Part shown: in pieces, positions 1 through 64,000 of the stretch | How positions within the stretch are numbered: position 1 is the first letter of the stretch | Layout of the letters: each line of letters opens with the position of its first letter | NCBI RefSeq assembly: GCF_046105845.1 | Contig: NZ_CP151004.1 | Length of the DNA: 64,000 nucleotides | Origin: Escherichia coli | Lineage (GTDB): Bacteria > Pseudomonadota > Gammaproteobacteria > Enterobacterales > Enterobacteriaceae | Reading direction: 5' to 3' (one strand) | Made by a program: the position numbers and the translations under genes | Notes under the pieces: generated by a model | The model's input: only the letters and a program-made list of their open reading frames with translations | Databases searched by the model: none | Told to the model about the DNA's origin: nothing

Positions 1-14122: not shown

Positions 14123-14336
14123 AGCAGTACCTCCTTCACAGTGGCGAGCTTCCTGTATAACGCAAAAATGTGACGGAGATCTATATTTTTTGTGTATGTT
14201 TTGTTCAGCTCAATTAAGTGGGCATCTCCCATCAACGTCGCATCTGACAAAACATACAGCCAAAAAAAATCACCCATTCAGGTGATTCCCAGCCACCAGC
14301 AATGCGCGAAAAATCGACAATGTTCCTCTGGAACAA

Positions 14337-14615
14337 ATGAAACGTAACCTGATAAAGGTGGTAAAAATGAAGCCTTATTTTGCTGCTTTGATGTTATCAG
14401 TCTCTGTTCTTCCTGCTTATGCTGGTCCGCTCGGTACTGCTGATAAAGCCGACCTACCGCAAAGCAATGTCTCCAGCCCAATGATGGCCCAGTCGCTCAG
14501 GCAACCAGACCTGCAACCGATATCGACGGACAGGAAGACAGAATGTTTTCGCCTTTACACACCAGATCGCAAACCGGGGGTGAACTGCGTTCCTGATGGC
14601 TCAACAGGCCATTAA
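14337..14615 (+). CDS. yjbT: Small secreted protein with signal peptide (yjbT-like)
   Basis: 92-aa ORF; internal ATG at 14367 has an AGGTGG Shine-Dalgarno and opens a signal peptide MKPYFAALMLSVSVLPAYA; gene name from memory and unverified. Confidence 0.5.
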   Translation: MKRNLIKVVKMKPYFAALMLSVSVLPAYAGPLGTADKADLPQSNVSSPMMAQSLRQPDLQPISTDRKTECFRLYTPDRKPGVNCVPDGSTGH

Positions 14616-14661
14616 GAATGAGGGTGCCAGTGAGTGCGAAAACTGGCACCTTTTCCAAGAC

Positions 14662-16758
14662 TTAGCGGAAATTGACGCTACGGTCGCTGGTCATGTCATA
14701 CAACTGGAACTTACGCCCAAGTTGCTGACCACCGTCACGCGTCAGCGGCGTCCAGCCAATTGCCGCACGGCTGCGTGTCGGGCCAGACGAGAAGAGATCC
14801 AGCGGTACAGAGACATACACGCCTTTGGTAAAGTCCCCTTCGCCGTACTCCTCTTTCGAAACATTCGTGATCGTGGCATAGCCACCCACCACCACGCCGC
14901 TATCAAAGCGTTTGGCGATCTCCAGCGTGCCGCCTTTATCCCCTGCCAGATACTGCCCGACGCTCGCTTTCACTAACACATCCTGAGCGAAAGATGGCGT
15001 CCAGTATGCGGTCAGATGTCCGGTTTTCACGCTGTAGTCGGTGAATTTCATCATATCTTTTGCGCTACGCCAGTCGCGCTGTTTAACGTAGTTGGCATCC
15101 AGACCAAACGCCCAGTTGCTGTCCAGCGGGCGATACAACACTTCTGCCCCCGCACCGCCAAACATGGTTTCGAGATAACCACCGTAGACCTGACCGTAGA
15201 AGCCGTTGCCCAGATGCTGGAAGTAGTTGGCTTGCAGGTTATTCACATAGACATCGTTCTGCACATACTCGCGCACATGGGTACGAACGCGCGGTAAGTG
15301 CGAGTCCTGCGGCGGGTTGGTGTAGTTAAACTTGTCGTAGTTGTTGGCAAGATTTGCAAACAGGCTGCCGGTGGTGAGCAGATGGTCCGTCAGCCATACA
15401 TCCGCCGTTCCCATCACGCCCAGCTGATACATGTAAAAGTTTTCCGGGCCACCGACCGACTGGTTCAGCACCGGATCGATATGGAAATCAAAGCGTGATT
15501 TGTCGATATACCAGCCCTGCTCGGTGGACTGCGGAACCACTGGCTCGACGCGTTTTTGCGCCAGCGTCGTTTCGTGGCCCAACGGCTCTCCGCCGAGATG
15601 ATTTTTCAGGCTGGCGACATCGGTTTCCGTCGTCACCTGCGGCATGTTAAGGCGATTTTCCGTAATGCGGATCGTTTTGATCCCATCCGGCAGATCGTTC
15701 ATCACGATCCGATTAGCACGGATGATCCCTTCGCGCGAATCACGATATTTCACCTGCTCGCCGGTAACATACAGCGTATCGCCTTTCGCCTGGATCTGCG
15801 GATCGGCCAGTCCGGCGTTGTATTTCAACAGCGTTAACTGATTCGCCACCACCGAGTGCTGCAAAATGGCATCCTGCGGCTGCGGTTGATATTGCGGGCG
15901 GGCGTTATCGTTGTAAGACGGGCGCAGATCGTTAAAGTTGGTGCGCAACGTAACGCCAAACATAAAGGTGTTGCCACGTTCATAGCTAAGGTTAACGTCG
16001 GCCCAATCGGTAACGCGATAAATCGCACCGACGTTAAACTTACTTTTTTGCTCCAGCTTCCCGGCAAAATCCTGCTGATAATTATTGCCTTCATACTCCA
16101 GTTTCAGGCGCAGCGGTTGCCAGGGCGTCTGGTATTCCACGCCGCCAAACAGTGAGGTCGGGCCGTGGAACATCTGGCTACCGTCGATAGATCCCGCCTG
16201 TTTGTAGCTGTTATCGCGATAGCAAAATTTATCACTGGCTGAACAGAGCGGATTTTTCACATTACCGCTGGTGCCCAGATATCCCCAGCCCAGGCCGAGC
16301 GTAAAATCGAACGGCCCCCAGGCTTTGCTGGCAACAAGATATTCCGCATCAAACAGCCCCGTACCGCCGATATCCCGCGCACCAACCGCCACTTGCGGCA
16401 GCCAGTAACTCTCTTCCCACAAACGCAGTTTGAGATCGAAGGCTTTATCTTTATACGTTTGATCACCAGAGAACGCTTCGACGCTGCTGTACTGCCGGGT
16501 GCGCACATCGGTATAGCGCAGCGTTGTTTCCAGCCACGGGAAGAGTTGCACTGAAGCTGAGTAATAACGGTACTGATCGTTATCGCGATAGTTCAAACTC
16601 AACTCCCCTTCCCGCGCCATGCGGGCGGTAGGCGTTTGTAATAATCCTACGCCACCGAAATCCGACTGCGACGGACCAATGGGCGCAGGATATGTTTCGC
16701 CGTAGCAAGCTGTGCTAATGCCCAGCGCCAGTAAGCTAAGCAGATGTCTTTTTTTCAT
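14662..16758 (-). CDS. yjbH: Outer-membrane lipoprotein of the yjbEFGH exopolysaccharide-associated operon
   Basis: 698-aa ORF with signal/lipoprotein N-terminus [20 protein letters not shown]; last gene of the operon. Confidence 0.85.
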
Positions 16759-17495
16759 TATTGAGGTATCCGCTGCGTCAGAGTCTGAAGAATGTCGGCG
16801 TTAAGGGCATCAGGCGTCTCACTCCAGACGGAGTCCGCGAGGCCAACATAAATAATGCTGCCGGGCATCGGCTCTACGTGACGCTTGTTCCAGTAAGCCA
16901 CCGGCGCTTTTTGCGTGCGTCCGTCCGGGTAAACCACCCACGCGTAGCTGCGATCCGCACCGCTGAGCAGGTTCTGGCCGGAGAGATAGCTCGCCACGTC
17001 GCGACCTGGAGTGAATGGCTGCTTGCCAGGACGGCTGATAAGCCCGAACAACGTGACCGTGGACGGCGGTGGTCCGACCCACAGCGTGTAGTTACCCTGC
17101 AACGGCGGGTTACCGCGTTCGGCAACGCGGACGATATCGGGATCAAGATTGATTTTTTGCCTGCCCGTCACTTTCAACGCCTGAATTTGCTGGCGTAAGG
17201 CGTTAATCGCAGCGGCATCGTCGGCGCTGGAGTCTGCGGCCAGTTCTGCCAGCCGTGTCAGCAACGCCTGCTGCTGACGCAATGCTGCCGCCGTTGCCAG
17301 CTCTTCGCTAATCACCGCACCAGGCCACCAGCTGTTTGCCAGCCGCGGTTGGCCTACCAGATCGATTAAATGCTCTGCGCCCGTTAGCGTCTTGGCCTCA
17401 CTGCTGCCATTGCTGAACACCTTGACGGTTCCTGCTGCGAAGACCGATGACGCTCCCACACTCAAAAGCAACGCGACAATAGTTTGTTTAATCAT
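16758..17495 (-). CDS. yjbG: Periplasmic protein of the yjbEFGH operon
   Basis: Start at [20 protein letters not shown] (245 aa); 1-nt overlap with yjbH start. Confidence 0.8.
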
Positions 17496-18130
17496 TGTTT
17501 TGCCGCCTTGATGAGGGTGGTTTTCACCGGGAAATAATCCGCGCCGAGATACTGTTCCGACTGGCGAATTTGCCCTTCGCTGTCGATCCAATAGCGGTTA
17601 TGCCAGCGCGCCTGGTCGGTGGAGACGTTTTCGTCCAGCACGCGAACCGGAGTTTCATCGCTGCCGACTTTGACGGTATCGGTGCCATCCCATTTGAAGA
17701 CTGAGCGTGCGGTGGCGTAGCGTACCTGCTGGTACTCGGTCCAGCCCATCGTGCGCGTCCAGGTTGCACCATCAACAATTTGTGCGGGTTTAATCAGCGG
17801 GTCGGCGGCAAGGTTATTCACTTCAATCAGGTTGTCGCCGCCAAGCAAAGTCTTCACCAGACGACCATGTTGTGTGACGAGAGTGGCCTGATCCTGAGTG
17901 ACCCATTTTTGTTGTCCGTCTTCAGCGAAGGCCAGCACCACAAACAATTGCGGCCCGCCATTAAGCTGCATGTACTGGCTGGCGTAGGGCATATTTTGAA
18001 TATCATCGTCCGTCAGCTGTACGCCTGGCGTGCCGAACAGACTGTCCCACAGTGAATTGCCCAGCTCTTTAGTCGTGGCTGAACAGGCCTGTAATAGCAG
18101 GCAGATAAGAATGAGTGCAGGTCGCTTCAC
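17492..18130 (-). CDS. yjbF: Lipoprotein of the yjbEFGH operon
   Basis: Probable GTG start at VKRPALILICLLLQACS (lipobox LQAC), about 212 aa; 4-nt overlap with yjbG. Confidence 0.7.
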   Translation of the reverse strand: MKRPALILICLLLQACSATTKELGNSLWDSLFGTPGVQLTDDDIQNMPYASQYMQLNGGPQLFVVLAFAEDGQQKWVTQDQATLVTQHGRLVKTLLGGDNLIEVNNLAADPLIKPAQIVDGATWTRTMGWTEYQQVRYATARSVFKWDGTDTVKVGSDETPVRVLDENVSTDQARWHNRYWIDSEGQIRQSEQYLGADYFPVKTTLIKAAKQ

Positions 18131-18242
18131 GACTCTTCTCCAGAGGGGCAGAATAACCACACCGGAGTGTGGTTATGGTAAATCCCTTCATATTTCAAGC
18201 CACAGATGCAATGACCCGAATTATTTTGGGATACATACTTTA

Positions 18243-18485
18243 TTACTGGGTACTGGTGGTCGTGGTTGTTGTGGTCCCGGTATTAGAACCATCACCGCCA
18301 CCGGTTGCCGCGAGCGCGACACCCACCGCCGAGCTTACGGTGCTGACGCTGGTCGCGGAGGAACTCCCCGCCGAAACCGACGTTGCTGCCGACCCTGCCG
18401 CTTCGCCCACCTGTACAGGTGCAGCCCACGCAGAAGTCGCCGCAAGCGCAGATATGGCAAAAATGCCATACAGAACTTTTTTCAT
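18243..18485 (-). CDS. yjbE: Secreted low-complexity Ser/Thr/Gly/Ala-rich protein
   Basis: 80-aa ORF; signal peptide [21 protein letters not shown]; ends in [15 protein letters not shown]. Confidence 0.8.
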
Positions 18486-18793
18486 AACAATTTCCCTTCA
18501 TTGAATGAATGGAGATTTACCCAAAAACATTTCGGGCGGGATCGAGTATACACAACTAAAGCATGCGAATTACGGTGTGGGGAATTAGCGATGGGGTTTT
18601 AGGATAATTGGAATGAATATCAAATATAAGTTTCAACTTATATATAAATAAGATTAAAAATCAAAAAGTTAAAATAGAATCAAAAATAATCAACCTACGT
18701 ATTTTCCGAAATCAATCACGATTAAAAATTTATTTTAGGATTAAACTCACAGCATGATTTCCGTTAAATCACAGACAAGGGGATTTATCTGAT

Positions 18794-18827
18794 AAAAAAT
18801 GCCGACATAACGTCGGCATTTTTATTA
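18794..18827 (-). terminator. Terminator downstream of pgi
   Basis: Hairpin atgccgacataacgtcggcat flanked by A/T runs on both sides. Confidence 0.55.
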
Positions 18828-18838
18828 AGGTTATTTAA

Positions 18839-20488
18839 TTAACCGCGCCACGCTTTATAGCGGTTAATCAGACCATTGGTCGAGCTATCGTGGCTGCTGA
18901 TTTCTTTATCATCTTTCAGCTCTGGCAGAATACGGTTCGCCAGTTGTTTACCCAGCTCCACGCCCCACTGGTCGAAGGTGAAGATGTTCAGAATCACGCC
19001 CTGAGTAAAGATTTTGTGCTCATACAGCGCAATCAACGCACCCAGGCTGAACGGAGTGATTTCGCGCAGCAGGATGGAGTTGGTCGGACGGTTACCTTCG
19101 AACACTTTGAACGGCACCACGTAGTCAAGCGTTGCCGGATCTTTACCCTGATCACGATATTCCTGCTCAACCACTTCGCGGGATTTACCAAACGCCAGCG
19201 CTTCGGTCTGAGCAAAGAAGTTAGACAGCAGTTTCTGGTGATGATCAGAGAGTGGGTTATGGGTGATAGCCGGGGCGATGAAATCGCACGGTACCATTTT
19301 GGTTCCCTGGTGGATCAGCTGGTAGAACGCGTGCTGACCGTTTGTGCCTGGTTCACCCCAGATAATCGGGCCAGTCTGGTAATCCACAACGTTACCGTTA
19401 CGGTCAACATACTTACCGTTGGACTCCATATTGCCCTGCTGGAAGTACGCCGCGAAACGGTGCATATACTGGTCATACGGCAGAATCGCTTCAGTTTCCG
19501 CACCAAAGAAATTGTTGTACCAGATGCCAATCAGCGCCAGCAGGACAGGCAGGTTTTTCTCGGCAGGCGTGGTGGAGAAATGCTTGTCCATCGCGTGTGC
19601 GCCAGAAAGCAGTTCAACAAAATTATCAAAGCCGATGGAGAGAACAATCGACAAGCCAATCGCTGACCACAAAGAGTAACGGCCGCCAACCCAGTCCCAG
19701 AACTCGAACATGTTGGCAGTATCAATACCAAACTCGCCAACGGCTTTGGCATTGGTTGAGAGCGCCGCAAAGTGTTTTGCAACGTGTTTTTCATCACCTG
19801 CCGCTTTCAGGAACCAGTCACGCGCGCTATGGGCGTTGGTCATAGTTTCCTGAGTGGTGAAGGTTTTAGAGGCTACCAGGAACAGCGTGGTTTCCGGGTT
19901 TACTTTTTTCAGCACTTCCGCGATGTGAGTCCCATCGACGTTAGAAACAAAGTGCATGTTCAGGTGATTTTTGTACGGACGCAGTGCTTCGGTCACCATG
20001 TACGGGCCGAGGTCAGAACCACCGATCCCGATGTTCACTACGTCAGTGATTGCTTTGCCGGTATAACCCTTCCACTCACCGGAAATAATCGCTTCCGAGA
20101 AGGTTTTCATCTTCTCCAGCACCGCGTTGACTTCTGGCATTACGTCTTTGCCATCAACCAGAATCGGGGTATTGCTACGGTTACGCAGCGCTACGTGCAG
20201 CACGGCGCGGTTTTCAGTGCGGTTGATCTTCTCGCCAGAGAACATCGACTTAATCGCGCCCGCCAGATCGCACTCTTTCGCCAGATCCTGTAATTTCGCC
20301 AGCGTCTCTTCAGTGATGCGGTTTTTGGAGTAATCCACCAGCATCTGATCGTCGAAGGTTGCAGAGAACTTAGAAAAACGATCGCCGTCTTTAGCAAAAA
20401 GATCGGCGATCGTAACGTCTTTCATTTCATCGAAGTGTTTCTGTAGTGCCTGCCAGGCAGCGGTCTGCGTTGGATTGATGTTTTTCAT
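18839..20488 (-). CDS. pgi: Glucose-6-phosphate isomerase
   Basis: Start at [19 protein letters not shown] (549 aa); full-length match to Pgi. Confidence 0.95.
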
Positions 20489-20704
20489 TAGCAATACTCT
20501 TCTGATTTTGAGAATTGTGACTTTGGAAGATTGTAGCGCCAGTCACAGAAAAATGTGATGGTTTTAGTGCCGTTAGCGTAATGTTGAGTGTAAACCCTTA
20601 GCGCAGTGAAGCATTTATTAGCTGAACTACTGACCGCCAGGAGTGGATGAAAAATCCGCATGACCCCATCGTTGACAACCGCCCCGCTCACCCTTTATTT
20701 ATAA

Positions 20705-20995
20705 ATGTACTACCTGCGCTAGCGCAGGCCAGAAGAGGCGCGTTGCCCAAGTAACGGTGTTGGAGGAGCCAGTCCTGTGATAACACCTGAGGGGGTGCAT
20801 CGCCGAGGTGATTGAACGGCTGGCCACGTTCATCATCGGCTACAGGGGCTGAATCCCCTGGGTTGTCACCAGAAGCGTTCGCAGTCGGGCGTTTCGCAAG
20901 TGGTGGAGCACTTCTGGGTGAAAATAGTAGCGAAGTATCGCTCTGCGCCCACCCGTCTTCCGCTCTTCCCTTGTGCCAAGGCTGAAAATGGATCC
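20705..20995 (+). promoter_or_regulatory. Lysine riboswitch (L-box) in the lysC 5' leader
   Basis: Long structured leader gtactacctgcgctagcgcaggccagaagaggcgcgttgcc...ggagcacttctgggtgaaaatagtagcg matching the remembered E. coli lysC leader. Confidence 0.75.
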
Positions 20996-21012
20996 CCTGA
21001 CACGAGGTAGTT

Positions 21013-22362
21013 ATGTCTGAAATTGTTGTCTCCAAATTTGGCGGTACCAGCGTAGCTGATTTTGACGCCATGAACCGCAGCGCTGATATTGTGCTTTCTG
21101 ATGCCAACGTACGTTTAGTTGTCCTCTCGGCTTCTGCTGGTATCACTAATCTGCTGGTCGCTTTAGCTGAAGGACTGGAACCTGGCGAGCGATTCGAAAA
21201 ACTCGACGCTATTCGCAACATCCAGTTTGCCATTCTGGAACGTCTGCGTTACCCGAACGTTATCCGTGAAGAGATTGAACGTCTGCTGGAGAACATTACT
21301 GTTCTGGCAGAAGCGGCGGCGCTGGCAACGTCTCCGGCGCTGACAGATGAACTGGTCAGCCACGGCGAGCTGATGTCGACCCTGCTGTTTGTCGAAATCC
21401 TGCGCGAACGCGATGTTCAGGCACAGTGGTTTGATGTACGTAAAGTGATGCGTACCAACGACCGATTTGGTCGTGCAGAGCCAGATGTAGCCGCGCTGGC
21501 GGAACTGGCCGCGCTGCAGCTGCTCCCACGCCTCAATGAAGGCTTAGTGATCACCCAGGGATTTATCGGTAGCGAAAATAAAGGTCGGACAACGACGCTT
21601 GGTCGTGGAGGCAGCGATTATACGGCAGCCTTGCTGGCGGAGGCTTTACACGCATCTCGTGTTGATATCTGGACCGACGTCCCGGGCATCTACACCACCG
21701 ATCCACGCGTGGTTTCCGCAGCAAAACGCATTGATGAAATCGCGTTTGCCGAAGCGGCAGAGATGGCAACTTTTGGTGCAAAAGTACTGCATCCGGCAAC
21801 GTTGCTACCCGCAGTACGCAGCGATATCCCGGTCTTTGTCGGCTCCAGTAAAGACCCACGCGCAGGTGGTACGCTGGTGTGCAATAAAACTGAAAATCCG
21901 CCGCTATTCCGCGCGCTGGCGCTTCGTCGCAATCAGACTCTGCTCACTTTGCACAGCCTGAATATGCTGCATTCTCGCGGTTTCCTCGCGGAAGTTTTCG
22001 GCATCCTCGCGCGGCATAATATTTCGGTAGACTTAATCACCACGTCAGAAGTGAGCGTGGCATTAACCCTTGATACCACCGGTTCAACCTCCACTGGCGA
22101 TACCTTGCTGACGCAATCTCTGCTGATGGAGCTGTCTGCACTATGCCGGGTAGAAGTGGAGGAAGGTCTGGCGCTGGTCGCGTTGATTGGCAATGACCTG
22201 TCAAAAGCCTGCGGCGTTGGCAAAGAGGTATTCGGCGTACTGGAACCGTTCAACATTCGCATGATTTGTTACGGCGCATCCAGCCATAACCTGTGCTTCC
22301 TGGTGCCCGGCGAAGATGCCGAGCAGGTGGTGCAAAAACTGCATTTTAATTTGTTTGAGTAA
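21013..22362 (+). CDS. lysC: Lysine-sensitive aspartokinase III
   Basis: 449-aa ORF; MSEIVVSKFGGTSVADFDAM; ACT domains at C-terminus. Confidence 0.95.
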   Translation: MSEIVVSKFGGTSVADFDAMNRSADIVLSDANVRLVVLSASAGITNLLVALAEGLEPGERFEKLDAIRNIQFAILERLRYPNVIREEIERLLENITVLAEAAALATSPALTDELVSHGELMSTLLFVEILRERDVQAQWFDVRKVMRTNDRFGRAEPDVAALAELAALQLLPRLNEGLVITQGFIGSENKGRTTTLGRGGSDYTAALLAEALHASRVDIWTDVPGIYTTDPRVVSAAKRIDEIAFAEAAEMATFGAKVLHPATLLPAVRSDIPVFVGSSKDPRAGGTLVCNKTENPPLFRALALRRNQTLLTLHSLNMLHSRGFLAEVFGILARHNISVDLITTSEVSVALTLDTTGSTSTGDTLLTQSLLMELSALCRVEVEEGLALVALIGNDLSKACGVGKEVFGVLEPFNIRMICYGASSHNLCFLVPGEDAEQVVQKLHFNLFE

Positions 22363-22371
22363 ACACAGTAT

Positions 22372-22410
22372 GGCCCGGAAGACATTATTTCGGGCCGTAT
22401 TGTTTTTCTT
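22372..22410 (+). terminator. Rho-independent terminator after lysC
   Basis: Hairpin ggcccggaagacattatttcgggcc followed by a T-run. Confidence 0.55.
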
Positions 22411-22614
22411 GTCATTATGCCCATAAATAAACGAGCCTGTACTCTGTTAACCAGCGTATTTATCGGAGAATAATTGCCTTTAATTTTTTTTCTGCATCTC
22501 TAATTAATTATCGAAAGAGATAAATAGTTAAGAGAAGGCAAAATGAATATTATCAGTTCTGCTCGCAAACGAATTCCCGTACACTGAACTCTCTGGCTCA
22601 CTGAGGGCACCATC

Positions 22615-22887
22615 ATGGCACTCCCCCGTATTACCCAAAAAGAGATGACTGAACGCGAGCAGCGTGAACTTAAAACACTGCTGGATCGGGCGCGGATTGC
22701 GCATGGTCGCGTACTGACCAACTCCGAAACCAACAGCATTAAGAAAGAGTACATCGATAAATTAATGGTCGAGCGTGAGGCTAAAGCGAAAAAAGCCCGC
22801 CAGTTAAAGAAAAAGCAGGCTTATAAACCGGATCCTGAAGCGTCATTTAGCTGGTCAGCAAATACGTCGACGCGCGGCAGGCGCTAA
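22615..22887 (+). CDS. yjbD: Small basic protein of unknown function
   Basis: 90-aa ORF MALPRITQKEMTEREQRELKTLLDRA...; position between lysC and rluF. Confidence 0.75.
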   Translation: MALPRITQKEMTEREQRELKTLLDRARIAHGRVLTNSETNSIKKEYIDKLMVEREAKAKKARQLKKKQAYKPDPEASFSWSANTSTRGRR

Positions 22888-22936
22888 TGAACAATCAACG
22901 CCTGAGATTTTCACTCGTCTGTGTGGACACAATCTT

Positions 22937-22974
22937 CCCCTCACCCTAACCCTCTCCCCGAAGGGGCGAGGGGA
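22937..22974. repeat. GC-rich palindromic intergenic element (Box C-like)
   Basis: cccctcaccctaaccctctccccgaaggggcgagggga; family name from memory. Confidence 0.4.
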
Positions 22975-23019
22975 CTGTCCGAGCACTTTTTGGACGTTTT
23001 CATCAGTCTGAGGCGTTAA

Positions 23020-23892
23020 TCAGCGTCCCTTCTTTTTACGCCCCGGCGAGGTAAAACGCTTACCGTTGGACGCCGGGCGACCGCCTTTTTCCGCCGTTTT
23101 TTCCATCTTAACGACTGGACGTTTGATGCCCGCCGTTTTCGGTTTGGTCTTCGTTTTAGGTTTTGCCTCGGAAGAGGAATTTTCGATGAGCTTAAAGAGG
23201 TCGATTAACTCATCGTCGGTTAAATCGCGCCACTCACCCAGCGGAATGCCGCTTAAACTGACGTTCATAATGCGCGTACGCTCCAGCTTTTTCACTTCGT
23301 AACCAAAGTGCTCGCACATGCGACGGATCTGACGGTTCAGTCCCTGCACCAGGGTAATGCGGAAGACAAACGGCGCTTCTTTTTTGACTTTGCACTTTTT
23401 CGTCACCGTCCCGAGGATCGGCACCCCCGCCCCCATACCACGAATAAATTCATCGGTAATCGGTTTATCGACCGTCACCAGATACTCTTTCTCATGATCG
23501 TTACCCGCACGGAGGATCTTATTCACCAGATCGCCGTGATTGGTGAGGAAAATCAGCCCCTGGGAGTCTTTATCCAGGCGGCCAATCGGGAACACGCGTT
23601 TGCTGTGGTTAACGAAATCGACAATGTTATCGCGCTCGCCATCTTCGGTGGTGCTGACAATACCGACGGGCTTGTTCAGGGCGATAAGTACCAAATCTTC
23701 GGCTTCCCGAGGCTCAATCAACTGACCGTTTACTTTCACAACGTCGCCGGGTTTCACCTGATCGCCAATGGTGGCTCGCTTGCCATTAAGGAACACATTG
23801 CCTTGCTCGATATAGCGATCCGCTTCGCGGCGTGAGCAAATTCCGCTTTCGCTGATGTATTTATTTAAACGGACTGATGAGTCGGGCAGCAT
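23020..23892 (-). CDS. rluF: 23S rRNA pseudouridine synthase F
   Basis: 290-aa ORF; S4 domain then RluA-type catalytic core ([10 protein letters not shown]); Lys/Arg-rich C-tail. Confidence 0.9.
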
Positions 23893-24239
23893 AAATTCTC
23901 CTGTAAAACGCGGAATATACCGTACCTCTTAGCGGGGAAAAACAGGGTTATGCGGCAACGTCGAAATTAAATGTGATCTGCCACGCCTTTTATCACAAAA
24001 GTGTCTCCGGAAGTACGATGCAAATTTGCCTGGCAAAATAAGGATAATCAACATATTACGAATCGCTGCACACCTGTGCTGATGACTACTACGCAGAGAA
24101 ACAAATGTGCAAGAGAAAGCGCTATTTCTCCCCATGCAAAGAGTGAAAAATCGCTTTGAAAGGCCATCATGATGGGGTTATATCAGATCAAGCGGTGAGA
24201 AAGCGTATTTGCACAAATGTGCAGAACCAGGAGGCGGCA

Positions 24240-25187
24240 ATGGAAAACAGTGACGATATCCGTTTGATTGTGAAGATTGCCCAACTCTATTACGAACAGG
24301 ATATGACGCAGGCGCAAATCGCGCGCGAACTGGGTATTTACCGCACCACCATCAGCCGCTTGCTTAAACGAGGCCGCGATCAGGGAATTGTCACCATCGC
24401 CATCAACTATGACTACAACGAAAATCTCTGGCTGGAGCAGCAACTGAAGCAAAAGTTTGGCCTGAAAGACGTTGTGGTGGTGTCGGGAAATGATGAGGAT
24501 GAAGAGACTCAACTGGCGATGATGGGGTTACACGGCGCGCAACTGCTGGATCGCTTGCTGGAGCCTGGCGATATTGTCGGTTTTTCCTGGGGTCGCGCGG
24601 TGAGCGCACTGGTTGAAAACTTGCCGCAGGCGGGGCAATCGCGGCAGTTAATCTGCGTACCAATTATTGGCGGACCGTCCGGTAAACTCGAAAGCCGCTA
24701 TCATGTAAACACATTAACCTACAGCGCGGCAGCGAAGTTGAAAGGAGAATCGCATCTCGCGGATTTTCCGGCTCTACTGGATAACCCCTTAATTCGTAAT
24801 GGGATCATGCAGTCTCAGCACTTTAAAACCATCTCTGCCTACTGGGATAATCTGGATGTCGCCCTGGTGGGAATTGGCTCACCGGCCATTCGTGACGGCG
24901 CTAACTGGCATGCGTTTTATGGTGGTGAAGAGAGTGACGACCTGAATGCCCGCCAGGTTGCTGGCGATATTTGCTCGCGCTTTTTTGATATTCACGGCGC
25001 AATGATTGAAACGAATATGAGTGAAAAAACACTCTCTATCGAAATGAATAAATTAAAGCAGGCACGATATTCCATTGGCATTGCCATGAGTGAAGAAAAA
25101 TACAGCGGAATTATTGGTGCACTGCGTGGAAAATATATTAATTGTCTGGTAACGAATAGCAGCACAGCTGAACTATTACTGAAATAA
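24240..25187 (+). CDS. sorC: SorC/DeoR-family transcriptional regulator of the sorbose operon
   Basis: Start at MENSDDIRLIVKIAQLYY with AGGAGG Shine-Dalgarno (315 aa); N-terminal HTH (MTQAQIARELGIYRTTISRLL) and sugar-binding C-domain. Confidence 0.8.
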   Translation: MENSDDIRLIVKIAQLYYEQDMTQAQIARELGIYRTTISRLLKRGRDQGIVTIAINYDYNENLWLEQQLKQKFGLKDVVVVSGNDEDEETQLAMMGLHGAQLLDRLLEPGDIVGFSWGRAVSALVENLPQAGQSRQLICVPIIGGPSGKLESRYHVNTLTYSAAAKLKGESHLADFPALLDNPLIRNGIMQSQHFKTISAYWDNLDVALVGIGSPAIRDGANWHAFYGGEESDDLNARQVAGDICSRFFDIHGAMIETNMSEKTLSIEMNKLKQARYSIGIAMSEEKYSGIIGALRGKYINCLVTNSSTAELLLK

Positions 25188-25256
25188 AAATCTTCCCGAT
25201 GTTTACCGTAATAAAAATTACGGCGGGTCCCTATTATCTAAAATCAGGAGTCTGTT

Positions 25257-26063
25257 ATGCAAACGTGGTTAAATTTGCAGGATAAAATCATTATCGTCAC
25301 CGGCGGCGCATCCGGTATTGGTCTGGCGATTGTAGAGGAATTATTAGCACAAGGCGCAAACGTACAGATGGTCGATATTCACGGTGGCGATGGTCAATAT
25401 GAAGGTCATAAAGGCTATCAGTTTTGGCCGACCGATATTTCCAGCGCCAAAGAGGTAAATCATACGGTAGCGGAAATTATCCAGCGTTTTGGTCGCATCG
25501 ACGGTCTGGTCAATAACGCCGGGGTCAATTTCCCGCGTCTGCTGATCGATGAGAAAGCGCCTGCCGGGCAGTATGAACTCAACGAAGCTGCATTCGAAAA
25601 AATGGTCAATATCAACCAGAAAGGCGTTTTTCTGATGTCGCAGGCGGTGGCGCGACAAATGGTCAAACAACATGATGGCGTGATTGTGAATGTTTCCTCA
25701 GAAAGTGGGCTGGAAGGCTCAGAAGGCCAAAGCTGTTACGCCGCGACCAAAGCCGCGCTCAATAGCTTCACGCGCTCCTGGTCGAAAGAGCTGGGTAAGC
25801 ACGGTATCCGTGTGGTCGGTATCGCGCCAGGGATTCTGGAAAAAACAGGACTGCGCACGCCGGAATATGAAGAAGCGCTGGCGTGGACGCGCAATATCAC
25901 CGTCGAGCAGCTGCGTGAAGGCTATACCAAAAATTCCATTCCTATTGGGCGCGCCGGAAGATTAGCAGAAGTGGCTGATTTTGTTTGTTATCTGCTGTCT
26001 GAACGCGCCAGCTATATCACCGGAGTAACCACTAACATTGCAGGCGGCAAAACGCGCGGCTAA
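25257..26063 (+). CDS. sorD: Short-chain dehydrogenase (D-glucitol-6-phosphate dehydrogenase-like)
   Basis: 268-aa SDR with TGGASGIG NAD-binding motif and Y-x3-K (YAATK). Confidence 0.8.
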   Translation: MQTWLNLQDKIIIVTGGASGIGLAIVEELLAQGANVQMVDIHGGDGQYEGHKGYQFWPTDISSAKEVNHTVAEIIQRFGRIDGLVNNAGVNFPRLLIDEKAPAGQYELNEAAFEKMVNINQKGVFLMSQAVARQMVKQHDGVIVNVSSESGLEGSEGQSCYAATKAALNSFTRSWSKELGKHGIRVVGIAPGILEKTGLRTPEYEEALAWTRNITVEQLREGYTKNSIPIGRAGRLAEVADFVCYLLSERASYITGVTTNIAGGKTRG

Positions 26064-26072
26064 GGAGGCTTT

Positions 26073-26480
26073 ATGGTCAATGCCATTTTTTGTGCCCACG
26101 GCAAATTAGCTTGCGCCATGCTGGAATCGGTTCAGATGGTTTACGGCAACGCCAATGTTGAAGCCGTTGAATTTGTACCCGGTGAGAACGCCAATGACAT
26201 TGTGGCAAAGCTGGAAAAGTTAGTGAGCATTCACAATCAAGACGAATGGCTGATTGCCGTGGATTTACAGTGCGGCAGCCCGTGGAATGCGGCAGCGATG
26301 CTTGCGATGCGCAATCCTCGTCTGCGGGTAATCAGCGGCCTTTCTCTGCCGCTGGCGCTCGAACTGGTTGATAACCAGGACAGCATGAATGTTGATGAAC
26401 TGTGTGAACACCTGACGCAAATCGCAAAGCAATCCTGCGTCGTCTGGAGACAGGTGGCAACGGCAGAGGAGGATTTCTGA
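26073..26480 (+). CDS. sorF: PTS mannose-family EIIA component (sorbose)
   Basis: 135 aa; EIIA-Man fold signature with His near the N-terminus (FCAHGKLA). Confidence 0.8.
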   Translation: MVNAIFCAHGKLACAMLESVQMVYGNANVEAVEFVPGENANDIVAKLEKLVSIHNQDEWLIAVDLQCGSPWNAAAMLAMRNPRLRVISGLSLPLALELVDNQDSMNVDELCEHLTQIAKQSCVVWRQVATAEEDF

Positions 26481-26974
26481 TGAACATTACGCTCGCCCGC
26501 ATTGATGACCGCCTGATCCACGGTCAGGTCACTACCGTCTGGTCGAAAGTGGCTAACGCCCAGCGCATTATTATCTGCAATGACGAAGTTTATAACGATG
26601 AAGTTCGCCGGACATTATTGCGTCAGGCTGCGCCACCGGGAATGAAGGTTAACGTGGTCAATATTGAAAAAGCCGTCGCGGTTTATCACAACCCGCAATA
26701 TCAGGACGAAACCGTTTTTTATCTTTTCACTCGCCCACAGGATGCCTTAGCGATGGTTCGCCAGGGGGTAAAAATAGGCACCCTGAATATTGGCGGCATG
26801 GCCTGGCGGCCCGGTAAAAAACAGTTAACCAAAGCGGTTTCATTAGATGATGATGATATTAACGCATTTCATGAGTTAAATAATCTTGGCGTCATACTGG
26901 ATTTACGCGTCGTAGCGTCAGATCCCTCAATCAATATTATCGACAAAATAAACGAACAGTTAATCGCAAATTAA
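26480..26974 (+). CDS. sorB: PTS mannose-family EIIB component (sorbose)
   Basis: 164 aa; RIDDRLIHGQV phospho-His motif; ATG overlaps the sorF stop (TGATG). Confidence 0.8.
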   Translation: MNITLARIDDRLIHGQVTTVWSKVANAQRIIICNDEVYNDEVRRTLLRQAAPPGMKVNVVNIEKAVAVYHNPQYQDETVFYLFTRPQDALAMVRQGVKIGTLNIGGMAWRPGKKQLTKAVSLDDDDINAFHELNNLGVILDLRVVASDPSINIIDKINEQLIAN

Positions 26975-27039
26975 ATAATAGCGCCTGTGTACATATGCTT
27001 TAACAGGCAGGGATGACGACACTTAAAAGGTGACAAATC

Positions 27040-27837
27040 ATGGAAATAAGTACCCTACAAATTATTGCTATATTTCTTTTTTCCTGTATTGCCGGAATGG
27101 GCAGCGTGCTGGATGAATTTCAGACTCATCGCCCGTTAATTGCCTGTACGGTGATTGGTTTAATTCTCGGTGATTTAAAAACCGGAATTATGCTCGGTGG
27201 TACGCTGGAATTGATAGCTCTCGGCTGGATGAACGTCGGCGCGGCGCAATCTCCGGATTCCGCGCTCGCCAGCATTATCTCCGCCATTCTGGTTATCGTT
27301 GGTCAGCAAAGCATCGCCACCGGTATCGCCATCGCGTTGCCTGTGGCTGCTGCAGGCCAGGTACTGACGGTGTTTGCCCGCACCATCACCGTAGTGTTCC
27401 AGCACGCGGCGGATAAAGCAGCGGAAGAGGCGCGGTTTCGCACTCTCGATATTCTGCATGTCTCCGCGCTTGGCGTGCAGGCGCTGCGCGTTGCTATTCC
27501 GGCACTGATTGTCTCGCTGTTCGTCAGCGCCGATATGGTCAGCAATATGTTAAACGCCATTCCCGAATTTGTGACCCGAGGACTACAGATTGCTGGCGGT
27601 TTTATCGTGGTGGTCGGTTACGCCATGGTGCTACGTATGATGGGTGTGAAATATTTGATGCCTTTCTTTTTCCTCGGTTTCCTCGCAGGTGGCTACCTCG
27701 ATCTCAGTCTGCTGGCGTTCGGTGGCGTCGGCGTGATCATGGCCCTGGTCTACATCCAGCTAAATCCACAGTGGCGTAAAGCTGAACCTCAACTCCAGGC
27801 CACCGCCTCCACCGCCCTTGACCAACTTGACGATTAA
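27040..27837 (+). CDS. sorA: PTS mannose-family EIIC component (sorbose)
   Basis: 265-aa polytopic membrane protein in EIIC position. Confidence 0.8.
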   Translation: MEISTLQIIAIFLFSCIAGMGSVLDEFQTHRPLIACTVIGLILGDLKTGIMLGGTLELIALGWMNVGAAQSPDSALASIISAILVIVGQQSIATGIAIALPVAAAGQVLTVFARTITVVFQHAADKAAEEARFRTLDILHVSALGVQALRVAIPALIVSLFVSADMVSNMLNAIPEFVTRGLQIAGGFIVVVGYAMVLRMMGVKYLMPFFFLGFLAGGYLDLSLLAFGGVGVIMALVYIQLNPQWRKAEPQLQATASTALDQLDD

Positions 27838-27847
27838 CGGAGCCATC

Positions 27848-28672
27848 ATGGAACAGAGAAAAATTACACGCAGCGATCTGGTGAGCATGTTTCTGCGCTC
27901 CAACCTGCAACAGGCGTCCTTTAACTTTGAACGTATTCACGGGCTGGGTTTTTGCTACGACATGATCCCCGCCATCAAGCGACTTTACCCAGTAAAAGAG
28001 GATCAGGTTGCGGCACTCAGGCGACACCTGGTGTTCTTCAATACCACGCCAGCCGTATGTGGCCCGGTCATCGGCGTCACTGCCGCCATGGAAGAGGCGC
28101 GGGCCAACGGCGCGGAAATTGATGACGGTACCATTAACGGCATCAAAGTCGGTCTGATGGGACCATTGGCAGGAGTTGGCGATCCACTGGTCTGGGGAAC
28201 GCTGCGCCCGATTACCGCCGCGCTCGGCGCATCTCTGGCACTTTCGGGCAACATTCTCGGCCCGCTGCTGTTTTTCTTTATTTTCAACGCGGTGCGTCTG
28301 GCGATGAAGTGGTATGGCCTACAACTCGGCTTTCGCAAAGGGGTGAATATCGTCAGCGATATGGGCGGGAATGTGCTGCAAAAACTCACCGAAGGCGCGT
28401 CGATTCTCGGACTGTTTGTGATGGGCGTGCTGGTCACCAAATGGACGTCAATCAACGTACCGTTGGTGGTTTCACAAACGCATGCCGCCGATGGCTCCAC
28501 CGTCACCATGACCGTGCAGAACATTCTCGACCAACTTTGCCCTGGTTTGCTGGCGCTCGGTCTGACGCTACTGATGGTTCGTCTGCTCAACAAAAAAATT
28601 AACCCGGTATGGCTGATTTTCGCCCTGTTTGGCTTAGGGATTATCGGCAATGCGCTGGGCTTCCTGTCCTGA
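27848..28672 (+). CDS. sorM: PTS mannose-family EIID component (sorbose)
   Basis: Start at MEQRKITRSDL with GGAG Shine-Dalgarno (274 aa); EIID-like membrane protein. Confidence 0.8.
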   Translation: MEQRKITRSDLVSMFLRSNLQQASFNFERIHGLGFCYDMIPAIKRLYPVKEDQVAALRRHLVFFNTTPAVCGPVIGVTAAMEEARANGAEIDDGTINGIKVGLMGPLAGVGDPLVWGTLRPITAALGASLALSGNILGPLLFFFIFNAVRLAMKWYGLQLGFRKGVNIVSDMGGNVLQKLTEGASILGLFVMGVLVTKWTSINVPLVVSQTHAADGSTVTMTVQNILDQLCPGLLALGLTLLMVRLLNKKINPVWLIFALFGLGIIGNALGFLS

Positions 28673-28723
28673 TTCTTCGCCCCGGCACGACTGCCGGGGC
28701 CATCGCTCAACATGAGGTGGTTT

Positions 28724-29953
28724 ATGAAAACAACAGCTCTGCGTCTTTATGGTAAACGTGATTTACGCCTGGAAACCTTTGATCTTCCTGAAATGCAGGA
28801 GGATGAAATCCTCGCGACGGTGGTCACCGACAGCCTGTGCCTCTCTTCCTGGAAAGAGGCCAATCTGGGTGAAAACCATAAAAAAGTACCCGACGATGTG
28901 GCGACCAACCCCATCATCATCGGCCACGAGTTTTGCGGCGATATTCTGGCCGTGGGTAAAAAGTGGCAGCACAAATTCCAGCCGGGCCAGCGCTATGTGA
29001 TTCAGGCCAACCTGCAATTGCCGGATCGCCCGGATTGCCCCGGCTACTCCTTCCCGTGGGTGGGCGGTGAGGCCACACATGTGGTTATCCCAAATGAGGT
29101 TATGGAACAAGATTGCCTGCTGGCATACGACGGCGAAACCTATTTTGAAGGCTCGCTGGTTGAACCGCTTTCCTGCGTGATTGGCGCGTTCAACGCCAAC
29201 TATCATCTTCAGGAAGGTAGTTATAACCACACGATGGGGATTCGCCCGCAAGGGCGCACGCTGATCCTCGGCGGCACCGGACCAATGGGACTGTTGGCGA
29301 TTGATTATGCGCTGCATGGACCCGTTAACCCGTCGCTGCTCGTCATTACCGATACCGACAACGATAAATTGAGTTATGCGCGCAAGCACTATCCATCAGA
29401 ATCGCAAACACTGATTCATTATCTCAATGCCACTGATGCAGCATTTGATACGTTAATGGCGCTGAGTGGCGGTCACGGCTTCGATGATATTTTCGTCTTT
29501 GTGCCTAATGAAGGACTGGTGACTCTCGCCTCTTCCTTGCTGGCGACAGATGGTTGCCTGAATTTCTTCGCCGGACCGCAGGATAAACATTTCAGCGCGC
29601 CAATTAATTTCTACGATGTGCATTATGCATTTACCCACTACGTGGGCACGTCAGGCGGCAATACCGACGACATGCGCGCAGCGGTCAAATTGATTGAAGA
29701 GAAAAAAGTGCAGGCCGCAAAAGTGGTAACACATATTCTTGGGCTGAATGCCGCGGGCGAAACCACGCTTGAATTGCCTGCCGTCGGCGGCGGCAAAAAG
29801 CTGGTGTATACCGGGAAATACCTGCCGCTTATGTCACTCACGCAGATTCAGGATCAAGCACTGGCGGCAATTCTGGCGCGTCATCAGGGGATCTGGTCCG
29901 GTGAGGCGGAGCAATATCTGCTCACTCATGCAGAGGCAATTTCCCATGATTAA
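28724..29953 (+). CDS. sorE: Zn-dependent medium-chain dehydrogenase (L-sorbose-1-phosphate reductase-like)
   Basis: Start at MKTTALRLYGK with GAGG Shine-Dalgarno; GHEFCGDI zinc-ADH motif and GGTGPMG Rossmann motif. Confidence 0.8.
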   Translation: MKTTALRLYGKRDLRLETFDLPEMQEDEILATVVTDSLCLSSWKEANLGENHKKVPDDVATNPIIIGHEFCGDILAVGKKWQHKFQPGQRYVIQANLQLPDRPDCPGYSFPWVGGEATHVVIPNEVMEQDCLLAYDGETYFEGSLVEPLSCVIGAFNANYHLQEGSYNHTMGIRPQGRTLILGGTGPMGLLAIDYALHGPVNPSLLVITDTDNDKLSYARKHYPSESQTLIHYLNATDAAFDTLMALSGGHGFDDIFVFVPNEGLVTLASSLLATDGCLNFFAGPQDKHFSAPINFYDVHYAFTHYVGTSGGNTDDMRAAVKLIEEKKVQAAKVVTHILGLNAAGETTLELPAVGGGKKLVYTGKYLPLMSLTQIQDQALAAILARHQGIWSGEAEQYLLTHAEAISHD

Positions 29954-30113
29954 TCGCGCTACTTAACTCTGCATGTCGCTGGCTGGTCGCCGCGGCAACT
30001 TCGCGACCTGATGTGCGGCTGATTGCTGAAGCGGCCCAATGTACACGAGAAGGATAAAAAAACATCAGCGCCTTAAGGGGCGCTCAAATTGGTGGCAAAG
30101 TACACATTGTTTA

Positions 30114-30218
30114 TGCCGGATGCGGAATGAAGCCTTATTCGGCATACATAATCTCGAAAATTCAATATATTGCAGTTATCTGGTAGGACTGGTAAGCGTA
30201 GCGCATCAGGCAATGCTG
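30114..30218. repeat. REP/BIME pair at the right edge of the sor block
   Basis: tgccggatgcggaatgaagccttattcggcatac and ggtaagcgtagcgcatcaggcaatgc. Confidence 0.6.
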
Positions 30219-30335
30219 TGTTTGTCATCAGTCTCAGCGCCCGGTGCAATACGTGACATCGTGAGCCATGTCAGTAAGTGGTTAAATTCGCAGTGGTAGC
30301 ATGCCTTCCGTGATTTCTTACTAACCGGAGAAGTA

Positions 30336-31025
30336 ATGGAACTGCTTTTATTGAGTAACTCGACGCTGCCGGGTAAAGCCTGGCTGGAACATGCACTGCC
30401 GCTAATTGCTGAACAGTTGCAGGGTCGCCGCTCAGCGGTGTTTATCCCTTTCGCTGGCGTAACGCAGACCTGGGATGATTACACAGCGAAAACGGCTGCG
30501 GTTCTCGCTCCGCTGGGTGTTTCTGTCACCGGTATTCATAGCGTTGTCGATCCCGTTGCTGCGATTGAAAATGCTGAGATCGTGATTGTCGGCGGCGGTA
30601 ATACTTTCCAGTTGCTGAAACAGTGCCGCGAGCGCGGGCTGCTGGCACCAATTACTGACGTGATTAAACGTGGCGCGCTGTATATTGGCTGGAGCGCTGG
30701 CGCTAACCTTGCTTGCCCAACCATTCGTACCACCAACGATATGCCGATTGTCGATCCGCAAGGTTTCGATGCGCTGAATCTGTTCCCGTTGCAAATCAAC
30801 CCGCACTTCACCAACGCGCTGCCGGAAGGCCATAAAGGTGAAACCCGTGAACAGCGTATTCGCGAACTGCTGGTCGTCGCGCCAGAACTCACAATTATTG
30901 GTCTACCGGAAGGTAACTGGATCACAGTGAGTAAAGGTCACGCAACGCTGGGTGGCCCGAACACCACTTATGTGTTTAAGGCTGGTGAAGAAGCGGTGCC
31001 GCTGGAAGCGGGTCACCGTTTTTAA
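30336..31025 (+). CDS. pepE: Alpha-aspartyl dipeptidase (peptidase E)
   Basis: 229-aa [24 protein letters not shown]...; S51 peptidase with catalytic Ser in GWSAGAN. Confidence 0.9.
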
Positions 31026-31069
31026 ATGAATTGCCGGGGGCAACGCCGCCCGGCATCCCGTGCACGGTA

Positions 31070-32701
31070 TTAATACTCGTCCCGTCCTTCATCTTCATCC
31101 GGCTGTTCCAGCACACTGTAAGCCACCGAACAAAACAGCGAGTTCAGACGCTGCATATCTCCCAGTAAGCCTAAATGTAGCGAACTGGTTTCAATGCTCT
31201 GCACGTTTTGCTGATGCAGGCGATCGACGTGGGCGTGGGAATAGCGGCGATTAAGAATGCGAAAACGATGCTTGCTGCGGCGCAAACGACGGGCGCTGGT
31301 AACATCGCCAGAGAAGAAAACCGACATTGCCAGTTTTAAATTACTGAGCAATTGCTCATAGAGCGCATCCAGTTCCTTCAAGCCATCAAGCGAAAATGCC
31401 CGCCGTGCAGCCAGCGATTTGTCGGCAATTTCACTACCCATGCGCTCGACGATATCGGAGGCCTGTTCAAGGTTTAGCGACATTTCGATGATCTCCGCCC
31501 AGCGGCGCGACTCTTCTTCTGCCAGTTCCTCTTTTGGCATTCGCGCCAGATAAAGTTTAATCGCGGTATAGAGCACGTTGATATCATCCGCCAGCTTGCG
31601 CAGCTCTTTCTCCTGCCGTGGCTCGCCGTGCATCACTTTATTCAACCCTTCCATCATCTGTTCCATGGCGTCGCCAATGCGCAGGGTTTCGCGCGCGGCG
31701 TTCGCCAGAGCAAGCGTGGGCGTATCCAGCGCGCTGACATCCAGATGTTTAGGCCGTAGCTGGGTATCCAGTTCCGGTTCATCGCGAATAATCGTTTTGC
31801 AAAACCGTGCCATCGGGTCAACAAATGGCAGCATGACCAGGCAACGTACAAGGTTGTAGAAGACGTGGAAATAGATCACCAGTTCCGCTTTTGGCAATGA
31901 CAACTTCCCCATTGTCTCTGCCAGCAAATGGACAAACGGCAGGATAATCAGGCTACCCACCAGCTTAAACAGCAGACTACCCAGCGCGACACGGCGGGCT
32001 GCGGCATTGGCGGCACTGTTGTTGAGCATCGCCAGCAGGCCGGAACCGAGGTTAGCACCAATCACCAGACAGAGCGCCACGGGGAAGGAGATAATGCCTG
32101 CAGCGGTCAGAGTCGCGGTCAGCAGTACAGCAGCAAGGCTGGAGTAGCTGATAATGGCGAACATCGCGCCAATCAGCGCATCCAGCAGAATATCGCCGGT
32201 CAGCGAGGCAAAGATCACCTGAACGCCGTTTGCCTGGGTGATCGGCGTTACGGCCTGCACAATCAACTCCAGCGCCAGTAAAATCAGCCCAAGACCAATA
32301 CCGACGCGGCCCAGTTGCCCGGCGCGTGACTGTTTGCGTCCGAGGAAAAAAATCACGCCGATAAAAATAAGTAATGGTGACAGCCAGGATAAGTCGAAGG
32401 TGAGAATACGCGCCATTAGCGCCGTCCCGACATCTGCACCCAGCACAATCACCAGAGCCGGTGCGAGGGCTACCAGATCCTGAGCGACGAACGAGGTCAC
32501 CAGCATGGTGGTGGCATTACTGCTCTGTACCAGTGCGGTAACGCCGATCCCCGCGCAAAAGGCGAGCGGCTTTTTTTCGACGCTCCGGCTAAGGACAGTA
32601 CGCAAACGCGCGCCGAAGACGCGCATTACGCCGGTTCGAACAATATGAGTCCCCCAGACCAGCAGGGCGACGGCAGAAAGCAGGTGAAGCAGCGTTAACA
32701 C
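31070..32701 (-). CDS. yjbB: Na+/phosphate cotransporter-family membrane protein
   Basis: 543-aa ORF; polytopic N-domain plus PhoU-like C-domain; convergent with pepE. Confidence 0.85.
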   Translation of the reverse strand: MLTLLHLLSAVALLVWGTHIVRTGVMRVFGARLRTVLSRSVEKKPLAFCAGIGVTALVQSSNATTMLVTSFVAQDLVALAPALVIVLGADVGTALMARILTFDLSWLSPLLIFIGVIFFLGRKQSRAGQLGRVGIGLGLILLALELIVQAVTPITQANGVQVIFASLTGDILLDALIGAMFAIISYSSLAAVLLTATLTAAGIISFPVALCLVIGANLGSGLLAMLNNSAANAAARRVALGSLLFKLVGSLIILPFVHLLAETMGKLSLPKAELVIYFHVFYNLVRCLVMLPFVDPMARFCKTIIRDEPELDTQLRPKHLDVSALDTPTLALANAARETLRIGDAMEQMMEGLNKVMHGEPRQEKELRKLADDINVLYTAIKLYLARMPKEELAEEESRRWAEIIEMSLNLEQASDIVERMGSEIADKSLAARRAFSLDGLKELDALYEQLLSNLKLAMSVFFSGDVTSARRLRRSKHRFRILNRRYSHAHVDRLHQQNVQSIETSSLHLGLLGDMQRLNSLFCSVAYSVLEQPDEDEGRDEY

Positions 32702-32920
32702 GAGTTCAGGTTCTCCTTATCGTTATATGTTCCTGAAGCAATTGAATGACCAAAGGACCGGAAACACGCTGACTGGCATCTTTACTGTGCCTTTTGACCT
32801 TCGTTTTTCCGGCTAAGATTATTCCAGCCTGATTCCAGTATAAGTGTTTCATATTAATAAAGAGACAGGGCACTCATTGAGCGCCCTGTTTGTTGTAAGG
32901 AAAAGTGACAGATTTGTGAA

Positions 32921-35900
32921 TCAGTCCGCGTCATACCCCAGATTCGGTGCCAGCCAGCGCTCAACATCTGAGACGCTCATACCTTTACGGCGGGCATAGT
33001 CTTCAACCTGATCGCGCTGGATTTGCGCCACCGCGTAATACTTGCTGTCCGGGTGGCTGAAGTACCAACCCGAAACCGATGCACCAGGCCACATGGCGAA
33101 AGATTCTGTGAGTTTCATGCCAGTGTGTTTTTCCACTTCCAGCAGCTCCCAGATGTTGGCTTTTTCCGTATGTTCCGGGCAGGCCGGGTAGCCCGGTGCC
33201 GGACGGATGCCCTGGTAGTTTTCGCGGATCAGTTCTTCGTTGCTGAGGTTCTCGTTCGGCGCATAGCCCCAGTAGACTTTACGCACACGCTCATGGAGAT
33301 ACTCCGCAAAGGCTTCGGCTAAACGATCAGCAAGGGCTTTCACCATGATTTTGTTGTAATCATCGTGCTGCGCTTCAAAGGCATCAGCCAGTGCGTCCTC
33401 TTCCAGCCCGCCAGTCACGGCAAATGCGCCGATGTAATCTGCTTTACCAGAAAGCTTCGGCGCAACGAAGTCAGCGAGACAGTAGTTAGCGAATCCCGTT
33501 TTTTCGGTCTGTTGACGCAGATGGTGGCTGACGTTGATCACATGGGTGCGCGTTTCGTCACGGTAGATTTCAATGTCATCGCCCACACGGTTTGCCGGGA
33601 ACAGCCCCACCACGCCACGCGGATTCAGCGTTTTTTCGGCGCTTAATTTATCCAGCATGTCATTGGCGTCTTTAAACAGACGCTGCGCCTCAACGCCCAC
33701 CACTTCATCTTCCAGAATGCGCGGATACTTCCCGGCCAGCGACCAGGTCATAAAGAACGGTGTCCAGTCGATGTAATTACGCAGCGTTTCGATGCTGGCT
33801 TCGACTTCCTGCACGCCGAGACGGTGCGCCACCGGCGGCGTGTAAGCCTGCCAGTCAAAAGCGAAATCGTTATCGCGCGCCGCTTCCAGCGTGACCGGTG
33901 GTGTGCGTGGTTTCTTGCGCCCGTGCTGAATACGCACGGTTTCGTACTCCTTGCGGGTACGAGCGACAAAATCATCACGCTGAGTATCGGAAAGCAGCGC
34001 CGCCACCACACCAACGGTGCGCGATGCGTTCTGTACATACACCGTCGGGCCGCTGTAGTTCTGCTCAATTTTCACCGCCGTGTGCGCTTTTGAGGTGGTC
34101 GCGCCGCCAATCAGTAACGGAATGGTGAAGCCCTGACGCTCCATCTCTTTCGCCACGTTAACCATCTCGTCCAGCGACGGCGTGATAAGCCCCGAAAGTC
34201 CAATCAGATCAGCATTCACTTCTTTAGCGGTACGGAGAATTTTTTCCGCAGGCACCATCACGCCGAGATCAACAATTTCGTAGTTGTTACATTGCAGCAC
34301 CACGCCAACGATATTTTTACCGATATCGTGGACGTCGCCCTTCACTGTAGCGATCACCATCTTGCCGTTGGTTTTGCCCTGCTCTTTGCTGGCTTCAATA
34401 AACGGTTCGAGATACGCCACCGCCTGTTTCATGACGCGCGCCGATTTCACCACCTGCGGCAGGAACATTTTGCCTTCGCCAAACAGATCGCCGACCACGT
34501 TCATACCGTCCATCAACGGGCCTTCAATCACTTCAATCGGGCGCGTAGCCTGCTGGCGTGCTTCTTCGGTATCCTGCTCGATAAACTCGGTAATGCCTTT
34601 GACCAGCGAGTATTCCAGACGTTTATTCACTTCCCACGAGCGCCACTCCGCCTGCTGGGCGTTAGCGGTGTCGTCGGTTTTGCTGCCGCGATATTTCTCG
34701 GCAAGCTCCAGTAAACGCTCAGTGCCATCGTCGCGACGGTTAAGAATCACATCTTCCACCGCGTCGCGCAGTTCAGCGGGTAGGTCGTCGTAAATCGCCA
34801 GTTGCCCGGCGTTGACGATCCCCATATCCATGCCATTGCGAATAGCGTAGTAGAGGAACACCGCGTGAATGGCTTCGCGCACCGGATCGTTACCACGGAA
34901 TGAGAAAGAAACGTTAGATACGCCGCCGGAGATCAGCGCGTGCGGCAGCTCACGTTTGATGTCTTCACACGCGCCAATAAAGTCCTGCGCATAGTTGTTG
35001 TGCTCTTCAATGCCGGTGGCGACCGCGAAGATGTTCGGGTCGAAGATGATATCTTCTGGCGGGAAGCCAACCTCTTCGGTGAGGATTTTGTACGCCCGAC
35101 GGCAAATCTCGATTTTCCGTGCGCGGGTATCGGCCTGCCCCTGTTCGTCAAAGGCCATTACCACCACTGCCGCACCGTAACGACGCAACAATTTCGCGTG
35201 ATGGATAAAAGCGTCGACGCCTTCTTTCATCGAAATAGAGTTAACAATGCCTTTGCCCTGGATACACTTCAGACCTTTTTCAATGACATCCCATTTTGAG
35301 GAGTCGATCATAATCGGCACGCGAGCGATATCCGGTTCACCGGCAATCAGATTGAGAAAACGCACCATCGCCGCTTCGGCATCGAGCATCCCTTCATCCA
35401 TGTTGATATCGATAATCTGCGCGCCGTTTTCCACCTGCTGGCGGGCCACATCCAGTGCCTCGCTGTATTTCTCTTCTTTGATCAGGCGCTTGAACTTAGC
35501 GGAACCGGTGACGTTGGTGCGTTCACCCACGTTCACAAACAGGCTATCTTCGCCAATGTTCAGCGGCTCCAGGCCGGACAAACGGCAGGCTACGGGGATT
35601 TCCGGCAGTTTGCGCGGCGCTAATCCTTCTACTGCACGACTCATCGCGGCAATATGTTGTGGCGTGGTGCCACAGCAGCCGCCGACGATATTGAGAAAGC
35701 CCGCTTGCGCCCATTCACGTATCTGTTTTGCCATCGTGTCGGCGTCGAGATCGTACTCACCAAAGGCGTTGGGTAGCCCGGCGTTCGGGTGCGCTGTGAC
35801 GTAGCATTCCGCAATCCGTGATAATTCCTGCACGTACTGGCGCAGTTCGTCTGGCCCCAGCGCACAGTTAAGGCCGAAAGTCAGCGCTTCGGCGTGGCGC

Positions 35901-36604
35901 AGAGAGTTATAAAACGCTTCGGTGGTCTGCCCGGAGAGCGTGCGCCCGGAGGCGTCGGTGATGGTGCCGGAGATCATAATCGGCAGCTCAACGCCCAGCG
36001 CTTCAAACTCCGTTTTCACCGCAAAGACCGCCGCTTTGGCGTTAAGGGTGTCGAAAACGGTTTCAATCAGGATCAGATCCGCACCACCTTCCACCAGCGC
36101 TTTGGTGGATTCGCGATAGGCCGCCACCAGCTGGTCAAAAGTGATGTTGCGGAATGCCGGATCGTTTACGTCCGGAGAAATAGACGCCGTGCGGTTGGTC
36201 GGGCCGAGAACACCGGCAACGTAGCGCGGTTTCTCCGGCGTGCGCGCGGTCCACTCATCAGCACAGGCGCGCGCCAGTTTCGCCGCCGCAAAGTTGATTT
36301 CCGCCGACAGGGATTCCATCTGGTAATCCGCCATCGCAATGGTTGTGGAGTTGAAGGTGTTGGTTTCGATGATATCCGCGCCCGCTTCAAAGTAGGCGTT
36401 GTGGATAGCGGCGATCACTTCCGGTTTACTGAGTACCAGCAGGTCGTTGTTGCCTTTGAGGTCGCATGGCCAGTTGGCAAAGCGTTCACCACGAAAATCG
36501 GCTTCGTTCAGTCGATAGCTCTGGATCATGGTGCCCATACCGCCGTCCAGCACCAGAATACGTTCATTTAACTGCGCACGCAGTTGTTCCACTTTGCTGC
36601 TCAC
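32921..36604 (-). CDS. metH: Cobalamin-dependent methionine synthase
   Basis: 1227 aa from a probable GTG start (V)[24 protein letters not shown]; B12-binding DxHxxG motif (GDVHDIGKN). Confidence 0.95.
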
Positions 36605-36761
36605 ACTTGCTCCCGACACGCTCAACCCAGATTTAATAAAAATTCAACAAACCATACTGGCATAAACGCATCTGTGGTAAAAGCGACCACCACGCAACAT
36701 GAGATTTGTTCAACATTAACTCATCGGATCAGTTCAGCAACTATTGCATTAGCTAACAATA

Positions 36762-36790
36762 AAAATGAAAATGATTTCCACGATACAGAA
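36762..36790. promoter_or_regulatory. Putative IclR autoregulatory operator
   Basis: aaaatgaaaatgatttccacg resembles the IclR box half-site TGGAAAT-ATTTCCA just upstream of iclR. Confidence 0.4.
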
Positions 36791-36803
36791 AAAGGAGACT
36801 GTC

Positions 36804-37628
36804 ATGGTCGCACCCATTCCCGCGAAACGCGGCAGAAAACCCGCCGTTGCCACCGCACCAGCGACTGGACAGGTTCAGTCTTTAACGCGTGGCCTGAAAT
36901 TACTGGAGTGGATTGCCGAATCCAATGGCAGTGTGGCACTCACGGAGCTGGCGCAACAAGCCGGGTTACCCAATTCCACGACCCACCGCCTGCTAACCAC
37001 GATGCAACAGCAGGGTTTCGTGCGTCAGGTTGGCGAACTGGGACACTGGGCAATCGGCGCACATGCCTTTATGGTCGGCAGCAGCTTTCTCCAGAGCCGT
37101 AATTTGTTAGCAATTGTTCACCCTATCCTGCGCAATCTAATGGAAGAGTCTGGCGAAACGGTCAATATGGCGGTGCTTGATCAAAGCGATCATGAAGCGA
37201 TTATTATCGACCAGGTACAGTGTACCCACCTGATGCGAATGTCCGCGCCTATCGGCGGTAAATTACCGATGCACGCTTCCGGTGCGGGTAAAGCCTTTTT
37301 AGCCCAACTGAGCGAAGAACAGGTGACGAAGCTGCTGCACCGCAAAGGGTTACATGCCTATACCCACGCAACGCTGGTGTCTCCTGTGCATTTAAAAGAA
37401 GATCTCGCCCAAACGCGCAAACGGGGTTATTCATTTGACGATGAGGAACATGCGCTGGGGCTACGTTGCCTTGCAGCGTGTATTTTCGATGAGCACCGTG
37501 AACCGTTTGCCGCAATTTCTATTTCCGGACCGATTTCACGTATTACCGATGACCGTGTGACCGAGTTTGGCGCGATGGTGATTAAAGCGGCGAAGGAAGT
37601 GACGCTGGCGTACGGTGGAATGCGCTGA
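36804..37628 (+). CDS. iclR: Glyoxylate-shunt repressor IclR
   Basis: Start at MVAPIPAKRGRKPAVATAP (274 aa) with AAGGAG Shine-Dalgarno. Confidence 0.9.
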   Translation: MVAPIPAKRGRKPAVATAPATGQVQSLTRGLKLLEWIAESNGSVALTELAQQAGLPNSTTHRLLTTMQQQGFVRQVGELGHWAIGAHAFMVGSSFLQSRNLLAIVHPILRNLMEESGETVNMAVLDQSDHEAIIIDQVQCTHLMRMSAPIGGKLPMHASGAGKAFLAQLSEEQVTKLLHRKGLHAYTHATLVSPVHLKEDLAQTRKRGYSFDDEEHALGLRCLAACIFDEHREPFAAISISGPISRITDDRVTEFGAMVIKAAKEVTLAYGGMR

Positions 37629-37944
37629 CTTTTTCTGGCGGGCAGAGGCAATATTCTGCCCATCATACCTGAGTGGCAATAGAATAAGGGTGTCTGTTAA
37701 TCGCATTGACGCCAAAATAACTTAATGTCATACACTTCACACACTTTTATTAACTCAGTATTATTTTTAAACATCAAACCACTTAATTATTAACAAAATC
37801 GCAAGATCTCATTCCACCGAAACTTTTACGGCTGCATTATGAGATTGAGCGATTTATGATATTTCTTTAGTTGTAATCATATTAAATTTTTTCACTGTTC
37901 TGATAGTTAAAATTCAAGACATCAATAAACAATGAGATATTTAA

Positions 37945-41845
<3,901 letters not shown>

Positions 41846-41884
41846 TTAATTCGCCCCTCGCCTTACGGAAAGGGGCGTTGGTTG

Positions 41885-43189
41885 TTAGAACTGCGATTCT
41901 TCGGTGGAGCCGGTCAGCGCGGTGACTGAAGACGTACCGCCCTGAATAATGGTCGTCACTTTATCGAAATAACCTGTACCCACTTCCTGCTGGTGAGAAA
42001 CGAAGGTGTAACCATCTTTCGCGGCGGCGAATTCCGGTTGCTGCACTTTCTCAACATAGTGCTTCATACCTTCGCCCTGGGCATAGGCGTTTGCCAGGTC
42101 GAACATGTTGAACCACATGCTGTGGATGCCTGCCAGGGTGATGAACTGGAACTTGTAGCCCATATCCGACAGCTGCTGCTGGAAGCTGGCAATAGTTTTG
42201 TCGTCGAGGTTTTTCTGCCAGTTGAACGACGGCGAGCAGTTATAAGCCAGCAGTTTGCCCGGATATTTCGCGTGGATGGCTTGTGCAAAGCGACGCGCCA
42301 GTTCCAGGTCTGGCGTGGAGGTTTCACACCATACCAGGTCAGCATATGGCGCATACGCCAGGCCACGGCTGATCGCTTGCTCAATGCCCGCATGAGTACG
42401 GAAGAAGCCTTCGCTGGTACGCTCGCCGGTAATAAATTCGCTGTCATACGGGTCGCAATCGGAGGTAATCAGATCCGCCGCATCGGCATCGGTTCGAGCA
42501 ACCAGCAGGGTTGGAACGCCCGTCACGTCAGCTGCCAGACGCGCCGCGACCAGTTTCTGAATAGCTTCCTGAGTTGGCACCAGCACTTTGCCGCCCATGT
42601 GACCACATTTCTTCACTGATGCCAGCTGATCTTCGAAGTGAACTGCCGCTGCACCGGCTTCAATCATCGCTTTCATCAGTTCAAAGGCATTCAGGACACC
42701 GCCAAAACCGGCTTCCGCATCAGCAACGATCGGCAGGAAGTAATCGACATAGCGCGGATCGCCCGGCTCAATGCCCGCGGACCATTGGATCTGATCCGCA
42801 CGGCGGAAGGTATTGTTGATCCGCTCCACCACCGCTGGCACCGAGTTTGCCGGATAGAGCGACTGATCCGGATACATGCTGGCCGCCAGGTTAGCGTCCG
42901 CCGCTACCTGCCATCCCGACAGATAGACTGCTTCAATACCCGCTTTCGCCTGTTGCAGCGCCTGACCGCCAGTCAGTGCACCGAGGCTGTTGATGTAGCC
43001 TTTTTTCGACTCGCCGTGCAGCAGACGCCACATTTTCGCCGCGCCCAGTTGCGCCAGCGTGCATTCAGGATTGACTGAACCGCGTAATTTCACCACATCT
43101 TCCGCGCTGTATGGGCGAGTAATGCCTTCCCAACGCGGTTGAGTCCACTCTTTCTGTAATTCTTCAATTTGTTGTGTACGGGTTTTCAT
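41885..43189 (-). CDS. aceA: Isocitrate lyase
   Basis: Start at [15 protein letters not shown] (434 aa); catalytic KKCGH motif. Confidence 0.95.
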
Positions 43190-43218
43190 GTGCAGATGCT
43201 CCATAGTTATGTGGTGGT

Positions 43219-44820
43219 TTACGCTAACAGGCGGTAGCCTGGCAGGGTCAGGAAATCTATTAACTCATCGGAAGTGGTGATCTGTTCCATCAAGCGTGCG
43301 GCATCGTCAAAACGCCCCCGGGAGAAACGTTCTTCGCCCAGTTCGCTGGCAATGACTTTCATCTCTTCGCCCAGCATCTGGCGGAACAAGGCTTTGGTCA
43401 CCGGTTTGCCATTGCTCAACGTTTTTTGATGATGGATCCACTGCCAGATCGAGGTACGGGAAATTTCAGCCGTCGCCGCATCTTCCATCAGGCCATAAAT
43501 CGGCACACAGCCGTTGCCAGAGATCCATGCTTCGATGTACTGCACAGCCACGCGAATGTTGGCGCGCATACCTTCTTCGGTGCGTTCACCATCACAAGGT
43601 GCCAGCAGCTGATCGGCAGTAATCGGCGCGTCTTGTTCGCGCATCACTTCAAGCTGATTTTTACGGGAGCCGAGAATGTCGTTGAATACCGCCATTGCCG
43701 TATCCGCAAGGCCTGGGTGGGCAATCCATGTGCCATCGTGACCGTTATTGGCTTCCAGCGCTTTATCCGCTTTTACTTTGTTGAGCACCTGGTTATTGCG
43801 CTCTTCATCTTTGCTCGGAATAAACGCCGCCATGCCGCCCATCGCAAAAGCACCGCGTTTATGGCAGGTTTTAATCAACAGGCGTGAGTAAGCATTCAGG
43901 AAGGGTTTATCCATCGTCACTGCCTGTCTGTCTGGCAGGACGCGATCGGGATAGTTTTTCAACGTTTTGATATAACTGAAGATGTAATCCCAACGACCGC
44001 AGTTCAGACCAACAATATGGTCACGCAGCGCGTGAAGGATTTCGTCCATCTGGAACACGGCGGGCAGCGTTTCAATCAGCAACGTCGCCTTGATGGTGCC
44101 GCGCGGCAGATTAAAGCGATCTTCTGCATAGCTGAAGACTTCGCTCCACCAGGCCGCTTCCTGCCAGGACTGGGTTTTCGGCAGATAGAAATAGGGACCA
44201 CTGCCCTTTGCCAACAGTGCCTGGTAGTTGTGGAAGAAATAGAGCGCAAAATCAAACAGGCTACCAGGAATTGCTTCGCCGCGCCAGGTGACATGTTTTT
44301 CCGGCAAGTGCAGACCGCGAACCCGACAAATCAACACCGCTGGATTGGGCTTGAGCTGATAAATTTTGCCTGCTTCATTGGTATAGCTGATGGTGCCGTT
44401 AACCGCATCGCGCAGGTTAATTTGCCCGTCGATCACTTTGCTCCAGTCCGGGGCCAGTGAATCTTCGAAATCGGCCATAAAGACTTTCACATTGGCGTTG
44501 AGCGCGTTGATCACCATCTTGCGCTCAACCGGGCCGGTAATCTCTACCCGACGATCTTCTAAGTCCGCAGGAATCCCGCGAATTTTCCAGCCACCATCAC
44601 GAATGGAAGCTGTTTCCGAAATAAAATCAGGCAACGTTCCGTTATCGATATCCTGCTGCTGCTGAATGCGCGCTGCCAGAAGTTTATTGCGTTGTGGCGT
44701 AAAATGCGTCACCAGCTCAGTCAGAAATTCTACCGCTTCGGCAGTAAGAATATGCTTCTCCTGCTCGCCATACGGCCTTGTGAAAGCCAATTCATCGGTT
44801 GTTGTTGCCTGTTCAGTCAT
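43219..44820 (-). CDS. aceB: Malate synthase A
   Basis: Start at [22 protein letters not shown] (533 aa). Confidence 0.9.
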
Positions 44821-44910
44821 CGTGCAGCTCCTCGTCATGGATCCGAAAACTTCCCCACTGTGAACGAAGGATCGTTGTGCGCTTTTCGTTCAGCACAACT
44901 AAGACTACTC

Positions 44911-44944
44911 ATTTAAAATGCAAAATCAAAAACAATTTCCATTT
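44911..44944. promoter_or_regulatory. IclR operator in the aceBAK promoter region
   Basis: atttaaaatgcaaaatcaaaaacaatttccattt matches the remembered IclR box. Confidence 0.5.
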
Positions 44945-45088
44945 TAATTAAAAATACTTGGTAACTTATTGATAACAATATGAATAAAATTTATTCACCT
45001 GCTGAGGTGCGTTTCGGAAATAAAAAAGGCACCCGAAGGTGCCTGAGGTAAGGTGCTGAATCGCTTAACGATCGACTATCACAGAAGA

Positions 45089-46018
45089 TTAATCCAGCGT
45101 TGGATTCATGTGCCGTAGATCGTATGGCGTGATCTGGTAGACGTAATAGTTGAGCCAGTTGGTAAACAGCAAATTACCGTGACTACGCCAGCTCGCTCGC
45201 GGTGTATTTTGCGGATCATTATGCGGAAAATAGTTATACGGTACATCCGGGTCCAGTCCGGCTTCCACATCGCGGAAAAATTCCTGCGCCAGCGTTTGCG
45301 CATCATATTCGGGATGGCCCGTCACAAAGGCAATGCGCTTATCTTTGCTGGCAAACAGATAGGCATCCCCTTCTTCTGTCTCCGCCAGAATTTCCAGATC
45401 GGTATAATCACGAATCAACGCTGCCGGAAAGTCAGCATAGCGCGAATGTGGTGCCAAGAATGAATCATCGAAACCACGCGTCAGAAGCGCATGAGGATGG
45501 AGAATATGATGCTCGTAAACGCCAGAGAGTTTTTCGGTGCGGGTTTGCTTGGGAATGCCGTAGAGGATATTGAGCGCGGCCTGGACCGCCCAGCAGACAA
45601 ACAGCGTCGAGGTTACGTGATCTTTCGACCACTCCAGCACCTGTTTGATCTGCGGCCAGTAAGCGACATCATTAAACTCCACCAGGCCCAGCGGCGCGCC
45701 GGTAACTATCAGACCGTCAAAGTTTTGTTCCTGAATATCTTCAAAGTTACAGTAGAAGTTATTCAGATGCTCTGCGGGCGTGTTGCGCGATTCACGGGAA
45801 TCGATGCGCAACAGCTGAATATCGACCTGCAAAGGTGAGTTTGAAAGCAGGCGCAGAAACTGATTTTCAGTTTCGATCTTCTTCGGCATCAGGTTAAGGA
45901 TAAGCACCTTTAGCGGACGAATTTCCTGACCAGACGCGCGAGAAGTTGTCATCACAAAGACGTTTTCTTCACGCAAGAAATTGACGGCGGGTAGCTCGTC
46001 CGGCACACGAATCGGCAT
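45089..46018 (-). CDS. metA: Homoserine O-succinyltransferase
   Basis: 309-aa [26 protein letters not shown]... Confidence 0.9.
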
Positions 46019-46174
46019 AACCTGATTACCTCACTACATACGCTTATACGTTTAGACATCCAGATAGCTGAAGATAACCAGAAAATTTGCCAATGTCGAG
46101 CCTGCATGTTGAAGGTGAGAAAGTTTCAAGGAAAAGGCTACGTTAGAATATAAGAATGACGAAAAGGAGAGAAA

Positions 46175-46618
46175 ATGGTTATTAGTATTCGCCGCTCACG
46201 GCATGAGGAAGGGGAAGAACTCGTTGCGATTTGGTGCCGTTCTGTCGATGCCACTCACGATTTTTTATCAGCAGAGTATCGGGCCGAGCTGGAGGAGCTA
46301 GTTCGTTCCTTCCTGCCGGAAGCGCCGTTGTGGGTCGCGGTTAATGAGCGGGATCGGCCGGTTGGGTTTATGTTGTTAAGTGGGCAGCATATGGATGCGC
46401 TGTTTATCGATCCTGATGTGCGCGGCTGCGGCGTGGGTCGGATGCTGGTGGAACATGCGCTCTCGATGGCACCGGAACTGACAACCAATGTTAATGAGCA
46501 AAATAAGCAGGCTGTTGGGTTCTATAAGAAGATGGGTTTTAAGGTTACGGGACGCTCTGAGGTGGACGATTTGGGGAAACCGTATCCGTTGCTGAATCTG
46601 GCGTATGTGGGGGAATAA
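46175..46618 (+). CDS. yjaB: GNAT-family N-acetyltransferase
   Basis: 147-aa ORF with acetyl-CoA binding motif RGCGVGRMLVEHAL. Confidence 0.8.
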   Translation: MVISIRRSRHEEGEELVAIWCRSVDATHDFLSAEYRAELEELVRSFLPEAPLWVAVNERDRPVGFMLLSGQHMDALFIDPDVRGCGVGRMLVEHALSMAPELTTNVNEQNKQAVGFYKKMGFKVTGRSEVDDLGKPYPLLNLAYVGE

Positions 46619-46689
46619 GCTGCCCCTGCCGTGCCTGCCCAGGCTGGAGAAGACGCGCCAGCGTCGCATCCGGCATTTTTTTTCACCAG

Positions 46690-46725
46690 CGCAAAAAGGC
46701 CATCCGTCAGGGTGGCCTTCTGCTT
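46690..46725 (-). terminator. rrn operon terminator (T2-like) downstream of 5S
   Basis: Reverse strand reads agaaggccaccctgacggatggcctttttgcg, close to the remembered rrnB T2 terminator. Confidence 0.6.
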
Positions 46726-46731
46726 AATTTG

Positions 46732-46851
46732 ATGCCTGGCAGTTCCCTACTCTCGCATGGGGAGACCCCACACTACCATCGGCGCTACGGCGTTTCACTT
46801 CTGAGTTCGGCATGGGGTCAGGTGGGACCACCGCGCTACGGCCGCCAGGCA
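46732..46851 (-). rRNA. rrfE: 5S ribosomal RNA
   Basis: 120-nt reverse-complement match to E. coli 5S (TGCCTGGCGGCC...GGAACTGCCAGGCAT). Confidence 0.95.
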
Positions 46852-46942
46852 AATTCTGTTTATCAGACCGCTTCTGCGTTCTGATTTAATCTGTATCAGG
46901 CTGAAAATCTTCTCTCATCCGCCAAAACATCTTCGGCGTTGT

Positions 46943-49847
<2,905 letters not shown>

Positions 49848-50040
49848 TCACAACCCGAAGATGTTTCTTTCGATTCATCATCGTGTTGCGAAAATTTGAG
49901 AGACTCACGAACAACTTTCGTTGTTCAGTGTTTCAATTTTCAGCTTGATCCAGATTTTTAAAGAGCAAATATCTCAAACATCACCCGAAGATGAGTTTTG
50001 AGATATTAAGGCAGGTGACTTTCACTCACAAACCAGCAAG

Positions 50041-50116
50041 TGGCGTCCCCTAGGGGATTCGAACCCCTGTTACCGCCGTGAAAGGGCGGTGTCCTGGGCC
50101 TCTAGACGAAGGGGAC
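50041..50116 (-). tRNA. gltV: tRNA-Glu in the 16S-23S spacer
   Basis: Reverse complement reads GTCCCCTTCGTCTAGAGGCCCAGGACACCGCCCTTTCACGGCGGTAACAGGGGTTCGAATCCCCTAGGGGACGCCA. Confidence 0.95.
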
Positions 50117-50200
50117 GTATCAGTCTGCTTCGCAAGACGCCTTGCTTTTCACTTTCTATCAGACAATCTGTGTGAGCACTGCAAAGTACGCTTCTTTAAG

Positions 50201-51743
<1,543 letters not shown>

Positions 51744-51919
51744 AAAAGTTTGATGCTCAAAGAATTAAACTTCGTAATGAATTACGTGTTCACTCTTGAG
51801 ACTTGGTATTCATTTTTCGTCTTGCGACGTTAAGAATCCGTATCTTCGAGTGCCCACACAGATTGTCTGATAAATTGTTAAAGAGCAGTTGCGACGCGGC
51901 TTTCAGCTCACTGTCGCGA

Positions 51920-52070
51920 GGTGGCGTATACTACGCTTTCCTCTTTCAGAGTCAACCCTGAATTTCAGGATTTTTTCTCTTCAACCGAACCGGCTGTTTG
52001 TGTGAAGTGATTCACATCCGCCGTGTCGATGGAGGCGCATTATAGGGAGTTCTCCGCAGGCCGCAATAGA
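51920..52070 (-). promoter_or_regulatory. rrn tandem promoters P1 and P2
   Basis: Reverse strand shows ctccctataatgcgcc (P1 -10 TATAAT) and ttgact-N16-tagtat (P2), then the rrn leader cgcaactgctctttaacaatttatcagacaatctgtgtgggcactcgaagatacggattcttaac. Confidence 0.65.
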
Positions 52071-52237
52071 AAAATTGCAGAAAAATGACTGACTGCTGCA
52101 TTCCCCAGCAAAACCCCGCTTTATACCTTTTTACGCACAGAGTTATCCACAATCATCAATGTAATTTCTGTATTTTTCCCACGGTAAACACTGTCAAAAT
52201 TGTGATCACCATTGAAAGAGAAAAATTCGCGAGCGTT

Positions 52238-52253
52238 GCGCAAACGTTTTCGT
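52238..52253. promoter_or_regulatory. PurR operator upstream of purHD
   Basis: gcgcaaacgttttcgt matches the PUR box consensus ACGCAAACGTTTTCNT. Confidence 0.65.
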
Positions 52254-52360
52254 TACAATGCGGGCGAAAAATAAGGATGCCCCGTTAGGGGCGTTAGCTG
52301 AGTTTTTCGCGAAAAATTCAGCTAACGCTCTCTGTAATAGTCAAATCCAGGGGATTTACC

Positions 52361-53950
52361 ATGCAACAACGTCGTCCAGTCCGCCGCGCTCTGCTCAGTG
52401 TTTCTGACAAAGCCGGTATCGTCGAATTCGCCCAGGCACTTTCCGCACGCGGTGTGGAGCTGCTGTCTACAGGGGGCACTGCCCGTCTGTTAGCAGAAAA
52501 AGGTCTGCCGGTAACCGAAGTTTCCGATTACACCGGTTTCCCGGAGATGATGGATGGACGCGTGAAGACCCTGCATCCGAAAGTACATGGTGGCATTCTG
52601 GGCCGTCGCGGCCAGGACGATGCCATTATGGAAGAACATCAGATCCAGCCTATCGATATGGTAGTTGTTAACCTGTATCCGTTCGCCCAGACCGTTGCCC
52701 GTGAAGGATGCTCGCTGGAAGATGCGGTTGAGAACATCGATATCGGCGGCCCAACGATGGTGCGCTCCGCCGCCAAGAACCATAAAGATGTCGCAATCGT
52801 GGTGAAGAGCAGCGACTACGACGCCATTATTAAAGAGATGGATGCCAACGAAGGATCGCTGACGCTTGCAACCCGTTTCGACCTCGCCATTAAAGCCTTC
52901 GAACACACTGCCGCCTACGACAGCATGATTGCCAACTACTTCGGCAGCATGGTTCCGGCTTACCACGGTGAAAGCAAAGAAGCCGCCGGTCGCTTCCCAC
53001 GCACGCTGAACCTGAACTTCATTAAGAAGCAGGATATGCGTTACGGCGAGAACAGCCACCAGCAGGCTGCCTTCTATATAGAAGAGAATGTGAAAGAAGC
53101 CTCCGTTGCTACCGCAACCCAGGTTCAGGGTAAAGCCCTCTCTTATAACAACATCGCCGACACCGATGCGGCGCTGGAGTGCGTGAAAGAGTTCGCCGAG
53201 CCGGCATGTGTGATTGTGAAGCACGCCAACCCTTGCGGCGTGGCTATCGGCCATTCCATTCTTGATGCTTACGATCGCGCGTACAAAACCGACCCGACCT
53301 CCGCATTCGGCGGCATTATCGCCTTTAACCGCGAGCTGGATGCGGAAACCGCGCAGGCCATCATTTCTCGTCAGTTTGTTGAAGTGATTATTGCGCCGTC
53401 CGCCAGCGAAGAAGCCCTGAAAATCACCGCCGCCAAACAGAACGTGCGCGTCCTGACCTGCGGTCAGTGGGGCGAGCGTGTTCCGGGCCTTGATTTCAAA
53501 CGCGTGAACGGCGGTCTGCTGGTTCAGGATCGAGACCTGGGGATGGTCGGAGCAGAAGAACTGCGCGTCGTCACCAAACGTCAGCCGACCGAACAGGAAC
53601 TGCTTGATGCGCTGTTCTGCTGGAAAGTGGCGAAGTTCGTGAAATCCAATGCTATCGTCTATGCCAAAAACAATATGACCATCGGCATTGGCGCGGGCCA
53701 GATGAGCCGCGTGTACTCCGCGAAAATCGCCGGTATTAAAGCGGCCGATGAAGGTCTGGAAGTGAAAGGTTCCTCGATGGCTTCTGACGCGTTCTTCCCG
53801 TTCCGCGACGGTATTGATGCCGCCGCCGCTGCGGGCGTGACCTGCGTAATCCAGCCTGGCGGTTCTATCCGTGATGACGAAGTGATTGCCGCCGCCGATG
53901 AACACGGTATTGCAATGCTCTTCACCGACATGCGCCACTTCCGCCATTAA
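52361..53950 (+). CDS. purH: Bifunctional AICAR transformylase / IMP cyclohydrolase
   Basis: 529-aa [30 protein letters not shown]... Confidence 0.95.
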
Positions 53951-53961
53951 TGGAGCAATAG

Positions 53962-55251
53962 ATGAAAGTATTAGTGATTGGTAACGGCGGGCGCGAGCAC
54001 GCGCTGGCCTGGAAAGCGGCCCAGTCGCCGCTGGTTGAAACTGTTTTTGTTGCTCCGGGTAATGCAGGCACTGAGCTGGAACCCACACTGCAAAACGTCG
54101 CTATCGGCGTAACCGATATCCCGGCGCTGCTGGATTTCGCGCAAAACGAAAAGATCGATCTAACCATCGTCGGCCCGGAAGCGCCGCTGGTGAAAGGCGT
54201 AGTGGATACCTTCCGCGCCGCCGGGCTGAAAATCTTCGGCCCAACCGCAGGTGCCGCGCAGCTGGAAGGCTCGAAAGCGTTTACCAAGGATTTCCTGGCC
54301 CGCCATCAGATCCCTACGGCGGAATACCAGAACTTCACCGAGGTAGAACCTGCGCTGGCGTATCTGCGTGAGAAAGGCGCGCCAATCGTCATTAAAGCTG
54401 ACGGTCTGGCTGCCGGGAAAGGCGTTATCGTGGCGATGACGCAGGAAGAAGCGGAAGCGGCTGTTCACGATATGCTGGCGGGCAACACTTTTGGCGACGC
54501 GGGGCATCGCATCGTTATCGAAGAGTTCCTCGACGGCGAAGAAGCGAGCTTTATCGTGATGGTGGACGGTGAGCATGTGCTGCCGATGGCCACCAGCCAG
54601 GATCACAAACGCGTAGGCGATAAAGATACCGGGCCGAACACCGGCGGGATGGGCGCTTACTCCCCTGCGCCAGTAGTGACCGATGAGGTTCATCAGCGCA
54701 CGATGGAACGAATCATCTGGCCAACCGTGAAAGGCATGGCGGCAGAAGGCAACACCTACACCGGTTTTCTCTACGCGGGCCTGATGATCGACAAACAGGG
54801 CAATCCGAAGGTTATCGAATTTAACTGCCGCTTTGGCGATCCGGAAACCCAGCCGATTATGCTGCGCATGAAGTCCGATCTGGTTGAGCTCTGCCTGGCA
54901 GCCTGTGAAGGTACGCTTGACGAGAAAACGTCCGAGTGGGATGAACGCGCTTCTCTCGGCGTGGTGATGGCTGCGGGTGGATATCCGGGCGATTACCGCA
55001 CCGGCGATGTGATCCACGGCCTGCCGCTGGAAGAAGTGTCTGACGGCAAAGTGTTCCACGCGGGCACGAAACTGGCGGATGACGAGCAGGTAGTGACCAG
55101 CGGCGGGCGCGTACTGTGCGTCACCGCGCTGGGTCATACCGTGGCAGAAGCGCAGAAACGCGCCTACGCCTTAATGACCGATATCCATTGGGACGACTGC
55201 TTCTGCCGGAAAGATATCGGCTGGCGCGCTATCGAACGCGAGCAGAACTAA
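53962..55251 (+). CDS. purD: Phosphoribosylamine-glycine ligase
   Basis: 429-aa ORF MKVLVIGNGGREHALAWKAAQSPLVETVFVAPGNAGT... Confidence 0.95.
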   Translation: MKVLVIGNGGREHALAWKAAQSPLVETVFVAPGNAGTELEPTLQNVAIGVTDIPALLDFAQNEKIDLTIVGPEAPLVKGVVDTFRAAGLKIFGPTAGAAQLEGSKAFTKDFLARHQIPTAEYQNFTEVEPALAYLREKGAPIVIKADGLAAGKGVIVAMTQEEAEAAVHDMLAGNTFGDAGHRIVIEEFLDGEEASFIVMVDGEHVLPMATSQDHKRVGDKDTGPNTGGMGAYSPAPVVTDEVHQRTMERIIWPTVKGMAAEGNTYTGFLYAGLMIDKQGNPKVIEFNCRFGDPETQPIMLRMKSDLVELCLAACEGTLDEKTSEWDERASLGVVMAAGGYPGDYRTGDVIHGLPLEEVSDGKVFHAGTKLADDEQVVTSGGRVLCVTALGHTVAEAQKRAYALMTDIHWDDCFCRKDIGWRAIEREQN

Positions 55252-56573
55252 CGCGACAGTTTTGCCAATAGCGTTTTGCGCGTGATCCCTAACTGACGGG
55301 CGGCTTCGGTTTTGTTGCCGCCCGTTTTCTCCAGCGCCGCCAGAATCACCTCTTTTTCCACTTCCACCAACGGCTGAATATCCTGACTTTGCCCCAGCGG
55401 GATCGGCGTACTGGCAATCGCCAGCGGCAGCTCGCGTTCGGAAATATATTCCCCGGTCAGCAGCACCACCGCCCGTTCCACCGCGTTTTCCAGTTCACGA
55501 ATATTTCCCGGCCAGTCGTAGTGAATCAGCAGATCCATCGCCTGGGGCGTAAAGCCTTTTACCGCCTTGCGATTACGCTCGGCAAAGCGCTGAAGAAAAT
55601 GGTTTGCCAGCAGAGGAATATCTTCCCGCCGCTGACGCAGCGACGGAACTTCAATCGCCACCACGTTCAGGCGATAGTAGAGATCCTGGCGAAAACGCCC
55701 GGCATTCACCTCTGCGGCAAGATCGCGATGAGTCGCCGCAATCAGCCGGACATCAACCGAGATGGTCTGGTTGCTGCCGACACGCTGAACTTCGCGCTCC
55801 TGAATCGCACGCAGCAGACGCACCTGCATCATCGGCGAGATATCGCCAATTTCATCGAGAAACAGCGTGCCGCCGTCCGCCTCAACAAAGCGCCCTTCCC
55901 GCCGTTTGTCGGCTCCGGTAAACGCCCCTTTTTCGTGACCGAACAATTCAGATTCCAGCAAGGATTCGTTGAGTGCCGCACAGTTGAGCGTTACCAGTGG
56001 TTTTTCACTCCGTGCGCTACTGGCGTGAATCGCCCTGGCGACCAGCTCTTTACCGGTGCCGGAATCGCCGTGGATCAGCACTGTGGCTTCCGATGGCGCG
56101 ACGAGGGCGATTTCACTGAGCAGGTGTTGCATCGCCGGGCTTTTACCGACCATACCGAACTGGCTGGCAGACACCGCAGGCGTTTCAGCGTCAACACTGT
56201 GCGTATGTGCGAGCGCCTTTTCCAGCGTCGCCTGCAGGTTATCGAAATCCAGCGGCTTGATGAGATAATCCAGCGCCCCGGTTTTCAACGCCTCTACCGC
56301 CGTCTCGACGCTGGAGTACGCGGTCATAATCAGCACCGGAATCGCGGGGTTTAATGTTTTGATCTCTTTCAGCGTGGCGATGCCATCCATCTCTGCCATT
56401 CGCACATCGCAAAGCACAAGATCAAAAACCTGTTCCCGCACCTGCTCCAGCGCCTGTCGCCCGCTGTTCGCAAGCGCCACGTTATAGCCCCAGCCGCGCA
56501 GCAAAGCCTGCAAAATAGTGCAGTGGCTAATGTCATCATCCACCACCAGAATATCGATATTATCGTGTGTCAT
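55248..56573 (-). CDS. zraR: Sigma54-dependent response regulator
   Basis: 441-aa ORF; receiver domain, AAA+ sigma54-activator domain ([14 protein letters not shown]), C-terminal HTH. Confidence 0.9.

Positions 56574-64000: not shown

Follow-up and report, generated by a model that had tools for sequence, protein, structure and literature searches.

yjbT of Escherichia coli, an already catalogued gene for a predicted periplasmic protein: a constrained cysteine module, a probable start-codon correction and conserved upstream elements

Between psiE and yjbH on the Escherichia coli chromosome lies a short open reading frame, for which one has to ask whether a small exported protein is encoded there and, if so, where its translation starts, which part of it is under selection and what its role may be. 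In the window analysed here (a stretch of 64,000 nucleotides of E. coli chromosome), the ORF listing gives this frame on the + strand from the ATG at 14337 to a stop codon ending at 14615 (92 aa), and a second in-frame ATG, at 14367, would give a product of 82 aa; the first-pass annotation of this DNA, which had pointed to an ORF of 82-92 codons at 14337-14615, is in agreement with both starts. The flanking genes psiE (13712-14122; PF06146, PsiE) and yjbH (14662-16758; PF06082, YjbH) are both on the - strand, with xylE (12193-13668, + strand) as the neighbour beyond psiE. According to the annotated regions, the frame is divergent from psiE and convergent with yjbH, in the same position as yjbT (b4620) of K-12, for which the gene order yjbG > yjbH < yjbT (PMC9962212) and the intergenic pair b4620/b4030 (PMC3734233) are given. 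The frame had also been said to sit in what would otherwise be read as a promoter region; the arrangement shows that this is not the promoter of the yjb operon, the last gene of which, yjbH, runs towards the ORF, and that only psiE is divergent from it.

The identity of the frame is clear. In an exact-sequence look-up the 92-aa product equals, in every residue, the UniRef entry YJBT_ECOLI ('Uncharacterized protein YjbT'), and it belongs to Pfam family PF17089 (YjbT), which it matches from end to end (protein 1-92 on model 1-92 of 92; 217.7 bits, E 1.4e-65, for a curated gathering threshold of 27 bits), with no Pfam match other than this one. RefSeq holds the same product as WP_001295279.1, a 'periplasmic protein' placed between psiE and yjbH both in the best-matching strain and in a K-12 derivative. 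The name yjbT, which had been offered with hesitation, is settled by these matches: the ORF at 14337..14615 is yjbT (b4620), already catalogued in the K-12 annotation, UniProt and Pfam. Of 5426 complete E. coli genomes, 5416 contain the 539-bp psiE-yjbH segment, and the remaining ten have no match to it at all. As a gene call the locus adds nothing; yjbT is uncharacterised, yet present in nearly every E. coli strain, and in the literature the terms 'yjbT' and 'b4620' were found in gene lists and tables only, with no functional study. The residual value of the analysis lies in a probable correction of the start codon, in the definition of a Cys-loop module and in conserved elements upstream of the gene.

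Some variation surrounds this otherwise constant locus. The gene xylE lies between malG and psiE in the window and in K-12, and is absent in the E. coli strains Ecol_316 and EC42405; since the psiE-yjbH spacer of Ecol_316 is 100% identical to that of the window although xylE is missing, the presence or absence of xylE is polymorphic and independent of the yjbT region. In EC42405, a rare variant, yjbT itself is absent, and a psiE-yjbH gap of ~120 bp (L003 4001-4120) contains another hairpin (GCCGAATACGATTCCTGTATTCGGC). Additionally, three frameshifted variants of the gene (P0012, P0013 and P0014) leave the frame midway through the protein and then regain the conserved C-terminal motif; one of them, P0014, comes from Shigella flexneri, as would fit the decay of yjbT to a pseudogene in genomes of the Shigella type.

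Whether the frame is translated can be addressed through its substitution pattern. Over the last 25 codons, the comparison of E. coli with a homolog from a Kluyvera-like lineage (L004), in which dS is saturated, gives 18 synonymous changes (of 18.7 possible) and 0 non-synonymous ones, and the comparison with Kluyvera georgiana gives 14 and 1, respectively; in the middle region of the protein, pN between genera is ~0.5. Because the pattern of 18 synonymous and 0 non-synonymous changes needs a translated and selected frame, yjbT is, judged from its codons, a genuine coding gene under strong purifying selection, and because the pattern is concentrated at the C-terminus, the functional part can be placed at T58-H82 (numbering of the 82-aa form). 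A lack of frame conservation in relatives had been one of the two points on which the first-pass annotation could fall, the other being a missing signal peptide; the frame is kept, under purifying selection, in other genera, and the signal peptide (see below) is present as well. The range of the family is small and patchy (Escherichia, Kluyvera with K. georgiana, Pseudocitrobacter, Buttiauxella and Shimwellia). Its size (14 clusters in a set of 5.8 billion proteins, and 13 representatives in one of 1.84 billion) is what one might expect of a chance reading frame upstream of psiE from which no functional protein is made, as is the finding that AlphaFold2 (AF2) gives no fold for the product and that protein-level data for YjbT were not found (the accessible ribosome-profiling, N-terminomics and transcript-mapping supplements contain no proteomic, translation or N-terminal record of yjbT). 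Such a chance frame is, nevertheless, scarcely credible: it would have to go through saturated divergence with not one non-synonymous change in the C-terminal module, and to retain reading frame, signal peptide, Shine-Dalgarno sequence and terminator across five genera in differing genomic contexts, and the ORF is 70-150 bp away from the psiE promoter region conserved between genera. The substitution pattern effectively refutes it.

The psiE-proximal part of the spacer (~14140-14200, CTGTATAACGCAAAAATGTGACGGAGATCTA...) is conserved in Kluyvera, Pseudocitrobacter and the P0015 lineage, and is clearly separate from the elements of yjbT. It contains CRP-like and Pho-box-like sequences, which we take to be those expected of the psiE promoter.

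If yjbT is a coding gene, the question becomes which of the two ATGs is used. Upstream of ATG 14367, at a distance of 5 nt, lies the sequence AAGGTGG (14355..14361, + strand), the strong Shine-Dalgarno noticed in the earlier reading, whose duplex with the 3' end of the 16S rRNA (-8.5 kcal/mol) is equalled or bettered by just 2.3% of the 947 + strand ATGs in the window. It is part of a ribosome-binding block (CTGATAAGGTGGTAAAAATG, 14350-14369) that is nearly invariant across genera. The duplex of ATG 14337 reaches just -3.3 kcal/mol, a value equalled or bettered by 32% of the window ATGs, and this ATG is located 1 nt past the stem of a hairpin, and the stem holds the only GGA that it has. Besides, all homologs outside Escherichia are 75-85 aa long and start at the equivalent of Met11 (MKxYF...); the upstream ATG is found in Escherichia only, being absent from Kluyvera, Pseudocitrobacter, Buttiauxella and the other homologs, and in Kluyvera a 1-nt indel relative to E. 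coli lies between the positions of the two ATGs. Because the homologs from other genera start at the Met11 equivalent and the Shine-Dalgarno duplex is the stronger one, we take ATG 14367 as the main start, so that the product would probably have 82 aa and the database model would be 10 codons too long; the ten codons MKRNLIKVVK (14337..14366, + strand) that this model includes are then probably 5' UTR.

The annotated 92-aa product, which would start at ATG 14337, with a signal peptide whose n-region is long and highly basic (MKRNLIKVVKMK...), is the reading of UniProt and RefSeq, and we consider it unlikely. In its favour, ATG 14337 is found in each of the five sequences examined from Escherichia species, the ten upstream codons show one synonymous and one non-synonymous change within that genus, and the assembled RNA 5' ends (14315-14330 in four conditions, discussed below) lie upstream of this ATG. 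The nucleotide conservation of the stretch is, however, explained by the ribosome-binding block, which is shared with homologs that do not have the ATG, and the weak duplex, the hairpin and the Kluyvera indel also argue against it. A minor 92-aa precursor may exist besides the preferred 82-aa form, given the conservation of the upstream ATG within Escherichia. Whichever start is used (14337 or 14367), the mature YjbT is identical.

Export of the product was evaluated with a rule check for Sec/signal peptidase I substrates (positive n-region; h-region with ~10-15 hydrophobic residues; small neutral residues at -3 and -1; no Pro at +1), and the N-terminus of YjbT has all of these sequence features. 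The 19 codons MKPYFAALMLSVSVLPAYA (14367..14423, + strand), followed by GP, encode a positive n-region, a hydrophobic core (best 10-residue Kyte-Doolittle mean of 2.37) and A-Y-A at -3 to -1, and form the sole helix in the AF2 model. The signal peptide ending in AYA that had been described from the sequence is thus the canonical pattern, and its kind is kept in every homolog: in all 13, the net charge of the n-region is at least +1, the 10-residue Kyte-Doolittle maxima are 1.5-2.7, and an A/V/S/C-x-A/S cleavage site ends at residue 19 or 21 (AYA, AFA, AHA, VFA, VYA, SYA, AFS, CYS or CYA), although the signal-peptide sequence itself diverges. From the pattern rule and from this cleavage motif, YjbT most likely carries a cleavable Sec-type signal peptide. 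The alternative class of bacterial lipoproteins (signal peptidase II) was rejected, since a lipobox ([LVI][ASTVI][GAS]C) is absent from the signal peptides of the 13 homologs; the first 59 residues of E. coli YjbT do not include a Cys, and the signal-peptide Cys of the Buttiauxella and Shimwellia proteins is preceded by a Pro, which is incompatible with a lipobox. The predicted mature protein has 63 residues, a mass of 6.8 kDa and a pI of 6.7.

This mature protein is divided into two very different regions. Residues 20-57 of the 82-aa form (14424..14537, + strand) are the variable middle region with the pN of ~0.5 mentioned above, in which AF2 finds no secondary structure (pLDDT 53-58) and which is probably disordered. 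The C-terminal module, TECFRLYTPDRKPGVNCVPDGSTGH with the stop codon (14538..14615, + strand), is the one with the 18/0 and 14/1 counts, and it contains both Cys of the mature part, for which the earlier count of exactly two holds true: Cys60 (14544-14546) and Cys74 (14586-14588), each invariant in the ten aligned homologs. The other invariant columns among these ten are T58, P70, G71, N73, P76 and D77, and the near-invariant motif of the module can be written as T-x-C-x13-C-[VI]-P-D. The AF2 model as a whole, based on the ten-sequence alignment, has a pLDDT of 57 and a pTM of 0.14, with the signal-peptide helix as its only defined element and an undefined structure at the C-terminus. No remote homologs were obtained from NCBIfam, PADLOC, PHROGs or the PDB sequence profile, and a profile search against 1.84 billion representatives returned nothing beyond family members and fragments. 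The number of conserved Cys in the predicted exported part of YjbT is even, as in the sequence criterion for DsbA substrates. From what is established on oxidative folding in the periplasm, one would expect DsbA to join this invariant pair and so to close a loop of 13 residues. The 25-residue Cys-x13-Cys module is very strongly constrained, with the rest of the mature YjbT free to vary.

The same three-part layout (signal peptide, unconserved spacer and near-invariant Cys-containing C-terminus) would fit a pre-pro-peptide, in which the variable region is a pro-segment and the disulfide loop of 25 residues would, once freed, serve as a signal, as a toxin or as an inhibitor of proteases; the precursors of the heat-stable enterotoxin STa have a comparable layout, and in Escherichia and K. 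georgiana (P0009/L012) two basic residues in a row (R-K or R-R) stand in front of the module. We find this very unlikely. A closely related homolog (P0008) has H-V in place of the basic pair, which is not conserved in the other homologs either (DHV, SHV, ELN and QYN), no gene for a processing enzyme or an exporter adjoins yjbT in any of its contexts, and YjbT has no similarity to known peptide families.

How the gene is expressed was approached by aligning the 120-200 nt located 5' of the start in eight homolog loci. Three conserved noncoding blocks (14269-14286, 14321-14335 and 14350-14369) accompany yjbT across genera and into unrelated neighbourhoods (beside a GH1/PTS cluster in L004, beside csbD in L016 and beside a DUF2767 gene in L019). 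The first is an 18-bp palindrome, ATCACC-N6-GGTGAT (14269..14286), preceded by a run of eight A (14262-14269), which has no second exact match in the 64-kb window and is a candidate protein-binding site. It is kept in the eight loci, including three non-syntenic ones, with a fixed arm spacing of 6 nt (some arms being imperfect), and its distance to the second inverted repeat, which lies downstream, stays constant at 32-34 nt. That repeat, TGTTCC-TCT-GGAACA (14321..14335, + strand), is also kept in the eight loci, and because its loop varies in length among them, we favour a hairpin, probably a 5' stem-loop of the yjbT mRNA, over a site for a dimeric protein; the stem forms in the minimum-free-energy fold of 14315-14372. 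Covariation is too weak here to tell an RNA hairpin and a DNA site apart: 86.5% of the cells of both inverted repeats are paired and 2 pairs change on both sides, as they do in 28-48 of 500 shuffles.

A putative -10 element, AAAAAT (14309..14314, + strand), precedes the hairpin, and a similar nAnnnT-like hexamer is seen by eye 4-8 nt 5' of the hairpin in most homolog loci; no good -35 element is present, TTCCCA abutting the palindrome. Directional RNA-seq detected transcription of b4620 in seven of seven conditions, and in four of these the assembled 5' ends map to 14315-14330 of the window (PMC3734233), as ends of read assemblies and not as single-nucleotide TSS maps. This fits a promoter whose transcript would start at the hairpin and whose palindrome would be centred near -43, a typical activator position. 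A consensus promoter and terminator scan of 14050-14750 called nothing at the thresholds used, Rfam had no match in 13600-14900, and a literature search on the palindrome sequence returned nothing relevant. A sigma-E promoter (GGAAC ... (T/C)CTGAT) was considered and rejected: its spacer would be 11 nt instead of ~16, and the resulting transcript start would remove the Shine-Dalgarno sequence. We know of no consensus site for sigma-54, sigma-28, CRP, FNR, NtrC, RcsB or LacI/GntR-type regulators that fits either repeat. On the - strand, the palindrome followed by U8 gives a terminator-like hairpin (14255-14300; -14.8 kcal/mol, z = -3.9), and a 61-nt opposite-strand fragment of K-12 (4238095-4238155) ends at this T-run (PMC3734233); the hairpin may shield psiE against read-through in antisense, or indicate a short RNA transcribed divergently. 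The conserved palindrome and 5' hairpin are a new but minor observation, and their travelling with yjbT points to a dedicated regulator.

One could go further and see in YjbT the precursor of a disulfide-looped effector peptide (the 25-mer), periplasmic or secreted, which acts on a conserved target in the envelope or in the host and is controlled by a dedicated palindrome-binding regulator; we regard this combination as quite unlikely.

The psiE-yjbT spacer differs in length among strains. In K-12-type genomes a REP/BIME-like insertion (GCCGGATAAG...GCGCATCCGGCA) between the two genes makes it ~55 bp longer (L002 3087-3200) and ends just upstream of the palindrome; the window strain has a different short sequence in its place (~14208-14262). 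The 47-aa 'hypothetical protein' WP_000487766.1, which RefSeq draws across the K-12 repeat, is probably spurious.

At the other end of the gene, where the stops of yjbT (14615) and yjbH (14662) face each other, the hairpin that separates them is a probable terminator (14620..14653; -19.7 kcal/mol, z = -2.8), which the consensus terminator scan left uncalled, its T-run being short. A GC-rich hairpin follows the stop codon in eight of nine homolog loci, with none obvious in the Shimwellia locus (L022). In K. georgiana, a 151-aa ORF (L012 5377-5832) lies between yjbT and yjbH, where Escherichia has none, and in a related locus (L007) yjbT has beside it another 151-aa ORF, which matches Pfam Hexapep (hexapeptide-repeat transferase).

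With its own upstream elements and its own terminator hairpin, and with other contexts in L004, L016 and L019, yjbT appears as an independent unit, and this bears on its relation to the neighbouring genes. An accessory role in the YjbEFGH exopolysaccharide export system is suggested by the adjacency psiE-yjbT-yjbH, kept in Escherichia, K. georgiana, Pseudocitrobacter and the P0015 lineage, and by the prediction of both YjbT and its neighbour as envelope proteins. Membership of a YjbEFGH or Gfc-type operon was rejected, yjbT being on the opposite strand and the linkage being broken in L004, L016, L019 and L022; in Buttiauxella, Shimwellia and the L004 lineage, the gene has unrelated neighbours. 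A functional tie to yjbEFGH is likewise unsupported, because yjbT is convergent with yjbH and has a promoter region and a terminator of its own, a gene is inserted between the two in Kluyvera, the family occurs elsewhere in 3-4 lineages, and EC42405 keeps yjbEFGH without yjbT; we consider the accessory role improbable.

The mechanism that we propose, and that we hold to be probable, is that of a free-standing monocistronic gene encoding an exported protein. Its mRNA would begin at ~14315-14321 with a small 5' stem-loop, and translation would most likely start at ATG 14367, giving an 82-aa precursor that is exported via Sec and cut by signal peptidase I after Ala19 (AYA/GP). The result would be a soluble periplasmic protein of 63 residues and 6.8 kDa, whose N-terminal 38 residues may be a fast-evolving, probably disordered linker or flexible spacer, and whose last 25 residues would be the functional part. 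There, DsbA would join the two invariant Cys, 13 residues apart, into a disulfide-closed loop, and this loop may bind a conserved partner in the envelope.

Among known systems, the closest is the K-12 YjbT (b4620; PF17089, 'Uncharacterised protein family YjbT'), with an identical protein, the same chromosomal position and a full-length match to the family model; the window strain differs from K-12 in not having the ~55-bp REP-like insertion between psiE and yjbT. As an analogy of layout only, the STa precursors (~70-80 aa) have a Sec signal peptide, a poorly conserved middle and a conserved Cys-containing C-terminal peptide that depends on disulfide formation in the periplasm. YjbT, however, has no sequence similarity to them and has two Cys where STa has six, and yjbT is chromosomal and near-universal in E. 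coli, whereas the STa gene is plasmid- or transposon-borne. Other Sec-exported envelope proteins of Enterobacteriaceae whose role is uncharacterised or linked to stress, such as the YhcN/DUF1471 family, are, like YjbT, small, monocistronic and of narrow taxonomic range, with a cleavable signal peptide; they have a folded domain, whereas YjbT is predicted to be largely disordered.

Follow-up and report, generated by a model that had tools for sequence, protein, structure and literature searches.

Introduction

Hairpins downstream of papA and fimA, which encode major pilins, together with the rplL–rpoB attenuator, act as internal leaky terminators that set subunit stoichiometry, and REP-type elements, such as those between malE and malF, stabilise mRNA between cistrons. 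Hairpins of the C(UUCG)G/UNCG type were reportedly described in intercistronic regions and in terminators by Tuerk and colleagues in 1988 and by d'Aubenton-Carafa and colleagues in 1990. In the ABC importer operons of cellulolytic Clostridia, terminators past substrate-binding-protein genes are reported to set subunit stoichiometry (PMC9045158). Closer to the locus considered here, the gene overlaps of the yjb/gfc family have already been noted and interpreted as translational coupling, and GfcB binds GfcC in a 1 : 1 ratio (PMC8592465).

The yjbEFGH genes lie on the minus strand of a 64 000 nt stretch of Escherichia coli DNA (hereafter the window), with a hairpin, termed HP2, in the spacer between yjbE and yjbF (Table 1). 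On balance, comparison of this element between species suggests that HP2 is probably a weak (leaky) intrinsic terminator and 3′-end stabiliser, which would set a yjbE > yjbFGH ratio, with yjbF, yjbG and yjbH being plausibly coupled in translation.

Organization of the yjbEFGH operon

All coordinates given for this operon in an earlier note on the same DNA were confirmed. The first gene, yjbE, starts with ATG, is preceded by a conserved AAGGGA Shine–Dalgarno sequence, and encodes a conserved protein with a signal peptide. A conserved promoter-like block lies further upstream, indicating that yjbE is the first gene in the transcript. The yjbF start codon is GTG in 79 of 80 loci, and no strong Shine–Dalgarno sequence is found ahead of yjbH. 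A longer yjbF frame of 222 aa, opening at a GTG inside the hairpin (18160), was rejected because conservation marks the GTG at 18130, together with its GGAG, as the start, and because in other species the frame upstream of it is interrupted by REP insertions. A separate yjbF promoter 3′ of the hairpin was likewise set aside, as the gap to the yjbF start does not seem long enough to accommodate both a promoter and a leader.

Table 1. Features of the yjbEFGH locus in the window and terminators of distant homologous operons
Feature	Position	Strand	Description
yjbE	18243–18485	−	80-aa secreted Ser/Thr/Ala/Gly-rich protein, Thr run at C-terminus
yjbF	17492–18130	−	Lipoprotein, PF11102; 212 aa from a GTG start, matching K-12 b4027
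yjbG	16758–17495	−	GfcC-family periplasmic protein
yjbH	14662–16758	−	Outer-membrane beta-barrel protein, PF06082
Promoter-like block AGTTGTGTATACTCGATCCCGCC	18535–18557	−	Conserved; candidate −10 TATACT at 18545–18550
Shortened ERIC/IRU-like dispersed repeat	18182–18238	−	Fills first half of spacer; imperfect hairpin fold
HP2, AUAACCACAC-UCCG-GUGUGGUUAU	18153–18176	−	10-bp stem on mRNA strand, C(UNCG)G tetraloop
U-rich tail UUAUUCUG	18149–18156	−	Counted from stem GC core
yjbF Shine–Dalgarno GGAGAAG	18135–18141	−	5′ of conserved GTG at 18130–18128
yjbF stop/yjbG start overlap	17492–17495	−	ATGA, 4 nt
yjbG stop/yjbH start overlap	16758	−	TAATG, 1 nt
L212 terminator			GCAACCC-UCUU-GGGUUGC-U9
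L214 terminator			GCAACCU-UGUU-AGGUUGC-U9
Dickeya L213 terminator			AAGGCCAC-UUCG-GUGGCCUU-UUUUCUG
L208 terminator			UAACCGUUGC-UCAC-GCAACGGUUA-UAUUUUUG

The two overlaps that the earlier note had described are exact in the window and are conserved in approximately 80 Enterobacteriaceae. That between yjbF and yjbG measures 4 nt in 69 of 79 loci and 1 nt in a further six, with the yjbG/yjbH junction showing 1 nt in 61 of 77 loci and 4 nt in five. The paralogous gfcBCD genes possess the same arrangement of a 4 nt followed by a 1 nt overlap. The stop/start junctions from which translational coupling had been suggested are, as such, present, retained amongst species and shared with the paralogue, and coupling of yjbF, yjbG and yjbH is plausible from their sequences. 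Both microarray and RNA-seq tables display similar induction ratios for yjbE, yjbF, yjbG and yjbH, with all four genes co-induced, a pattern that fits an operon with readthrough, although such ratios do not address absolute levels.

The yjbE–yjbF spacer

The spacer between yjbE and yjbF measures 112 nt in the window, and the element within it bears no RefSeq annotation. The shortened repeat that occupies its upstream portion is probably of the ERIC/IRU type, elements with a unit of ~127 nt that are present in many copies per genome in transcribed intergenic regions; E. coli genomes carry the full 130 nt form, as seen in strain JA0266, at a median of 10 places each. This copy stands in place of a stop-codon hairpin of other genera, termed HP1, which harbours the yjbE stop codon within its loop. 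As the arm register of HP1 shifts between lineages, it was sought by searching each sequence for stems, against shuffled controls, and not through a single consensus structure (alignment A2), revealing a stem of 5–8 bp in 105 of 109 sequences, made up of 38 different arm pairs. Between HP1 and HP2 lies a nearly invariant UUAA.

With regard to its position, HP2 starts 15–21 nt past the yjbE stop codon in 75 of 81 loci (mostly 18 nt), and its end is 22 nt from the yjbF GTG in the window and 19–25 nt from it in most loci. The hairpin lies ~10 nt 5′ of the yjbF Shine–Dalgarno sequence in the majority of cases, a distance that grows to 46–82 nt where REP elements have inserted. Such REP insertions downstream, and ERIC insertions upstream, are tolerated provided that HP2 stays intact. 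An IS1 element inserted between yjbE and yjbF confers a phenotype of its own (PMC8117528), which shows only that disrupting the spacer matters.

Structure and conservation of HP2

The earlier note had reported a 20-mer hairpin at 18155–18174, which is indeed present, with a stem that extends further than was noted. Its inner nine pairs span 18154–18175, and this 9 bp form has an energy of −13.1 kcal/mol. With 9–10 bp and a 4 nt loop, HP2 falls within the dimensions of a terminator stem–loop (stem of ~5–14 bp, loop of 3–8 nt), and C(UCCG)G, with its C–G closing pair, is a UNCG tetraloop. Amongst perfect hairpins with stems of 9 bp or more and loops of 3–8 nt, only seven different ones exist in the window (11 entries, some hairpins being entered twice with two loop sizes, versus a mean of 1.9 in shuffles), the others being mostly terminator-like, plus one REP-like palindrome. 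The HP2 motif itself occurs once in the window and, of 5426 E. coli genomes, 5420 harbour a single copy. A search of 18153–18176 with the Rfam 15 covariance models returned no match, with a weak isrH hit (E = 0.51) adjoining. A phage or mobile origin was rejected, given that the sole viral-contig match is an E. coli yjbE–yjbF fragment.

Conservation was assessed in 81 loci from ~80 species, gathered by YjbF protein similarity and searched for hairpins with the loop left free. The stem, UAACCACAC/GUGUGGUUA, and the two U residues that follow are identical in every locus, and 23 of 24 positions are invariant. Only position 2 of the loop varies, with UUCG in 72 loci, UCCG in four, UGCG in three and UACG in two. 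Across these species yjbF varies at 20 of 21 four-fold degenerate sites, meaning that its synonymous sites are saturated, and no more than 88 of 207 second codon positions are unchanged; the stem of the nearby pgi terminator has been replaced repeatedly. The UNCG loop rule holds only on the sense strand and thus points to selection on the mRNA; judged by this pattern of substitution, HP2 is under very strong selection as RNA. The same 9 bp stem is found in Pantoea and Rahnella, where YjbF identity is 46 and 38 %, respectively, with the loop being AGUC in the former and AUCC in the latter; UNCG is not kept in these two genera. Unlike HP1 and the pgi terminator, the stem displays neither compensatory nor G–U changes, and this complete lack is not accounted for by a terminator model, which needs pairing and not a fixed sequence.

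U-tract and terminator scoring

Intrinsic terminators carry a U-rich tract of ~7–9 nt directly past the stem. The E. coli tail contains five U residues in eight, of which only UUCU is left after the full 10 bp stem. In most Enterobacteriaceae loci GUGUGG is followed by UUAUUUUG or UUAUUUCG, compared to which the E. coli form is weaker, and it ranks amongst the weakest U-tracts seen. Stronger tails occur in a divergent metagenome locus (L090, UUAUUUUUUU) and in Pantoea (L204, UUAUUUUUUGUUUUUU), and U6–U9 follows the hairpin in distant homologues. A consensus terminator scan placed E. coli HP2 below threshold, and it was not called. A discriminant score of the d'Aubenton-Carafa type, which combines hairpin energy and T-tract, gives −11 to −20 for E. 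coli HP2 and −6 to −14 for the common Enterobacteriaceae forms, against +12.6 for the pgi terminator. By the same formula L090, L204, L212, L213 and L214 score +9 to +52, and values are positive for most of the distant homologues scored.

Intrinsic terminators have been reported to require a pause-like bubble-edge pattern, GS(N)7RY, with GC at −11/−10 and RU at −2/−1 as the bubble-edge dinucleotides (preprint 10.64898/2026.05.29.728758). The base of the HP2 stem and its tail read GG-(N7)-GC, which matches the looser GS(N)7RY and not GC…RU. As to transcript 3′ ends, the supplementary data examined for Adams 2021 Term-seq and for SMRT-Cappable-seq contain no yjbE/yjbF entry, and a literature search for a Northern blot or a coverage step at the locus found none.

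Distant homologous operons

Homologous operons at a greater distance (30–36 % YjbF identity) harbour canonical terminators 3′ of the small Thr-rich gene (Table 1). In L212–L214 these end ~30–40 nt 5′ of the yjbF-like start, within a spacer of only 66–73 nt, which would seem to leave too little room past the terminator for a separate promoter and 5′ leader; downstream expression in these operons thus probably needs readthrough. Two further loci, L207 from a Nissabacter cluster and L215, are without a recognisable small gene and were set aside as uninformative. The paralogous gfcA–gfcB spacer contains a 10 bp hairpin.

The earlier proposal that the hairpin attenuates downstream expression, leaving the small YjbE in excess, stands in part: the UNCG selection pattern, the U-rich tails of most species and the canonical terminators of distant relatives speak for it, whereas the weak U-tract and sub-threshold terminator score of E. 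coli itself speak against it.

A probable leaky terminator between yjbE and yjbFGH

Under the leaky-terminator reading, part of the RNA polymerases would stop at HP2, releasing a short yjbE-only RNA whose 3′ end would be protected by the very stable hairpin, and the remaining polymerases would read through into yjbFGH. On these readthrough transcripts, yjbF would be translated from its weak GTG start, with ribosomes then being handed from yjbF to yjbG to yjbH via the ATGA and TAATG junctions, a handover that would keep F, G and H near equal and YjbE in excess. The conserved GTG start of yjbF and coupled translation of the three downstream genes agree with this scheme. At the 15–21 nt that separate HP2 from the end of yjbE in most genera, a terminating ribosome could partly suppress the terminator, and the readthrough fraction may also depend on how tightly yjbE translation tracks transcription. 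In E. coli reporters, termination efficiency is 0.12 to 0.8 at 17–18 bp from the stop codon, and maximal beyond 30 bp (PMC4824070). The hairpin, its conservation and loop pattern, the gene junctions and the canonical terminators at this site in distant homologues are observed; what we infer is that termination occurs, how efficient it is, that YjbE is in excess and that ribosomes tune the outcome.

Alternative explanations

The sub-canonical U-tract in Enterobacteriaceae, the pairing of two adjacent hairpins around a nearly invariant linker, and the tolerance of neighbouring insertions would also suit a processing or stability element. Here, a putative cut in the single-stranded, UUUAA-rich linker or downstream of the hairpin, followed by differential decay, would set the ratio, with the UNCG hairpin either blocking 3′-to-5′ exonucleases on the yjbE fragment or shielding the 5′ end of yjbFGH from RNase E. 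We regard this as unlikely, albeit deserving of attention, because distant homologues carry full U-tracts directly past the hairpin, which an exonuclease block does not need, and because the fixed stem sequence is likewise not explained. The letter-for-letter identity of the stem in Enterobacteriaceae, Pantoea and Rahnella, which persists despite YjbF divergence and a change of loop, would be more readily understood if HP2 were recognised in trans, and its lack of G–U or compensatory changes and usual proximity to the yjbF Shine–Dalgarno sequence point the same way. That it serves as a trans-factor recognition site, forming a locus-specific riboregulatory element that gates the passage from yjbE to yjbFGH at transcription or translation, is nevertheless doubtful, and a sequence-specific site for a trans-acting protein or sRNA, working as a regulated switch on readthrough or on yjbF translation, is a shade more doubtful still. 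No candidate factor is known, Rfam offers no match, the motif is confined to one copy per genome in the yjbE–yjbF context and hence forms no regulon of sites, and REP insertions stretch the spacing to the Shine–Dalgarno sequence. Furthermore, the 5′ region of yjbE is without a conserved complementary segment; a pairing of an HP2 arm with CCCCACACCG in that region was considered and dropped, as it is not conserved.

As a perfect 9 + 9 inverted repeat whose 4 bp centre can vary freely amongst more distant relatives, TAACCACAC-N4-GTGTGGTTA could in principle be a DNA palindrome bound by a dimeric transcription factor, acting as an intra-operon roadblock. Within the Enterobacteriaceae, however, substitutions in the centre are confined to the N of UNCG, read on the sense strand, which is an RNA constraint and meaningless for a DNA spacer; distant homologues swap the inner stem for other paired sequences whilst keeping the U-tract, and E. 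coli possesses no second site, rendering this reading highly improbable. The chances of a thr-type leader-peptide attenuator, in which stalling on the yjbE Thr codons would refold the downstream RNA and alter termination, are slimmer again. The layout does recall one, in that a short ORF ends in 7–9 Thr codons, mostly ACC, ahead of a terminator-like hairpin, and its Thr run includes ACCAC in all 80 loci examined, with AACCAC in 64 of these; both sequences replicate a portion of the 5′ arm. Against this, the alternative pairing of the Thr run with the 3′ arm amounts to only 5–7 nt versus a 9 bp stem with a tetraloop, no conserved antiterminator or alternative fold was seen, YjbE is a signal-peptide-bearing protein conserved at the protein level, and the genes that follow have no link with threonine. 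This Thr-run/3′-arm pairing was rejected as a regulatory fold, being a trivial outcome of ACC codons. Finally, short palindromes do occur, yet a functionless, chance inverted repeat is barely credible for HP2: its near-complete invariance, set against saturated synonymous sites, already refutes it, and perfect hairpins of its size are rare in the window.

Implications

A terminator-like hairpin is kept past the small Thr-rich gene across the yjb/gfc family. Together with the proposed coupled, near-equimolar production of F, G and H, this predicts that YjbE/GfcA would be needed in much larger amounts than YjbFGH/GfcBCD, as would befit a substrate or structural subunit and not a machine part. 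The prediction offers a testable handle on the function of the envelope operons yjbEFGH and gfcABCD. In HP2, nature also provides a clear-cut example in which to ask why the sequence of a terminator-like stem can be fixed, a question that bears on the sequence rules of intrinsic termination. Were the recognition of HP2 by a trans-acting factor to prove correct, it would define a previously undescribed family of cis-regulatory RNAs in yjb/gfc-type envelope operons, kept unchanged in Enterobacteriaceae, Erwiniaceae and Yersiniaceae, and would imply a controlled YjbE : YjbFGH ratio.

Comparison with known systems

The thr operon attenuator resembles yjb in its short ORF with a run of Thr codons, followed by a terminator-like hairpin; yjb differs in having no competing antiterminator, in encoding a conserved secreted protein and in preceding genes unrelated to threonine. 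REP-type stabilisers share with HP2 a stable intercistronic stem–loop that would favour the upstream message, whereas HP2 is single-copy and locus-specific, with true REP-like and ERIC-like repeats having inserted beside it in some genomes. Similarity to the UNCG tetraloop hairpins extends to the C–G closing pair, the restriction of variation to N and the intercistronic location, but in Pantoea and Rahnella the same stem carries a non-UNCG loop.

The group 4 capsule operon gfcABCDE-etp-etk and, in Vibrio and Aeromonas, the wbfDCB-type operons (PMC8592465) are alike to yjb in gene order and in their 4 nt and 1 nt overlaps, and the ~106 nt gfcA–gfcB spacer similarly places a hairpin past a small Thr-rich gene. 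The gfcA–gfcB hairpin is unlike that of yjb in sequence and has a poor U-tract, with the yjb hairpin sequence being absent there. With regard to the internal leaky terminators, termination at yjb is predicted, its U-tract is sub-canonical in E. coli, and a stem sequence fixed across three bacterial families is unusual for this class. Nonetheless, the two share a common plan, in which a small exported product comes first, a hairpin with a U-rich tail follows, and the membrane machinery genes are then encoded with seemingly no room for a promoter of their own.

Operon layout and gene overlaps

The window is E. coli, with 99.8 % identity to strain 1190 in the stretch tested, and the segment occurs in 5420 of 5426 complete E. 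coli genomes. Sequence reading and frame translation confirm the coordinates of yjbEFGH, an operon downstream of pgi that is encoded on the minus strand. The short overlaps from which the earlier note had proposed translational coupling are indeed present, with ATGA common to the yjbF stop and yjbG start (4 nt), and the A of TAATG common to the yjbG stop and yjbH start (1 nt). Amongst loci of some 80 species retrieved through YjbF, the F/G junction is a 4-nt overlap in 69 of 79 and a 1-nt overlap in 6, and the G/H junction is a 1-nt overlap in 61 of 77 and a 4-nt overlap in 5, with the Kosakonia group displaying a 2-nt gap. Identical 4- and 1-nt overlaps connect the paralogous gfcB, gfcC and gfcD of K-12. 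Larson et al. (PMC8592465) stated that 1–4 bp overlaps occur at gfcB–gfcC, gfcC–gfcD and in homologous operons, proposed that stoichiometry is kept via translational coupling, measured near 1:1, high-affinity GfcB:GfcC binding, and pointed out a Burkholderia GfcC–GfcD fusion. Coupling of yjbFGH is a reasonable reading, already in print for the family; this half of the earlier note is correct, ordinary and not new. Unlike the GTG of yjbF, the start of yjbE is ATG, behind a conserved AAGGGA.

Upstream of yjbE are a conserved promoter-like block and two ATCCTA-containing boxes, the latter resembling the right half of an RcsAB box. The pgi–yjbE intergenic region also harbours a match to the enterobacterial sRNA STnc430, on the strand opposite to both genes and ending at the bidirectional pgi terminator hairpin.

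Features of the yjbEFGH region in the window
Feature	Position	Strand	Remarks
yjbH	14662-16758	-	frame translation
yjbG	16758-17495	-	frame translation
yjbF	17492-18130	-	GTG start, 212 aa, matches K-12 b4027 annotation
yjbF start codon	18128-18130	-	GTG in 79 of 80 loci, TTG once
Spacer hairpin	18153-18176	-	full stem
Shortened repeat	18182-18238	-	first half of spacer
yjbE	18243-18485	-	frame translation
Promoter-like block	18535-18557	-	AGTTGTGTATACTCGATCCCGCC
ATCCTA-containing boxes	18595-18611, 18732-18748	-
STnc430 match	18682-18830	+	Rfam; 89 bits, E = 2.5e-14
pgi terminator hairpin	18795-18823		bidirectional

Conservation of the spacer hairpin

The 20-mer hairpin reported at 18155-18174 was confirmed, and its stem on the mRNA strand is two pairs longer (AUAACCACAC-UCCG-GUGUGGUUAU); the spacer is 112 nt long, and 22 nt of it lie between the hairpin and the yjbF start codon. 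A scan of the window for perfect stems of at least 9 bp with loops of 3–8 nt returned 11 entries, where shuffled sequences gave 1.9 on average; as some appear twice with two loop sizes, these represent seven distinct hairpins, the others being mostly terminator-like, together with one REP-like palindrome. The stem UAACCACAC/GUGUGGUUA and the next two U residues are identical in each of the 81 loci that extend upstream of yjbF (those of the window and K-12, plus 79 fetched), and no other invariant run is as long in an alignment spanning the yjbE 3′ end to the yjbF 5′ end. Of the 21 four-fold degenerate sites in yjbF codons of invariant residues, 20 vary among these species and 17 show all four bases; second codon positions are invariant at only 88 of 207. 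The pgi terminator, approximately 600 nt upstream, provides an internal control, its stem having been repeatedly replaced in the same genomes (AUGCCGAC, AUGCCGGC, AAGCCGAUA, UACCGGC, GCGUCGC, AGCCUUCUC and others). On this comparative evidence, which is decisive, the hairpin is judged to be no chance palindrome.

In a search with an unconstrained loop, loop variation was confined to the second position (UUCG 72, UCCG 4, UGCG 3 and UACG 2). In a UNCG tetraloop closed by C-G, N is the sole base not used by the fold. This pattern is legible on the sense strand only and, since a DNA operator would not so constrain its central spacer, argues that selection on the hairpin acts at the RNA level. A terminator or exonuclease block needs pairing and not a fixed sequence, and the stem displays zero G-U intermediates and zero compensatory pairs across three bacterial families; neither function would account for its fixed sequence. 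Such fixity gives some room to a partner recognising the stem by sequence, an idea that we nevertheless consider improbable. Rfam returned no match to the hairpin, and no conserved complementary partner was seen in the yjbE 5′ region. The Thr-codon run was rejected as an arm partner, as its 5–7 nt copies of the 5′ arm are a consequence of ACC codons. The motif is unannotated and occurs once per E. coli genome; a metagenome search restricted to UNCG loops gave 120 matches, all of them flanked by a yjbE-like and a yjbF-like gene. With the loop free, the sole match amongst viral contigs (IMG/VR; L216, 13440-13827) is an E. coli fragment in which CA-rich low-complexity sequence is joined to the yjbE 3′ end, spacer and yjbF; the contig resembles a chimeric assembly or host DNA more than it does a phage-borne copy.

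Insertions in the spacer

On the yjbE side, half of the E. coli spacer is taken up by a dispersed repeat in shortened form, resembling ERIC/IRU. The full form has 130 nt and a median copy number of 10 per E. coli genome; it is found at this same position in strain JA0266 (L001, 583-712), in some 370 other genomes and in one Citrobacter locus (L032). REP-like palindromes (e.g. GCCGGGTAAGCG..CGCCACCCGGC) are inserted downstream of the hairpin, ahead of the yjbF Shine-Dalgarno, in roughly a dozen loci of Citrobacter and Enterobacter (L005-L007, L010, L011, L026, L034, L036 and L039-L041), lengthening the hairpin-to-Shine-Dalgarno interval from ~23 to 67–82 nt. Neither the ERIC-like nor the REP-like insertions disturb the hairpin. 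By itself, an IS1 insertion in this spacer results in colanic-acid overproduction and sedimentation resistance (PMC8117528), and the translation efficiency of yjbE shows one of the largest drops at pH 4.4 (log2 -3.34; PMC10746267).

In other genera a second hairpin precedes the conserved one, with its 5′ arm formed by the last yjbE sense codons, the stop codon in the loop and the 3′ arm 3–10 nt past the stop. Of 109 distinct sequences (alignment of loci L005-L200, from the last yjbE codons to ~10 nt beyond the stop), 105 form it with 5–8 contiguous pairs, against ~3.9 in shuffled controls. Its 38 different arm pairs (e.g. GUACC/GGUAC, GCACCC/GGGUGU, GUACUC/GAGUAC and ACCCGU/GCGGGU) demonstrate real covariation, and synonymous ACC-to-ACU changes are matched by downstream G-to-A changes. 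Between the two hairpins lies a UUAA that hardly varies; in E. coli the shortened ERIC-like repeat stands in place of the first.

Homologous operons outside Enterobacteriaceae

Representatives of distant YjbF clusters were traced to their contigs, with organism names taken from cluster members.

Hairpins following the small gene in distant loci
Locus	Organism or context	YjbF identity	Hairpin and tail
L204	Pantoea	46%	AUAACCACAC-AGUC-GUGUGGUUAU-UUUUUGUUUUUUG
L205	second paralog, Superficieibacter group	42%	AUAACCGC...GGGGUUAU-UUUUUUG
L210	Rahnella	38%	AUAACCACAC-AUCC-GUGUGGUUAU-UUUCCC
L208	adjoins wzc-like gene	36%	UAACCGUUGC-UCAC-GCAACGGUUA-UAUUUUUG
L212		35%	GCAACCC-UCUU-GGGUUGC-U9
L213	Dickeya	32%	AAGGCCAC-UUCG-GUGGCCUU-UUUUCUG
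L214		32%	GCAACCU-UGUU-AGGUUGC-U9

The inner stem of L208 covaries, with the outer pairs and U-rich tail retained. Since these loci and the K-12 gfcA–gfcB spacer (10-bp hairpin) also carry hairpins, the whole family, by sequence comparison, is characterised by a hairpin and U-rich tail following its small Thr-rich gene; exceptions are L206 (Serratia sp. DD3), with different hairpins lacking a U-tract, and L207 and L215, which have no small gene. For L212-L214 the terminator ends ~30–40 nt before the yjbF-like start in a spacer of 66–73 nt, a length that seemingly could not accommodate a second promoter and its leader, so that expression of the downstream genes probably requires readthrough. 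The Rahnella-type operon (L210, 565-1922) does not adjoin pgi and lies directly downstream of genes for a GerE/LuxR-type regulator (198 aa) and an EAL-domain protein.

A putative internal terminator

The hairpin most likely acts as a weak internal intrinsic terminator of yjbEFGH and, being very stable, would also shield the 3′ end of the short terminated product. It is read as weak because the Enterobacteriaceae tails (UUAUUUUG or UUAUUUCG; UUAUUCUG in E. coli) are short and interrupted. The stem base and tail read GG-(N7)-GC. A consensus terminator scan made no call at the hairpin, and a d'Aubenton-Carafa-type score falls below zero for the Enterobacteriaceae forms and above zero for most distant homologs and the pgi terminator. 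Of the 81 loci tabulated, 75 have a hairpin that begins 15–21 nt (mostly 18) past the yjbE stop. Reporters in E. coli gave termination efficiencies of 0.12 to 0.8 at 17–18 bp from a stop codon and a maximum beyond 30 bp, as the terminating ribosome interferes (PMC4824070); distance from the yjbE stop may add tuning in this way. On readthrough RNA, yjbF would be translated from its conserved GTG, and ribosomes would then be passed on via the F/G and G/H junctions, predicting YjbE >> YjbF ≈ YjbG ≈ YjbH.

The suggestion that the hairpin attenuates yjbFGH so that YjbE is made in excess gains comparative support short of proof; we infer from sequence that termination with YjbE excess is most likely. 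Literature on the locus yielded no 3′-end map, Northern blot or absolute expression values, and published tables give similar induction ratios for yjbE, yjbF, yjbG and yjbH. The element is of a known kind, an internal leaky terminator or stabiliser setting operon stoichiometry; this instance appears undescribed so far, and its letter-perfect conservation is unusual. A parallel in layout is gfcABCD, which, like yjbEFGH, combines a spacer hairpin after the small first gene with the same 4-nt and 1-nt overlaps.

Follow-up and report, generated by a model that had tools for sequence, protein, structure and literature searches.

The DNA analyzed in this study, positions 18243–18838 of a 64-kb stretch of Escherichia coli DNA (hereafter the window), very probably represents the complete control region and the first gene of the known yjbEFGH operon. 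The minus-strand coding sequence at 18243–18485 (80 aa plus stop codon) is yjbE, and positions 18486–18838 constitute the entire pgi–yjbE intergenic region. The gene, the operon, and its control by Rcs and by stress have all been published before, and the finding itself is ordinary and already known; little in it is new, and the useful outcomes of the analysis are corrective.

Gene Identity and Operon Context

The coding sequence is supported by the ORF itself, the RefSeq annotation, a Pfam match, and dN/dS. RefSeq assigns the name yjbE to this ORF in 5,425 of 5,426 complete E. coli genomes, and the product matches PF11106 (YjbE, exopolysaccharide production protein) with 113.6 bits against a gathering cut-off of 27.9, over residues 1–79 and a 79-position profile. 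The pgi gene ends at 18839, adjoining the spacer upstream of yjbE, and the three ORFs downstream of yjbE match PF11102, PF20616 plus PF06251, and PF06082, in agreement with the K-12 annotation. The locus has the makeup of a gfcABCD-type operon, with a small Thr-rich first gene followed on the same strand by genes for a YjbF/GfcB lipoprotein, a GfcC-family protein, and a YjbH/GfcD outer-membrane protein. The yjbEFGH operon of K-12 (b4026–b4029; Ferrieres et al., 2007, Microbiology 153:1070) occupies the same locus in the order pgi-yjbE-yjbF-yjbG-yjbH. The YjbE amino-acid sequence of K-12 is identical to that of this strain, with two synonymous differences in the gene and three differing positions in the promoter-proximal 150 bp, whereas a 146-bp REP-type insertion directly after pgi is present in K-12 and absent from this strain. 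An antisense ORF of 111 aa (18169–18504, plus strand) was rejected as a gene because substitutions among orthologs are overwhelmingly synonymous in the yjbE frame.

Activation of yjbEFGH by RcsA–RcsB and its induction by envelope and osmotic stress have been reported (PMC5461412, PMC3599342, PMC5651002), and Rcs and stress control is also backed by PMC12057083. Expression of yjbE changed by a log2 fold of 5.74 after colicin M treatment (PMC3599342), and in ribosome profiling at pH 4.4 its translation efficiency was one of those that fell most strongly (PMC10746267). The initial annotation, made from the sequence alone, had placed yjbE at the head of a stress-induced operon, a view that these published data bear out.

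Predicted Promoter, 5′ UTR, and Downstream Stem-Loop

Conservation maps point to a −10 element, TATACT (18545–18550, minus strand), within the invariant block TTGTGTATACTCGA. This predicted −10 lies 60–65 nt before the yjbE ATG in the window, and GTATACT is found 64–67 nt before the ATG in all 67 orthologous spacers. Transcription would accordingly be expected to start near 18538, giving a 5′ UTR of approximately 53 nt. Because the −10 sits so close to the start codon, the greater part of the 353 bp probably lies outside the yjbE transcript, and the earlier description of this DNA as a leader of about 350 nt is not upheld. The leader could be longer if a second promoter lay farther upstream, and the database entry for the locus contains two promoters. 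The yjbE promoter has no recognizable −35, which suggests that it is activator-dependent. A generic sigma-70 promoter scan of the spacer returned no promoter on either strand and missed the pgi terminator too; an empty result is expected for an activator-dependent promoter, and such a scan is therefore uninformative here.

Two hairpins were predicted by folding of the putative 5′ UTR. The first (GCCCGAAA ugu UUUUGGGU; 18519–18537, minus strand) is located near the predicted mRNA 5′ end. In the alignment 93% of its cells are paired and all seven pairs vary via G–U intermediates (e.g., CG/UG/UA), which fits an RNA on the yjbE sense strand only. The second (UCCAUUCAUUCAAUGAAGGGA; 18493–18513, minus strand) holds the Shine-Dalgarno sequence AAGGGA (18493–18498) in its 3′ arm. 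Across 28 genera its stem is near-invariant and its loop variable, with 98.7% of cells paired and six of eight pairs that never vary; covariation is neutral on this hairpin because the stem is invariant. As a whole, the 75-nt leader is not more stable than shuffled sequences (z = −0.68). Together, the 5′ hairpin and the second, Shine-Dalgarno-sequestering hairpin of the approximately 53-nt leader may provide a handle for translational control.

Just 3′ of yjbE, folding and conservation identify a further stem-loop with a U-rich tail (AUAACCACAC ucCG GUGUGGUUAU; 18153–18176, minus strand). All 72 of 72 loci have the arrangement AACCACAC-N4-GTGTGGTT, mostly with UUCG as the loop and AUUUUG or AUUUCG as the tail, and the spacer after yjbE folds with z = −3.46. 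It is possible that this element acts as an attenuator or stabilizer between yjbE and yjbF; through attenuation, the stem-loop and its U-tract may raise the level of yjbE RNA above that of yjbFGH RNA.

Putative RcsAB Operators and IHF Site

RcsAB boxes were searched for with a conservation map combined with matching at the core positions (T1, A3, G4, T10, C11, and A14) of the RcsAB box consensus TaAGaatatTCctA. A box-like 14-mer on the minus strand, Box A (TGAGTTTAATCCTA; 18736–18749), is centered at about −204 from the predicted start and agrees with the consensus at six of six core positions and at 10 of all 14. All 67 orthologous spacers carry its pattern TNAGNNNNNTCNNA at the homologous position, −249 to −277 from the ATG. 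The full consensus at ≤3 mismatches has no match in the spacer; Box A is missed at this threshold because only 10 of its 14 positions match. Box B (TACGTATTTTCCGA, or TCCGTATAATCCTA in most genera; 18696–18709, plus strand), an inverted RcsAB-box-like 14-mer recognized in the alignment, agrees at five of six core positions, and its T, C, and AAA are invariant or nearly so among 36 sequences. Closer to the promoter, centered at about −68 from the predicted start, lies a putative RcsB-type half-site (TTCCAATTATCCTAAAA; 18597–18613, minus strand). This half-site repeats 9 nt of the distal box core (TTTTAGGAT) exactly, at a distance of 136 bp, and its pattern TC[CT][TG]AAA is conserved across genera. 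The sequence TCCTAAAAT has been termed an RcsB half-site (bioRxiv 10.1101/2025.05.13.653802).

Between the distal operators and the promoter, the plus strand carries an exact match to the IHF consensus WATCAANNNNTTR (AATCAAAAAGTTA; 18659–18671), one of four exact matches in the 64 kb. The strict consensus is kept in only 17 of 67 orthologs, with one mismatch in K-12. The locus has been annotated with two RcsAB sites and one IHF site (PMC6238139, Appendix Fig. S1), to which Box A, Box B, and the IHF consensus may correspond. A dip in the ParB ChIP-seq signal at this locus persists without transcription and vanishes upon deletion of the locus (PMC6238139), which indicates that the region is occupied by protein in vivo.

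Several RcsAB-dependent exopolysaccharide promoters (E. coli wza/cps, rcsA, and Erwinia ams) have the same 14-nt TaAGaatatTCctA-type operator well upstream of the start (Wehland and Bernhard, 2000). The wza/cps, rcsA, and ams promoters also share with yjbE a requirement for both RcsA and RcsB and joint induction with colanic acid genes. Unlike promoters of the wza/cps type, yjbE has two inverted putative boxes approximately 40 bp apart from center to center, a putative half-site at about −68, and a putative IHF site in between.

The STnc430 Match in the Spacer

The plus strand at 18682–18830, divergent from yjbE, matches Rfam RF02053 (STnc430, a predicted enterobacterial sRNA) with 89.2 bits, well past the gathering score of 47, and lies in the same pgi/yjbE spacer and orientation as the Salmonella candidate. 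A real STnc430 sRNA gene would start at about 18682, use TAAAAT (18670–18675), a hexamer 7 nt before the model start, as a −10-like element, and end at about 18830 at a terminator shared with pgi. This terminator (AAAAATGCCGAC n5 GTCGGCATTTTT; 18795–18823) is a perfect 12-nt inverted repeat that is predicted to be bidirectional and intrinsic. It folds with −16.8 kcal/mol on the minus strand and −17.7 kcal/mol on the plus strand (z about −5.6), and compensatory changes are found in five of the six G–C-core pairs across 36 genera. Predicted function on both strands is in favor of an sRNA, as is the folding of the 149-nt stretch, which is better than that of shuffled sequences (z = −3.37), mostly owing to the terminator.

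The remaining observations argue against such a gene. The family is a computational prediction, and its source paper offers no expression evidence in its table, where the STnc430 prediction is assigned to class V, has 0 cDNA reads in each of the two libraries, and is marked "np" for the Northern blot (Sittka 2008, Table S3). Because the match is to the syntenic Salmonella spacer, its score mainly reflects homology. The central helix of the model consists of Box A pairing with Box B, that is, of two RcsAB-like boxes, and shows no compensation. In the body helix 75.6% of cells are paired; variation in the arms breaks the pairing, which is lost at the two variable pairs in 13 and in 29 of the 36 sequences, respectively, and covariation across the 36 genera lends this helix no support. 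RNAalifold retained only the terminator and one 3-bp hairpin, and only the terminator covaries. The promoter scan, empty on both strands, likewise does not favor the sRNA. We therefore regard a real sRNA gene as very unlikely, and the match is probably better explained by inverted RcsAB-type operators together with the pgi terminator. This reinterpretation matters for sRNA annotation in enterobacterial genomes.

Composition, Periodicity, and Curvature of the AT-Rich Spacer

The initial annotation had recognized long AT-rich DNA with tcaaaaa and ttaaaa tracts upstream of yjbE, and this was confirmed: the 353-bp spacer has a GC content of 30.6%, with 240 bp below 30%, and contains TCAAAAA twice (18661 and 18680) and TTAAAA three times (18654, 18669, and 18722). 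Its AT-richest core (18597–18696) has a GC content of 17%, the minimum for any 100 nt of the 64 kb. Composition is kept in this core although its sequence is poorly conserved, and each of the 67 orthologous spacers has a 100-bp GC minimum of 10–28%, centered at about −178 from the ATG.

The same DNA had also been described as A-tract-phased and curved; the calculations did not support the phasing and gave only a modest curvature. AA/TT periodicity at 10–11.5 bp is not above that of shuffled sequences in any of three sub-regions (651, 653, and 1,049 of 2,000 shuffles reach the observed value), and the A5 tracts are spaced by 6.5, 8, and 11.5 bp. With Bolshoy-Trifonov or AA-wedge models and parameters from the literature, predicted local curvature reaches a maximum of approximately 22 degrees per 30 bp, which corresponds to the 98.6th percentile and falls outside the 12 strongest peaks of the window, and the mean predicted curvature is 10.6 for the spacer vs. 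8.7 for the window. Extreme AT-richness at yjbE does not amount to A-tract phasing or, by prediction, to strong curvature.

These results bear on a model in which the AT-rich DNA is curved by phased A-tracts and coated by H-NS (or StpA), silencing the operon until stress relieves it. AT-rich DNA is a general H-NS substrate, and the 240 bp with less than 30% GC, among them the most GC-poor 100 bp of the window, would fit this model, as would the retention of AT-rich composition in all 67 orthologous spacers and the combination of low basal expression with large induction of yjbE. In addition, the co-activator gene rcsA is a classic H-NS-silenced gene, as cited in PMC12057083, and the ParB ChIP dip reveals some protein at the locus without transcription. 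What yjbE shares with the H-NS-silenced curved promoters of proU, bgl, and rcsA is a stress-inducible promoter preceded by extremely AT-rich DNA, together with little basal expression. Unlike those promoters, yjbE lacks A-tract phasing, has only modest predicted curvature, and contains no high-affinity H-NS motif: the motif TCGATAAATT has no match at ≤2 mismatches in 18486–18838, vs. 94 matches elsewhere in the window. The searchable literature yielded no paper that connects either yjbE or yjbF with H-NS binding or an hns phenotype, and the nucleoid protein annotated at the yjbE locus is IHF, not H-NS. Binding of a nucleoid protein, as proposed in the initial annotation, is consistent with the IHF site annotated together with two RcsAB sites and with the ParB dip, but the spacer lacks a canonical H-NS nucleation motif. 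Silencing by H-NS therefore appears rather doubtful to us.

Alternatively, the AT-rich core may have no function and be an unconstrained spacer that drifts toward AT by mutation bias between functional elements. Nowhere in the spacer is conservation between genera lower than in the core, and the same holds within E. coli, where 16% of positions in 18641–18760 differ from K-12 compared with a pS of 0.069 in the flanking genes, and where 92% of 5,420 genomes are only 80–95% identical to the core allele of the window. This strain carries a minority allele that, over 191 bp, differs from the common ones by approximately 10%. The poor conservation of the IHF consensus is also in line with drift. 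On the other hand, a GC minimum of 10–28% is well below the ordinary intergenic composition of E. coli, and its position is kept in 67 of 67 spacers; the spacing between the distal boxes and the promoter is fairly constant, as seen from the range of Box A positions; and one strand has five copies of ATCAA and the other has none, a bias reached in 2 of 5,000 shuffles. With a database IHF site and in vivo occupancy reported as well, we consider a functionless core improbable.

Taken together, these elements suggest a model in which envelope or osmotic stress would act through the Rcs phosphorelay to place RcsA–RcsB on the boxes. In the direction of yjbE, the order is the pgi terminator (18823–18795), Box A (18749–18736), Box B (18709–18696), an AT-rich stretch of approximately 100 bp, the half-site (18613–18597), and the −10 element (18550–18545). 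The AT-rich spacer would be flexible, bent by IHF rather than intrinsically curved, and may bring the distal complex to the promoter by looping.

Composition and Selection of YjbE

The product of yjbE had been characterized as an 80-aa secreted protein made mostly of Ser, Thr, Gly, and Ala, and this description stands. These four residues account for 69% of full-length YjbE and 76% of the predicted mature part, and a rule-based check (positively charged n-region, hydrophobic h-region, and small residues at −3 and −1) found a canonical Sec-type signal peptide with MKK, a hydrophobic core, and the cleavage motif SAWA/AP, which is kept in orthologs. The signal peptide would be encoded by 18423–18485 and the mature 59 aa by 18246–18422 (both minus strand). 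Ser and Thr alone make up 42% of mature YjbE, which has a single Pro and no Lys, Arg, His, or aromatic residues. Residues 71–77 form a run of seven Thr (T7) encoded by ACC ACA ACA ACC ACG ACC ACC (18255–18275, minus strand).

Despite this low complexity, the exact sequence of YjbE is strongly constrained, the T7-ST tail included. The protein is near-invariant across genera of the Enterobacteriaceae, with a length of 80–83 aa in all of them and a dN/dS of 0.01–0.09 at pS values of up to 0.59, which indicates very strong purifying selection on its mature part. The T7 run is fixed in all 51 unique, full-length 80-aa orthologous CDSs examined, and its columns hold one amino acid but three to four codons. 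Internal repetition is limited to the poly-Thr codon run, over which only a weak tandem-repeat array was detected (9 nt, 2.4 copies), and to ATSVS, which occurs twice. The term mucin-like, used in the initial annotation, is therefore apt for the Ser/Thr(/Pro)-rich composition, albeit with one Pro, but it does not describe an evolutionary class to which YjbE belongs, since the tandem repeats and the rapid evolution of length and sequence that mark this class are not found. An AlphaFold2 model built from a 25-sequence alignment carries no confidence, with a mean pLDDT of 46.5 and the mature part below 50, and a word-indexed homolog search returned near-identical YjbE and frameshifted fragments, and nothing else.

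YjbE has a counterpart in GfcA (YmcD), encoded by the first gene of the group 4 capsule operon gfcABCDE-etp-etk, where it heads a paralogous four-gene block in which GfcB, GfcC, and GfcD correspond to YjbF, YjbG, and YjbH. Both proteins have a signal peptide ending in A-x-A/AP, a Thr/Gly/Ala-rich body, a G/A/V-rich hydrophobic stretch, and a GDG...TTT..ST(R/Q) C-terminus, an architecture common to YjbE, its distant homologs, and GfcA. They differ in that the hydrophobic segment of GfcA is transmembrane-like (Kyte-Doolittle 2.16, vs. 1.24 in YjbE) and in that the longest Thr run of GfcA is N-terminal to this segment. A BLAST comparison of YjbE with GfcA was not significant (E = 65) and GfcA had no match to PF11106, so that common architecture and operon context are what would relate the two proteins.

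Biological Implications

The conservation of the exact sequence of such a low-complexity protein argues for a specific molecular role. YjbE would be a small Sec-exported peptide that most likely works together with YjbF, YjbG, and YjbH, the proteins of outer-membrane export, when the Yjb exopolysaccharide is produced. For GfcA, it has been proposed in print that the protein accepts glycans or is a substrate for export, with glycosylation as speculation only (PMC8592465). We may extend this idea, which we nevertheless judge unlikely, to peptides of the YjbE/GfcA type in general: rather than being accessory, they would be the conserved substrate, made in large amounts, on which the YjbFGH/GfcBCD outer-membrane machine acts, and YjbE would be a small exported carrier whose invariant T7-ST tail serves as the attachment site for the Yjb exopolysaccharide or O-antigen capsule, or as a threading element. 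The idea is supported indirectly by the near-invariant low-complexity sequence, by the hairpin after yjbE that could raise stoichiometry, and by the Shine-Dalgarno-sequestering leader. If true, it would make YjbE a bacterial proteoglycan-like anchor. It is unusual for a low-complexity peptide such as YjbE to be conserved in its exact sequence, and the YjbE/GfcA family is a reasonable target for work on the anchoring or export of group 4-type polysaccharides.

Locus and Operon

In the six-frame ORF list of this Escherichia coli window, pgi lies at 18839-20494 (18839-20488 from the annotated ATG), followed by an 80-codon ORF (yjbE, 18243-18485) and three downstream ORFs at 17492-18130, 16758-17495, and 14662-16758, all on the minus strand; the K-12 gene order is pgi-yjbE-yjbF-yjbG-yjbH. 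Pfam assigns YjbE to PF11106 (113.6 bits) and the downstream proteins to YjbF (PF11102), the N- and C-terminal domains of GfcC, and YjbH (PF06082), and NCBIfam contains no model for any of these four proteins. An 851-bp query across the region matched 5,425 of 5,426 complete E. coli genomes, with pgi, yjbE, and yjbF annotated. Annotation, ORFs, and Pfam matches thus indicate that 18243-18838 is exactly the yjbE CDS plus the entire pgi-yjbE intergenic region.

The yjbEFGH operon has been published as having a part in the production of an exopolysaccharide other than colanic acid. It is activated by RcsA-RcsB (PMC5461412, PMC3599342, PMC5651002). Its published inducers are colicin M, inhibition of LolCDE, osmotic stress, and, in psp mutants, metal limitation; the effect of RpoS is negative. 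The stress-induced operon proposed in the initial annotation is therefore correct and already known.

Predicted Promoter and Operators of the pgi-yjbE Spacer

Eighty orthologous Enterobacteriaceae loci were retrieved by a YjbF search, and 66 pgi-yjbE spacers no longer than 520 bp were taken from them for comparison (67 with that of the window). Mapped onto the window, conservation peaks at five places. These are the terminator of pgi, the pair of blocks 18749-18732 and 18711-18698, a further block around TATCCTAAAAC (18607-18597), the sequence TTGTGTATACTCGA (18555-18542), which is invariant, and nearly all of the 60 nt preceding the yjbE ATG. GTATACT is present in all 67 spacers, 64-67 nt before the ATG. 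With no acceptable -35 for yjbE and no match in a generic sigma-70 scan, this block looks like the -10 of a predicted activator-dependent promoter. The implied start would be near 18538 with a leader of about 53 nt, which would make "leader" the wrong label for most of the 353-bp spacer.

Two of the conserved blocks contain RcsAB-box-like sequences. Box A (18749-18736, minus strand, that of yjbE) reads TGAGTTTAATCCTA and agrees with the RcsAB box TaAGaatatTCctA at all six strongly conserved positions, and its core pattern occupies the homologous position in 67/67 spacers. Box B (18696-18709, plus strand) is an inverted copy, TCCGTATAATCCTA in most genera. The 9-mer TTTTAGGAT of Box A is repeated exactly at 18597-18605, 136 bp apart; this copy, near the promoter at about -68, may represent a third half-site. 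An exact IHF consensus, AATCAAAAAGTTA (18659-18671), is located between the promoter and the distal boxes and is one of four exact matches in the window; just 17 of 67 orthologues retain the strict consensus, and the K-12 sequence is mismatched at one position. A dip in ParB ChIP-seq signal at this locus survives rifampicin and stationary phase and is gone after deletion of the locus (Debaugny et al., PMC6238139); Appendix Fig S1 of that paper annotates 2 RcsAB sites and 1 IHF site here.

Eight comparison loci of the Citrobacter freundii-complex type (L005, L006, L008, L010, L015, L024, L030, and L032) have 12 nt deleted between the -10 and the proximal TCCTAAA half-site, approximately one helical turn, so the helix face is approximately preserved. 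In several genera (L016, L045, L047, L053, L059, and L063), about 2 kb is inserted between pgi and yjbE, and the yjbE-proximal control region is still there; in L045 the inserted DNA is an opposite-strand ORF of 485 aa (772-2229). K-12 (L001, 2409-2554) has a 146-bp insertion right behind the pgi stop, absent from the window (point 18838/18839), which consists of two REP-like palindromes and then a degenerate copy of the final ~20 nt of pgi (TAATACATAGCACGATTGAT vs TAAAGCGTGGCGCGGTTAAT). This insertion is polymorphic in E. coli, being present in K-12, O157 86-24, WP2-S18, and TO217 and absent from the window, B20105, RM10466, and E189.

AT-Rich Core

The spacer (18486-18838, 353 bp) has 30.6% GC, and 18597-18696, at 17%, is the minimum of all 100-nt values in the 64 kb. 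TCAAAAA occurs twice and TTAAAA three times, so the initial description of AT-rich upstream DNA with these tracts is right, as it is for the low-complexity composition of YjbE. Other stretches below 30% GC (100-nt windows) are 2637-3793, 11967-12153, 22437-22578, 37678-38843, and 44870-45034.

A reading of this DNA as curved, A-tract-phased, and bound by H-NS is unsupported. AA/TT power at 10-11.5 bp was equalled by 33%-52% of shuffles, and the four A5 tracts within 18656-18687 are separated by 6.5, 8, and 11.5 bp. Wedge models of the DNA trajectory (Bolshoy-Trifonov and AA-wedge, literature parameters) put the local curvature maximum at the 98.6th percentile, outside the twelve strongest peaks of the window, and the mean was near background.

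No part of the spacer is less conserved than the core (roughly 18620-18700), both between genera and among E. coli strains. Within 18641-18760, 19 of 120 positions (16%) differ between the window and K-12, compared with a pS of 0.069 for five flanking genes, and over 18600-18790, 92% of 5,420 genomes are just 80-95% identical to the window allele. Core alleles of E. coli fall into several discrete haplotypes, of which that of the window is a minority (430 of 5,420 genomes at ≥95% identity). A 100-bp GC minimum of 10-28%, centred about 178 bp upstream of the ATG, is nevertheless found in 67/67 spacers; composition and position are retained, sequence is not. This pattern fits a bendable spacer for IHF-assisted contact of the distal operators with the promoter. 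Non-specific coating by H-NS, or drift, would fit as well. The spacer has no match to the H-NS high-affinity motif, and a literature search found no H-NS data for the pgi-yjbE locus. An exact H-NS motif, TCGATAAATT, occurs outside the spacer at 22754-22763.

The pentamer ATCAA, which is the "tcaaa" motif of the initial annotation and also the IHF core, occurs five times on the plus strand of 18600-18760 (18619, 18660, 18679, 18689, and 18711) and never on the minus strand, a count reached by just 2 of 5000 shuffles. The sequence ATATAAGTT-tc-AACTTATAT (18624-18643), located between the proximal half-site and the IHF consensus, forms an inverted repeat with perfect 9-bp arms; it is the same in K-12, changed in other E. 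coli haplotypes, and unconserved in other genera.

Rfam STnc430 Match

The plus strand at 18682-18830 matches RF02053 (STnc430, a predicted enterobacterial sRNA) at 89.2 bits, the gathering score being 47. Table S3 of Sittka 2008 places STnc430 in pgi/yjbE, opposite in orientation to both genes; it is classed there as a computational prediction (class V), has 0 cDNA reads, and is marked "np" under Northern. Its central helix is Box B paired with Box A. In a 36-genus alignment, the invariant positions of this helix pair trivially, and its two variable positions are unpaired in 13/36 and 29/36 sequences. RNAalifold retains just the terminator and one 3-bp hairpin. The pgi terminator covaries at 5 of 6 pairs and folds at -16.8 and -17.7 kcal/mol on the two strands. 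We therefore read the match as conserved DNA operators plus a bidirectional terminator, probably not an sRNA. A divergent transcript, spurious or real, may start from TAAAAT at 18670-18675.

Leader and yjbE-yjbF Spacer

The yjbE 5′ UTR folds as two hairpins on the minus strand. In hairpin 1 (18537-18519; 93% of cells paired, 28 genera), all seven pairs vary via G-U intermediates; one of them, for instance, occurs as CG, UG, and UA. This fits only an RNA structure of the yjbE sense strand, which would require a start upstream of 18537. The 3′ arm of hairpin 2 (18513-18493) includes the Shine-Dalgarno AAGGGA; its loop is variable and its stem almost invariant across 28 genera, and covariation cannot test a stem without variation. 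The stability of the entire 75-nt leader is not unusual (z = -0.68). In ribosome profiling, yjbE is among the strongest translation-efficiency decreases at pH 4.4 (PMC10746267). The profiling result hints at translational control of yjbE.

Downstream of yjbE, an invariant stem-loop, AACCACAC-N4-GTGTGGTT (18153-18176, minus strand), is present in 72/72 enterobacterial loci with a mostly UUCG loop and a U-rich tail; the window form is AUAACCACAC-ucCG-GUGUGGUUAU, again with a U-rich tail. Possible roles are attenuation of read-through into yjbFGH and stabilisation of a yjbE transcript. In one transcriptome study, up-regulation within the operon is strongest for yjbE (PMC12057083). IS1 insertions in the yjbE-yjbF spacer lead to colanic-acid overproduction (PMC8117528). 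This spacer is about 60 nt long in most genera and 107-118 nt in Escherichia, several Citrobacter, and some Enterobacter. In E. coli an additional hairpin precedes the conserved stem-loop, and other lineages have a GC-rich REP-like palindrome past it (loci noted for variation: window 18177-18242, minus strand, and L004, L005, L008, L034, and L038).

YjbE Protein and Family

Ser, Thr, Gly, and Ala make up 69% of complete YjbE and 76% of the predicted mature 59 residues, which lack basic and aromatic residues and end in a T7 run. For the mature part, a comparison of 51 unique 80-codon orthologues gave pS values up to 0.59, pN ≤0.10, and dN/dS of 0.01-0.09, and each of the seven Thr positions uses 3-4 codons for one amino acid. 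If anything, constraint on this mature low-complexity part exceeds that on the signal peptide, the opposite of mucin-like evolution. The "mucin-like" label of the initial annotation describes the composition of YjbE alone. This constraint and the ribosome-profiling record indicate that yjbE is translated. AlphaFold2 did not produce a confident model (mean pLDDT 46.5).

Only 37 proteins were recovered when 1.84 billion representatives were searched with a profile, and they share a signal peptide, a GxAAG motif, a Ser/Ala/Gly linker, a G/A/V/L hydrophobic segment, GGG(D/N)GS, and a poly-Thr tail, often R- or K-terminated. GfcA, the first product of the paralogous group 4 capsule operon, has the same architecture plan and operon position, although similarity is undetectable by BLAST (E = 65) or Pfam. 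The hydrophobic segment is transmembrane-like in GfcA and distant members (Kyte-Doolittle 1.9-2.5), whereas it reaches only 1.24 in the window YjbE, which may therefore be soluble, associated with the membrane, or passed on to YjbH. Glycosylation of GfcA has been put forward in print as a suggestion (PMC8592465). Many public YjbE entries (for example, database proteins P0027, P0035, P0040, and P0010) are frameshifted or truncated, shifting into an Arg-rich alternative frame; such entries are either sequencing or assembly errors in a GC-rich low-complexity CDS or pseudogenes.

Overall, the locus is ordinary and has been described before. The only points with some mild novelty are the reinterpretation of STnc430, the conserved and structured leader together with the hairpin after yjbE, and the exceptional conservation of the low-complexity peptide.

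What the first reader, a model, noticed from the sequence alone, without database searches (positions are those of the whole stretch)
22937..22974. GC-rich palindromic element between convergent yjbD and rluF
cccctcaccctaaccctctccccgaaggggcgagggga is a GC-rich near-palindrome resembling what I recall as the Box C repeat family. A related motif (gcccctcgcc...aggggcg) recurs in the aceA-aceK spacer.
Basis: partly seen in the sequence, partly recalled or inferred. Interest (0 to 1): 0.25.

Follow-up and report, generated by a model that had tools for sequence, protein, structure and literature searches.

The report
BoxC repeat inserted between yjbD and rluF
The GC-rich near-palindrome is an ordinary copy of the known E. 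coli BoxC repeat (also called PIT or TMECO, the "triplex motif"). It sits in a 132-bp segment that was inserted between two genes whose stop codons touch in most E. coli and in other enterobacteria.

Summary
On the minus strand it reads CCCTCGCCCCTTCGGGGAGAGGGTTAGGGTGAGGGG. That is an exact match to the published BoxC/PIT/TMECO consensus, type A with one mismatch. No match is expected by chance in the window. E. coli genomes carry a median of 17 related places each. The Box C reading is therefore supported, and the family is already known.

The side claim about the aceA-aceK spacer is not supported. That spacer holds a simple GC hairpin that shares only an 8-9-nt word with BoxC.

Comparison with other genomes adds four points:
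- The whole 132-bp yjbD-rluF spacer is absent from about two thirds of 5,426 E. coli genomes.
- It is also absent from essentially all of 80 other enterobacterial species, where the two stop codons abut or overlap. The spacer is therefore a derived insertion.
- The insertion is bounded by a 9/10 direct repeat, AGGCGYTAAT.
- Similarity to paralogous copies runs 37 nt past the core, as far as the inferred junction at 23010.

The insert differs from its K-12 orthologue by 7.6%, close to the synonymous rate of 0.089. K-12 has lost the consensus.

The most likely reading is a selfish, structure-prone repeat with no cellular function at this locus. How it moves is unknown. Interest is low.

The parts
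22937..22972 (-). BoxC / PIT / TMECO core, 36 nt: CCCTCGCCC (22972-22964), loop CTTCG, GGGAGAGGG (22958-22950), loop TTA, GGGTGAGGG (22946-22938), then G. Type A with one G.A mismatch ('A mm').
   Evidence: Exact match to the published consensus, one hit against 0.00 expected. Blocks located. It differs from K-12 copies 7, 11 and 15 of Table 1 in PMC4666352 by one loop base.
22921..22986 (.). BoxC proper: an imperfect palindrome of about 60 bp. The core sits between a left arm GTGTGGACACAATCTTC and a right arm GACTGTCCGAGCAC.
   Evidence: The arms (left GnGCnCGG..TTTC, right GACYGWYCGnGCnC) are shared by all 13 other copies aligned. The published BoxC length is 50-56 bp (PMC2267715).
22987..23010 (+). 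Right extension TTTTTGGACGTTTTCATCAGTCTG. It is shared by a subfamily of copies (ppc-argE, fimH-gntP, alx-sstT, yihS-yihR). In the aligned loci, similarity ends at ...CAGTCTG, the inferred insertion junction.
   Evidence: Paralogues match query positions 47-122 at 88-92%.
22904..22920 (+). Left extension GAGATTTTCACTCGTCT. It is a diverged counterpart of TGAGATTGCTGAYAA seen at the adk-hemH, ppc-argE and pstA-pstB copies, and roughly the inverse of the right end. It also forms a direct repeat, TTTTCACTCGTCTG (22908-22921) with TTTTCATCAGTCTG (22997-23010).
   Evidence: Read by eye. Direct repeat D1. This is the weakest part of the anatomy.
22879..22888 (+). Left copy of the junction direct repeat, AGGCGCTAAT. 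It contains the last two codons and the TAA stop of yjbD.
   Evidence: Filled versus empty alignment. Sequence.
23011..23020 (+). Right copy of the junction direct repeat, AGGCGTTAAT (9/10 identical to the left copy). It abuts the rluF stop codon.
   Evidence: Empty sites of other Escherichia read AGGCGTTAATCA.. once.
22879..22903 (+). Hairpin AGGCGCtaatgaacaatcaACGCCT at the left edge of the insert. It resembles the hairpin AGGCCGaatgaatatcCGGCCT that accompanies the adk-hemH BoxC allele.
   Evidence: Inverted repeat I3. adk-hemH sequence. The comparison was made by eye.
23012..23037 (+). Ancestral terminator-like hairpin GGCGTTAATCAGCGTC followed by CCTTCTTTTT. It lies inside the 3' end of rluF and is also present in empty sites. 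It is the probable yjbD terminator.
   Evidence: Consensus scan. The same hairpin folds in the empty site (L002).
22888..23019 (.). The whole 132-nt yjbD-rluF spacer, equal in length to the insertion/deletion polymorphism.
   Evidence: It is absent from about 3,650 of 5,426 E. coli genomes and from 67 of 69 cleanly scorable outgroup species.

Best explanation
The element is one copy of the dispersed enterobacterial repeat described three times, as BoxC, as the 'potential intrastrand triplex' (PIT) element, and as TMECO. It sits inside a 132-bp segment made of 122 bp of foreign DNA plus a 10-bp duplication of the junction. That segment was inserted exactly between the stop codons of the convergent genes yjbD and rluF in one part of the E. 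coli population. This part is shown.

The rest is inferred. The unit that moved is longer than the 36-nt motif, about 110-130 bp. It is an imperfect long palindrome with the three-block core at its centre. It spread as a non-autonomous, selfish repeat that lands at the 3' ends of genes. At this locus it has no cellular function and drifts neutrally.

Its only intrinsic property is structural. On single-stranded DNA or RNA the C-rich block can pair with either G-rich block to form a hairpin. The purine strand can fold into the intrastrand triplex that others have shown in vitro. This makes the site prone to polymerase stalling, slippage and small rearrangements.

The insertion mechanism is not established. 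It could be transposase-mediated, single-strand hairpin-mediated, or copying primed by microhomology.
For: Identity:
- Exact match to the published consensus (PMC4666352).
- Arms shared with 13 other copies.
- A median of 17 places per genome, range 1-29, in 5,425 of 5,426 E. coli genomes.

Insertion:
- 1,772-1,773 genomes carry the spacer. In the others yjbD and rluF are annotated back to back with 0 nt between them.
- Among 80 other species, the CDSs overlap by 4 nt (TTAA) in 37 and the stops abut in 30. None has a TMECO within 2.5 kb.
- The filled site is flanked by AGGCGCTAAT and AGGCGTTAAT, which occurs once in empty sites.
- In the aligned paralogous loci similarity stops at 23010, the inferred junction.

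Neutrality:
- Window versus K-12 differs at 10 of 132 positions (7.6%), against pS = 0.089 for lysC, yjbD and rluF together.
- Two of the K-12 changes destroy the middle block.

Preference for 3' ends:
- 6 of the 9 K-12 loci fetched lie between convergent genes.

No known RNA family:
- No Rfam hit at gathering score, and only noise at E-values up to 10.

Published experiments, as reported in PMC4666352:
- A triplex forms in vitro but is not seen by in vivo DMS footprinting.
- No promoter or terminator activity was found.
Against: - No transposase or other partner is known, and none was sought here.
- Clean filled/empty pairs were not found at the four other polymorphic loci examined. At ppc-argE and adk-hemH the BoxC allele and a REP or hairpin allele replace each other. 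At fimH-gntP and yihS-yihR the 'empty' allele keeps a short diverged stretch. The 10-bp repeat is therefore so far a single case, and could reflect microhomology rather than a target-site duplication.
- Two loci (aaeR-tldD, zntA-tusA) are fixed in nearly all E. coli. This is consistent with old insertions but also with retention by selection.
- Neutrality rests on one pairwise comparison of 132 nt.
- The left end of the unit is poorly defined.
Confidence: 0.8

Rival explanations
1. The element is a functional 3'-end signal: a bidirectional transcription terminator or an mRNA-stabilising hairpin serving the convergent genes yjbD and rluF.
For: It sits between convergent genes, as do most other copies fetched. 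The RNA hairpins are stable: -19.7 kcal/mol on the plus strand and -25.7 on the minus strand, with z-scores of -1.7 and -2.5. The whole spacer folds at -48.7 with z = -3.8. A terminator-like site lies in the right extension at 22976-22996.
Against: No T-run follows the core hairpin on either strand. The scan found 2 terminator-like sites in the region against 1.2 expected, and neither is the core. Most E. coli and all other genera manage without the element, and there the ancestral hairpin plus T-run inside rluF is retained. Divergence is at the synonymous rate, and K-12 has lost a block. Published tests found no terminator or promoter activity for PIT elements (reported in PMC4666352).
Confidence: 0.08
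2. The spacer is ancestral. The 'empty' sites are deletions caused by instability of the triplex motif, which is how Holder et al. 2015 read presence/absence.
For: A 10-bp direct repeat would allow precise slippage deletion. Deletion between repeated CCCTCTCCC blocks is visible at alx-sstT. PMC4666352 reports excess variability around TMECO loci.
Against: 67 of 69 cleanly scorable outgroup species, including E. albertii, E. whittamii and three other Escherichia lineages, have abutting or overlapping stops. Independent, exact deletion in all of them is not parsimonious. The overlap form TTAA in distant genera cannot be derived from the filled form by one deletion. Secondary reversion by deletion within E. 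coli is still possible.
Confidence: 0.05
3. It is a chance GC-rich palindrome with no relation to a repeat family.
For: None beyond its small size.
Against: 0.00 matches are expected in shuffles. There are about 84,000 related places in 5,425 genomes. Flanks are shared with paralogues at 83-92% over 76-94 nt.
Confidence: 0.01

Closest known systems
BoxC (Bergler et al. 1992; Bachellier et al. 1999, both cited from memory), equal to the PIT element (Hoyne et al. 2000; Hoyne & Maher 2002, as cited in PMC4666352) and to TMECO (Holder et al. 2015, PMC4666352)
   Same: Exact consensus match, subtype A 'mm' (the commonest in K-12), intergenic location, flanking arms, and copy number of about 17-23 per genome.
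   Different: Loop 1 is CTTCG, one base different from any of the 23 K-12 copies listed. This locus is not in the K-12 table because the K-12 orthologue has two substitutions in the middle block. The published descriptions give a 36-56-nt unit and read presence/absence as instability. Here the moved unit is about 122-132 bp and the polarity is insertion.
Bacterial MITEs (for example ERIC/IRU, NEMIS/Correia, RUP)
   Same: Small, non-coding, multi-copy and intergenic. It is a long imperfect palindrome with roughly inverted ends (TSAGAYTGMTGA...), shows presence/absence polymorphism, and has a short direct repeat at the one clean junction.
   Different: The terminal inverted repeats are weak (about 11-14 of 15-17). 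No cognate transposase is known. A target duplication is seen at one locus only. Other loci show allele replacement rather than simple insertion.
REP/BIME elements and their RAYT (IS200/IS605-like) transposases
   Same: GC-rich extragenic palindromes at the 3' ends of genes. They occupy the same kinds of sites: REP alleles alternate with BoxC alleles at ppc-argE, and a REP-like insert fills the same yjbD-rluF junction in a Pluralibacter genome.
   Different: There is no sequence similarity to the REP consensus. The architecture has three blocks rather than a two-arm hairpin. No RAYT association is known.

Membership tests
BoxC / PIT / TMECO | Sequence matches 5'-CCCTCNCCC N3-6 GGGNGAGGG N3 GGGNGAGGG-3' | tested here: met
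   One exact match at 22938-22972 on the minus strand, with 0.00 expected. The consensus is quoted from PMC4666352.
BoxC / PIT / TMECO | Dispersed multi-copy repeat of E. coli genomes (about 20-30 copies) | tested here: met
   Median 17 places per genome, range 1-29, in 5,425 of 5,426 genomes. 23 strict copies in MG1655 according to PMC4666352. 22-32 according to PMC2267715.
BoxC / PIT / TMECO | Strictly intergenic location | tested here: met
   Between the yjbD stop at 22887 and the rluF stop at 23020.
BoxC / PIT / TMECO | Core embedded in a 50-56-bp imperfect palindrome shared by the copies | tested here: met
   The arms GnGCnCGG..TTTC and GACYGWYCGnGCnC are conserved in 14 aligned copies. 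The original 1992 consensus could not be read, so the comparison is with K-12 copies, not with that consensus.
BoxC / PIT / TMECO | The purine strand folds into an intrastrand triplex in vitro | not testable with these tools
   The blocks are identical to the 'type A mm' oligonucleotide characterised by CD and NMR in PMC4666352. Only a loop base differs. The nearest-neighbour folding used here models hairpins only.
MITE (non-autonomous transposon) | Defined terminal inverted repeats shared by the copies | tested here: inconclusive
   The right end ...TTGTCATCAGTCTG is sharp in 5 loci. The left end TGAGATTGCTGAYAA is seen in 3-4 loci at variable distance and is only about 70% inverse-complementary to the right end (read by eye).
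MITE (non-autonomous transposon) | Target-site duplication flanking insertions, with matching empty sites | tested here: inconclusive
   At yjbD-rluF there is a 9/10 repeat of 10 bp, with empty sites in E. coli and outgroups. It was not found at ppc-argE, adk-hemH, fimH-gntP or yihS-yihR.
MITE (non-autonomous transposon) | Related autonomous element or transposase with matching ends | not tested
   No search for IS elements with TSAGAYTGMTGA-like ends was made.
Rho-independent terminator | GC-rich hairpin immediately followed by a U-run | tested here: not met
   The core hairpin is followed by ACTGTCC on the plus strand and TTAGGGTG/AAGATTG on the minus strand. The scan does not call it.
REP / BIME | Similarity to the REP consensus (GCCGGATGCGGCG... 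type) | tested here: not met
   REP units seen at K-12 aceA-aceK and at EC958 ppc-argE do not align with this element.

The most novel reading that the evidence does not exclude
BoxC is not merely an 'unstable triplex motif'. On this reading it is the conserved centre of a mobile, MITE-like unit of about 110-130 bp that inserts at stop-codon or terminator hairpins and leaves a direct repeat of about 10 bp. The variability reported around TMECO loci would then largely reflect insertion and allele replacement rather than motif-induced deletion. The yjbD-rluF junction would be the cleanest filled/empty pair documenting this, with the ancestral state of touching stop codons fixed across the Enterobacteriaceae.
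Probability: 0.35. Interest if true: 0.45.

Novelty: already known. Interest (0 to 1): 0.15.

Why it matters
As an annotation it matters little, because it is one more copy of a repeat family known since 1992.

The locus has modest value as a natural experiment. The ancestral state is unambiguous: two convergent genes whose stop codons touch or overlap in about 70 species. Because of that, the polarity of a BoxC presence/absence polymorphism can be read here, and it is an insertion. The published interpretation of such polymorphisms is motif-induced deletion or instability.

The locus also shows that the unit that moved is roughly three times longer than the 36-nt 'triplex motif'. Finally, the copy has drifted at the neutral rate, which argues against a conserved cellular role for the triplex-forming blocks at this site.

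Tried and rejected
- **Rfam.** No family matched at gathering thresholds over the whole window. A permissive scan of 22800-23100 gave only noise (Antizyme_FSE, 20 bits against a gathering score of 40).
- **aceA-aceK spacer as a second copy.** Rejected. It is a 48-nt spacer with one hairpin, where K-12 has 182 nt of REP units.
- **Core as a terminator or promoter.** Rejected. There are no promoter-like sites, and the terminator-like sites lie outside the core.
- **Further clean filled/empty pairs.** Six other loci were searched. Two are fixed in E. coli. Four are polymorphic but are replacement or partly diverged alleles, so they neither confirm nor exclude a target duplication.
- **Automatic detection of the junction repeat.** The repeat finder with a 6-nt seed did not report the 10-bp repeat, because the mismatch splits it into 5 + 4 nt. 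The repeat rests on the alignment and the sequence.
- **43-aa ORF at 22855-22986 (minus strand).** Dismissed as an artefact of the GC-rich repeat.
- **Original papers.** The Bergler 1992 and Hoyne 2000/2002 papers were not available in the library. Their content is taken second-hand from PMC4666352 or from memory, and is marked as such.

Full report
**Observation.** It lies in a 132-nt spacer between two convergent ORFs. The first, at 22615-22887 on the plus strand, encodes 90 aa. The second, at 23020-23892 on the minus strand, encodes 290 aa. RefSeq annotation of matching E. coli records names them yjbD and rluF.

The window is an E. coli-type chromosome. lysC, with its lysine riboswitch, lies upstream, and aceK, aceA and an rRNA operon lie downstream. 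It is only 98.5-98.7% identical over 24 kb to the best of 5,426 complete E. coli genomes.

The arms 22936-22946 and 22964-22974 are 91% complementary. The 22-mer CCCTCACCCTAACCCTCTCCCC occurs once with up to three mismatches allowed, against 0.00 expected.

**Identity.** Read on the minus strand, the element is CCCTCGCCC-CTTCG-GGGAGAGGG-TTA-GGGTGAGGG-G. Holder et al. 2015 (PMC4666352) give the E. coli 'TMECO' consensus as CCCTCNCCC N3-6 GGGNGAGGG N3 GGGNGAGGG. They state that these are the elements first called BoxC in the 1990s and rediscovered as PIT (potential intrastrand triplex) elements in 2000.

The consensus matches the window exactly once, at 22938-22972 on the minus strand, with 0.00 expected. 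By their nomenclature this is type A (loop 2 = TTA) with one mismatched triplet. That is the commonest subtype, with 13 of 23 copies in MG1655. The window copy differs from K-12 copies 7, 11 and 15 by one loop base.

An 86-nt or 122-nt query around the element finds about 84,000 places in 5,425 of 5,426 E. coli genomes. The median is 17 per genome and the range 1-29. Di Nocera's survey lists BoxC as a 50-56-bp family with 22-32 copies (PMC2267715).

**K-12.** MG1655 has the same 132-nt spacer. Its middle block reads CCCTTTTCC instead of CCCTCTCCC. This explains why the locus is missing from the table of 23 strict TMECO copies, which has nothing between 4,070,452 and 4,314,285. RefSeq annotates no feature in the spacer.

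**The spacer is an insertion.** A 501-nt query across the locus is matched contiguously in only 1,772 genomes. In the rest the match spans 368-369 nt, which is 132 nt less. In two such genomes, MS14384 and an APEC O2:K1 strain, yjbD ends at position 488 and rluF at 489. There is no intergenic nucleotide.

The alignment shows ...GGC AGGCGCTGAT TAGCGCC... in empty sites. Filled sites read ...GGC AGGCGCTAAT [122 nt] AGGCGTTAAT CAGCGTC.... The extra DNA is therefore bounded by a 9/10 direct repeat of 10 bp that occurs once in the empty site.

Polarity was tested with 80 loci from other species that encode YjbD relatives. The results were as follows:
- In 37 species the two CDSs overlap by 4 nt (TTAA).
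- In 30 species the stops abut. These include E. albertii, E. whittamii and three other Escherichia lineages.
- One species has 3 nt between the stops.
- One species has 125 nt.
- Eleven species could not be scored cleanly.
- None of the 80 has a TMECO within 2.5 kb.

Other Escherichia read AGGCGTTAATCA(A/G)CG(C/T)C, which is the sequence of the right-hand junction of the window. The empty state is therefore ancestral, and the 132 bp is a derived insertion carried by about one third of sequenced E. coli.

**Extent of the repeated unit.** In genomes that lack the insert, the best match to the 122-nt insert is a paralogue. It covers query positions 47-122 (window 22935-23010) at 88-92%, or positions 29-122 at 83%.

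Fourteen copies from 13 loci were aligned. All share ..TTC + core + GACYGWYCGnGCnC, with a left arm GnGCnCGG. This corresponds to the roughly 56-60-bp BoxC palindrome, at about 22921-22986 in the window.

A subfamily carries a further right extension, tTTTTtGAcTTTGTCATCAGTCTG. Its members are ppc-argE, fimH-gntP, alx-sstT, yihS-yihR and the window copy. In every aligned locus the extension ends sharply at ...CAGTCTG, which is window 23010, the inferred junction.

On the left, TGAGATTGCTGAYAA recurs at adk-hemH, ppc-argE and pstA-pstB. The window has TGAGATTTTCAC. This motif is roughly the inverse of the right end (read by eye). The left edge of the insert is a hairpin, AGGCGCtaatgaacaatcaACGCCT (22879-22903). 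It resembles the hairpin that accompanies the adk-hemH BoxC allele.

The moved unit is thus about 110-130 bp, an imperfect long palindrome. The whole spacer folds at -48.7 kcal/mol with z = -3.8. Its left boundary is less certain than its right.

**Other loci.** Six of the nine K-12 loci fetched lie between convergent genes. The rest lie at 3' ends within or between operons.
- aaeR-tldD and zntA-tusA are fixed in nearly all E. coli.
- Four loci are polymorphic but not cleanly so.
- At ppc-argE a 163-nt BoxC allele alternates with REP alleles between the same flanks.
- At adk-hemH a 157-nt BoxC allele alternates with a 53-nt hairpin allele.
- At fimH-gntP and yihS-yihR the short alleles keep a diverged stretch.
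- At alx-sstT one allele looks like a deletion between repeated CCCTCTCCC blocks of an inverted pair. This is the 'palindrome effect' of Holder et al..

The 10-bp junction repeat is therefore so far unique to this locus. It may be a target-site duplication or a recombination microhomology.

**Function.** The core hairpin has no adjacent T-run. The consensus scan calls two terminator-like sites in the region, against 1.2 expected. One lies in the right extension (22976-22996). The other is the ancestral hairpin GGCGTTAATCAGCGTC + CCTTCTTTTT inside the 3' end of rluF, which is also present in empty sites. There are no promoter-like sites and no Rfam family.

The insert differs between the window and K-12 at 10 of 132 positions (7.6%). 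This is close to the synonymous divergence of the flanking genes (pS 0.089; pN 0.0056). Two of the changes abolish a triplex block in K-12.

Published work, as summarised in PMC4666352, found the following:
- A stable triplex forms in isolated purine strands.
- No triplex signal was seen in duplex DNA or by in vivo DMS footprinting.
- PIT elements showed no promoter or terminator activity.
- Sequence variability around TMECO loci is elevated.

The best-supported reading is a selfish, structure-prone repeat that is a neutral passenger at this locus. A terminator or stabiliser role is a low-probability rival. 'Ancestral spacer, repeatedly deleted' is contradicted by the outgroups.

**The aceA-aceK claim.** The spacer at 41837-41884 is 48 nt, between aceA (41885-43204, minus strand) and aceK (40100-41836, minus strand). 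It forms one hairpin at -19 kcal/mol.

It shares only GGCGAGGGG and AAGGGGCG with BoxC. The alignment score of 18 is reached by 1.6% of random windows. It contains no GGGNGAGGG block. The quoted 10-mer is not over-represented, with 4 found against 4.64 expected. K-12 has 182 nt of REP units at this position. This is not a BoxC relative.

**Verdict.** The secondary claim is rejected. The family is already known, so overall interest is low.

The one point beyond the literature read here is the polarity and size of the event. About 122 bp of foreign DNA plus a 10-bp repeat was inserted at a junction that is stop-to-stop in other enterobacteria. This suggests BoxC is or was mobile as a longer unit, but on a single clean locus it does not prove it.

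Noticed in passing
L084:2771-2895 (Pluralibacter sp. UBA7423 MAG): The only outgroup with a long yjbD-rluF spacer (125 nt). It is filled with REP/BIME-like palindromes (GCCTGATGGCGCTGCGCTTATCAGGCCTAC ... GTAGGCCGGGTAAGGCG...). This is an independent insertion of a different repeat family at the same stop-to-stop junction.
   Followed up: partly
window 41837-41884: The aceA-aceK spacer is only 48 nt with a single GC hairpin. K-12 MG1655 has 182 nt made of REP units at the same place, so this is another intergenic 'cassette' polymorphism.
   Followed up: partly
L085/L100/L101 (ppc-argE) and L092/L104 (adk-hemH): BoxC-bearing alleles and REP- or hairpin-bearing alleles replace each other between identical flanks, without shared junction repeats. 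In K-12 the hairpin that looks like the adk terminator (AGGCCGgatattcattCGGCCTTTT) belongs to the BoxC allele and is absent from the alternative allele.
   Followed up: partly
window 22879-23037; L002:481-506: In empty sites the yjbD stop and the rluF stop sit in the loop and stem of one small hairpin (GGCGCTGATTAGCGCC). It is followed by CCTTCTTTTT, which is encoded by the Lys codons at the rluF C-terminus. A terminator-like signal is thus embedded in the coding end of the convergent gene. In more distant genera the two stops share the palindrome TTAA.
   Followed up: partly
E. coli genomes: Copy number of detectable BoxC relatives varies widely. Some genomes have only 2-5 places and others 13-29. 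The low-count genomes that were inspected at the yjbD-rluF locus all have the empty site.
   Followed up: no
window 24156-25187: A SorC/DeoR-type regulator ORF lies directly downstream of rluF. K-12 has pepE next to rluF, so the window comes from a strain with extra genes here. Matching genomes also annotate espL4 in this 24-kb stretch.
   Followed up: no
window 18682-18830 and 49855-49963: Rfam hits to STnc430 (89 bits) and StyR-44 (125 bits, next to the 23S rRNA gene). These are ordinary enterobacterial features unrelated to the finding.
   Followed up: no

Follow-up and report, generated by a model that had tools for sequence, protein, structure and literature searches.

The sor locus and its genes

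The interval between the start codons of rluF and pepE, which corresponds exactly to positions 23893-30335 of the 64,000-nucleotide stretch of Escherichia coli DNA analysed here (hereafter the window), contains seven intact, co-directional open reading frames on the plus strand, each preceded by a Shine-Dalgarno sequence. As detailed in Table 1, the ORF list and family scans give these genes the order and content of sorCDFBAME, confirming the match with the classical sor operon proposed in the original prediction. The rluF gene lies immediately upstream and pepE, yjbB, metH and iclR are found downstream, placing the block at a site in the metH-iclR region. In K-12 MG1655 only 211 bp separate rluF and pepE, in agreement with an earlier claim that the two are adjacent there, and alignment of the window to this K-12 interval has shown that the seven genes are absent from K-12 at that position. 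The alignment runs to position 23927 on the rluF side and homology picks up again on the pepE side at about 30246-30255. The block between these points, with junctions read directly from the sequence, is the sole gap of more than 300 bp detected by megablast against K-12, so that its description as the only accessory block in the window has held. Start codons follow the RefSeq annotation of the KE55 locus (98.9% identical), as three of the starts originally listed (TTG 24156, TTG 27818 and ATG 28712) make the frames too long.

Table 1. Positions of genes and sequence features at the rluF-pepE locus of the window.
Feature	Position	Strand	Description
rluF	23020-23892	-	Left core flank; 23S rRNA pseudouridine 2604 synthase; NCBIfam NF007784, E = 4.8e-183, full length
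Segment without K-12 counterpart	23928-30254	+	Replaced by an 86-bp filler in K-12-type genomes
Site A	23993-24004		Candidate SorC operator; palindrome tCACAAAAGTGt; CACAAAAGTG (23994-24003) conserved in at least 90%
Site B	24068-24079		Candidate SorC operator; palindrome GCAC-ACCT-GTGC; GCACA...GTGC conserved in at least 90%
Site C	24099-24112		CAAATGTGCAA; half-degenerate copy of the site D motif; conserved in at least 90%
Candidate sor promoter	24156-24190	+	TTGAAA, 17-nt spacer, TATATC; inside GGGTTATATCAGATCA, conserved in at least 90%
Site D	24210-24223		Candidate SorC operator; perfect palindrome TGCACA-AA-TGTGCA; ATTTGCACAAATGTGCA conserved in at least 90%
sorC	24240-25187	+	SorC-family transcriptional regulator (SorC/DeoR-type), 315 aa; PF04198 (6.6e-80) plus N-terminal HTH domain
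sorD	25257-26063	+	SDR D-glucitol (sorbitol)-6-phosphate dehydrogenase, 268 aa; NF004817, Pfam adh_short
sorF	26073-26480	+	Mannose-family PTS EIIA, 135 aa; TIGR00824, E = 3.8e-44; PF03610
sorB	26480-26974	+	PTS EIIB, 164 aa; TIGR00854; PF03830
sorA	27040-27837	+	PTS EIIC, 265 aa; TIGR00822, E = 2.4e-127; PF03609
sorM	27848-28672	+	PTS EIID, 274 aa; TIGR00828, E = 6.3e-142; PF03613
sorE	28724-29953	+	L-sorbose-1-phosphate reductase, medium-chain zinc-type dehydrogenase, 409 aa; ADH_N, ADH_zinc_N
sdhL relic	29946-30057	+	Deletion relic (pseudogene) of a shikimate-dehydrogenase-like eighth gene; alignment to intact orthologues
Hairpin	30067-30084		GC-rich, AGCGCC-TTAAGG-GGCGCT; directly 3' of the sdhL relic; terminator scan
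BIME	30115-30211		Two inverted, slightly degenerate REP elements (30115-30147 and 30183-30211)
pepE	30336-31025	+	Right core flank; dipeptidase E; NF003642, E = 7.3e-107

The family matches of the seven genes are far beyond chance. SorC shares 273 of its 315 residues (86.7%) with Klebsiella pneumoniae SorC over its full length (PDB 2W48) and is 100% identical to the KE55 protein (WP_001308198.1). SorD scores 499.7 bits against NF004817 (cut-off 304, E = 1.9e-150) and displays TGGASGIG and YAATK motifs. The four PTS components, encoded by sorF, sorB, sorA and sorM, belong to the mannose family (NCBIfam E-values from 3.8e-44 to 6.3e-142), and all four TIGR models score above their cut-offs, indicating split IIA, IIB, IIC and IID polypeptides. 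An N-terminal His9 lies within an FCAHGK motif in SorF, while sorB, whose start overlaps the stop codon of sorF, encodes a DDRLIHGQV phospho-histidine loop; its product is identical to K. pneumoniae IIB-Sor (PDB 1NRZ) at 139 of 160 residues (86.9%). The protein-level match to Klebsiella Sor proteins that had been anticipated was therefore observed for both SorC and SorB. SorE is 100% identical to KE55 WP_000858557.1, which carries the RefSeq name 'sorE: L-sorbose 1-phosphate reductase', retains residues C39, H68 and E69, and shows 84-86% identity to its orthologues in Klebsiella species other than K. pneumoniae. The activities predicted for SorD and SorE fit those expected of a sor operon.

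Upstream control region

Conservation upstream of sorC was measured on 32 aligned regions from different species, with a threshold of at least 90% of sequences. The GCAC-N4-GTGC palindromes found in this region (sites A, B and D, together with half-site C) are candidate SorC operators. The core of site A is conserved amid otherwise diverged sequence, and site D, which adjoins the sorC ribosome-binding site on its upstream side, is conserved from Escherichia to Pantoea and Erwinia. Hexamers read from the sequence (TTGAAA and TATATC) point to a weak promoter at about 24156-24184. A strict sigma-70 consensus scan found no promoter upstream of sorC, due to a C at position 6 of the -10 hexamer, and the assignment is therefore tentative. 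A weak -10 element would fit an activator-dependent promoter.

Sequences downstream of sorE

The interval also contains an sdhL relic and a BIME, both missed by the original prediction. The relic keeps ~19 codons from the 5' end of the gene, the seventh of which is a TAA (29964-29966). An internal deletion of ~701 bp (junction between 30003 and 30004) separates them from the 3' remnant, 16 codons plus the stop codon (30055-30057). Of a full-length SdhL of about 270 aa, only these two ends remain. Among 35 species, sdhL is present after sorE in 29, with intact orthologues of 269-270 aa in Escherichia whittamii and Klebsiella michiganensis. The intact protein matches NF009202 (E = 5e-137) and HI0607 (PDB 1NPY, E = 4.9e-104), and the orthologues at two of the retrieved loci (L003 and L015) are full-length proteins of ~270 aa of this HI0607 type.

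The hairpin that follows has an RNA fold of -13 kcal/mol (z = -2.2). Whether it terminates the operon is uncertain, as the T-run is on the minus strand and, on the plus strand, an A-run comes before the hairpin. The BIME, detected by regular-expression matches in the window, matches canonical REP copies in the orthologous E. whittamii region, and a REP stretch from that region has dozens of matching places per E. coli genome. An 86-aa ORF (30039-30299) that spans the BIME and lacks a family match was judged spurious.

Distribution and origin of the sor block

The rluF-pepE locus has two alleles in complete E. coli genomes. In a survey of 5,426 such genomes, the sor block was present in 2,865, while an alternative allele consisting of one nearly invariant 86-bp filler was present in 2,557. 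No match to this K-12-type filler was found in any sor-positive locus, and it is left unexplained by a scenario of sor loss. According to the literature, sor occurs in more than 86% of genomes per phylogroup, with the exception of A (9.6%) and B1 (12.1%). Among complete RefSeq E. coli genomes, identity to the window is never above 98.9%, whether for the block or for its flanks, and the host lineage is therefore rarely sampled.

The block had been described as strain-variable cargo. Its variability is borne out by these counts; the term cargo fares less well when other genera are considered. Two Enterococcus species and some 35 species representatives of Enterobacterales share this order of the sor genes. 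In 27 species representatives rluF is directly 5' of sorC, with pepE and yjbB downstream in most. The rluF-sor-pepE arrangement, in some cases with sdhL before pepE, recurs in Citrobacter, Klebsiella, Raoultella, Enterobacter and other Escherichia species, including E. whittamii. Sequence divergence of the block follows that of its flanks in comparisons with E. whittamii (93.0% identity vs 91-95% for the flanks), Klebsiella (79-84% vs 80-84%) and Citrobacter (80-83% vs 79-87%), and its GC content (51.0%) resembles that of the rest of the window (51.5%). A search of the block for an integrase, an IS element, a tRNA and flanking direct or terminal repeats found none, and all seven genes were metabolic or regulatory in the family scan. 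Taken together, the synteny across genera, the flank-like divergence and the lack of mobile-element marks make ancestral presence followed by loss the likelier history, and suggest that the block is ancestral at this site in Enterobacteriaceae, with a loss in K-12 rather than a gain here. The loss was most likely a single event in the K-12-type lineage, affecting mainly phylogroups A and B1, since one nearly invariant empty haplotype and an absence concentrated in these two phylogroups fit such an event.

The opposite history, in which sor is a horizontally acquired islet inserted into an ancestrally empty, K-12-like rluF-pepE site, draws on the block being confined to 53% of complete E. coli genomes and on an empty site made of 86 bp of unique sequence with no clean deletion scar. 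In Pseudocitrobacter, moreover, rluF and sor are anomalously close to Escherichia (89-90% identity vs 80-86% for the right flank), an excess similarity which indicates some horizontal exchange and shows that recombination can carry the region from one genus to another. Set against the recurrent arrangement, parallel divergence and unremarkable composition described above, this history is unlikely, and the block was probably not gained as mobile cargo.

Predicted function in L-sorbose catabolism

Two reports (PMC13410766; PMC12817954) summarise what has been established about the sor pathway in Klebsiella and E. coli (Sprenger and Lengeler, 1984; Wöhrl et al., 1990). By analogy, a phosphoryl group from PEP would pass through EI and HPr to SorF (EIIA) and then SorB (EIIB), while the SorA/SorM (EIIC/EIID) membrane complex would take up L-sorbose and release it as L-sorbose-1-phosphate. 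SorE would reduce this product to D-glucitol-6-phosphate, which SorD would oxidise to D-fructose-6-phosphate for entry into glycolysis. SorC, encoded by the first gene, is expected to act as a repressor without sorbose and as an activator in its presence.

Experimental data are available for operons with 97-98% identity to that of the window. In Biolog arrays L-sorbose is used by EAEC 042, where the operon adjoins rluF, but not by MG1655 (PMC2808357). In ST131 sorbose induces no genes more strongly than the seven sor genes, and deletion of sorE abolishes growth on L-sorbose, while an ST10 strain with a sor knock-in grows slowly on this sugar (PMC12817954). We infer from its sequence that the operon is probably active in this particular strain as well.

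An operon that is cryptic or non-functional here, or a PTS serving mainly another substrate such as fructose or mannose, would be compatible with several observations. The substrate of mannose-family EII complexes is hard to assign by sequence, the NCBIfam matches being to generic 'mannose/fructose/sorbose' models, and deletion of sorAM in ST131 did not prevent growth on sorbose, which other PTS systems supported (PMC12817954). Decay has also occurred in related Escherichia, with sorE split in E. albertii and partial or no matches for sorE and sorD at one locus each (L044 and L006, respectively), and the neighbouring sdhL is already a relic in the window. Such a reading is nonetheless highly improbable, given that the seven frames are full length and match, at 99-100% identity, those of strains whose operon is sorbose-induced and required for growth on this sugar, that a dedicated SorE and SorD are sensible only for a sorbose-1-phosphate route, and that nearly all differences from KE55 are synonymous (identity of 98.9% in DNA and 99-100% in protein), which indicates purifying selection. 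The interval is thus best read, with a probability of about 0.93, as an intact chromosomal sorCDFBAME operon at its usual rluF-pepE site, most likely ancestral there and lost in the K-12-type lineage.

Comparison with known systems

The manXYZ and agaVWEF/agaBCD operons of E. coli share the four-domain EIIA/B/C/D architecture and the phospho-histidine relay with the sor PTS, but include no SorC regulator and no SorE or SorD enzyme. The sor PTS also falls well below the cut-offs of the Man and Aga equivalog models (AgaF 73.6 vs 130; ManX 210.8 vs 400).

A closer resemblance is found with K. pneumoniae sorCDFBAME, which does not differ in gene content or order (Sprenger and Lengeler, 1984; Wöhrl et al., 1990). 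As the 80 loci retrieved for comparison did not include this species, the direct comparison with it covered SorC and SorB. In other Klebsiella species the rluF and pepE flanks are the same and identity is 76-96% per Sor protein. SorF (EIIA) is the most diverged component (74-79%). In the Klebsiella species examined, unlike the window, sdhL is intact and overlaps the end of sorE, and pepE is preceded by extra genes, such as a toxin-antitoxin-like pair in K. michiganensis.

The description of the locus as a known system rather than a new one has been borne out (PMC2808357; PMC12817954; PMC13410766), as the operon is well known and near-identical E. coli operons have been tested in EAEC 042, ST131 and ST648. 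These operons, together with those of CFT073 and KE55, match the window in all seven genes (Ec042-4384-4390 in EAEC 042), in their order and in their chromosomal site by rluF, at 96.8-98.9% DNA identity. EAEC 042 is 97.8% identical over an 8.1-kb query. ST648 and about 177 complete genomes differ from the window in that sdhL is intact, while KE55, at the upper end of this range, shares with it both the sdhL deletion relic and the downstream BIME.

Gene content of the sor locus

The exact interval between the start codons of rluF and pepE (23893-30335) contains seven plus-strand reading frames, whose families, assigned with NCBIfam and Pfam far beyond chance, are those expected of the L-sorbose phosphotransferase operon sorCDFBAME, so that the gene order and content put forward in the original prediction are confirmed. 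The mechanical list of open reading frames had over-long starts for three of the seven sor genes, and the starts used are those of the RefSeq annotation of E. coli KE55, the closest complete genome. A Shine-Dalgarno sequence has been detected upstream of all seven genes, with sorB overlapping the stop codon of sorF. The signature residues read from the sequences include His9 in EIIA, the DDRLIHGQV loop in EIIB, the SDR motifs TGGASGIG and YAATK, and C39, H68 and E69 in SorE. The genes of the block are all metabolic or regulatory, comprising one regulator, two dehydrogenases and four PTS components.

Table. Features of the rluF-pepE region and its flanking genes in the window
Feature	Position	Strand	Description
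rluF	23020-23892	minus	left flank of the sor block
CACAAAAGTG	23994-24003		conserved island (32 species); only CAC-N4-GTG conserved of GCAC-N4-GTGC
GCAAATTTGC	24020-24029		partly conserved only (GCAA.T)
GCAC-ACCT-GTGC	24068-24079		conserved island (32 species)
CAAATGTGCAA	24102-24112		conserved island (32 species)
GGGTTATATCAGATCA	24175-24190		conserved island (32 species)
TGCACAAATGTGCA	24210-24223		conserved island; perfect palindrome just upstream of the sorC ribosome-binding site
sorC	24240-25187	plus	SorC/DeoR-type regulator, HTH and PF04198 (NCBIfam, Pfam)
sorD	25257-26063	plus	SDR sorbitol-6-phosphate dehydrogenase, NF004817 (499.7 bits, cut-off 304)
sorF	26073-26480	plus	mannose-family EIIA (NCBIfam, Pfam)
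sorB	26480-26974	plus	mannose-family EIIB (NCBIfam, Pfam)
sorA	27040-27837	plus	mannose-family EIIC (NCBIfam, Pfam)
sorM	27848-28672	plus	mannose-family EIID (NCBIfam, Pfam)
sorE	28724-29953	plus	medium-chain zinc-type dehydrogenase (NCBIfam, Pfam)
sdhL relic	29946-30057		about 19 N-terminal codons, TAA at codon 7; last 16 codons and stop
GC-rich hairpin	30067-30084		after the sdhL relic, -13 kcal/mol
BIME	30115-30211		two inverted, slightly degenerate REP elements
pepE	30336-31025		right flank of the sor block

Two alleles at the rluF-pepE site

The original prediction had placed rluF and pepE next to each other in K-12, and in MG1655 the two genes are indeed 211 bp apart, with none of the seven genes between them. 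Homology between the window and K-12 stops at 23927 and restarts at about 30246-30255, the two points being separated in K-12 by an unrelated 86-bp filler. Megablast comparison of the whole window with K-12 has shown a collinear alignment at 96.6-98.9% identity, in which 23928-30254 is the sole gap of more than 300 bp (others being 30-284 bp), with no further accessory block above that size; the description of the sor operon as the only clear accessory block is thus borne out. Among the shorter differences, 284 bp in the zraP-zraS region (57371-57654) lie in place of about 305 bp of K-12 sequence and a 142-bp insertion (61096-61237) lies between the hemE and nfi counterparts, both without a megablast match to K-12, and smaller gaps occur at 14208-14264, 41837-41876 and 46614-46724.

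Of 5,426 complete RefSeq E. coli genomes, 2,865 contain 80% or more of the sor block, chromosomal in every case, which agrees with the predicted strain variability. The K-12-type junction has been found in another 2,557, with an identity of 99% or more in 2,542 of those, and the two arrangements together account for 5,422 of the genomes. The polymorphism at this site is cleanly biallelic, with only one empty haplotype. The filler (2429-2514 of the K-12 locus) is single-copy in E. coli genomes and nearly invariant in the 2,557, and a blastn-short search with it returned no match in the window or in any sor-positive locus examined. In a 2025 survey, sor was present in more than 86% of genomes per phylogroup, with the exception of A (9.6%) and B1 (12.1%) (PMC12817954). 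The operon serves as a strain marker, indicating that the window derives neither from K-12 nor from a strain typical of phylogroup A or B1, and as a predictor of a sorbose-positive phenotype.

The highest identity to the window among complete RefSeq E. coli genomes is 98.9% (tested at 23000-31100 and 31100-50000), and its exact MetH protein occurs on only 6 contigs. An artificial or mutated sequence has been rejected as the cause of this ceiling, considering that the differences are almost all synonymous and that two public read-set assemblies from Logan (ERR4034258 and SRR28309099) contain 6.7-7.7 kb of the metH region at 100% identity. The window comes from a rarely sampled Escherichia coli-like lineage.

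Probable ancestral presence and loss

The block had been described as strain-variable cargo. Its variability stands, but the acquisition which the word implies is the less likely history, and presence in the ancestor followed by one loss in K-12-type lineages agrees better with the evidence. Upstream of sorC, rluF is the immediate neighbour in 27 species representatives, most of which have pepE and yjbB on the downstream side; among them are E. whittamii, two other Escherichia species clusters, Pseudocitrobacter, Citrobacter, Klebsiella, Raoultella and Enterobacter. Nucleotide identity to the window is 93.0% for the sor block and 91-95% for the flanking core genes in E. whittamii, 79-84% and 80-84% in Klebsiella, and 80-83% and 79-87% in Citrobacter. 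The block has a GC content of 51.0%, against 51.5% for the remaining window, and it shows no tRNA, integrase, IS element, direct or inverted terminal repeats or GC deviation. Synteny, the matching divergence of block and flanks, composition and lack of mobility marks, and phylogroup distribution together favour loss over gain, and the simplest reading is that sor was ancestral at rluF-pepE and that a single event eliminated it from the lineage that gave rise to most A and B1 strains, K-12 included.

Two observations do not fit neatly with loss, namely the filler with no detectable source and the unusual closeness of the Pseudocitrobacter rluF-sor segment to that of Escherichia. In three Pseudocitrobacter loci, rluF and sor (window 23011-30003) are 89-90% identical to the window, whereas pepE, yjbB and metH (window 30327-37628) reach only 80-86%; in the other genera, block and flanks are equally diverged. 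As the left segment is much closer to Escherichia than the right flank, some inter-genus recombination is suggested, and there are hints that it spanned rluF and sor in Pseudocitrobacter.

The manner in which E. coli acquired sor has been stated as unresolved (PMC13410766). The cross-genus synteny of the operon suggests that the question should be reversed: sor looks ancestral, and the event needing explanation is a single loss in which an 86-bp filler was substituted.

Irregular sor loci also occur elsewhere in the genus. In the E. albertii type strain, the sorE alignment is split in two, with a small indel, and the contig terminates within sorA; in Escherichia sp. MOD1-EC7003 the sorE match is restricted to the C-terminal part, and strain SCPM-O-B-8794 lacks a full-length sorD match. 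These patterns suggest that sor is decaying in further lineages of Escherichia.

A candidate eighth gene

A shikimate-dehydrogenase-like gene encoding 269-270 aa, sdhL, directly follows sorE in 29 of 35 species loci, beginning 4-8 nt ahead of the sorE stop (intact copies at 11223-12035 of the E. whittamii locus and 11217-12026 of the Klebsiella michiganensis locus). The intact protein is of the HI0607 type (NF009202, E = 5e-137; PDB 1NPY, E = 4.9e-104). The window retains a relic with an internal deletion of about 701 bp (junction 30003|30004), identical in KE55, and among the 5,426 complete E. coli genomes no more than 177 still have the full gene. Most E. coli, including the window, lost sdhL through one shared 701-bp deletion, which has left a relic of the gene in most of the sor-positive ones. 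In the literature, sdhL has been noted beside sor only for ST648, where it is sorbose-induced (PMC12817954). It is put forward, as a tentative and rather doubtful proposal, that sdhL truly belonged to the ancestral enterobacterial sor operon as its eighth gene and functions in sorbose-related metabolism. By analogy with the Gluconobacter 5-ketofructose reductase (PDB 7COK), a distant relative matching at family level only (E = 7e-16), SdhL might act on a sorbose-related ketose, for instance by converting 5-keto-D-fructose to L-sorbose. The association with sor is a modest clue to the function of an orphan class of enzymes.

Candidate regulatory and spacer elements

The 260 bp upstream of sorC were aligned across 32 species, and islands conserved in at least 90% of the sequences stand out against otherwise diverged sequence, three of them having in common the form GCAC-N4-GTGC. 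SorC is reportedly a tetramer in the crystal (2W48). Repressors of the SorC family bind tandem operators as tetramers (PMC11229326). Taking into account the shared form, the tetrameric SorC and this mode of binding, the conserved GCAC-N4-GTGC palindromes may be regarded as candidate SorC operators; no experimental definition of a SorC operator was found in the literature searched. A strict sigma-70 scan called no promoter upstream of sorC and gave fewer sites than shuffled sequence did (3 against 6.9), and the proposal of TTGAAA-17 nt-TATATC (24156-24184) as a candidate weak, activator-dependent promoter therefore comes from conservation only.

Downstream of sorE, a terminator scan detected no canonical terminator on the plus strand; the T-run of the single good hairpin is on the minus strand, yet no gene on that strand is directed into it. 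Intact sdhL in E. whittamii is followed by the same hairpin. No RNA family was found at E ≤ 1 in a permissive Rfam scan of 22500-31500, and an 86-aa ORF at 30039-30299 was rejected as a gene, having no family match and spanning the REP elements. The spacer between sdhL and pepE is variable, extending over 0.8 to 8 kb in Citrobacter and K. spallanzanii, and in K. michiganensis (12058-12668 of its locus) it contains two small minus-strand ORFs (105 and 97 aa), the stop codon of one overlapping the start codon of the other, which look like a toxin-antitoxin pair.

Function and comparison with known sor systems

Under the established scheme summarised in PMC13410766 and PMC12817954, phosphoryl groups from PEP would be relayed by EI and HPr to SorF and on to SorB, with L-sorbose imported by SorA/SorM and arriving as L-sorbose-1-phosphate. 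SorE would reduce this to D-glucitol-6-phosphate and SorD would oxidise the latter to fructose-6-phosphate, SorC acting as both repressor and activator of the operon (PMC13410766; PMC12817954). In ST131, sorE deletion abolishes sorbose growth, knock-in of sor into an ST10 strain results in slow growth on sorbose, and the most strongly sorbose-induced genes are those of sor (PMC12817954). Recent papers, PMC13410766 among them, have connected possession of sor with the fitness and virulence of high-risk clones. Judging from the intact frames and the almost wholly synonymous substitutions, the operon is probably active in the window's strain.

Work on the sor operon goes back to the 1980s, and which E. 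coli carry it and which lack it is well catalogued. The anticipated match to Klebsiella Sor proteins was found, with identities to K. pneumoniae of 273/315 (86.7%) over the full length for the crystallised SorC (PDB 2W48) and 139/160 (86.9%) for IIB-Sor, the counterpart of SorB (PDB 1NRZ). Because K. pneumoniae is absent from the 80 loci kept, SorD, SorF, SorA, SorM and SorE were compared through other Klebsiella species. A scan of one genome per species has revealed the sorCDFBAME order in about 35 Enterobacterales loci, with 74-99% identity per protein and values as low as 60% in the exceptional Entomohabitans, and two Enterococcus species retain the order at 28-73%. The KE55 locus, whose last sor gene is named "sorE: L-sorbose 1-phosphate reductase" by RefSeq, shares 98.9% DNA and 99-100% protein identity with the block, and the operon of EAEC 042, a strain which uses sorbose whereas MG1655 does not, is 97.8% identical. 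The sor operon of the window is an already known system, as originally judged, with near-identical operons characterised in EAEC 042 and ST131; the analysis adds to it the relic of sdhL, the BIME and the candidate SorC operators.

What the first reader, a model, noticed from the sequence alone, without database searches (positions are those of the whole stretch)
28673..28723. Intercistronic hairpin between sorM and sorE
gccccggcacgactgccggggc forms a 7-bp GC stem in the 51-bp spacer just before the sorE Shine-Dalgarno. It may be an mRNA processing or stability element separating the transport and reductase parts of the operon.
Basis: seen in the sequence. Interest (0 to 1): 0.15.

Follow-up and report, generated by a model that had tools for sequence, protein, structure and literature searches.

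The report
Conserved hairpin after sorM stop codon
A strong RNA hairpin sits six bases after the end of the sorbose transporter gene sorM and is kept, with compensating mutations, in every related enterobacterial sorbose operon examined, so it is a real but fairly ordinary piece of operon punctuation that most likely tunes mRNA stability or processing between the transport genes and sorE.

Summary
The window is an E. coli sorCDFBAME operon. The 51-nt sorM-sorE spacer (28673-28723) holds a perfect hairpin, GCCCCGGCA-CGAC-UGCCGGGGC (28679-28700). It has 9 pairs, 8 of them G-C, not 7, and folds at about -20 kcal/mol. It lies 6 nt after the sorM UGA and 13 nt before the sorE Shine-Dalgarno.

All 35 other Enterobacterales sorM-sorE junctions have the hairpin 6-7 nt after the stop, while their distance to the Shine-Dalgarno differs widely. 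Pairs change compensatorily (G-C to A-U, C-G or U-A). 95.7% of cells pair, and 0 of 500 shuffles reach that. G.U wobbles fall on the + strand, so this is an RNA structure of the operon transcript.

It has no U tract, no Rfam match and one copy per genome, so it is neither an intrinsic terminator nor a REP element. Enterococcus and Anaerostipes lack it.

The function is inferred, not shown. Most likely it is a protective or processing hairpin of the malE-malF or papBA kind. The fixed distance from the stop also fits the known stalling of terminating ribosomes by stop-proximal structures. It is a new member of a known kind and of modest interest.

The parts
28670..28672 (+). sorM (PTS EIID) stop codon UGA
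   Evidence: The stop is UGA in 35 of 36 junctions and UAA in Serratia sp. H1w.
28673..28678 (+). Pyrimidine-rich single-stranded spacer UUCUUC between the stop codon and the hairpin. Together with the GA of the stop it reads GA|UUC, resembling the RNase E motif RN|WUU.
   Evidence: Its length is 6-7 nt in 36 of 36 junctions. Its sequence is UU(C/U/A)UUC-like in nearly all. The motif definition comes from PMC5927463. No cleavage has been mapped here.
28679..28687 (+). Hairpin HP1, 5' arm GCCCCGGCA
28688..28691 (+). HP1 loop CGAC. Loop sequence and length (3-10 nt) are not conserved between species.
28692..28700 (+). HP1 3' arm UGCCGGGGC
   Evidence: E. coli alleles change C28700 to U (giving G.U) or pair 9 from A-U to G-C.
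28701..28713 (+). Linker CAUCGCUCAACAU. Its first bases (CAUC) can pair with GGUG of the SD, making a weak candidate anti-SD that abuts HP1.
   Evidence: RNAalifold predicts a 4-bp helix YAYY:GGUG that shows only Y-to-Y changes. In the E. coli class the duplex energy is no better than shuffles. Weak evidence.
28714..28720 (+). sorE Shine-Dalgarno GAGGUGG; AGGUGG is present in all 36 junctions
28724..29953 (+). sorE (L-sorbose 1-phosphate reductase)

Best explanation
HP1 is a selected RNA structure of the + strand sor operon transcript, anchored 6-7 nt downstream of the sorM stop codon. It most likely acts after transcription as operon punctuation, in one of two ways that the data cannot separate. 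(a) It may block 3'-to-5' exonucleases (PNPase, RNase II), so that the sorCDFBAM part survives once the sorE part has been cut, as with malE-malF. (b) After RNase E cuts in the U-rich spacer at the stop codon, it may form the 5'-terminal hairpin of a separate sorE mRNA, as with papBA. In both cases it uncouples the stability of the transport genes from that of the reductase gene. Shown here: the structure, its conservation, its covariation, its strand, its fixed distance from the stop, and the absence of terminator or REP features. Inferred: the link to decay or processing, and which segment is protected.
For: The hairpin is stable and statistically unusual. It is present in 36 of 36 Enterobacterales sorM-sorE junctions at -10.7 to -21.3 kcal/mol. 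On arms aligned by sequence anchors (A2), 95.7% of cells pair, 4 pairs change on both sides, 0 of 500 shuffles reach the observed values, and slid controls pair at 28-56%. Examples are G-C to A-U in E. albertii and Citrobacter FP75, G-C to C-G in Erwinia and Pantoea, and C-G to U-A in Citrobacter MGH106 and a Raoultella MAG. RNAalifold recovers the helix on an untrimmed alignment. Twelve distinct rows carry G.U on the + strand, against two A.C mismatches that would be G.U on the - strand; this points to RNA read from the + strand. Mean pairwise identity is 0.87 in the stem and 0.66 at four-fold sites of sorM. The E. coli alleles (1640 identical genomes, 382 with 1 mismatch, 838 with 4 mismatches) keep the hairpin in every variant I read. 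No U tract follows the stem in any species, and the terminator scan does not list it. All seven sor mRNAs are induced alike in two E. coli strains (sorM 7.36 and 5.58; sorE 7.10 and 5.62 log2), so transcription continues into sorE (PMC12817954 Table S10). In the same paper the Northern signals of the sorC and sorE probes peak at different growth phases, which hints at separate fates for the two ends of the transcript. U-tract-less hairpins at gene boundaries that mark the 3' ends of stabilised segments, and RN|WUU cleavage just upstream of a 5' hairpin, are documented classes in E. coli (PMC5927463).
Against: No 5' or 3' RNA ends, half-lives or absolute coverage were available for this junction. 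The equal fold-inductions of sorM and sorE give no sign of a large difference in abundance, although fold-changes cannot exclude one. A pure exonuclease barrier does not explain why the distance to the stop is fixed at 6-7 nt while the downstream distance varies from about 13 to about 140 nt. The six outer pairs hardly vary, so covariation rests mainly on pairs 7-9. The sor operon may have spread horizontally, so the 36 sequences are fewer independent samples than 36 species.
Confidence: 0.45

Rival explanations
1. Stop-proximal roadblock. Because the stem starts only 6-7 nt after the stop codon, a ribosome reaching the end of sorM must melt it. The hairpin would slow or stall termination, lowering SorM output and/or provoking mRNA cleavage at the stop, as reported for REP elements closer than 16 nt to a stop codon.
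For: The distance from stop to stem is 6-7 nt in 36 of 36 junctions, while everything downstream varies in length. sorM has the strongest stop-proximal fold of 44 long ORFs in the window. The mechanism and its threshold of under 16 nt are summarised in PMC12306157, citing Liang, Rudd and Deutscher 2015. The sorB-sorA spacer also has a conserved hairpin starting about 9 nt after the sorB stop.
Against: The element is not a REP: it has one copy per genome and a different sequence. A 9-bp stem is within what translating ribosomes normally unwind. SorM protein is strongly induced (log2 9.36 and 5.29). The primary paper could not be read here.
Confidence: 0.2
2. Translational control of sorE. The bases just 3' of HP1 (CAUC in E. 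coli, (C/U)ACUUCA in Klebsiella, Raoultella and Citrobacter) pair with the invariant SD UGAGGUGG. HP1 stacks on and stabilises this anti-SD helix. In genera with long spacers a second hairpin (HP2) brings the two strands together. sorE would then be translated poorly or late, or only when ribosomes terminating on sorM open HP1.
For: RNAalifold predicts the helix YAYY:GGUG directly abutting HP1, with 15 one-sided Y-to-Y changes and 1 break in 68 cells. The MFE folds of four Klebsiella junctions close an anti-SD:SD helix over HP2. Duplex energy beats shuffles in the Raoultella and Klebsiella class (fraction of shuffles as good, 0.00-0.09). HP2 covaries (CCUC/GAGG, CCCC/GGGG, UUCCC/GGGAA) and tolerates a 100-nt insertion. 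SorE protein induction is far lower than that of the other Sor proteins (log2 2.62 and 0.58 against 2.9-13) although mRNA induction is equal.
Against: In the E. coli class, which includes the window, the complementarity is no better than composition-matched shuffles (fraction 0.55-0.6). The SD is invariant, so no true covariation is possible. A ribosome at the sorM stop does not reach the anti-SD. Proteomic fold-changes depend on detection and imputation.
Confidence: 0.15
3. Weak or relic transcription signal. HP1 is the decayed terminator of an ancestral sorCDFBAM unit, or a pause or partial terminator, with little present function.
For: It is a GC-rich hairpin placed directly after a stop codon, like a terminator stem. 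Gilliamella has long hairpins, some with U tracts, in its sorM-sorE spacer. Enterococcus and Anaerostipes manage with a 16-22-nt spacer and no hairpin.
Against: No U tract follows it in any of 36 species. Compensatory changes and conservation above synonymous sites indicate continuing selection. sorE mRNA is co-induced, and no promoter-like site precedes sorE.
Confidence: 0.1
4. DNA-level palindrome bound by a dimeric protein (for example SorC), or a recoding signal (UGA readthrough or SECIS) that would produce a SorM-SorE fusion.
For: It is a perfect palindrome. In E. coli the 54 nt from the UGA to the sorE AUG are in frame and contain no stop.
Against: The spacing between the arms varies from 3 to 10 nt, and G.T wobbles replace G-C, which suits RNA but not a protein operator. 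Spacer lengths of 49-178 nt are mostly not multiples of 3, and one species uses UAA, so the fusion frame is not conserved. The loops are not conserved, unlike SECIS.
Confidence: 0.03

Closest known systems
Protective 3' hairpins inside operons (malE-malF type; the class mapped by Dar and Sorek 2018, PMC5927463)
   Same: A stable hairpin without a U tract lies at the boundary between two co-transcribed genes and is conserved among Enterobacteriaceae. The operon is for sugar uptake and has a transporter part and an enzyme part.
   Different: The malE-malF element is a REP/BIME repeat, whereas this one is single-copy. Most of the Dar and Sorek structures lie inside the downstream ORF, whereas this one is intergenic and 6 nt from the stop. 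No 3' end or half-life has been measured here.
papBA-type processing (RNase E cut upstream of a hairpin that then caps the downstream mRNA)
   Same: An unstructured U-rich stretch that resembles RN|WUU (GA|UUC) lies immediately 5' of a strong hairpin in an intercistronic region. The downstream gene is the last one in the operon.
   Different: No cleavage has been mapped. The candidate site overlaps the stop codon, where terminating ribosomes would shield it. The motif carries little information.
REP elements within 15 nt of a stop codon that stall ribosomes (Liang, Rudd and Deutscher 2015, as summarised in PMC12306157)
   Same: A stable stem-loop begins less than 16 nt after a stop codon, and that distance is strictly conserved.
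   Different: It is not a REP (one copy per genome, unrelated sequence) and its stem is shorter. Stalling and tmRNA tagging have not been tested.
Intrinsic (Rho-independent) terminator
   Same: A GC-rich stem of 8-9 bp with a short loop lies directly after a coding region.
   Different: There is no U tract in any species, and transcription continues into sorE.

Membership tests
Intrinsic terminator | GC-rich hairpin with a short loop | tested here: met
   9-bp stem, 4-nt loop, about -20 kcal/mol.
Intrinsic terminator | Run of U immediately 3' of the stem | tested here: not met
   The stem is followed by CAUCGCUCAAC. It is not listed by the terminator scan, and none of the 36 junctions has a U tract.
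Intrinsic terminator | Marks the end of the transcription unit | tested here: not met
   sorE mRNA is co-induced with sorM (7.10 against 7.36 and 5.62 against 5.58 log2) in PMC12817954 Table S10. No promoter-like site lies before sorE.
REP/BIME | Many dispersed copies per genome | tested here: not met
   blastn of the 30-nt hairpin region at E<=10 found 2862 genomes with exactly 1 place each and none elsewhere. There is one copy in the window.
REP/BIME | Extragenic imperfect palindrome matching the REP consensus | tested here: inconclusive
   It is extragenic and palindromic. Judged by eye it does not resemble the REP-like repeats at 30110-30215 in the same window. The REP consensus was recalled from memory, and no formal profile was run.
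Protective intercistronic 3' hairpin (malEF / Dar and Sorek class) | Stable hairpin without a U tract at a boundary inside an operon | tested here: met
   Class definition.
Protective intercistronic 3' hairpin (malEF / Dar and Sorek class) | Evolutionary conservation of the structure | tested here: met
   Found in 36 of 36 junctions, with covariation. Stem identity 0.87 against 0.66 at synonymous sites.
Protective intercistronic 3' hairpin (malEF / Dar and Sorek class) | Steady-state RNA 3' end just downstream of the stem, and a longer half-life of the upstream segment | not testable with these tools
   No Term-seq or decay data for a sor+ strain were found.
papBA-type RNase E processing with a 5' hairpin | RN|WUU-like site in unstructured RNA just 5' of a stable hairpin | tested here: met
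   GA|UUC in the window. +1 is U in 35 of 36 junctions and +2 is U in 32 of 36 (read). The motif carries little information.
papBA-type RNase E processing with a 5' hairpin | RNase E-dependent 5'-monophosphate end at that site | not testable with these tools
   No data available.
Stop-proximal structure that stalls terminating ribosomes (Liang et al. 2015) | Stable stem-loop starting less than 16 nt after the stop codon | tested here: met
   6 nt in the window and 6-7 nt in all 36 junctions. Threshold.
Stop-proximal structure that stalls terminating ribosomes (Liang et al. 2015) | Ribosome stalling, tmRNA tagging and reduced output of the upstream protein | not testable with these tools
   The only indirect data show SorM protein strongly induced.
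SECIS / programmed UGA readthrough | Conserved open reading frame continuing past the UGA | tested here: not met
   Spacer lengths of 49-178 nt are mostly not multiples of 3, and Serratia sp. H1w has UAA.
Any Rfam family | Match to a curated covariance model | tested here: not met
   Only chance-level hits (E>1) were found in 24000-31500, and none at the spacer.

The most novel reading that the evidence does not exclude
The hairpin is the sensor arm of a conserved translational switch. HP1, placed exactly where a ribosome terminating on sorM must open it, stacks on an anti-SD:SD helix that masks the very strong sorE ribosome-binding site; in long-spacer genera HP2 clamps that helix. The reductase SorE would then be made late or only in proportion to transporter translation. 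That would explain the low SorE protein induction despite equal mRNA induction, and the different timing of the sorC and sorE probe signals reported for E. coli ST131 and ST648.
Probability: 0.12. Interest if true: 0.45.

Novelty: new member of a known kind. Interest (0 to 1): 0.25.

Why it matters
The sor operon is a fitness factor of high-risk E. coli lineages. Loss of SorE is more harmful than loss of the transporter, presumably because sorbose-1-phosphate accumulates (PMC12817954). The ratio and timing of transporter and reductase therefore matter. A conserved RNA structure at the junction between the two is the obvious place for such tuning, and it is easy to test with compensatory mutants. 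It also adds a clean single-copy, non-REP example, with covariation, to the class of stop-proximal intercistronic hairpins. That class is otherwise dominated by repeats, whose conservation is hard to interpret.

Tried and rejected
- **Intrinsic terminator:** rejected. No U tract in any species, and sorE is co-induced.
- **REP or other repeat family:** rejected. One copy per genome.
- **Rfam families:** no match.
- **UGA readthrough fusion or SECIS:** the frame is open in E. coli but not conserved elsewhere.
- **DNA operator palindrome:** the variable arm spacing and the G.T wobbles argue against it.
- **Minus-strand RNA:** nothing U-rich follows the stem on that strand, and the wobble asymmetry favours the + strand.
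- **Plain MAFFT alignment of the junctions (A1):** it put the 5' arm out of register, so it was not used for pair counts. I used sequence-anchored arms (A2) and a separate untrimmed RNAalifold run (A3) instead.
- **Anti-SD idea:** tested with duplex energies against shuffles. It is not supported for the E. coli class.
- **Two Klebsiella spacer insertions:** BLAST showed no relation between them. Only the sorB-sorA insert has a 10-nt match to the ERIC2 primer core, which I recalled from memory.
- **Liang et al. 2015 and its 2016 follow-up:** could not be opened.
- **Northern blot in PMC12817954:** the supplement gives no transcript sizes.
- **K. pneumoniae itself:** it was not among the 80 loci returned. 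Five other Klebsiella species stood in for it.

Full report
**What is in the window.** The region 24156-29953 is the E. coli sorbose operon, followed by pepE.
- The genes are sorC, sorD, sorF, sorB, sorA, sorM and sorE. NCBIfam identifies the short-chain dehydrogenase and the four mannose-family PTS components.
- The stretch 28300-29100 is 99.8% identical to E. coli WP4-S18-ESBL-07. It occurs once in 2866 of 5426 complete E. coli genomes, where RefSeq annotates 'PTS ... subunit IID' and 'sorE: L-sorbose 1-phosphate reductase'.
- RefSeq coordinates in six strains put the sorM stop at window 28670-28672 and the sorE start at 28724. Nothing is annotated in between.

**The observation.**
- The 51-nt spacer 28673-28723 reads UUCUUC GCCCCGGCA CGAC UGCCGGGGC CAUCGCUCAACAU GAGGUGG UUU.
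- The palindrome is perfect. The nine pairs run 28679-28687 with 28692-28700 (eight G-C and one A-U) and the loop is CGAC.
- RNAfold gives the hairpin in both the MFE and the centroid. The spacer folds at -24.0 kcal/mol against -14.9 +/- 2.6 for dinucleotide shuffles (z -3.5, 0 of 200 as good). In an 81-nt context z is -2.1.
- The exact pattern is unique in the window.
- Only two perfect GC-rich hairpins of at least 9 bp exist in the 64 kb, where shuffles give 0.23.
- Among 44 long ORFs, sorM has the most stable fold in the 36 nt after its stop.
- The hairpin sits 6 nt from the sorM stop and 13 nt from the SD, so it belongs to the 3' end of sorM rather than to the sorE ribosome-binding site.

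- A scan of one genome per species with SorE returned 80 loci.
- In all 35 Enterobacterales loci, sorE is preceded by sorM and a GC hairpin follows the stop. The genera are Escherichia, Pseudocitrobacter, Citrobacter, Klebsiella, Raoultella, Enterobacter, Cedecea, Mangrovibacter, Entomohabitans, Serratia sp., Erwinia and Pantoea.
- The stem begins 6-7 nt after the stop in every case. The whole spacer ranges from 49 to 178 nt, so the distance to the SD varies from about 13 to about 140 nt.
- I aligned the arms by sequence anchors (the C-run plus G, and the G-run), not by structure, and removed the variable loops to give alignment A2.
- On A2, 95.7% of cells form standard pairs, four pairs change on both sides, the covariation score is 0.199 against 0.129 +/- 0.013, and no shuffle of 500 reaches the observed values. 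Slid registers pair at only 28-56%.
- The robust compensatory cases are at pairs 7 and 8. G-C becomes A-U in E. albertii and in Citrobacter sp. FP75. G-C becomes C-G in Erwinia and Pantoea. C-G becomes U-A in Citrobacter sp. MGH106 and a Raoultella MAG. The double changes counted at pairs 1 and 2 come from two sequences with shifted registers and should be discounted.
- RNAalifold on an untrimmed alignment of 17 short-spacer junctions recovers the same helix.
- One-sided changes are overwhelmingly G.U on the + strand (12 distinct rows). Only two are A.C mismatches that would read as G.U on the other strand. That marks the element as RNA transcribed in the sense of the operon, and argues against a DNA operator.
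- Mean pairwise identity is 0.87 in the stem and 0.66 at four-fold degenerate sites of the last 100 sorM codons.
- Three allele classes exist within E. coli (1640 identical genomes, 382 with one mismatch, 838 with four mismatches in 30 nt).
- The variants I read keep the fold. In one, C28700 becomes U, giving G.U. The four-mismatch allele GGCG-CAAC-CGUC changes pair 9 from A-U to G-C and pair 7 to G.U. One further variant adds a U.G at pair 8.
- Outside the Enterobacterales the element is absent. Enterococcus and Anaerostipes have 16-22-nt spacers with no structure. Gilliamella has AT-rich spacers of 127-185 nt with unrelated long hairpins, some followed by U runs.

**What it is not.**
- Not an intrinsic terminator. 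No U tract follows the stem in any species and the consensus scan does not list it.
- Not the end of the transcription unit. No promoter-like site precedes sorE. Published data for E. coli ST131 and ST648 show all seven sor mRNAs induced alike, with sorM at 7.36 and 5.58 and sorE at 7.10 and 5.62 log2 (PMC12817954 Table S10).
- Not a repeat. blastn at E<=10 finds one place per sor+ genome and none in sor- genomes.
- Not a known RNA family. Rfam gives nothing.
- Not a recoding signal. A UGA readthrough fusion is possible in E. coli, since the 54 nt are in frame with no stop, but spacer lengths elsewhere are mostly not multiples of three and one species uses UAA.

**How it most likely works.** Two documented mechanisms fit a strong, U-tract-less, conserved hairpin between co-transcribed genes (PMC5927463).
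- In the first, the hairpin stops 3'-to-5' exonucleases after the downstream part has been cut, stabilising the upstream genes. This is the malE-malF type. In that study 26 of 34 such cases had a 3' end just after a hairpin without a U tract.
- In the second, RNase E cuts at an RN|WUU site in unstructured RNA just upstream of a hairpin, and the hairpin then protects the 5' end of the downstream mRNA. This is the papBA type.
- Both geometries are present here. The conserved U-rich spacer, together with the stop codon, reads GA|UUC. The U at +2 is present in 32 of 36 junctions.
- I commit to this 'decay or processing punctuation' reading at about 0.45, without being able to say which segment is protected.
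- The only experimental hint is that the sorC and sorE Northern probes gave their signals at different growth phases. That would be odd for a single uniformly stable transcript. No transcript sizes are given.

**What that reading does not explain, and the rivals.**
- A decay barrier needs no fixed distance from the stop codon, yet the distance is the most rigid feature of the element.
- With the UGA in the A site, a stem starting 6-7 nt downstream stands at the entrance of the mRNA channel, so every terminating ribosome must open it. This follows from general knowledge of ribosome geometry.
- REP hairpins closer than 16 nt to a stop codon are reported to stall ribosomes and reduce expression of the upstream gene (Liang et al. 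2015, as summarised in PMC12306157). This element meets the distance criterion but is not a REP. I give this rival 0.2.
- A third idea arose from the folds. The bases just after HP1 can pair with the invariant SD, and in long-spacer genera a second covarying hairpin (HP2) lies between them. HP2 reads CCUC/GAGG in Citrobacter, CCCC/GGGG in Raoultella and Klebsiella, and UUCCC/GGGAA in one Citrobacter. An anti-SD:SD helix closing over HP2 could stack on HP1.
- The test against shuffles supports this modestly for Raoultella and Klebsiella but not for the E. coli class.
- SorE protein induction is low (log2 2.62 and 0.58, against 2.9-13 for the other Sor proteins) despite equal mRNA induction. This is compatible with the third idea but is confounded by proteomic detection. 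I give it 0.15.
- A relic or weak transcription signal gets 0.1. DNA-level or recoding roles together get about 0.03.

**Verdict.** The hairpin is a selected RNA structure; I put my confidence in that statement alone at about 0.85. Its role is inferred. It is a new, single-copy member of the known class of intercistronic and stop-proximal mRNA hairpins. It is of modest interest and can be tested directly with compensatory stem mutants and RNA end mapping.

Noticed in passing
window 26983-27008 (sorB-sorA spacer); same junction in L001-L073: A second conserved stop-proximal hairpin, GCCUGU...ACAGGC, starts about 9 nt after the sorB stop. It is kept across genera, with a compensatory change in K. 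michiganensis and K. oxytoca (CCUUU/AAAGG). Its loop tolerates insertions of 25-125 nt in Klebsiella, Raoultella, Serratia and some Citrobacter.
   Followed up: partly
window 25206-25223 (sorC-sorD spacer): A 7-bp AU-rich hairpin, CCGUAAU-AAAA-AUUACGG, starts 19 nt after the sorC stop. All three long spacers of the operon therefore carry a hairpin. Its conservation was not checked because the loci do not reach that far.
   Followed up: no
L012, L013, L019, L020, L021, L028 (sorM-sorE spacers of 97-178 nt); L009, L011-L015 and others (sorB-sorA spacers): Structured insertions of about 50-125 nt sit inside the spacer hairpins in the K. oxytoca group and Mangrovibacter. The sorB-sorA insert carries GTGACTGGGG, the core of the ERIC2 primer (recalled from memory), so it is probably an ERIC/IRU element. 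The sorM-sorE insert shows no BLAST relation to it and remains unidentified.
   Followed up: partly
window 30110-30215 (between sorE and pepE): REP-like palindromes are present (gccggatgcggaatgaagccttattcggcatac and ggtaagcgtagcgcatcaggcaat). At 30067-30084 the hairpin AGCGCC-TTAAGG-GGCGCT has its T run on the minus strand only. No canonical + strand terminator is evident after sorE.
   Followed up: no
window 28712-28726: An in-frame AUG at 28712 lies inside the SD (AUGAGGUGGUUUAUG), and the mechanical ORF list starts sorE there. RefSeq uses 28724 and so do I. In E. coli the whole spacer is also in frame with sorM and contains no stop codon.
   Followed up: yes
PMC12817954, supplementary Table S10: SorE protein is induced far less (log2 2.62 and 0.58) than the other six Sor proteins, although mRNA induction is equal. 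The paper also reports that the sorC and sorE Northern signals appear at different growth phases. The paper does not explain either point.
   Followed up: partly
window 13679-13706: This is the only other perfect GC-rich hairpin of at least 9 bp in the window (CAGCACGCCG-CGCCAGTT-CGGCGTGCTG). It lies just downstream of the ORF ending at 13668 and is probably a terminator or protective stem.
   Followed up: no

Follow-up and report, generated by a model that had tools for sequence, protein, structure and literature searches.

The 382-bp spacer that appears to separate sorE from pepE (positions 29954-30335 of the window, i.e., the whole 64,000-nucleotide stretch of Escherichia coli contig NZ_CP151004.1 analysed here) is very probably the 3′ end, now decayed, of an ancestral sorbose cluster with eight genes that was inherited vertically, and not an insertion junction. 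Its content is an ordinary mix of a pseudogene remnant, an operon-end hairpin, a BIME-1 element, and the promoter of the neighbouring gene, from which we draw two modest new points: sdhL appears to be an ancestral eighth gene of the cluster, and E. coli genomes lacking sor most likely reflect a deletion. An earlier, sequence-only reading of this DNA had already recognised a GC hairpin after sorE and two REP units just upstream of pepE. The latter hold up as the Y and Z1 units of a BIME-1 (30114-30147 and 30183-30212), and the former lies exactly at 30067-30084, though not directly after sorE, the 104 nt that follow this gene (29954-30057) being the remnant of sdhL. The features are as follows (L numbers denote loci of other genomes).

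23928-23959, no strand: left breakpoint zone between sor-positive and sor-negative genomes, rluF-sorC intergenic; clean homology stops at 23927, with weak similarity (76%) to ~23959
28724-29953, plus strand: sorE, encoding L-sorbose-1-phosphate reductase; no later gene of the cluster is intact in this allele (annotated in RefSeq at the near-identical locus L003; open reading frame list and family scan)
29946-30003, plus strand: 5′ fragment of sdhL, 58 nt, its ATG overlapping the sorE stop (aligns with L004 7354-7411)
30004-30057, plus strand: 3′ fragment of sdhL, 54 nt, to the original stop TAA at 30055-30057 (aligns with L004 8113-8166)
30065-30072, plus strand: left copy of the 8-bp direct repeat TCAGCGCC, flanking the segment of hairpin arm and BIME
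30067-30084, no strand: end-of-cluster stem-loop AGCGCC/TTAAGG/GGCGCT (fold, terminator scan, conservation in relatives)
30085-30113, plus strand: post-hairpin spacer, in E. albertii part of a tandem 147-bp unit
30114-30147, plus strand: Y-type REP, degenerate, TGCCGGATGCGGAATGAA-GCCTTATTCGGCATAC (fuzzy consensus match; 4 substitutions and 1 deletion)
30148-30182, plus strand: L linker with an IHF-consensus-like core, ATTCAAtataTTG, at 30160-30172 (exact match of AAATTCAATATATTGCAG)
30183-30212, minus strand: Z1-type REP, inverted, GTAGGACTGGTAAGCGTAGCGCATCAGGCA (2 mismatches to the Z1 consensus, 0.00 expected by chance)
30234-30241, plus strand: right copy of the same 8-bp repeat
30242-30254, no strand: right breakpoint zone between sor-positive and sor-negative genomes; homology resumes at 30246 with mismatches and is clean from 30255
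30255-30335, plus strand: conserved pepE upstream block with a CRP/FNR-type half-site pair, cGTGAgccatgTCAg, at 30260-30274 (alignment of alleles and relatives)

Synteny of the sorbose cluster and its eighth gene

In the window the genes run lysC-yjbD-rluF, then sorC sorD sorF sorB sorA sorM sorE, then pepE, then yjbB-metH. A SorE-anchored scan, in which each bacterial species was represented by a single genome, found loci in E. whittamii, E. albertii, Escherichia sp. MOD1-EC7003, the divergent 'E. coli' SCPM-O-B-8794, Pseudocitrobacter, Citrobacter, Klebsiella, Raoultella, and Enterobacter, and nearly all of them, spanning at least six genera, carry the order rluF-sorCDFBAME-sdhL-variable spacer-pepE-yjbB. 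Nucleotide identity to the window is alike for the sor genes and their flanks (~77-85% in Citrobacter and Klebsiella, ~87-96% in other Escherichia), and the G+C content of the sor block (47-55%) resembles that of the flanks. Synteny in at least six genera, combined with divergence in step with the flanks, argues that the sor block is ancestral at this site and that sor-negative E. coli have lost it. The sor operon has been reported in >86% of genomes per phylogroup, except A (9.6%) and B1 (12.1%) (PMC12817954), and this concentration of absence fits a loss in the A/B1 lineage. Vertical inheritance is, for Escherichia, the best fit to these data, albeit no proof. Separately, two small hypothetical genes are annotated between yjbB and metH in the near-identical strain ECA64 (L003 10964-11776, compared with window 31070-36625), where K-12 has none.

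The sequence-only reading had instead taken the sor block as acquired, while observing that no integrase or tRNA was visible. The observation stands: there is no tRNA within 18000-36000 and no integrase among the open reading frames of the window, all of which are core genes. The acquisition does not, since outgroup synteny and flank-like divergence and G+C point to a deletion polymorphism. Further, the locus lacks the marks of a genomic island, its site being occupied in at least six genera and free of integrase, tRNA, target-site duplication, and atypical composition. An islet gained horizontally between rluF and pepE, with the REP/BIME pair marking the insertion boundary, is therefore very improbable as an account of the E. 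coli locus and is largely refuted by outgroup synteny; other Escherichia species also carry sor with the same hairpin and BIME, and the E. coli genomes without it are concentrated in phylogroups A and B1.

What such an islet does have in its favour comes partly from Pseudocitrobacter. In this genus (L006, L007, and L077, compared with window 21013-36625), the sor genes are 87-95% identical to those of E. coli at the nucleotide level, i.e., as close as the sor genes of other Escherichia species, while lysC, pepE, and yjbB reach 80-82%. The contrast between ~90% in sor and 80-82% in the flanks suggests, on identity along the locus, an inter-genus allelic replacement whose right crossover would fall in the sdhL-pepE interval that holds the REPs in E. 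coli, and the pattern implies that the sor cluster can move between genera by homologous replacement.

Some scan loci gave partial tblastn matches only, namely for sorE in E. albertii (L043 1517-2768) and MOD1-EC7003 (L046 9001-10226) and for sorD in SCPM-O-B-8794 (L008 4068-4598); the cluster may be decaying independently in these three.

The first 104 nt after sorE are best understood from the ST648-type allele (L004), where an intact sdhL of 270 amino acids directly follows sorE, its ATG overlapping the sorE stop. This protein matches the shikimate-5-dehydrogenase-like family PRK12550 (E 1.3e-140, 467 bits, cut-off 306), and both ends of the window copy are collinear with this intact family member at the orthologous position, which identifies the window copy as a pseudogene. 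Two lesions disable it: a CAA to TAA nonsense codon at 29964-29966 in the 5′ fragment, and a 701-bp internal, frame-shifting deletion whose junction (30003/30004) shows 0-1 nt of microhomology. The same 701-bp junction is found in all 2,681 genomes with a window-type spacer, and both lesions are common to O157:H7, NU14 (B2), and EC18, so they are older than the split of these lineages. Intact sdhL was found in 177 E. coli genomes, with copies that are all at least 99% alike.

The L-sorbose operon of Klebsiella pneumoniae and E. coli was reportedly defined by Sprenger, Wehmeier and Lengeler as sorCDFBAME. The window has the same seven genes in the same order and chromosomal neighbourhood, but almost all relatives add to this seven-gene description a conserved, translationally overlapping eighth gene, of which most E. 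coli keep a remnant. A recent study found sdhL adjoining sor, intact and sorbose-induced in ST648 and absent from the other STs studied, and described it as an ST-specific insertion 'upstream' of the operon (mSystems 2025, PMC12817954). In our comparison, however, the gene comes right after sorE on the downstream side, its start overlapping the sorE stop; the comparison across genera marks it as ancestral, and other E. coli have kept both its ends around the 701-bp deletion. Judged from these alignments, sdhL appears to be the ancestral eighth gene of the cluster, surviving as a remnant in most E. coli, and no ST648-specific insertion.

The stem-loop at the end of the cluster

The stem-loop AGCGCC-TTAAGG-GGCGCT fills 30067-30084 exactly, with five G-C pairs in its 6-bp stem, and its fold with flanks reaches -13.0 kcal/mol when read on the plus strand (z -2.3) and -11.7 kcal/mol when read on the minus strand (z -3.1). 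Of the two strands, a terminator consensus scan called the minus strand alone, on which GATGTTTTTT comes after the hairpin; the plus strand continues as CAAATTGG, has no T-run, and was not called. For the sor transcript, the G+C-rich stem-loop of a Rho-independent terminator is present and the U-tract immediately 3′ of the stem is absent, so that in Escherichia the hairpin may be a poor intrinsic terminator for sor. T-rich plus-strand tails follow the hairpin in some relatives (e.g., Citrobacter MGH106 and R. ornithinolytica).

The hairpin itself is widespread. A (G)AGCGCC...GGCGCT(C) stem lies 5-20 nt past the sdhL stop in 16 species of six genera, with variable loop and flanks and with stem changes that are one-sided and G-U-compatible only. 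Because the relatives compared show no compensatory pairs in the stem, sequence conservation alone could explain the hairpin. A convergent ccdB stops exactly there in Klebsiella, Citrobacter, and P. vendiensis, which makes the hairpin look like a shared bidirectional end signal; in K. grimontii, Citrobacter spp., and P. vendiensis this gene belongs to a ccdA-ccdB pair (Pfam 3e-24 and 6e-24). Given this distribution, the hairpin is an ancient, conserved operon-end element rather than an insertion scar, and likely a bidirectional terminator or a 3′-end protector.

A different account, which we consider unlikely although less so than the islet, is that the hairpin is a relic ccdB terminator of a lost ccdAB pair with no present role, and the BIME a neutral, selfish gap-filler. 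The minus-strand-only terminator geometry and the ccdB genes ending at the hairpin are what one would cite for it. That geometry, however, is partly recent, the minus-strand T-run owing something to an A-run expansion specific to E. coli, and the stem is kept both in species never showing an adjacent ccdAB (Raoultella, Enterobacter sp.) and in Escherichia long after the loss of ccdAB, being intact in all 2,681 genomes of the window type. A conserved operon-end signal thus remains the reading we prefer for the hairpin.

As a side observation, a chromosomal ccdA/ccdB pair convergent to sor lies between the hairpin and pepE in Klebsiella grimontii (L016 11064-11674) and Pseudocitrobacter vendiensis (L007 11062-11669), the post-hairpin sequence of several Citrobacter suggests the same arrangement, and sor-negative E. 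marmotae retains a decayed ccdB there (L094 8452-8667). The spacer at 30085-30113 was considered as a remnant of the ccdB 3′ end and rejected, with 17 of 18 local alignments to six relatives at shuffle level. Wider scans of the interval gave little: an Rfam search of 29700-30500 at a permissive E-value returned two chance-level matches (E 3.6 and 4.4) far under the gathering scores and thus no known RNA family, no sigma-70 promoter was found in 29800-30450, the fold of the whole spacer (z -1.2) indicates no global structure, and the small open reading frames of the spacer (26-86 amino acids) overlap the sdhL pseudogene and the REPs.

As to roles, the stem-loop, together with the REP stem-loops behind it, would most likely terminate the sor transcript and/or shield its 3′ end, and the stem-loop could keep transcription from passing between sor and pepE either way. 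The hairpin of the relatives would act as a terminator shared with the convergent ccdAB toxin-antitoxin pair; in Escherichia ccdAB is gone and a BIME-1 stands in its place. The REPs between malE and malF act as 3′ mRNA stabilisers and partial terminators. Like such stabilisers, the window REPs stand at the end of a sugar-utilisation operon, right behind its final gene and a G+C hairpin, but the gene upstream of them is now a pseudogene. Roles in stabilising or terminating mRNA 3′ ends and in IHF binding are established for REP/BIME generally (PMC3333891). A sor fragment from CFT073 gives DH5alpha growth on L-sorbose (PMC2831201); its primers map to 23894-23921 and 29954-29983 and so exclude hairpin and BIME, which are thus dispensable for the pathway itself. 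That the cloned operon works in this way is a further point for the relic account.

The BIME-1 upstream of pepE

By definition, a BIME-1 joins a Y and an inverse Z1 REP through an L linker that is long and conserved and often carries an IHF site; it occurs in single copies (PMC3333891). The element between the sdhL remnant and pepE has this composition, i.e., one Y REP, one inverse Z1 REP, and a long conserved L linker, in extragenic DNA and as a single copy at the locus in E. coli. Its 35-bp linker contains AAATTCAATATATTGCAG at 30158-30175, and the expected number of chance matches to the Z1 and L consensus was 0.00-0.05 per window. The only other match to AAATTCAATATATTGCAG in the window falls inside a second BIME-1 (Y REP, L linker, and inverted Z1 REP) at 508-608, and a hairpin with a T-run lies beyond this second element at ~620-645. 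Within the linker, ATTCAAtataTTG agrees with WATCAANNNNTTR at 12 of 13 positions, as read from the sequence, and the linker probably binds IHF at this putative site.

Compared with the BIME-1/RIP elements of Gilson, Bachellier and colleagues (summarised by Ton-Hoang et al. 2012, PMC3333891), the arrangement is the same tail-to-tail Y/Z1 with an L linker and IHF-type motif, but the window copy has a degenerate Y REP and a weakened Z1 stem. The Y REP still forms a stem-loop of -16.3 kcal/mol (z -3.8), while the Z1 stem folds no better than shuffled sequence (z +0.25). The E. coli BIME is decaying: its Y REP carries five changes, and its Z1 stem fails to beat the shuffled fold. This visible decay of both REPs suits the gap-filler part of the relic account. 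The current RefSeq K-12 table lists no REP/RIP features in the region, and the typing therefore rests on consensus matching and on the published definition (PMC3333891); with the locus missing from K-12, the element should also be absent from K-12-based REP catalogues.

Orthologues are better preserved. The Y REP of E. whittamii is a perfect consensus copy and that of E. albertii perfect or nearly so, and E. whittamii, MOD1-EC7003, and SCPM-O-B-8794 each have one orthologous BIME, preceded by an intact sdhL and by this hairpin; the element is thus older than E. coli. The E. albertii type strain (L043 3602-4177) carries ~3.9, i.e., about four, tandem copies of a 147-bp unit made of post-hairpin spacer and BIME-1, and this array of BIME plus 45 bp of flank departs from the description of BIME-1 as a single-copy element. 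In P. faecalis, a perfect-consensus BIME-1 (Z1, L, Y; L077 11086-11182) lies right after the conserved hairpin in reverse orientation relative to Escherichia, with ccdA remnants behind it.

Breakpoints, alleles, and what the locus means

A census covered 5,426 complete E. coli genomes. The sor block was present in 2,865, of which 2,681 had the window-type sorE-pepE spacer and 177 an intact sdhL with neither the right hairpin arm nor the BIME, these two spacer types leaving 7 sor-positive genomes over; the sor-negative genomes shared one uniform empty allele spanning 812 bp. Alignment to two empty-allele references (K-12-like L001 and NCTC11476, L002) places the breakpoints in the rluF-sorC intergenic region and at 30242-30254, with 6,327 bp in the window against 95 bp in the empty allele.

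The sequence-only reading had named the REP/BIME pair as a possible insertion boundary and called for such an alignment. The interval does hold the right edge of the missing DNA, and sor-negative genomes have no REP pair here, so the outcome that this reading had named as refuting it did not arise. The breakpoint, however, is neither in nor at a REP, but 30-40 bp to the right of the pair, against the conserved pepE upstream block, so that, given synteny in at least six genera as well, the pair is very unlikely to mark the boundary of an insertion. The suggested search for target-site duplications found none at the two sor-positive/sor-negative junctions, and the exchange of 6,327 bp for 95 bp is a replacement. 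No direct repeat had been visible, which is borne out at the sor junctions but not within the interval, where the 8-bp TCAGCGCC flanks the segment of hairpin arm and BIME.

These data also complete the case on the islet. The REP pair does lie in the last 140 bp of strain-specific DNA missing from sor-negative genomes, and REP sites are documented IS targets and recombination substrates (PMC3333891); against this count the position of the breakpoint beyond the pair, the lack of target-site duplication, integrase, tRNA, and compositional shift, and the 95 bp of other sequence standing in place of sor, which is no clean insertion. The sor-positive/sor-negative difference in E. coli is most likely one deletion or replacement, and not an acquisition.

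Of the 95-bp segment (L001 2406-2500), ~45-80 nt have no convincing match. Derivation from the sor block was rejected, as 10-11-nt chance matches only were found, and similarity to the ccdA 5′ end and its upstream sequence (E. marmotae, K. grimontii) is weak, 13 of 300 and 8 of 300 shuffles reaching the score and the MAFFT alignment being unconvincing. An ancestral CTTTCCAGAAGCAATG motif, also present in E. marmotae and Citrobacter, survives in the empty allele but not in the window type; the empty allele hence is no simple deletion derivative of the window-type haplotype. Other sor-negative relatives came to lack sor by different routes: in E. marmotae a decayed ccdB separates rluF from pepE, C. 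koseri (L096 8773-9000) has a 227-bp spacer with apparent remnants of ccdB and of ccdA-upstream sequence, and Salmonella enterica (L086 7240-7779) a DUF2058 gene between rluF and pepE.

The block directly beyond the right-hand breakpoint, 30255-30335, does not differ among the three E. coli alleles and can still be recognised in Citrobacter, Raoultella, Klebsiella, and Salmonella. The gene behind it, pepE, is cAMP-induced (PMC9765429) and FNR-activated, with a ChIP peak (PMC3688515), and the literature on an experimentally defined pepE promoter consists of this genome-scale CRP and FNR evidence only. Control by CRP and FNR may act through the candidate motif cGTGAgccatgTCAg. The deletion or replacement would have stopped at this functionally constrained block, and we infer that constraint on the pepE promoter, rather than the REPs, sets the end of the variable region.

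A third allele concerns the BIME and not the sor block. The ST648-type allele (L004) reads CATCAGCGCCTT|GTTTGCCA, i.e., it is without the right hairpin arm and the BIME, which form the segment between the TCAGCGCC repeats; since both hairpin arms are ancient, this armless allele is the derived one. The repeat accordingly belongs to a BIME indel. That the ST648-type allele lives without right arm and BIME is the last point for the relic account, which we still judge unlikely beside a conserved operon-end signal.

The stretch between the hairpin and pepE is, in any case, a REP-prone and rearrangement-prone spot. E. coli and E. whittamii have a single ~147-bp module, and E. albertii has about four; the ST648-type allele has none and shows one TCAGCGCC at the junction. 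In P. faecalis the module is reversed, and it coincides with the right crossover of the inter-genus sor replacement. We regard it as a tentative possibility, and a minority one, that the stretch up to the pepE promoter is an active BIME-1-associated rearrangement site and not a passive spacer. If so, BIME-1 elements, described as static single copies, could be mobilised or amplified (by TnpA-REP or slippage), and three old haplotypes (with BIME, without it, and empty with a ccdA-derived segment) would persist or be exchanged across Escherichia.

Together, these results leave the understanding of REPs, terminators, and sugar operons unchanged. The breakpoint against the pepE block suggests that neighbouring promoters limit where indels end, and those who annotate such genomes should be prepared to find a pseudogene, a conserved hairpin, and a BIME-1 within an apparent 382-bp spacer. 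The 'ST648-specific insertion' of the literature would be a retained ancestral gene, of which most E. coli carry an unannotated remnant. Finally, the sorbose locus is a lineage and pathotype marker in E. coli, and its absence is to be scored as a deletion and not as a missing islet.

What the first reader, a model, noticed from the sequence alone, without database searches (positions are those of the whole stretch)
55248..55251. purD and zraR stop codons overlap tail-to-tail
The convergent genes share the tetranucleotide ctaa (TAA for purD, TAG for zraR on the other strand), so there is no intergenic terminator. Read-through from the highly expressed purHD operon would be antisense to zraR.
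Basis: seen in the sequence. Interest (0 to 1): 0.2.

Follow-up and report, generated by a model that had tools for sequence, protein, structure and literature searches.

The report
purD terminator hidden inside zraR
The purine gene purD and the zinc-stress regulator gene zraR do end on the same four bases, but this is an annotated, common arrangement, and purD transcription stops about 82 bases later at a conserved terminator hairpin written into zraR's last codons.

Summary
purD (53962-55251, +) ends in TAA at 55249-55251. zraR (55248-56573, -) ends in TAG, the reverse complement of CTA at 55248-55250. The two coding sequences share CTAA. RefSeq annotates the same 4-nt overlap in E. coli K-12.

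There is no intergenic terminator, but there is one inside zraR. A perfect 9-bp GC-rich hairpin (55296-55304 / 55317-55325, about -21 kcal/mol) is followed by UUUUCUCC. It lies within the zraR codons [11 protein letters not shown] published map of K-12 RNA 3' ends places the purD terminus at 4204560, which is window position 55333. That is 8 nt after the stem and 82 nt past the stop codon.

Across 40 distinct orthologues from Escherichia, Salmonella, Citrobacter, Klebsiella and Phytobacter, purD and zraR always overlap, by 4 or 11 nt. Five of the six synonymous third positions in the stem never vary, against 3 of 101 elsewhere in zraR (p = 3e-6).

Published data place a Rho termination region on the zraR strand about 266 nt past its stop, inside purD antisense. 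The pair is already listed as a convergent "excludon". The case is ordinary and known, and of low interest.

The parts
53962..55251 (+). purD coding sequence (phosphoribosylamine--glycine ligase), second gene of the purHD operon. Stop codon TAA at 55249-55251.
   Evidence: ORF. TIGR00877 purD, 631 bits. RefSeq annotation of the homologous region.
55248..56573 (-). zraR coding sequence (sigma-54-dependent response regulator). Stop codon TAG is the reverse complement of 55248-55250.
   Evidence: ORF. NF007689 ZraR, 995 bits. RefSeq annotation.
55248..55251 (.). CTAA tetranucleotide that holds both stop codons (4-nt tail-to-tail overlap of the coding sequences).
   Evidence: Conserved as CTAA in 27 loci and CTAG in 1. 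In 17 loci purD reads through it in another frame, giving an 11-nt overlap.
55252..55333 (+). purD 3' UTR (82 nt), lying wholly inside the zraR coding sequence and antisense to it.
   Evidence: Published primary 3' terminus of purD at K-12 4204560 (-), listed with a 3' UTR length of 83 (PMC10687069). The K-12 sequence is identical here.
55296..55325 (+). Terminator hairpin. 5' arm ACGGGCGGC at 55296-55304, 12-nt loop at 55305-55316, 3' arm GCCGCCCGT at 55317-55325. It is antisense to zraR codons [10 protein letters not shown].
   Evidence: Inverted repeat I1, 9 nt, 100% complementary. RNA fold gives a 10-bp stem; the 66-nt context folds at -22.6 kcal/mol, z = -2.2. Stability is -20 to -22 kcal/mol in all 15 orthologous variants. 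Synonymous sites are invariant.
55326..55333 (+). U-rich tail TTTCTCCA. With T55325 the RNA reads GUUUUCUCCA, and the mapped RNA 3' end is at 55333.
   Evidence: In the non-Escherichia orthologues the tail is TTTTTTC.
54848..55147 (-). C-rich, G-poor stretch on the zraR-sense strand, 100-400 nt past the zraR stop and inside purD antisense. It holds the published Rho termination region (K-12 4204911 = window about 54982).
   Evidence: C/G ratio of 1.3-1.6. PMC7815308 Supp. file 2 gives position 4204911 (+), antisense to purD, Rho score 4.28, p = 5.7e-8.
56570..57946 (-). zraS (sensor kinase), upstream gene in the zraSR operon.
   Evidence: NF007688 ZraS, 885 bits. ORF.
52361..53950 (+). purH, first gene of the purHD operon.
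   Evidence: TIGR00355 purH, 906 bits. ORF.

Best explanation
purD and zraR are convergent genes whose stop codons interlock on CTAA, so each transcript has to end inside the other gene. The purHD transcript ends at an intrinsic (Rho-independent) terminator written into the antisense strand of the zraR helix-turn-helix codons. This is a 9-10 bp GC-rich hairpin (55296-55325) followed by a U-rich tail, and the RNA is released at about 55333, 82 nt past the purD stop. The synonymous codon choices ACG, GGC, GGC, GCC, GCC and CGT in zraR are held fixed to keep the stem. The codons (GAR) AAA A.. of E-K-T supply the U tract. The zraSR transcript has no hairpin terminator of its own. It runs antisense into purD and ends in a Rho termination region about 266 nt past its stop. 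A short sense/antisense overlap is therefore built in: about 86 nt from purHD, and up to about 350 nt when both operons are transcribed. Shown here: the anatomy, the conservation and the synonymous-site constraint. Shown in published data: the purD 3' end and the bicyclomycin-sensitive read-through on the zraR strand. Inferred: that the hairpin itself causes termination, that the Rho-terminated RNA is the zraSR transcript, and any regulatory consequence.
For: Hairpin and tail. The published purD 3' terminus is at K-12 4204560 (-), peak 4204559-4204568, signal 0.93, adjusted p = 5e-9, 3.4e-8 and 0 in three LB libraries (PMC10687069). The K-12 sequence is identical to the window here, and position 4204560 is the A of GCCGCCCGUUUUCUCCA, 8 nt after the stem, the distance expected for intrinsic termination. 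Conservation: the stem is identical in Citrobacter werkmanii and in all 46 metagenomic orthologues. Stem codons are ACG, GGC, GGC, GCC and GCC in 36 of 36 unique sequences and CGT in 33 of 36, while the loop threonine codon uses all four bases. Across the whole zraR gene, 5 of 6 stem fourfold sites are invariant against 3 of 101 other fourfold sites (Fisher p = 3e-6; 40 unique sequences at 77-93% nt identity). Ten distant NtrC-family homologues share the xGGxxxxAAx peptide but form only 2-7 of the 9 pairs, so the peptide alone does not dictate the stem. Hairpin stability is -20 to -22 kcal/mol in all variants, with a 6-U tail outside Escherichia. The taxa are E. albertii, Salmonella enterica, Citrobacter freundii and portucalensis, Klebsiella, K. 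michiganensis and Phytobacter. Polymorphism within E. coli falls outside the stem and tail. Rho end on the zraR strand: PMC7815308 Supp. file 2 and the C-rich composition. A general precedent is that about 21 of 58 E. coli convergent overlaps carry a predicted Rho-independent terminator inside the partner's coding sequence (PMC2174442).
Against: The curated Term-seq 3'-end tables of Adams et al. list no 3' end near 4204560, and the TERMITe supplements do not mention purD or zraR. Experimental support therefore rests on one RNAtag-seq data set taken at low purD expression. The E. coli U tract is interrupted (UUUUCU) and the 12-nt loop is long for a canonical terminator, so efficiency may be modest; the simple consensus scan did not call it. 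Termination efficiency, Rho independence and in vitro termination were not measured. All stem pairs are invariant, so there is no compensatory covariation. The support is conservation of synonymous sites only.
Confidence: 0.8

Rival explanations
1. There is no effective terminator, so purHD transcription reads far into zraR, producing a long antisense RNA that interferes with zraSR expression by transcriptional interference or RNase III cleavage.
For: There is no intergenic space. The E. coli U tract is imperfect. zraR-purD is listed as a convergent excludon in at least 50% of 58 MG1655 RNA-seq samples (PMC12288877). Adams et al. did not call a purD 3' end.
Against: A significant 3' terminus lies 8 nt after a hairpin of about -21 kcal/mol. 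The hairpin is held fixed at synonymous sites across genera, which is hard to explain if it does nothing. Any transcribed gene pair with overlapping coding sequences meets the ExcludonFinder criterion, so that listing says nothing about the length of read-through.
Confidence: 0.1
2. The 3' end at 55333 is a processed end. purHD transcription terminates further downstream, by Rho or by collision, and 3'-5' exonucleases trim the RNA back to the stable hairpin, which acts as a protective cap rather than a terminator.
For: Rho-terminated transcripts in E. coli are commonly trimmed back to stem-loops (stated in PMC7815308, and the subject of PMC6061677). purD mRNA past its stop is untranslated, so Rho could load on it.
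Against: From established knowledge, trimmed ends usually lie at the base of the stem. This end is 8 nt downstream, at the end of a U-rich tract, and that tract is a clean U6 in the other genera. No Rho termination region is listed on the purD strand at this locus; the only entry mentioning purD or zraR in Adams Supp. file 2 is on the zraR strand.
Confidence: 0.07
3. The conserved hairpin serves zraR or the DNA rather than purD. It could be a structure in zraR mRNA that affects translation or stability, or a protein-binding palindrome in the DNA.
For: The stem forms equally on the zraR-sense RNA (-23.5 kcal/mol for the 66-nt context). Synonymous conservation alone cannot tell which strand is under selection.
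Against: On the zraR-sense strand the stem is followed by CAGUUAGG with no U tract, it lies inside a translated ORF, and that fold is not unusual (z = -1.5). The mapped RNA end is on the purD strand. The A-rich codons that give the U tract are also conserved. Rfam has no match at the junction.
Confidence: 0.03

Closest known systems
4-nt tail-to-tail overlaps of convergent genes (CTAA/TTAA/CTAG/TTAG class), as analysed by Lillo & Krakauer 2007 (PMC2174442)
   Same: It is exactly this class. Two real genes on opposite strands have stop codons that interlock on CTAA.
   Different: Nothing differs in kind. Here the overlap is also shown to persist across at least five enterobacterial genera, sometimes shifted to 11 nt.
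Intrinsic (Rho-independent) terminators embedded in the coding sequence of a convergent neighbour
   Same: A GC-rich stem-loop with a U-rich tail, an RNA 3' end 8 nt after the stem, located inside the partner's ORF. Lillo & Krakauer found predicted examples in about 21 of 58 E. coli convergent overlaps.
   Different: The loop is long (12 nt) and the E. coli U tract is interrupted. The stem is built from the reverse-complementary codon pairs Thr ACG/Arg CGT and Gly GGC/Ala GCC of a helix-turn-helix motif. This gives an unusually clean signal of synonymous constraint.
Convergent excludons (overlapping 3' transcription of neighbouring genes), ExcludonFinder 2025 (PMC12288877)
   Same: zraR-purD is named in that paper's E. 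coli MG1655 core list, and the transcripts overlap at their 3' ends.
   Different: Mutually exclusive expression and RNase III processing have not been shown for this pair. The overlap from the purD side is short and bounded by a terminator.
Bidirectional intrinsic terminators between convergent genes, and collision-assisted termination (Wang et al. preprint 10.1101/2022.10.23.513370)
   Same: A convergent gene pair with a single stem-loop near the gene boundary.
   Different: The hairpin has a U tract on the purD strand only. On the zraR strand it lies inside the translated ORF and is followed by CAGUUAGG. The zraR strand instead shows a Rho termination region.

Membership tests
4-nt convergent stop-codon overlap | Both overlapping ORFs are genuine genes. 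| tested here: met
   PurD and ZraR score far above the curated NCBIfam cutoffs, and RefSeq annotates both.
4-nt convergent stop-codon overlap | The two stops lie on opposite strands within one of the tetramers CTAA, TTAA, CTAG or TTAG. | tested here: met
   CTAA at 55248-55251. The class is defined in PMC2174442.
Intrinsic (Rho-independent) terminator | A stable GC-rich stem-loop in the nascent RNA. | tested here: met
   A perfect 9-bp stem, 10 bp with a G-U pair, at about -21 kcal/mol.
Intrinsic (Rho-independent) terminator | A U-rich tract immediately 3' of the stem. | tested here: met
   UUUUCUCC in Escherichia, which is interrupted, and UUUUUUC in Salmonella, Citrobacter, Klebsiella and Phytobacter.
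Intrinsic (Rho-independent) terminator | An RNA 3' end 7-9 nt after the stem in vivo. | tested here: met
   The published terminus at 4204560 is 8 nt after the stem (PMC10687069). This is one data set, and the end is not in the Adams et al. tables.
Intrinsic (Rho-independent) terminator | Termination is independent of Rho and reproducible with purified RNA polymerase. | not testable with these tools
   This needs Term-seq with and without bicyclomycin on the purD strand, and in vitro transcription. No Rho region is listed on the purD strand in Adams Supp. file 2, which is only weak indirect support.
Bidirectional terminator | The hairpin is flanked by an A tract upstream and a U tract downstream, so that it terminates both strands. 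| tested here: not met
   The zraR-sense strand has CAGUUAGG after the stem, and the stem lies inside the translated zraR ORF.
Excludon | Transcripts of the two neighbouring genes overlap. | tested here: met
   The purD 3' UTR covers 82 nt of zraR. A Rho region on the zraR strand lies 266 nt inside purD. The pair is listed in the ExcludonFinder core set.
Excludon | Expression of one gene suppresses the other, through transcriptional interference or RNase III cleavage. | not testable with these tools
   No data were found. It needs expression measurements under purine starvation and zinc induction, and an rnc mutant.
Rho-dependent termination of the RNA on the zraR strand | Read-through increases when Rho is inhibited. 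| tested here: met
   Literature only: Rho score 4.28, p = 5.7e-8 at 4204911 (+). Reads upstream/downstream were 74/17 without bicyclomycin and 172/169 with it (PMC7815308 Supp. file 2). The assignment of this RNA to zraSR is inferred from strand and position.
Rho-dependent termination of the RNA on the zraR strand | A C-rich, G-poor untranslated RNA upstream of the termination zone. | tested here: met
   C/G ratio of 1.3-1.6 at 100-400 nt past the zraR stop on the zraR-sense strand. The enrichment is modest.

The most novel reading that the evidence does not exclude
The conserved overlap and embedded terminator might form a regulatory link between purine biosynthesis and the Zra envelope/zinc stress system. 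When purHD is de-repressed, its 3' UTR, plus any read-through past the weaker Escherichia U tract, would pair with the helix-turn-helix-coding 3' end of zraSR mRNA and lower ZraR output. Conversely, induced zraSR transcription would run about 270 nt antisense into purD. The arrangement would then be kept for regulation and not only for compactness.
Probability: 0.08. Interest if true: 0.4.

Novelty: already known. Interest (0 to 1): 0.12.

Why it matters
It matters little beyond annotation. The case shows that overlapping convergent stops do not mean a missing terminator. The terminator can sit inside the neighbour's coding sequence, where it constrains synonymous codon choice. Five of the eight fully invariant fourfold sites in zraR belong to the stem. 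That is useful for people who recode or refactor genomes, because synonymous changes in these six zraR codons would probably damage purHD termination. It also matters for interpreting antisense signal at zraR in RNA-seq data.

Tried and rejected
- The built-in promoter/terminator scan of 54400-56200 found nothing at the junction. It allows loops of 3-8 nt only, so it missed the hairpin with its 12-nt loop. Reading the sequence, the repeat finder and folding found it.
It returned one true orthologue (Citrobacter werkmanii) and 79 distant NtrC-family paralogues. Ten of the paralogues served as a negative control.
- The search for homologous proteins listed only E. coli and E. albertii clusters in its top 120, so it gave no other genera.
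- Orthologues were obtained instead with a back-translated DNA pattern against metagenome contigs. One glycine codon was set to GGH to exclude E. coli.
- TERMITe supplements: no purD or zraR entry.
- Dar & Sorek and ExcludonFinder: no supplements are held as text.
- Adams et al. Term-seq tables: no 3' end at 42045xx-42046xx.
- Rfam with permissive thresholds: nothing at the junction.
- No intrinsic terminator for zraR was found within purD. The fold of the 131 nt spanning the zraR stop (55130-55260, minus strand) is not unusual (z = -1.3). The only minus-strand consensus hit is a weak 5-bp stem about 600 nt downstream.
- Covariation analysis of the stem was not possible, because all the pairs are invariant.

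Full report
**Observation.** The sequence at 55240-55259 reads gagcagaaCTAAcgcgacag. The six-frame ORF list gives 53962..55251 on the plus strand (429 aa) and 55248..56573 on the minus strand (441 aa). The plus-strand gene therefore stops at TAA 55249-55251. The minus-strand gene stops at TAG, the reverse complement of CTA at 55248-55250. The stop codons share two bases and the coding sequences share four. Curated NCBIfam models identify the proteins as PurD (631 bits, cutoff 288) and ZraR (995 bits, cutoff 760). The flanking genes are PurH, ZraS and ZraP.

**It is already annotated and belongs to a known class.** The 1-kb region around the junction is present in 5420 of 5426 complete E. coli genomes. 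RefSeq annotates the same 4-nt overlap in strain GF60. It does so in K-12 MG1655 as well, with zraR at 4203320..4204645 and purD at 4204642..4205931 on the other strand. Lillo & Krakauer (PMC2174442) describe CTAA, TTAA, CTAG and TTAG as the tetramers behind a spike of 4-nt convergent overlaps in prokaryotes. They counted 58 convergent overlaps in E. coli. They also noted that in such pairs any Rho-independent terminator must lie inside the partner's coding sequence, and they found predicted terminators of that kind in about 21 of the 58.

**What lies downstream of the purD stop.** Reading on from the stop shows ...ctaactgACGGGCGGCttcggttttgttGCCGCCCGTtttctccagc. The repeat finder reports a 9-nt, 100% complementary inverted repeat at 55296-55304 / 55317-55325 with 12 nt between the arms. 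As RNA on the purD strand it folds into a 10-bp stem. The 66-nt context folds at -22.6 kcal/mol (z = -2.2), and the stem is followed by UUUUCUCC. The consensus terminator scan missed it because that scan allows loops of 3-8 nt only. On the other strand these bases are the zraR codons ACG GGC GGC AAC AAA ACC GAA GCC GCC CGT. They encode [10 protein letters not shown] in the C-terminal helix-turn-helix. The stem pairs Thr ACG with Arg CGT, and each Gly GGC with an Ala GCC. The U tract is the complement of the preceding codons, GAG AAA and the A of ACG.

**Experimental support from the literature.** The TRS study (Nat Commun 2023, PMC10687069) mapped RNA 3' termini in E. coli K-12 MG1655 grown in LB.
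- Its Supplementary Data 2 lists a minus-strand peak at 4204559-4204568, dominant position 4204560, signal 0.93. The adjusted p-values are 5e-9, 3.4e-8 and 0 in three libraries.
- Its Supplementary Data 4 assigns this peak as the primary 3' terminus of purD, with a 3' UTR length listed as 83 nt.
- The K-12 sequence is identical to the window here. Position 4204560 is the final A of GCCGCCCGUUUUCUCCA, which is window 55333, 8 nt after the stem. That is the distance expected for intrinsic termination (established knowledge).

For the other strand, Adams et al. (eLife 2021, PMC7815308, Supplementary file 2) list a Rho termination region at 4204911 (+), antisense to purD. It has a Rho score of 4.28 and p = 5.7e-8. 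That position is 266 nt past the zraR stop, at about window 54982. I read this RNA as the zraSR transcript from its strand and position, which is an inference. The zraR-sense strand there is moderately C-rich, with a C/G ratio of 1.3-1.6. ExcludonFinder (NAR 2025, PMC12288877) names zraR-purD among 165 convergent excludons found in at least half of 58 MG1655 transcriptomes.

Some evidence points the other way. The curated Term-seq tables of Adams et al. contain no 3' end at this site, and the TERMITe supplements do not list it. purD expression in LB is low, at about 0.06 read starts per position.

**Comparative evidence generated here.** In Citrobacter werkmanii the CTAA overlap and the stem are identical, and the tail is UUUUUU. 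A back-translated DNA pattern for [16 protein letters not shown] was searched against metagenome contigs and returned 46 loci. All third codon positions in the stem were left free, and one glycine codon was set to exclude E. coli.
- Exact PurD matches assign representatives to Salmonella enterica, Citrobacter freundii and portucalensis, Klebsiella, K. michiganensis, Phytobacter/Metakosakonia and Escherichia albertii.
- In all 45 usable loci purD is convergent with zraR and overlaps it. The overlap is 4 nt in 28 loci (CTAA in 27, CTAG in 1). It is 11 nt in 17 loci, where purD reads through CTAA in another frame and ends ...EKANG* or ...EKTNG*. The zraR stop is always TAG.
- The stem codons are ACG, GGC, GGC, GCC and GCC in 36 of 36 unique sequences and CGT in 33 of 36. 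The threonine codon in the loop uses C, G, T and A (9, 7, 18 and 2 sequences).
- A codon alignment of the whole gene used 40 unique sequences at 77-93% nucleotide identity to the window. Only 8 of 107 fourfold-degenerate sites have an invariant third base, and 5 of those 8 are stem positions (Fisher one-sided p = 3e-6).
- Ten distant NtrC-family homologues carry the same xGGxxxxAAx peptide. They were not checked for a neighbouring purD. They form only 2-7 of the 9 pairs, so the peptide does not force the stem.
- All 15 terminator variants fold at -20 to -22 kcal/mol.
- The common polymorphism within E. coli in this 51-nt stretch is at 55335, outside the stem and tail.

**Interpretation.** The best explanation (confidence about 0.8) is that purHD ends at an intrinsic terminator embedded antisense in the last codons of zraR, and that this terminator is maintained by selection on synonymous sites. 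The RNA on the zraR strand ends by Rho action inside purD antisense. Transcription further in depends on how much passes the terminator, and that has not been measured. The interrupted U tract in Escherichia suggests the terminator could be leakier there than in the other genera, which is an inference.

The rival explanations are:
- unrestrained read-through;
- a trimmed 3' end following termination further downstream;
- a role for the hairpin on the zraR strand or in the DNA.

Each rival is weakened by the position of the 3' end, the U tract being present on one strand only, and the synonymous-site constraint. None is formally excluded.

**Novelty and verdict.** The overlap is in the reference annotation. 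Its class was described in 2007. The pair is named in a 2025 excludon catalogue, and the purD 3' end is in a 2023 data table. What this work adds is the link between that 3' end and a specific hairpin inside zraR, and the demonstration of synonymous-site constraint across genera. That is a tidy example of a known kind, not a new one. Interest is low (0.12).

Noticed in passing
window 56570-56573 (minus strand): The zraS stop and the zraR start overlap co-directionally by 4 nt. The ORF coordinates (zraS 56570..57946, zraR 55248..56573, both on the minus strand) imply an ATGA overlap. This is the usual sign of translational coupling within the zraSR operon.
   Followed up: no
window 55248-55250; proteins P0004 (469 aa) and P0003 (456 aa): Rare single-member E. 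coli ZraR variants have lost the TAG stop and run on for 15-28 residues into purD antisense (...KLSRQFCSRS... and ...KLSRYSCSRA...). A CTAA to CTGA change would keep a purD stop (TGA) while turning the zraR stop into Gln, so one base decides both genes' ends.
   Followed up: partly
window 55326-55333 compared with loci L003 and L083-L128: Escherichia (E. coli and E. albertii) uses GAG for Glu in L-E-K-T, which gives an interrupted tail UUUUCU. The Salmonella, Citrobacter, Klebsiella and Phytobacter orthologues use GAA, which gives UUUUUU. The Escherichia terminator may therefore be weaker.
   Followed up: partly
window 51500-51743 (minus) and 51865-52099 (minus): The 5' end of a 16S rRNA gene (Rfam SSU_rRNA_bacteria, 150.6 bits, cut off by the start of the searched stretch) lies divergently upstream of purH, as rrsE does in K-12. 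The rRNA leader region gives a match to Yersinia sRNA Ysr197 that is below the gathering score (112.5 bits against 167).
   Followed up: no
window 58043-58609 (plus): The mechanical ORF for zraP is 188 aa, but the ZraP profile matches only residues 48-188, and RefSeq annotates 141 aa (426 nt). The real start codon is therefore probably internal to this ORF.
   Followed up: no
locus L087 (human gut metagenome contig): The PurD encoded next to zraR has a C-terminal two-thirds typical of Klebsiella but a strongly divergent N-terminal third or so (about 140 residues). The contig may be a chimeric assembly or the gene a recombinant.
   Followed up: no
window 54750-55750: The best match among 5426 complete E. 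coli genomes is only 98.8% identical over this 1 kb, although the terminator region itself is identical to K-12. The window seems to come from a lineage that is not closely represented in the collection at this locus.
   Followed up: no
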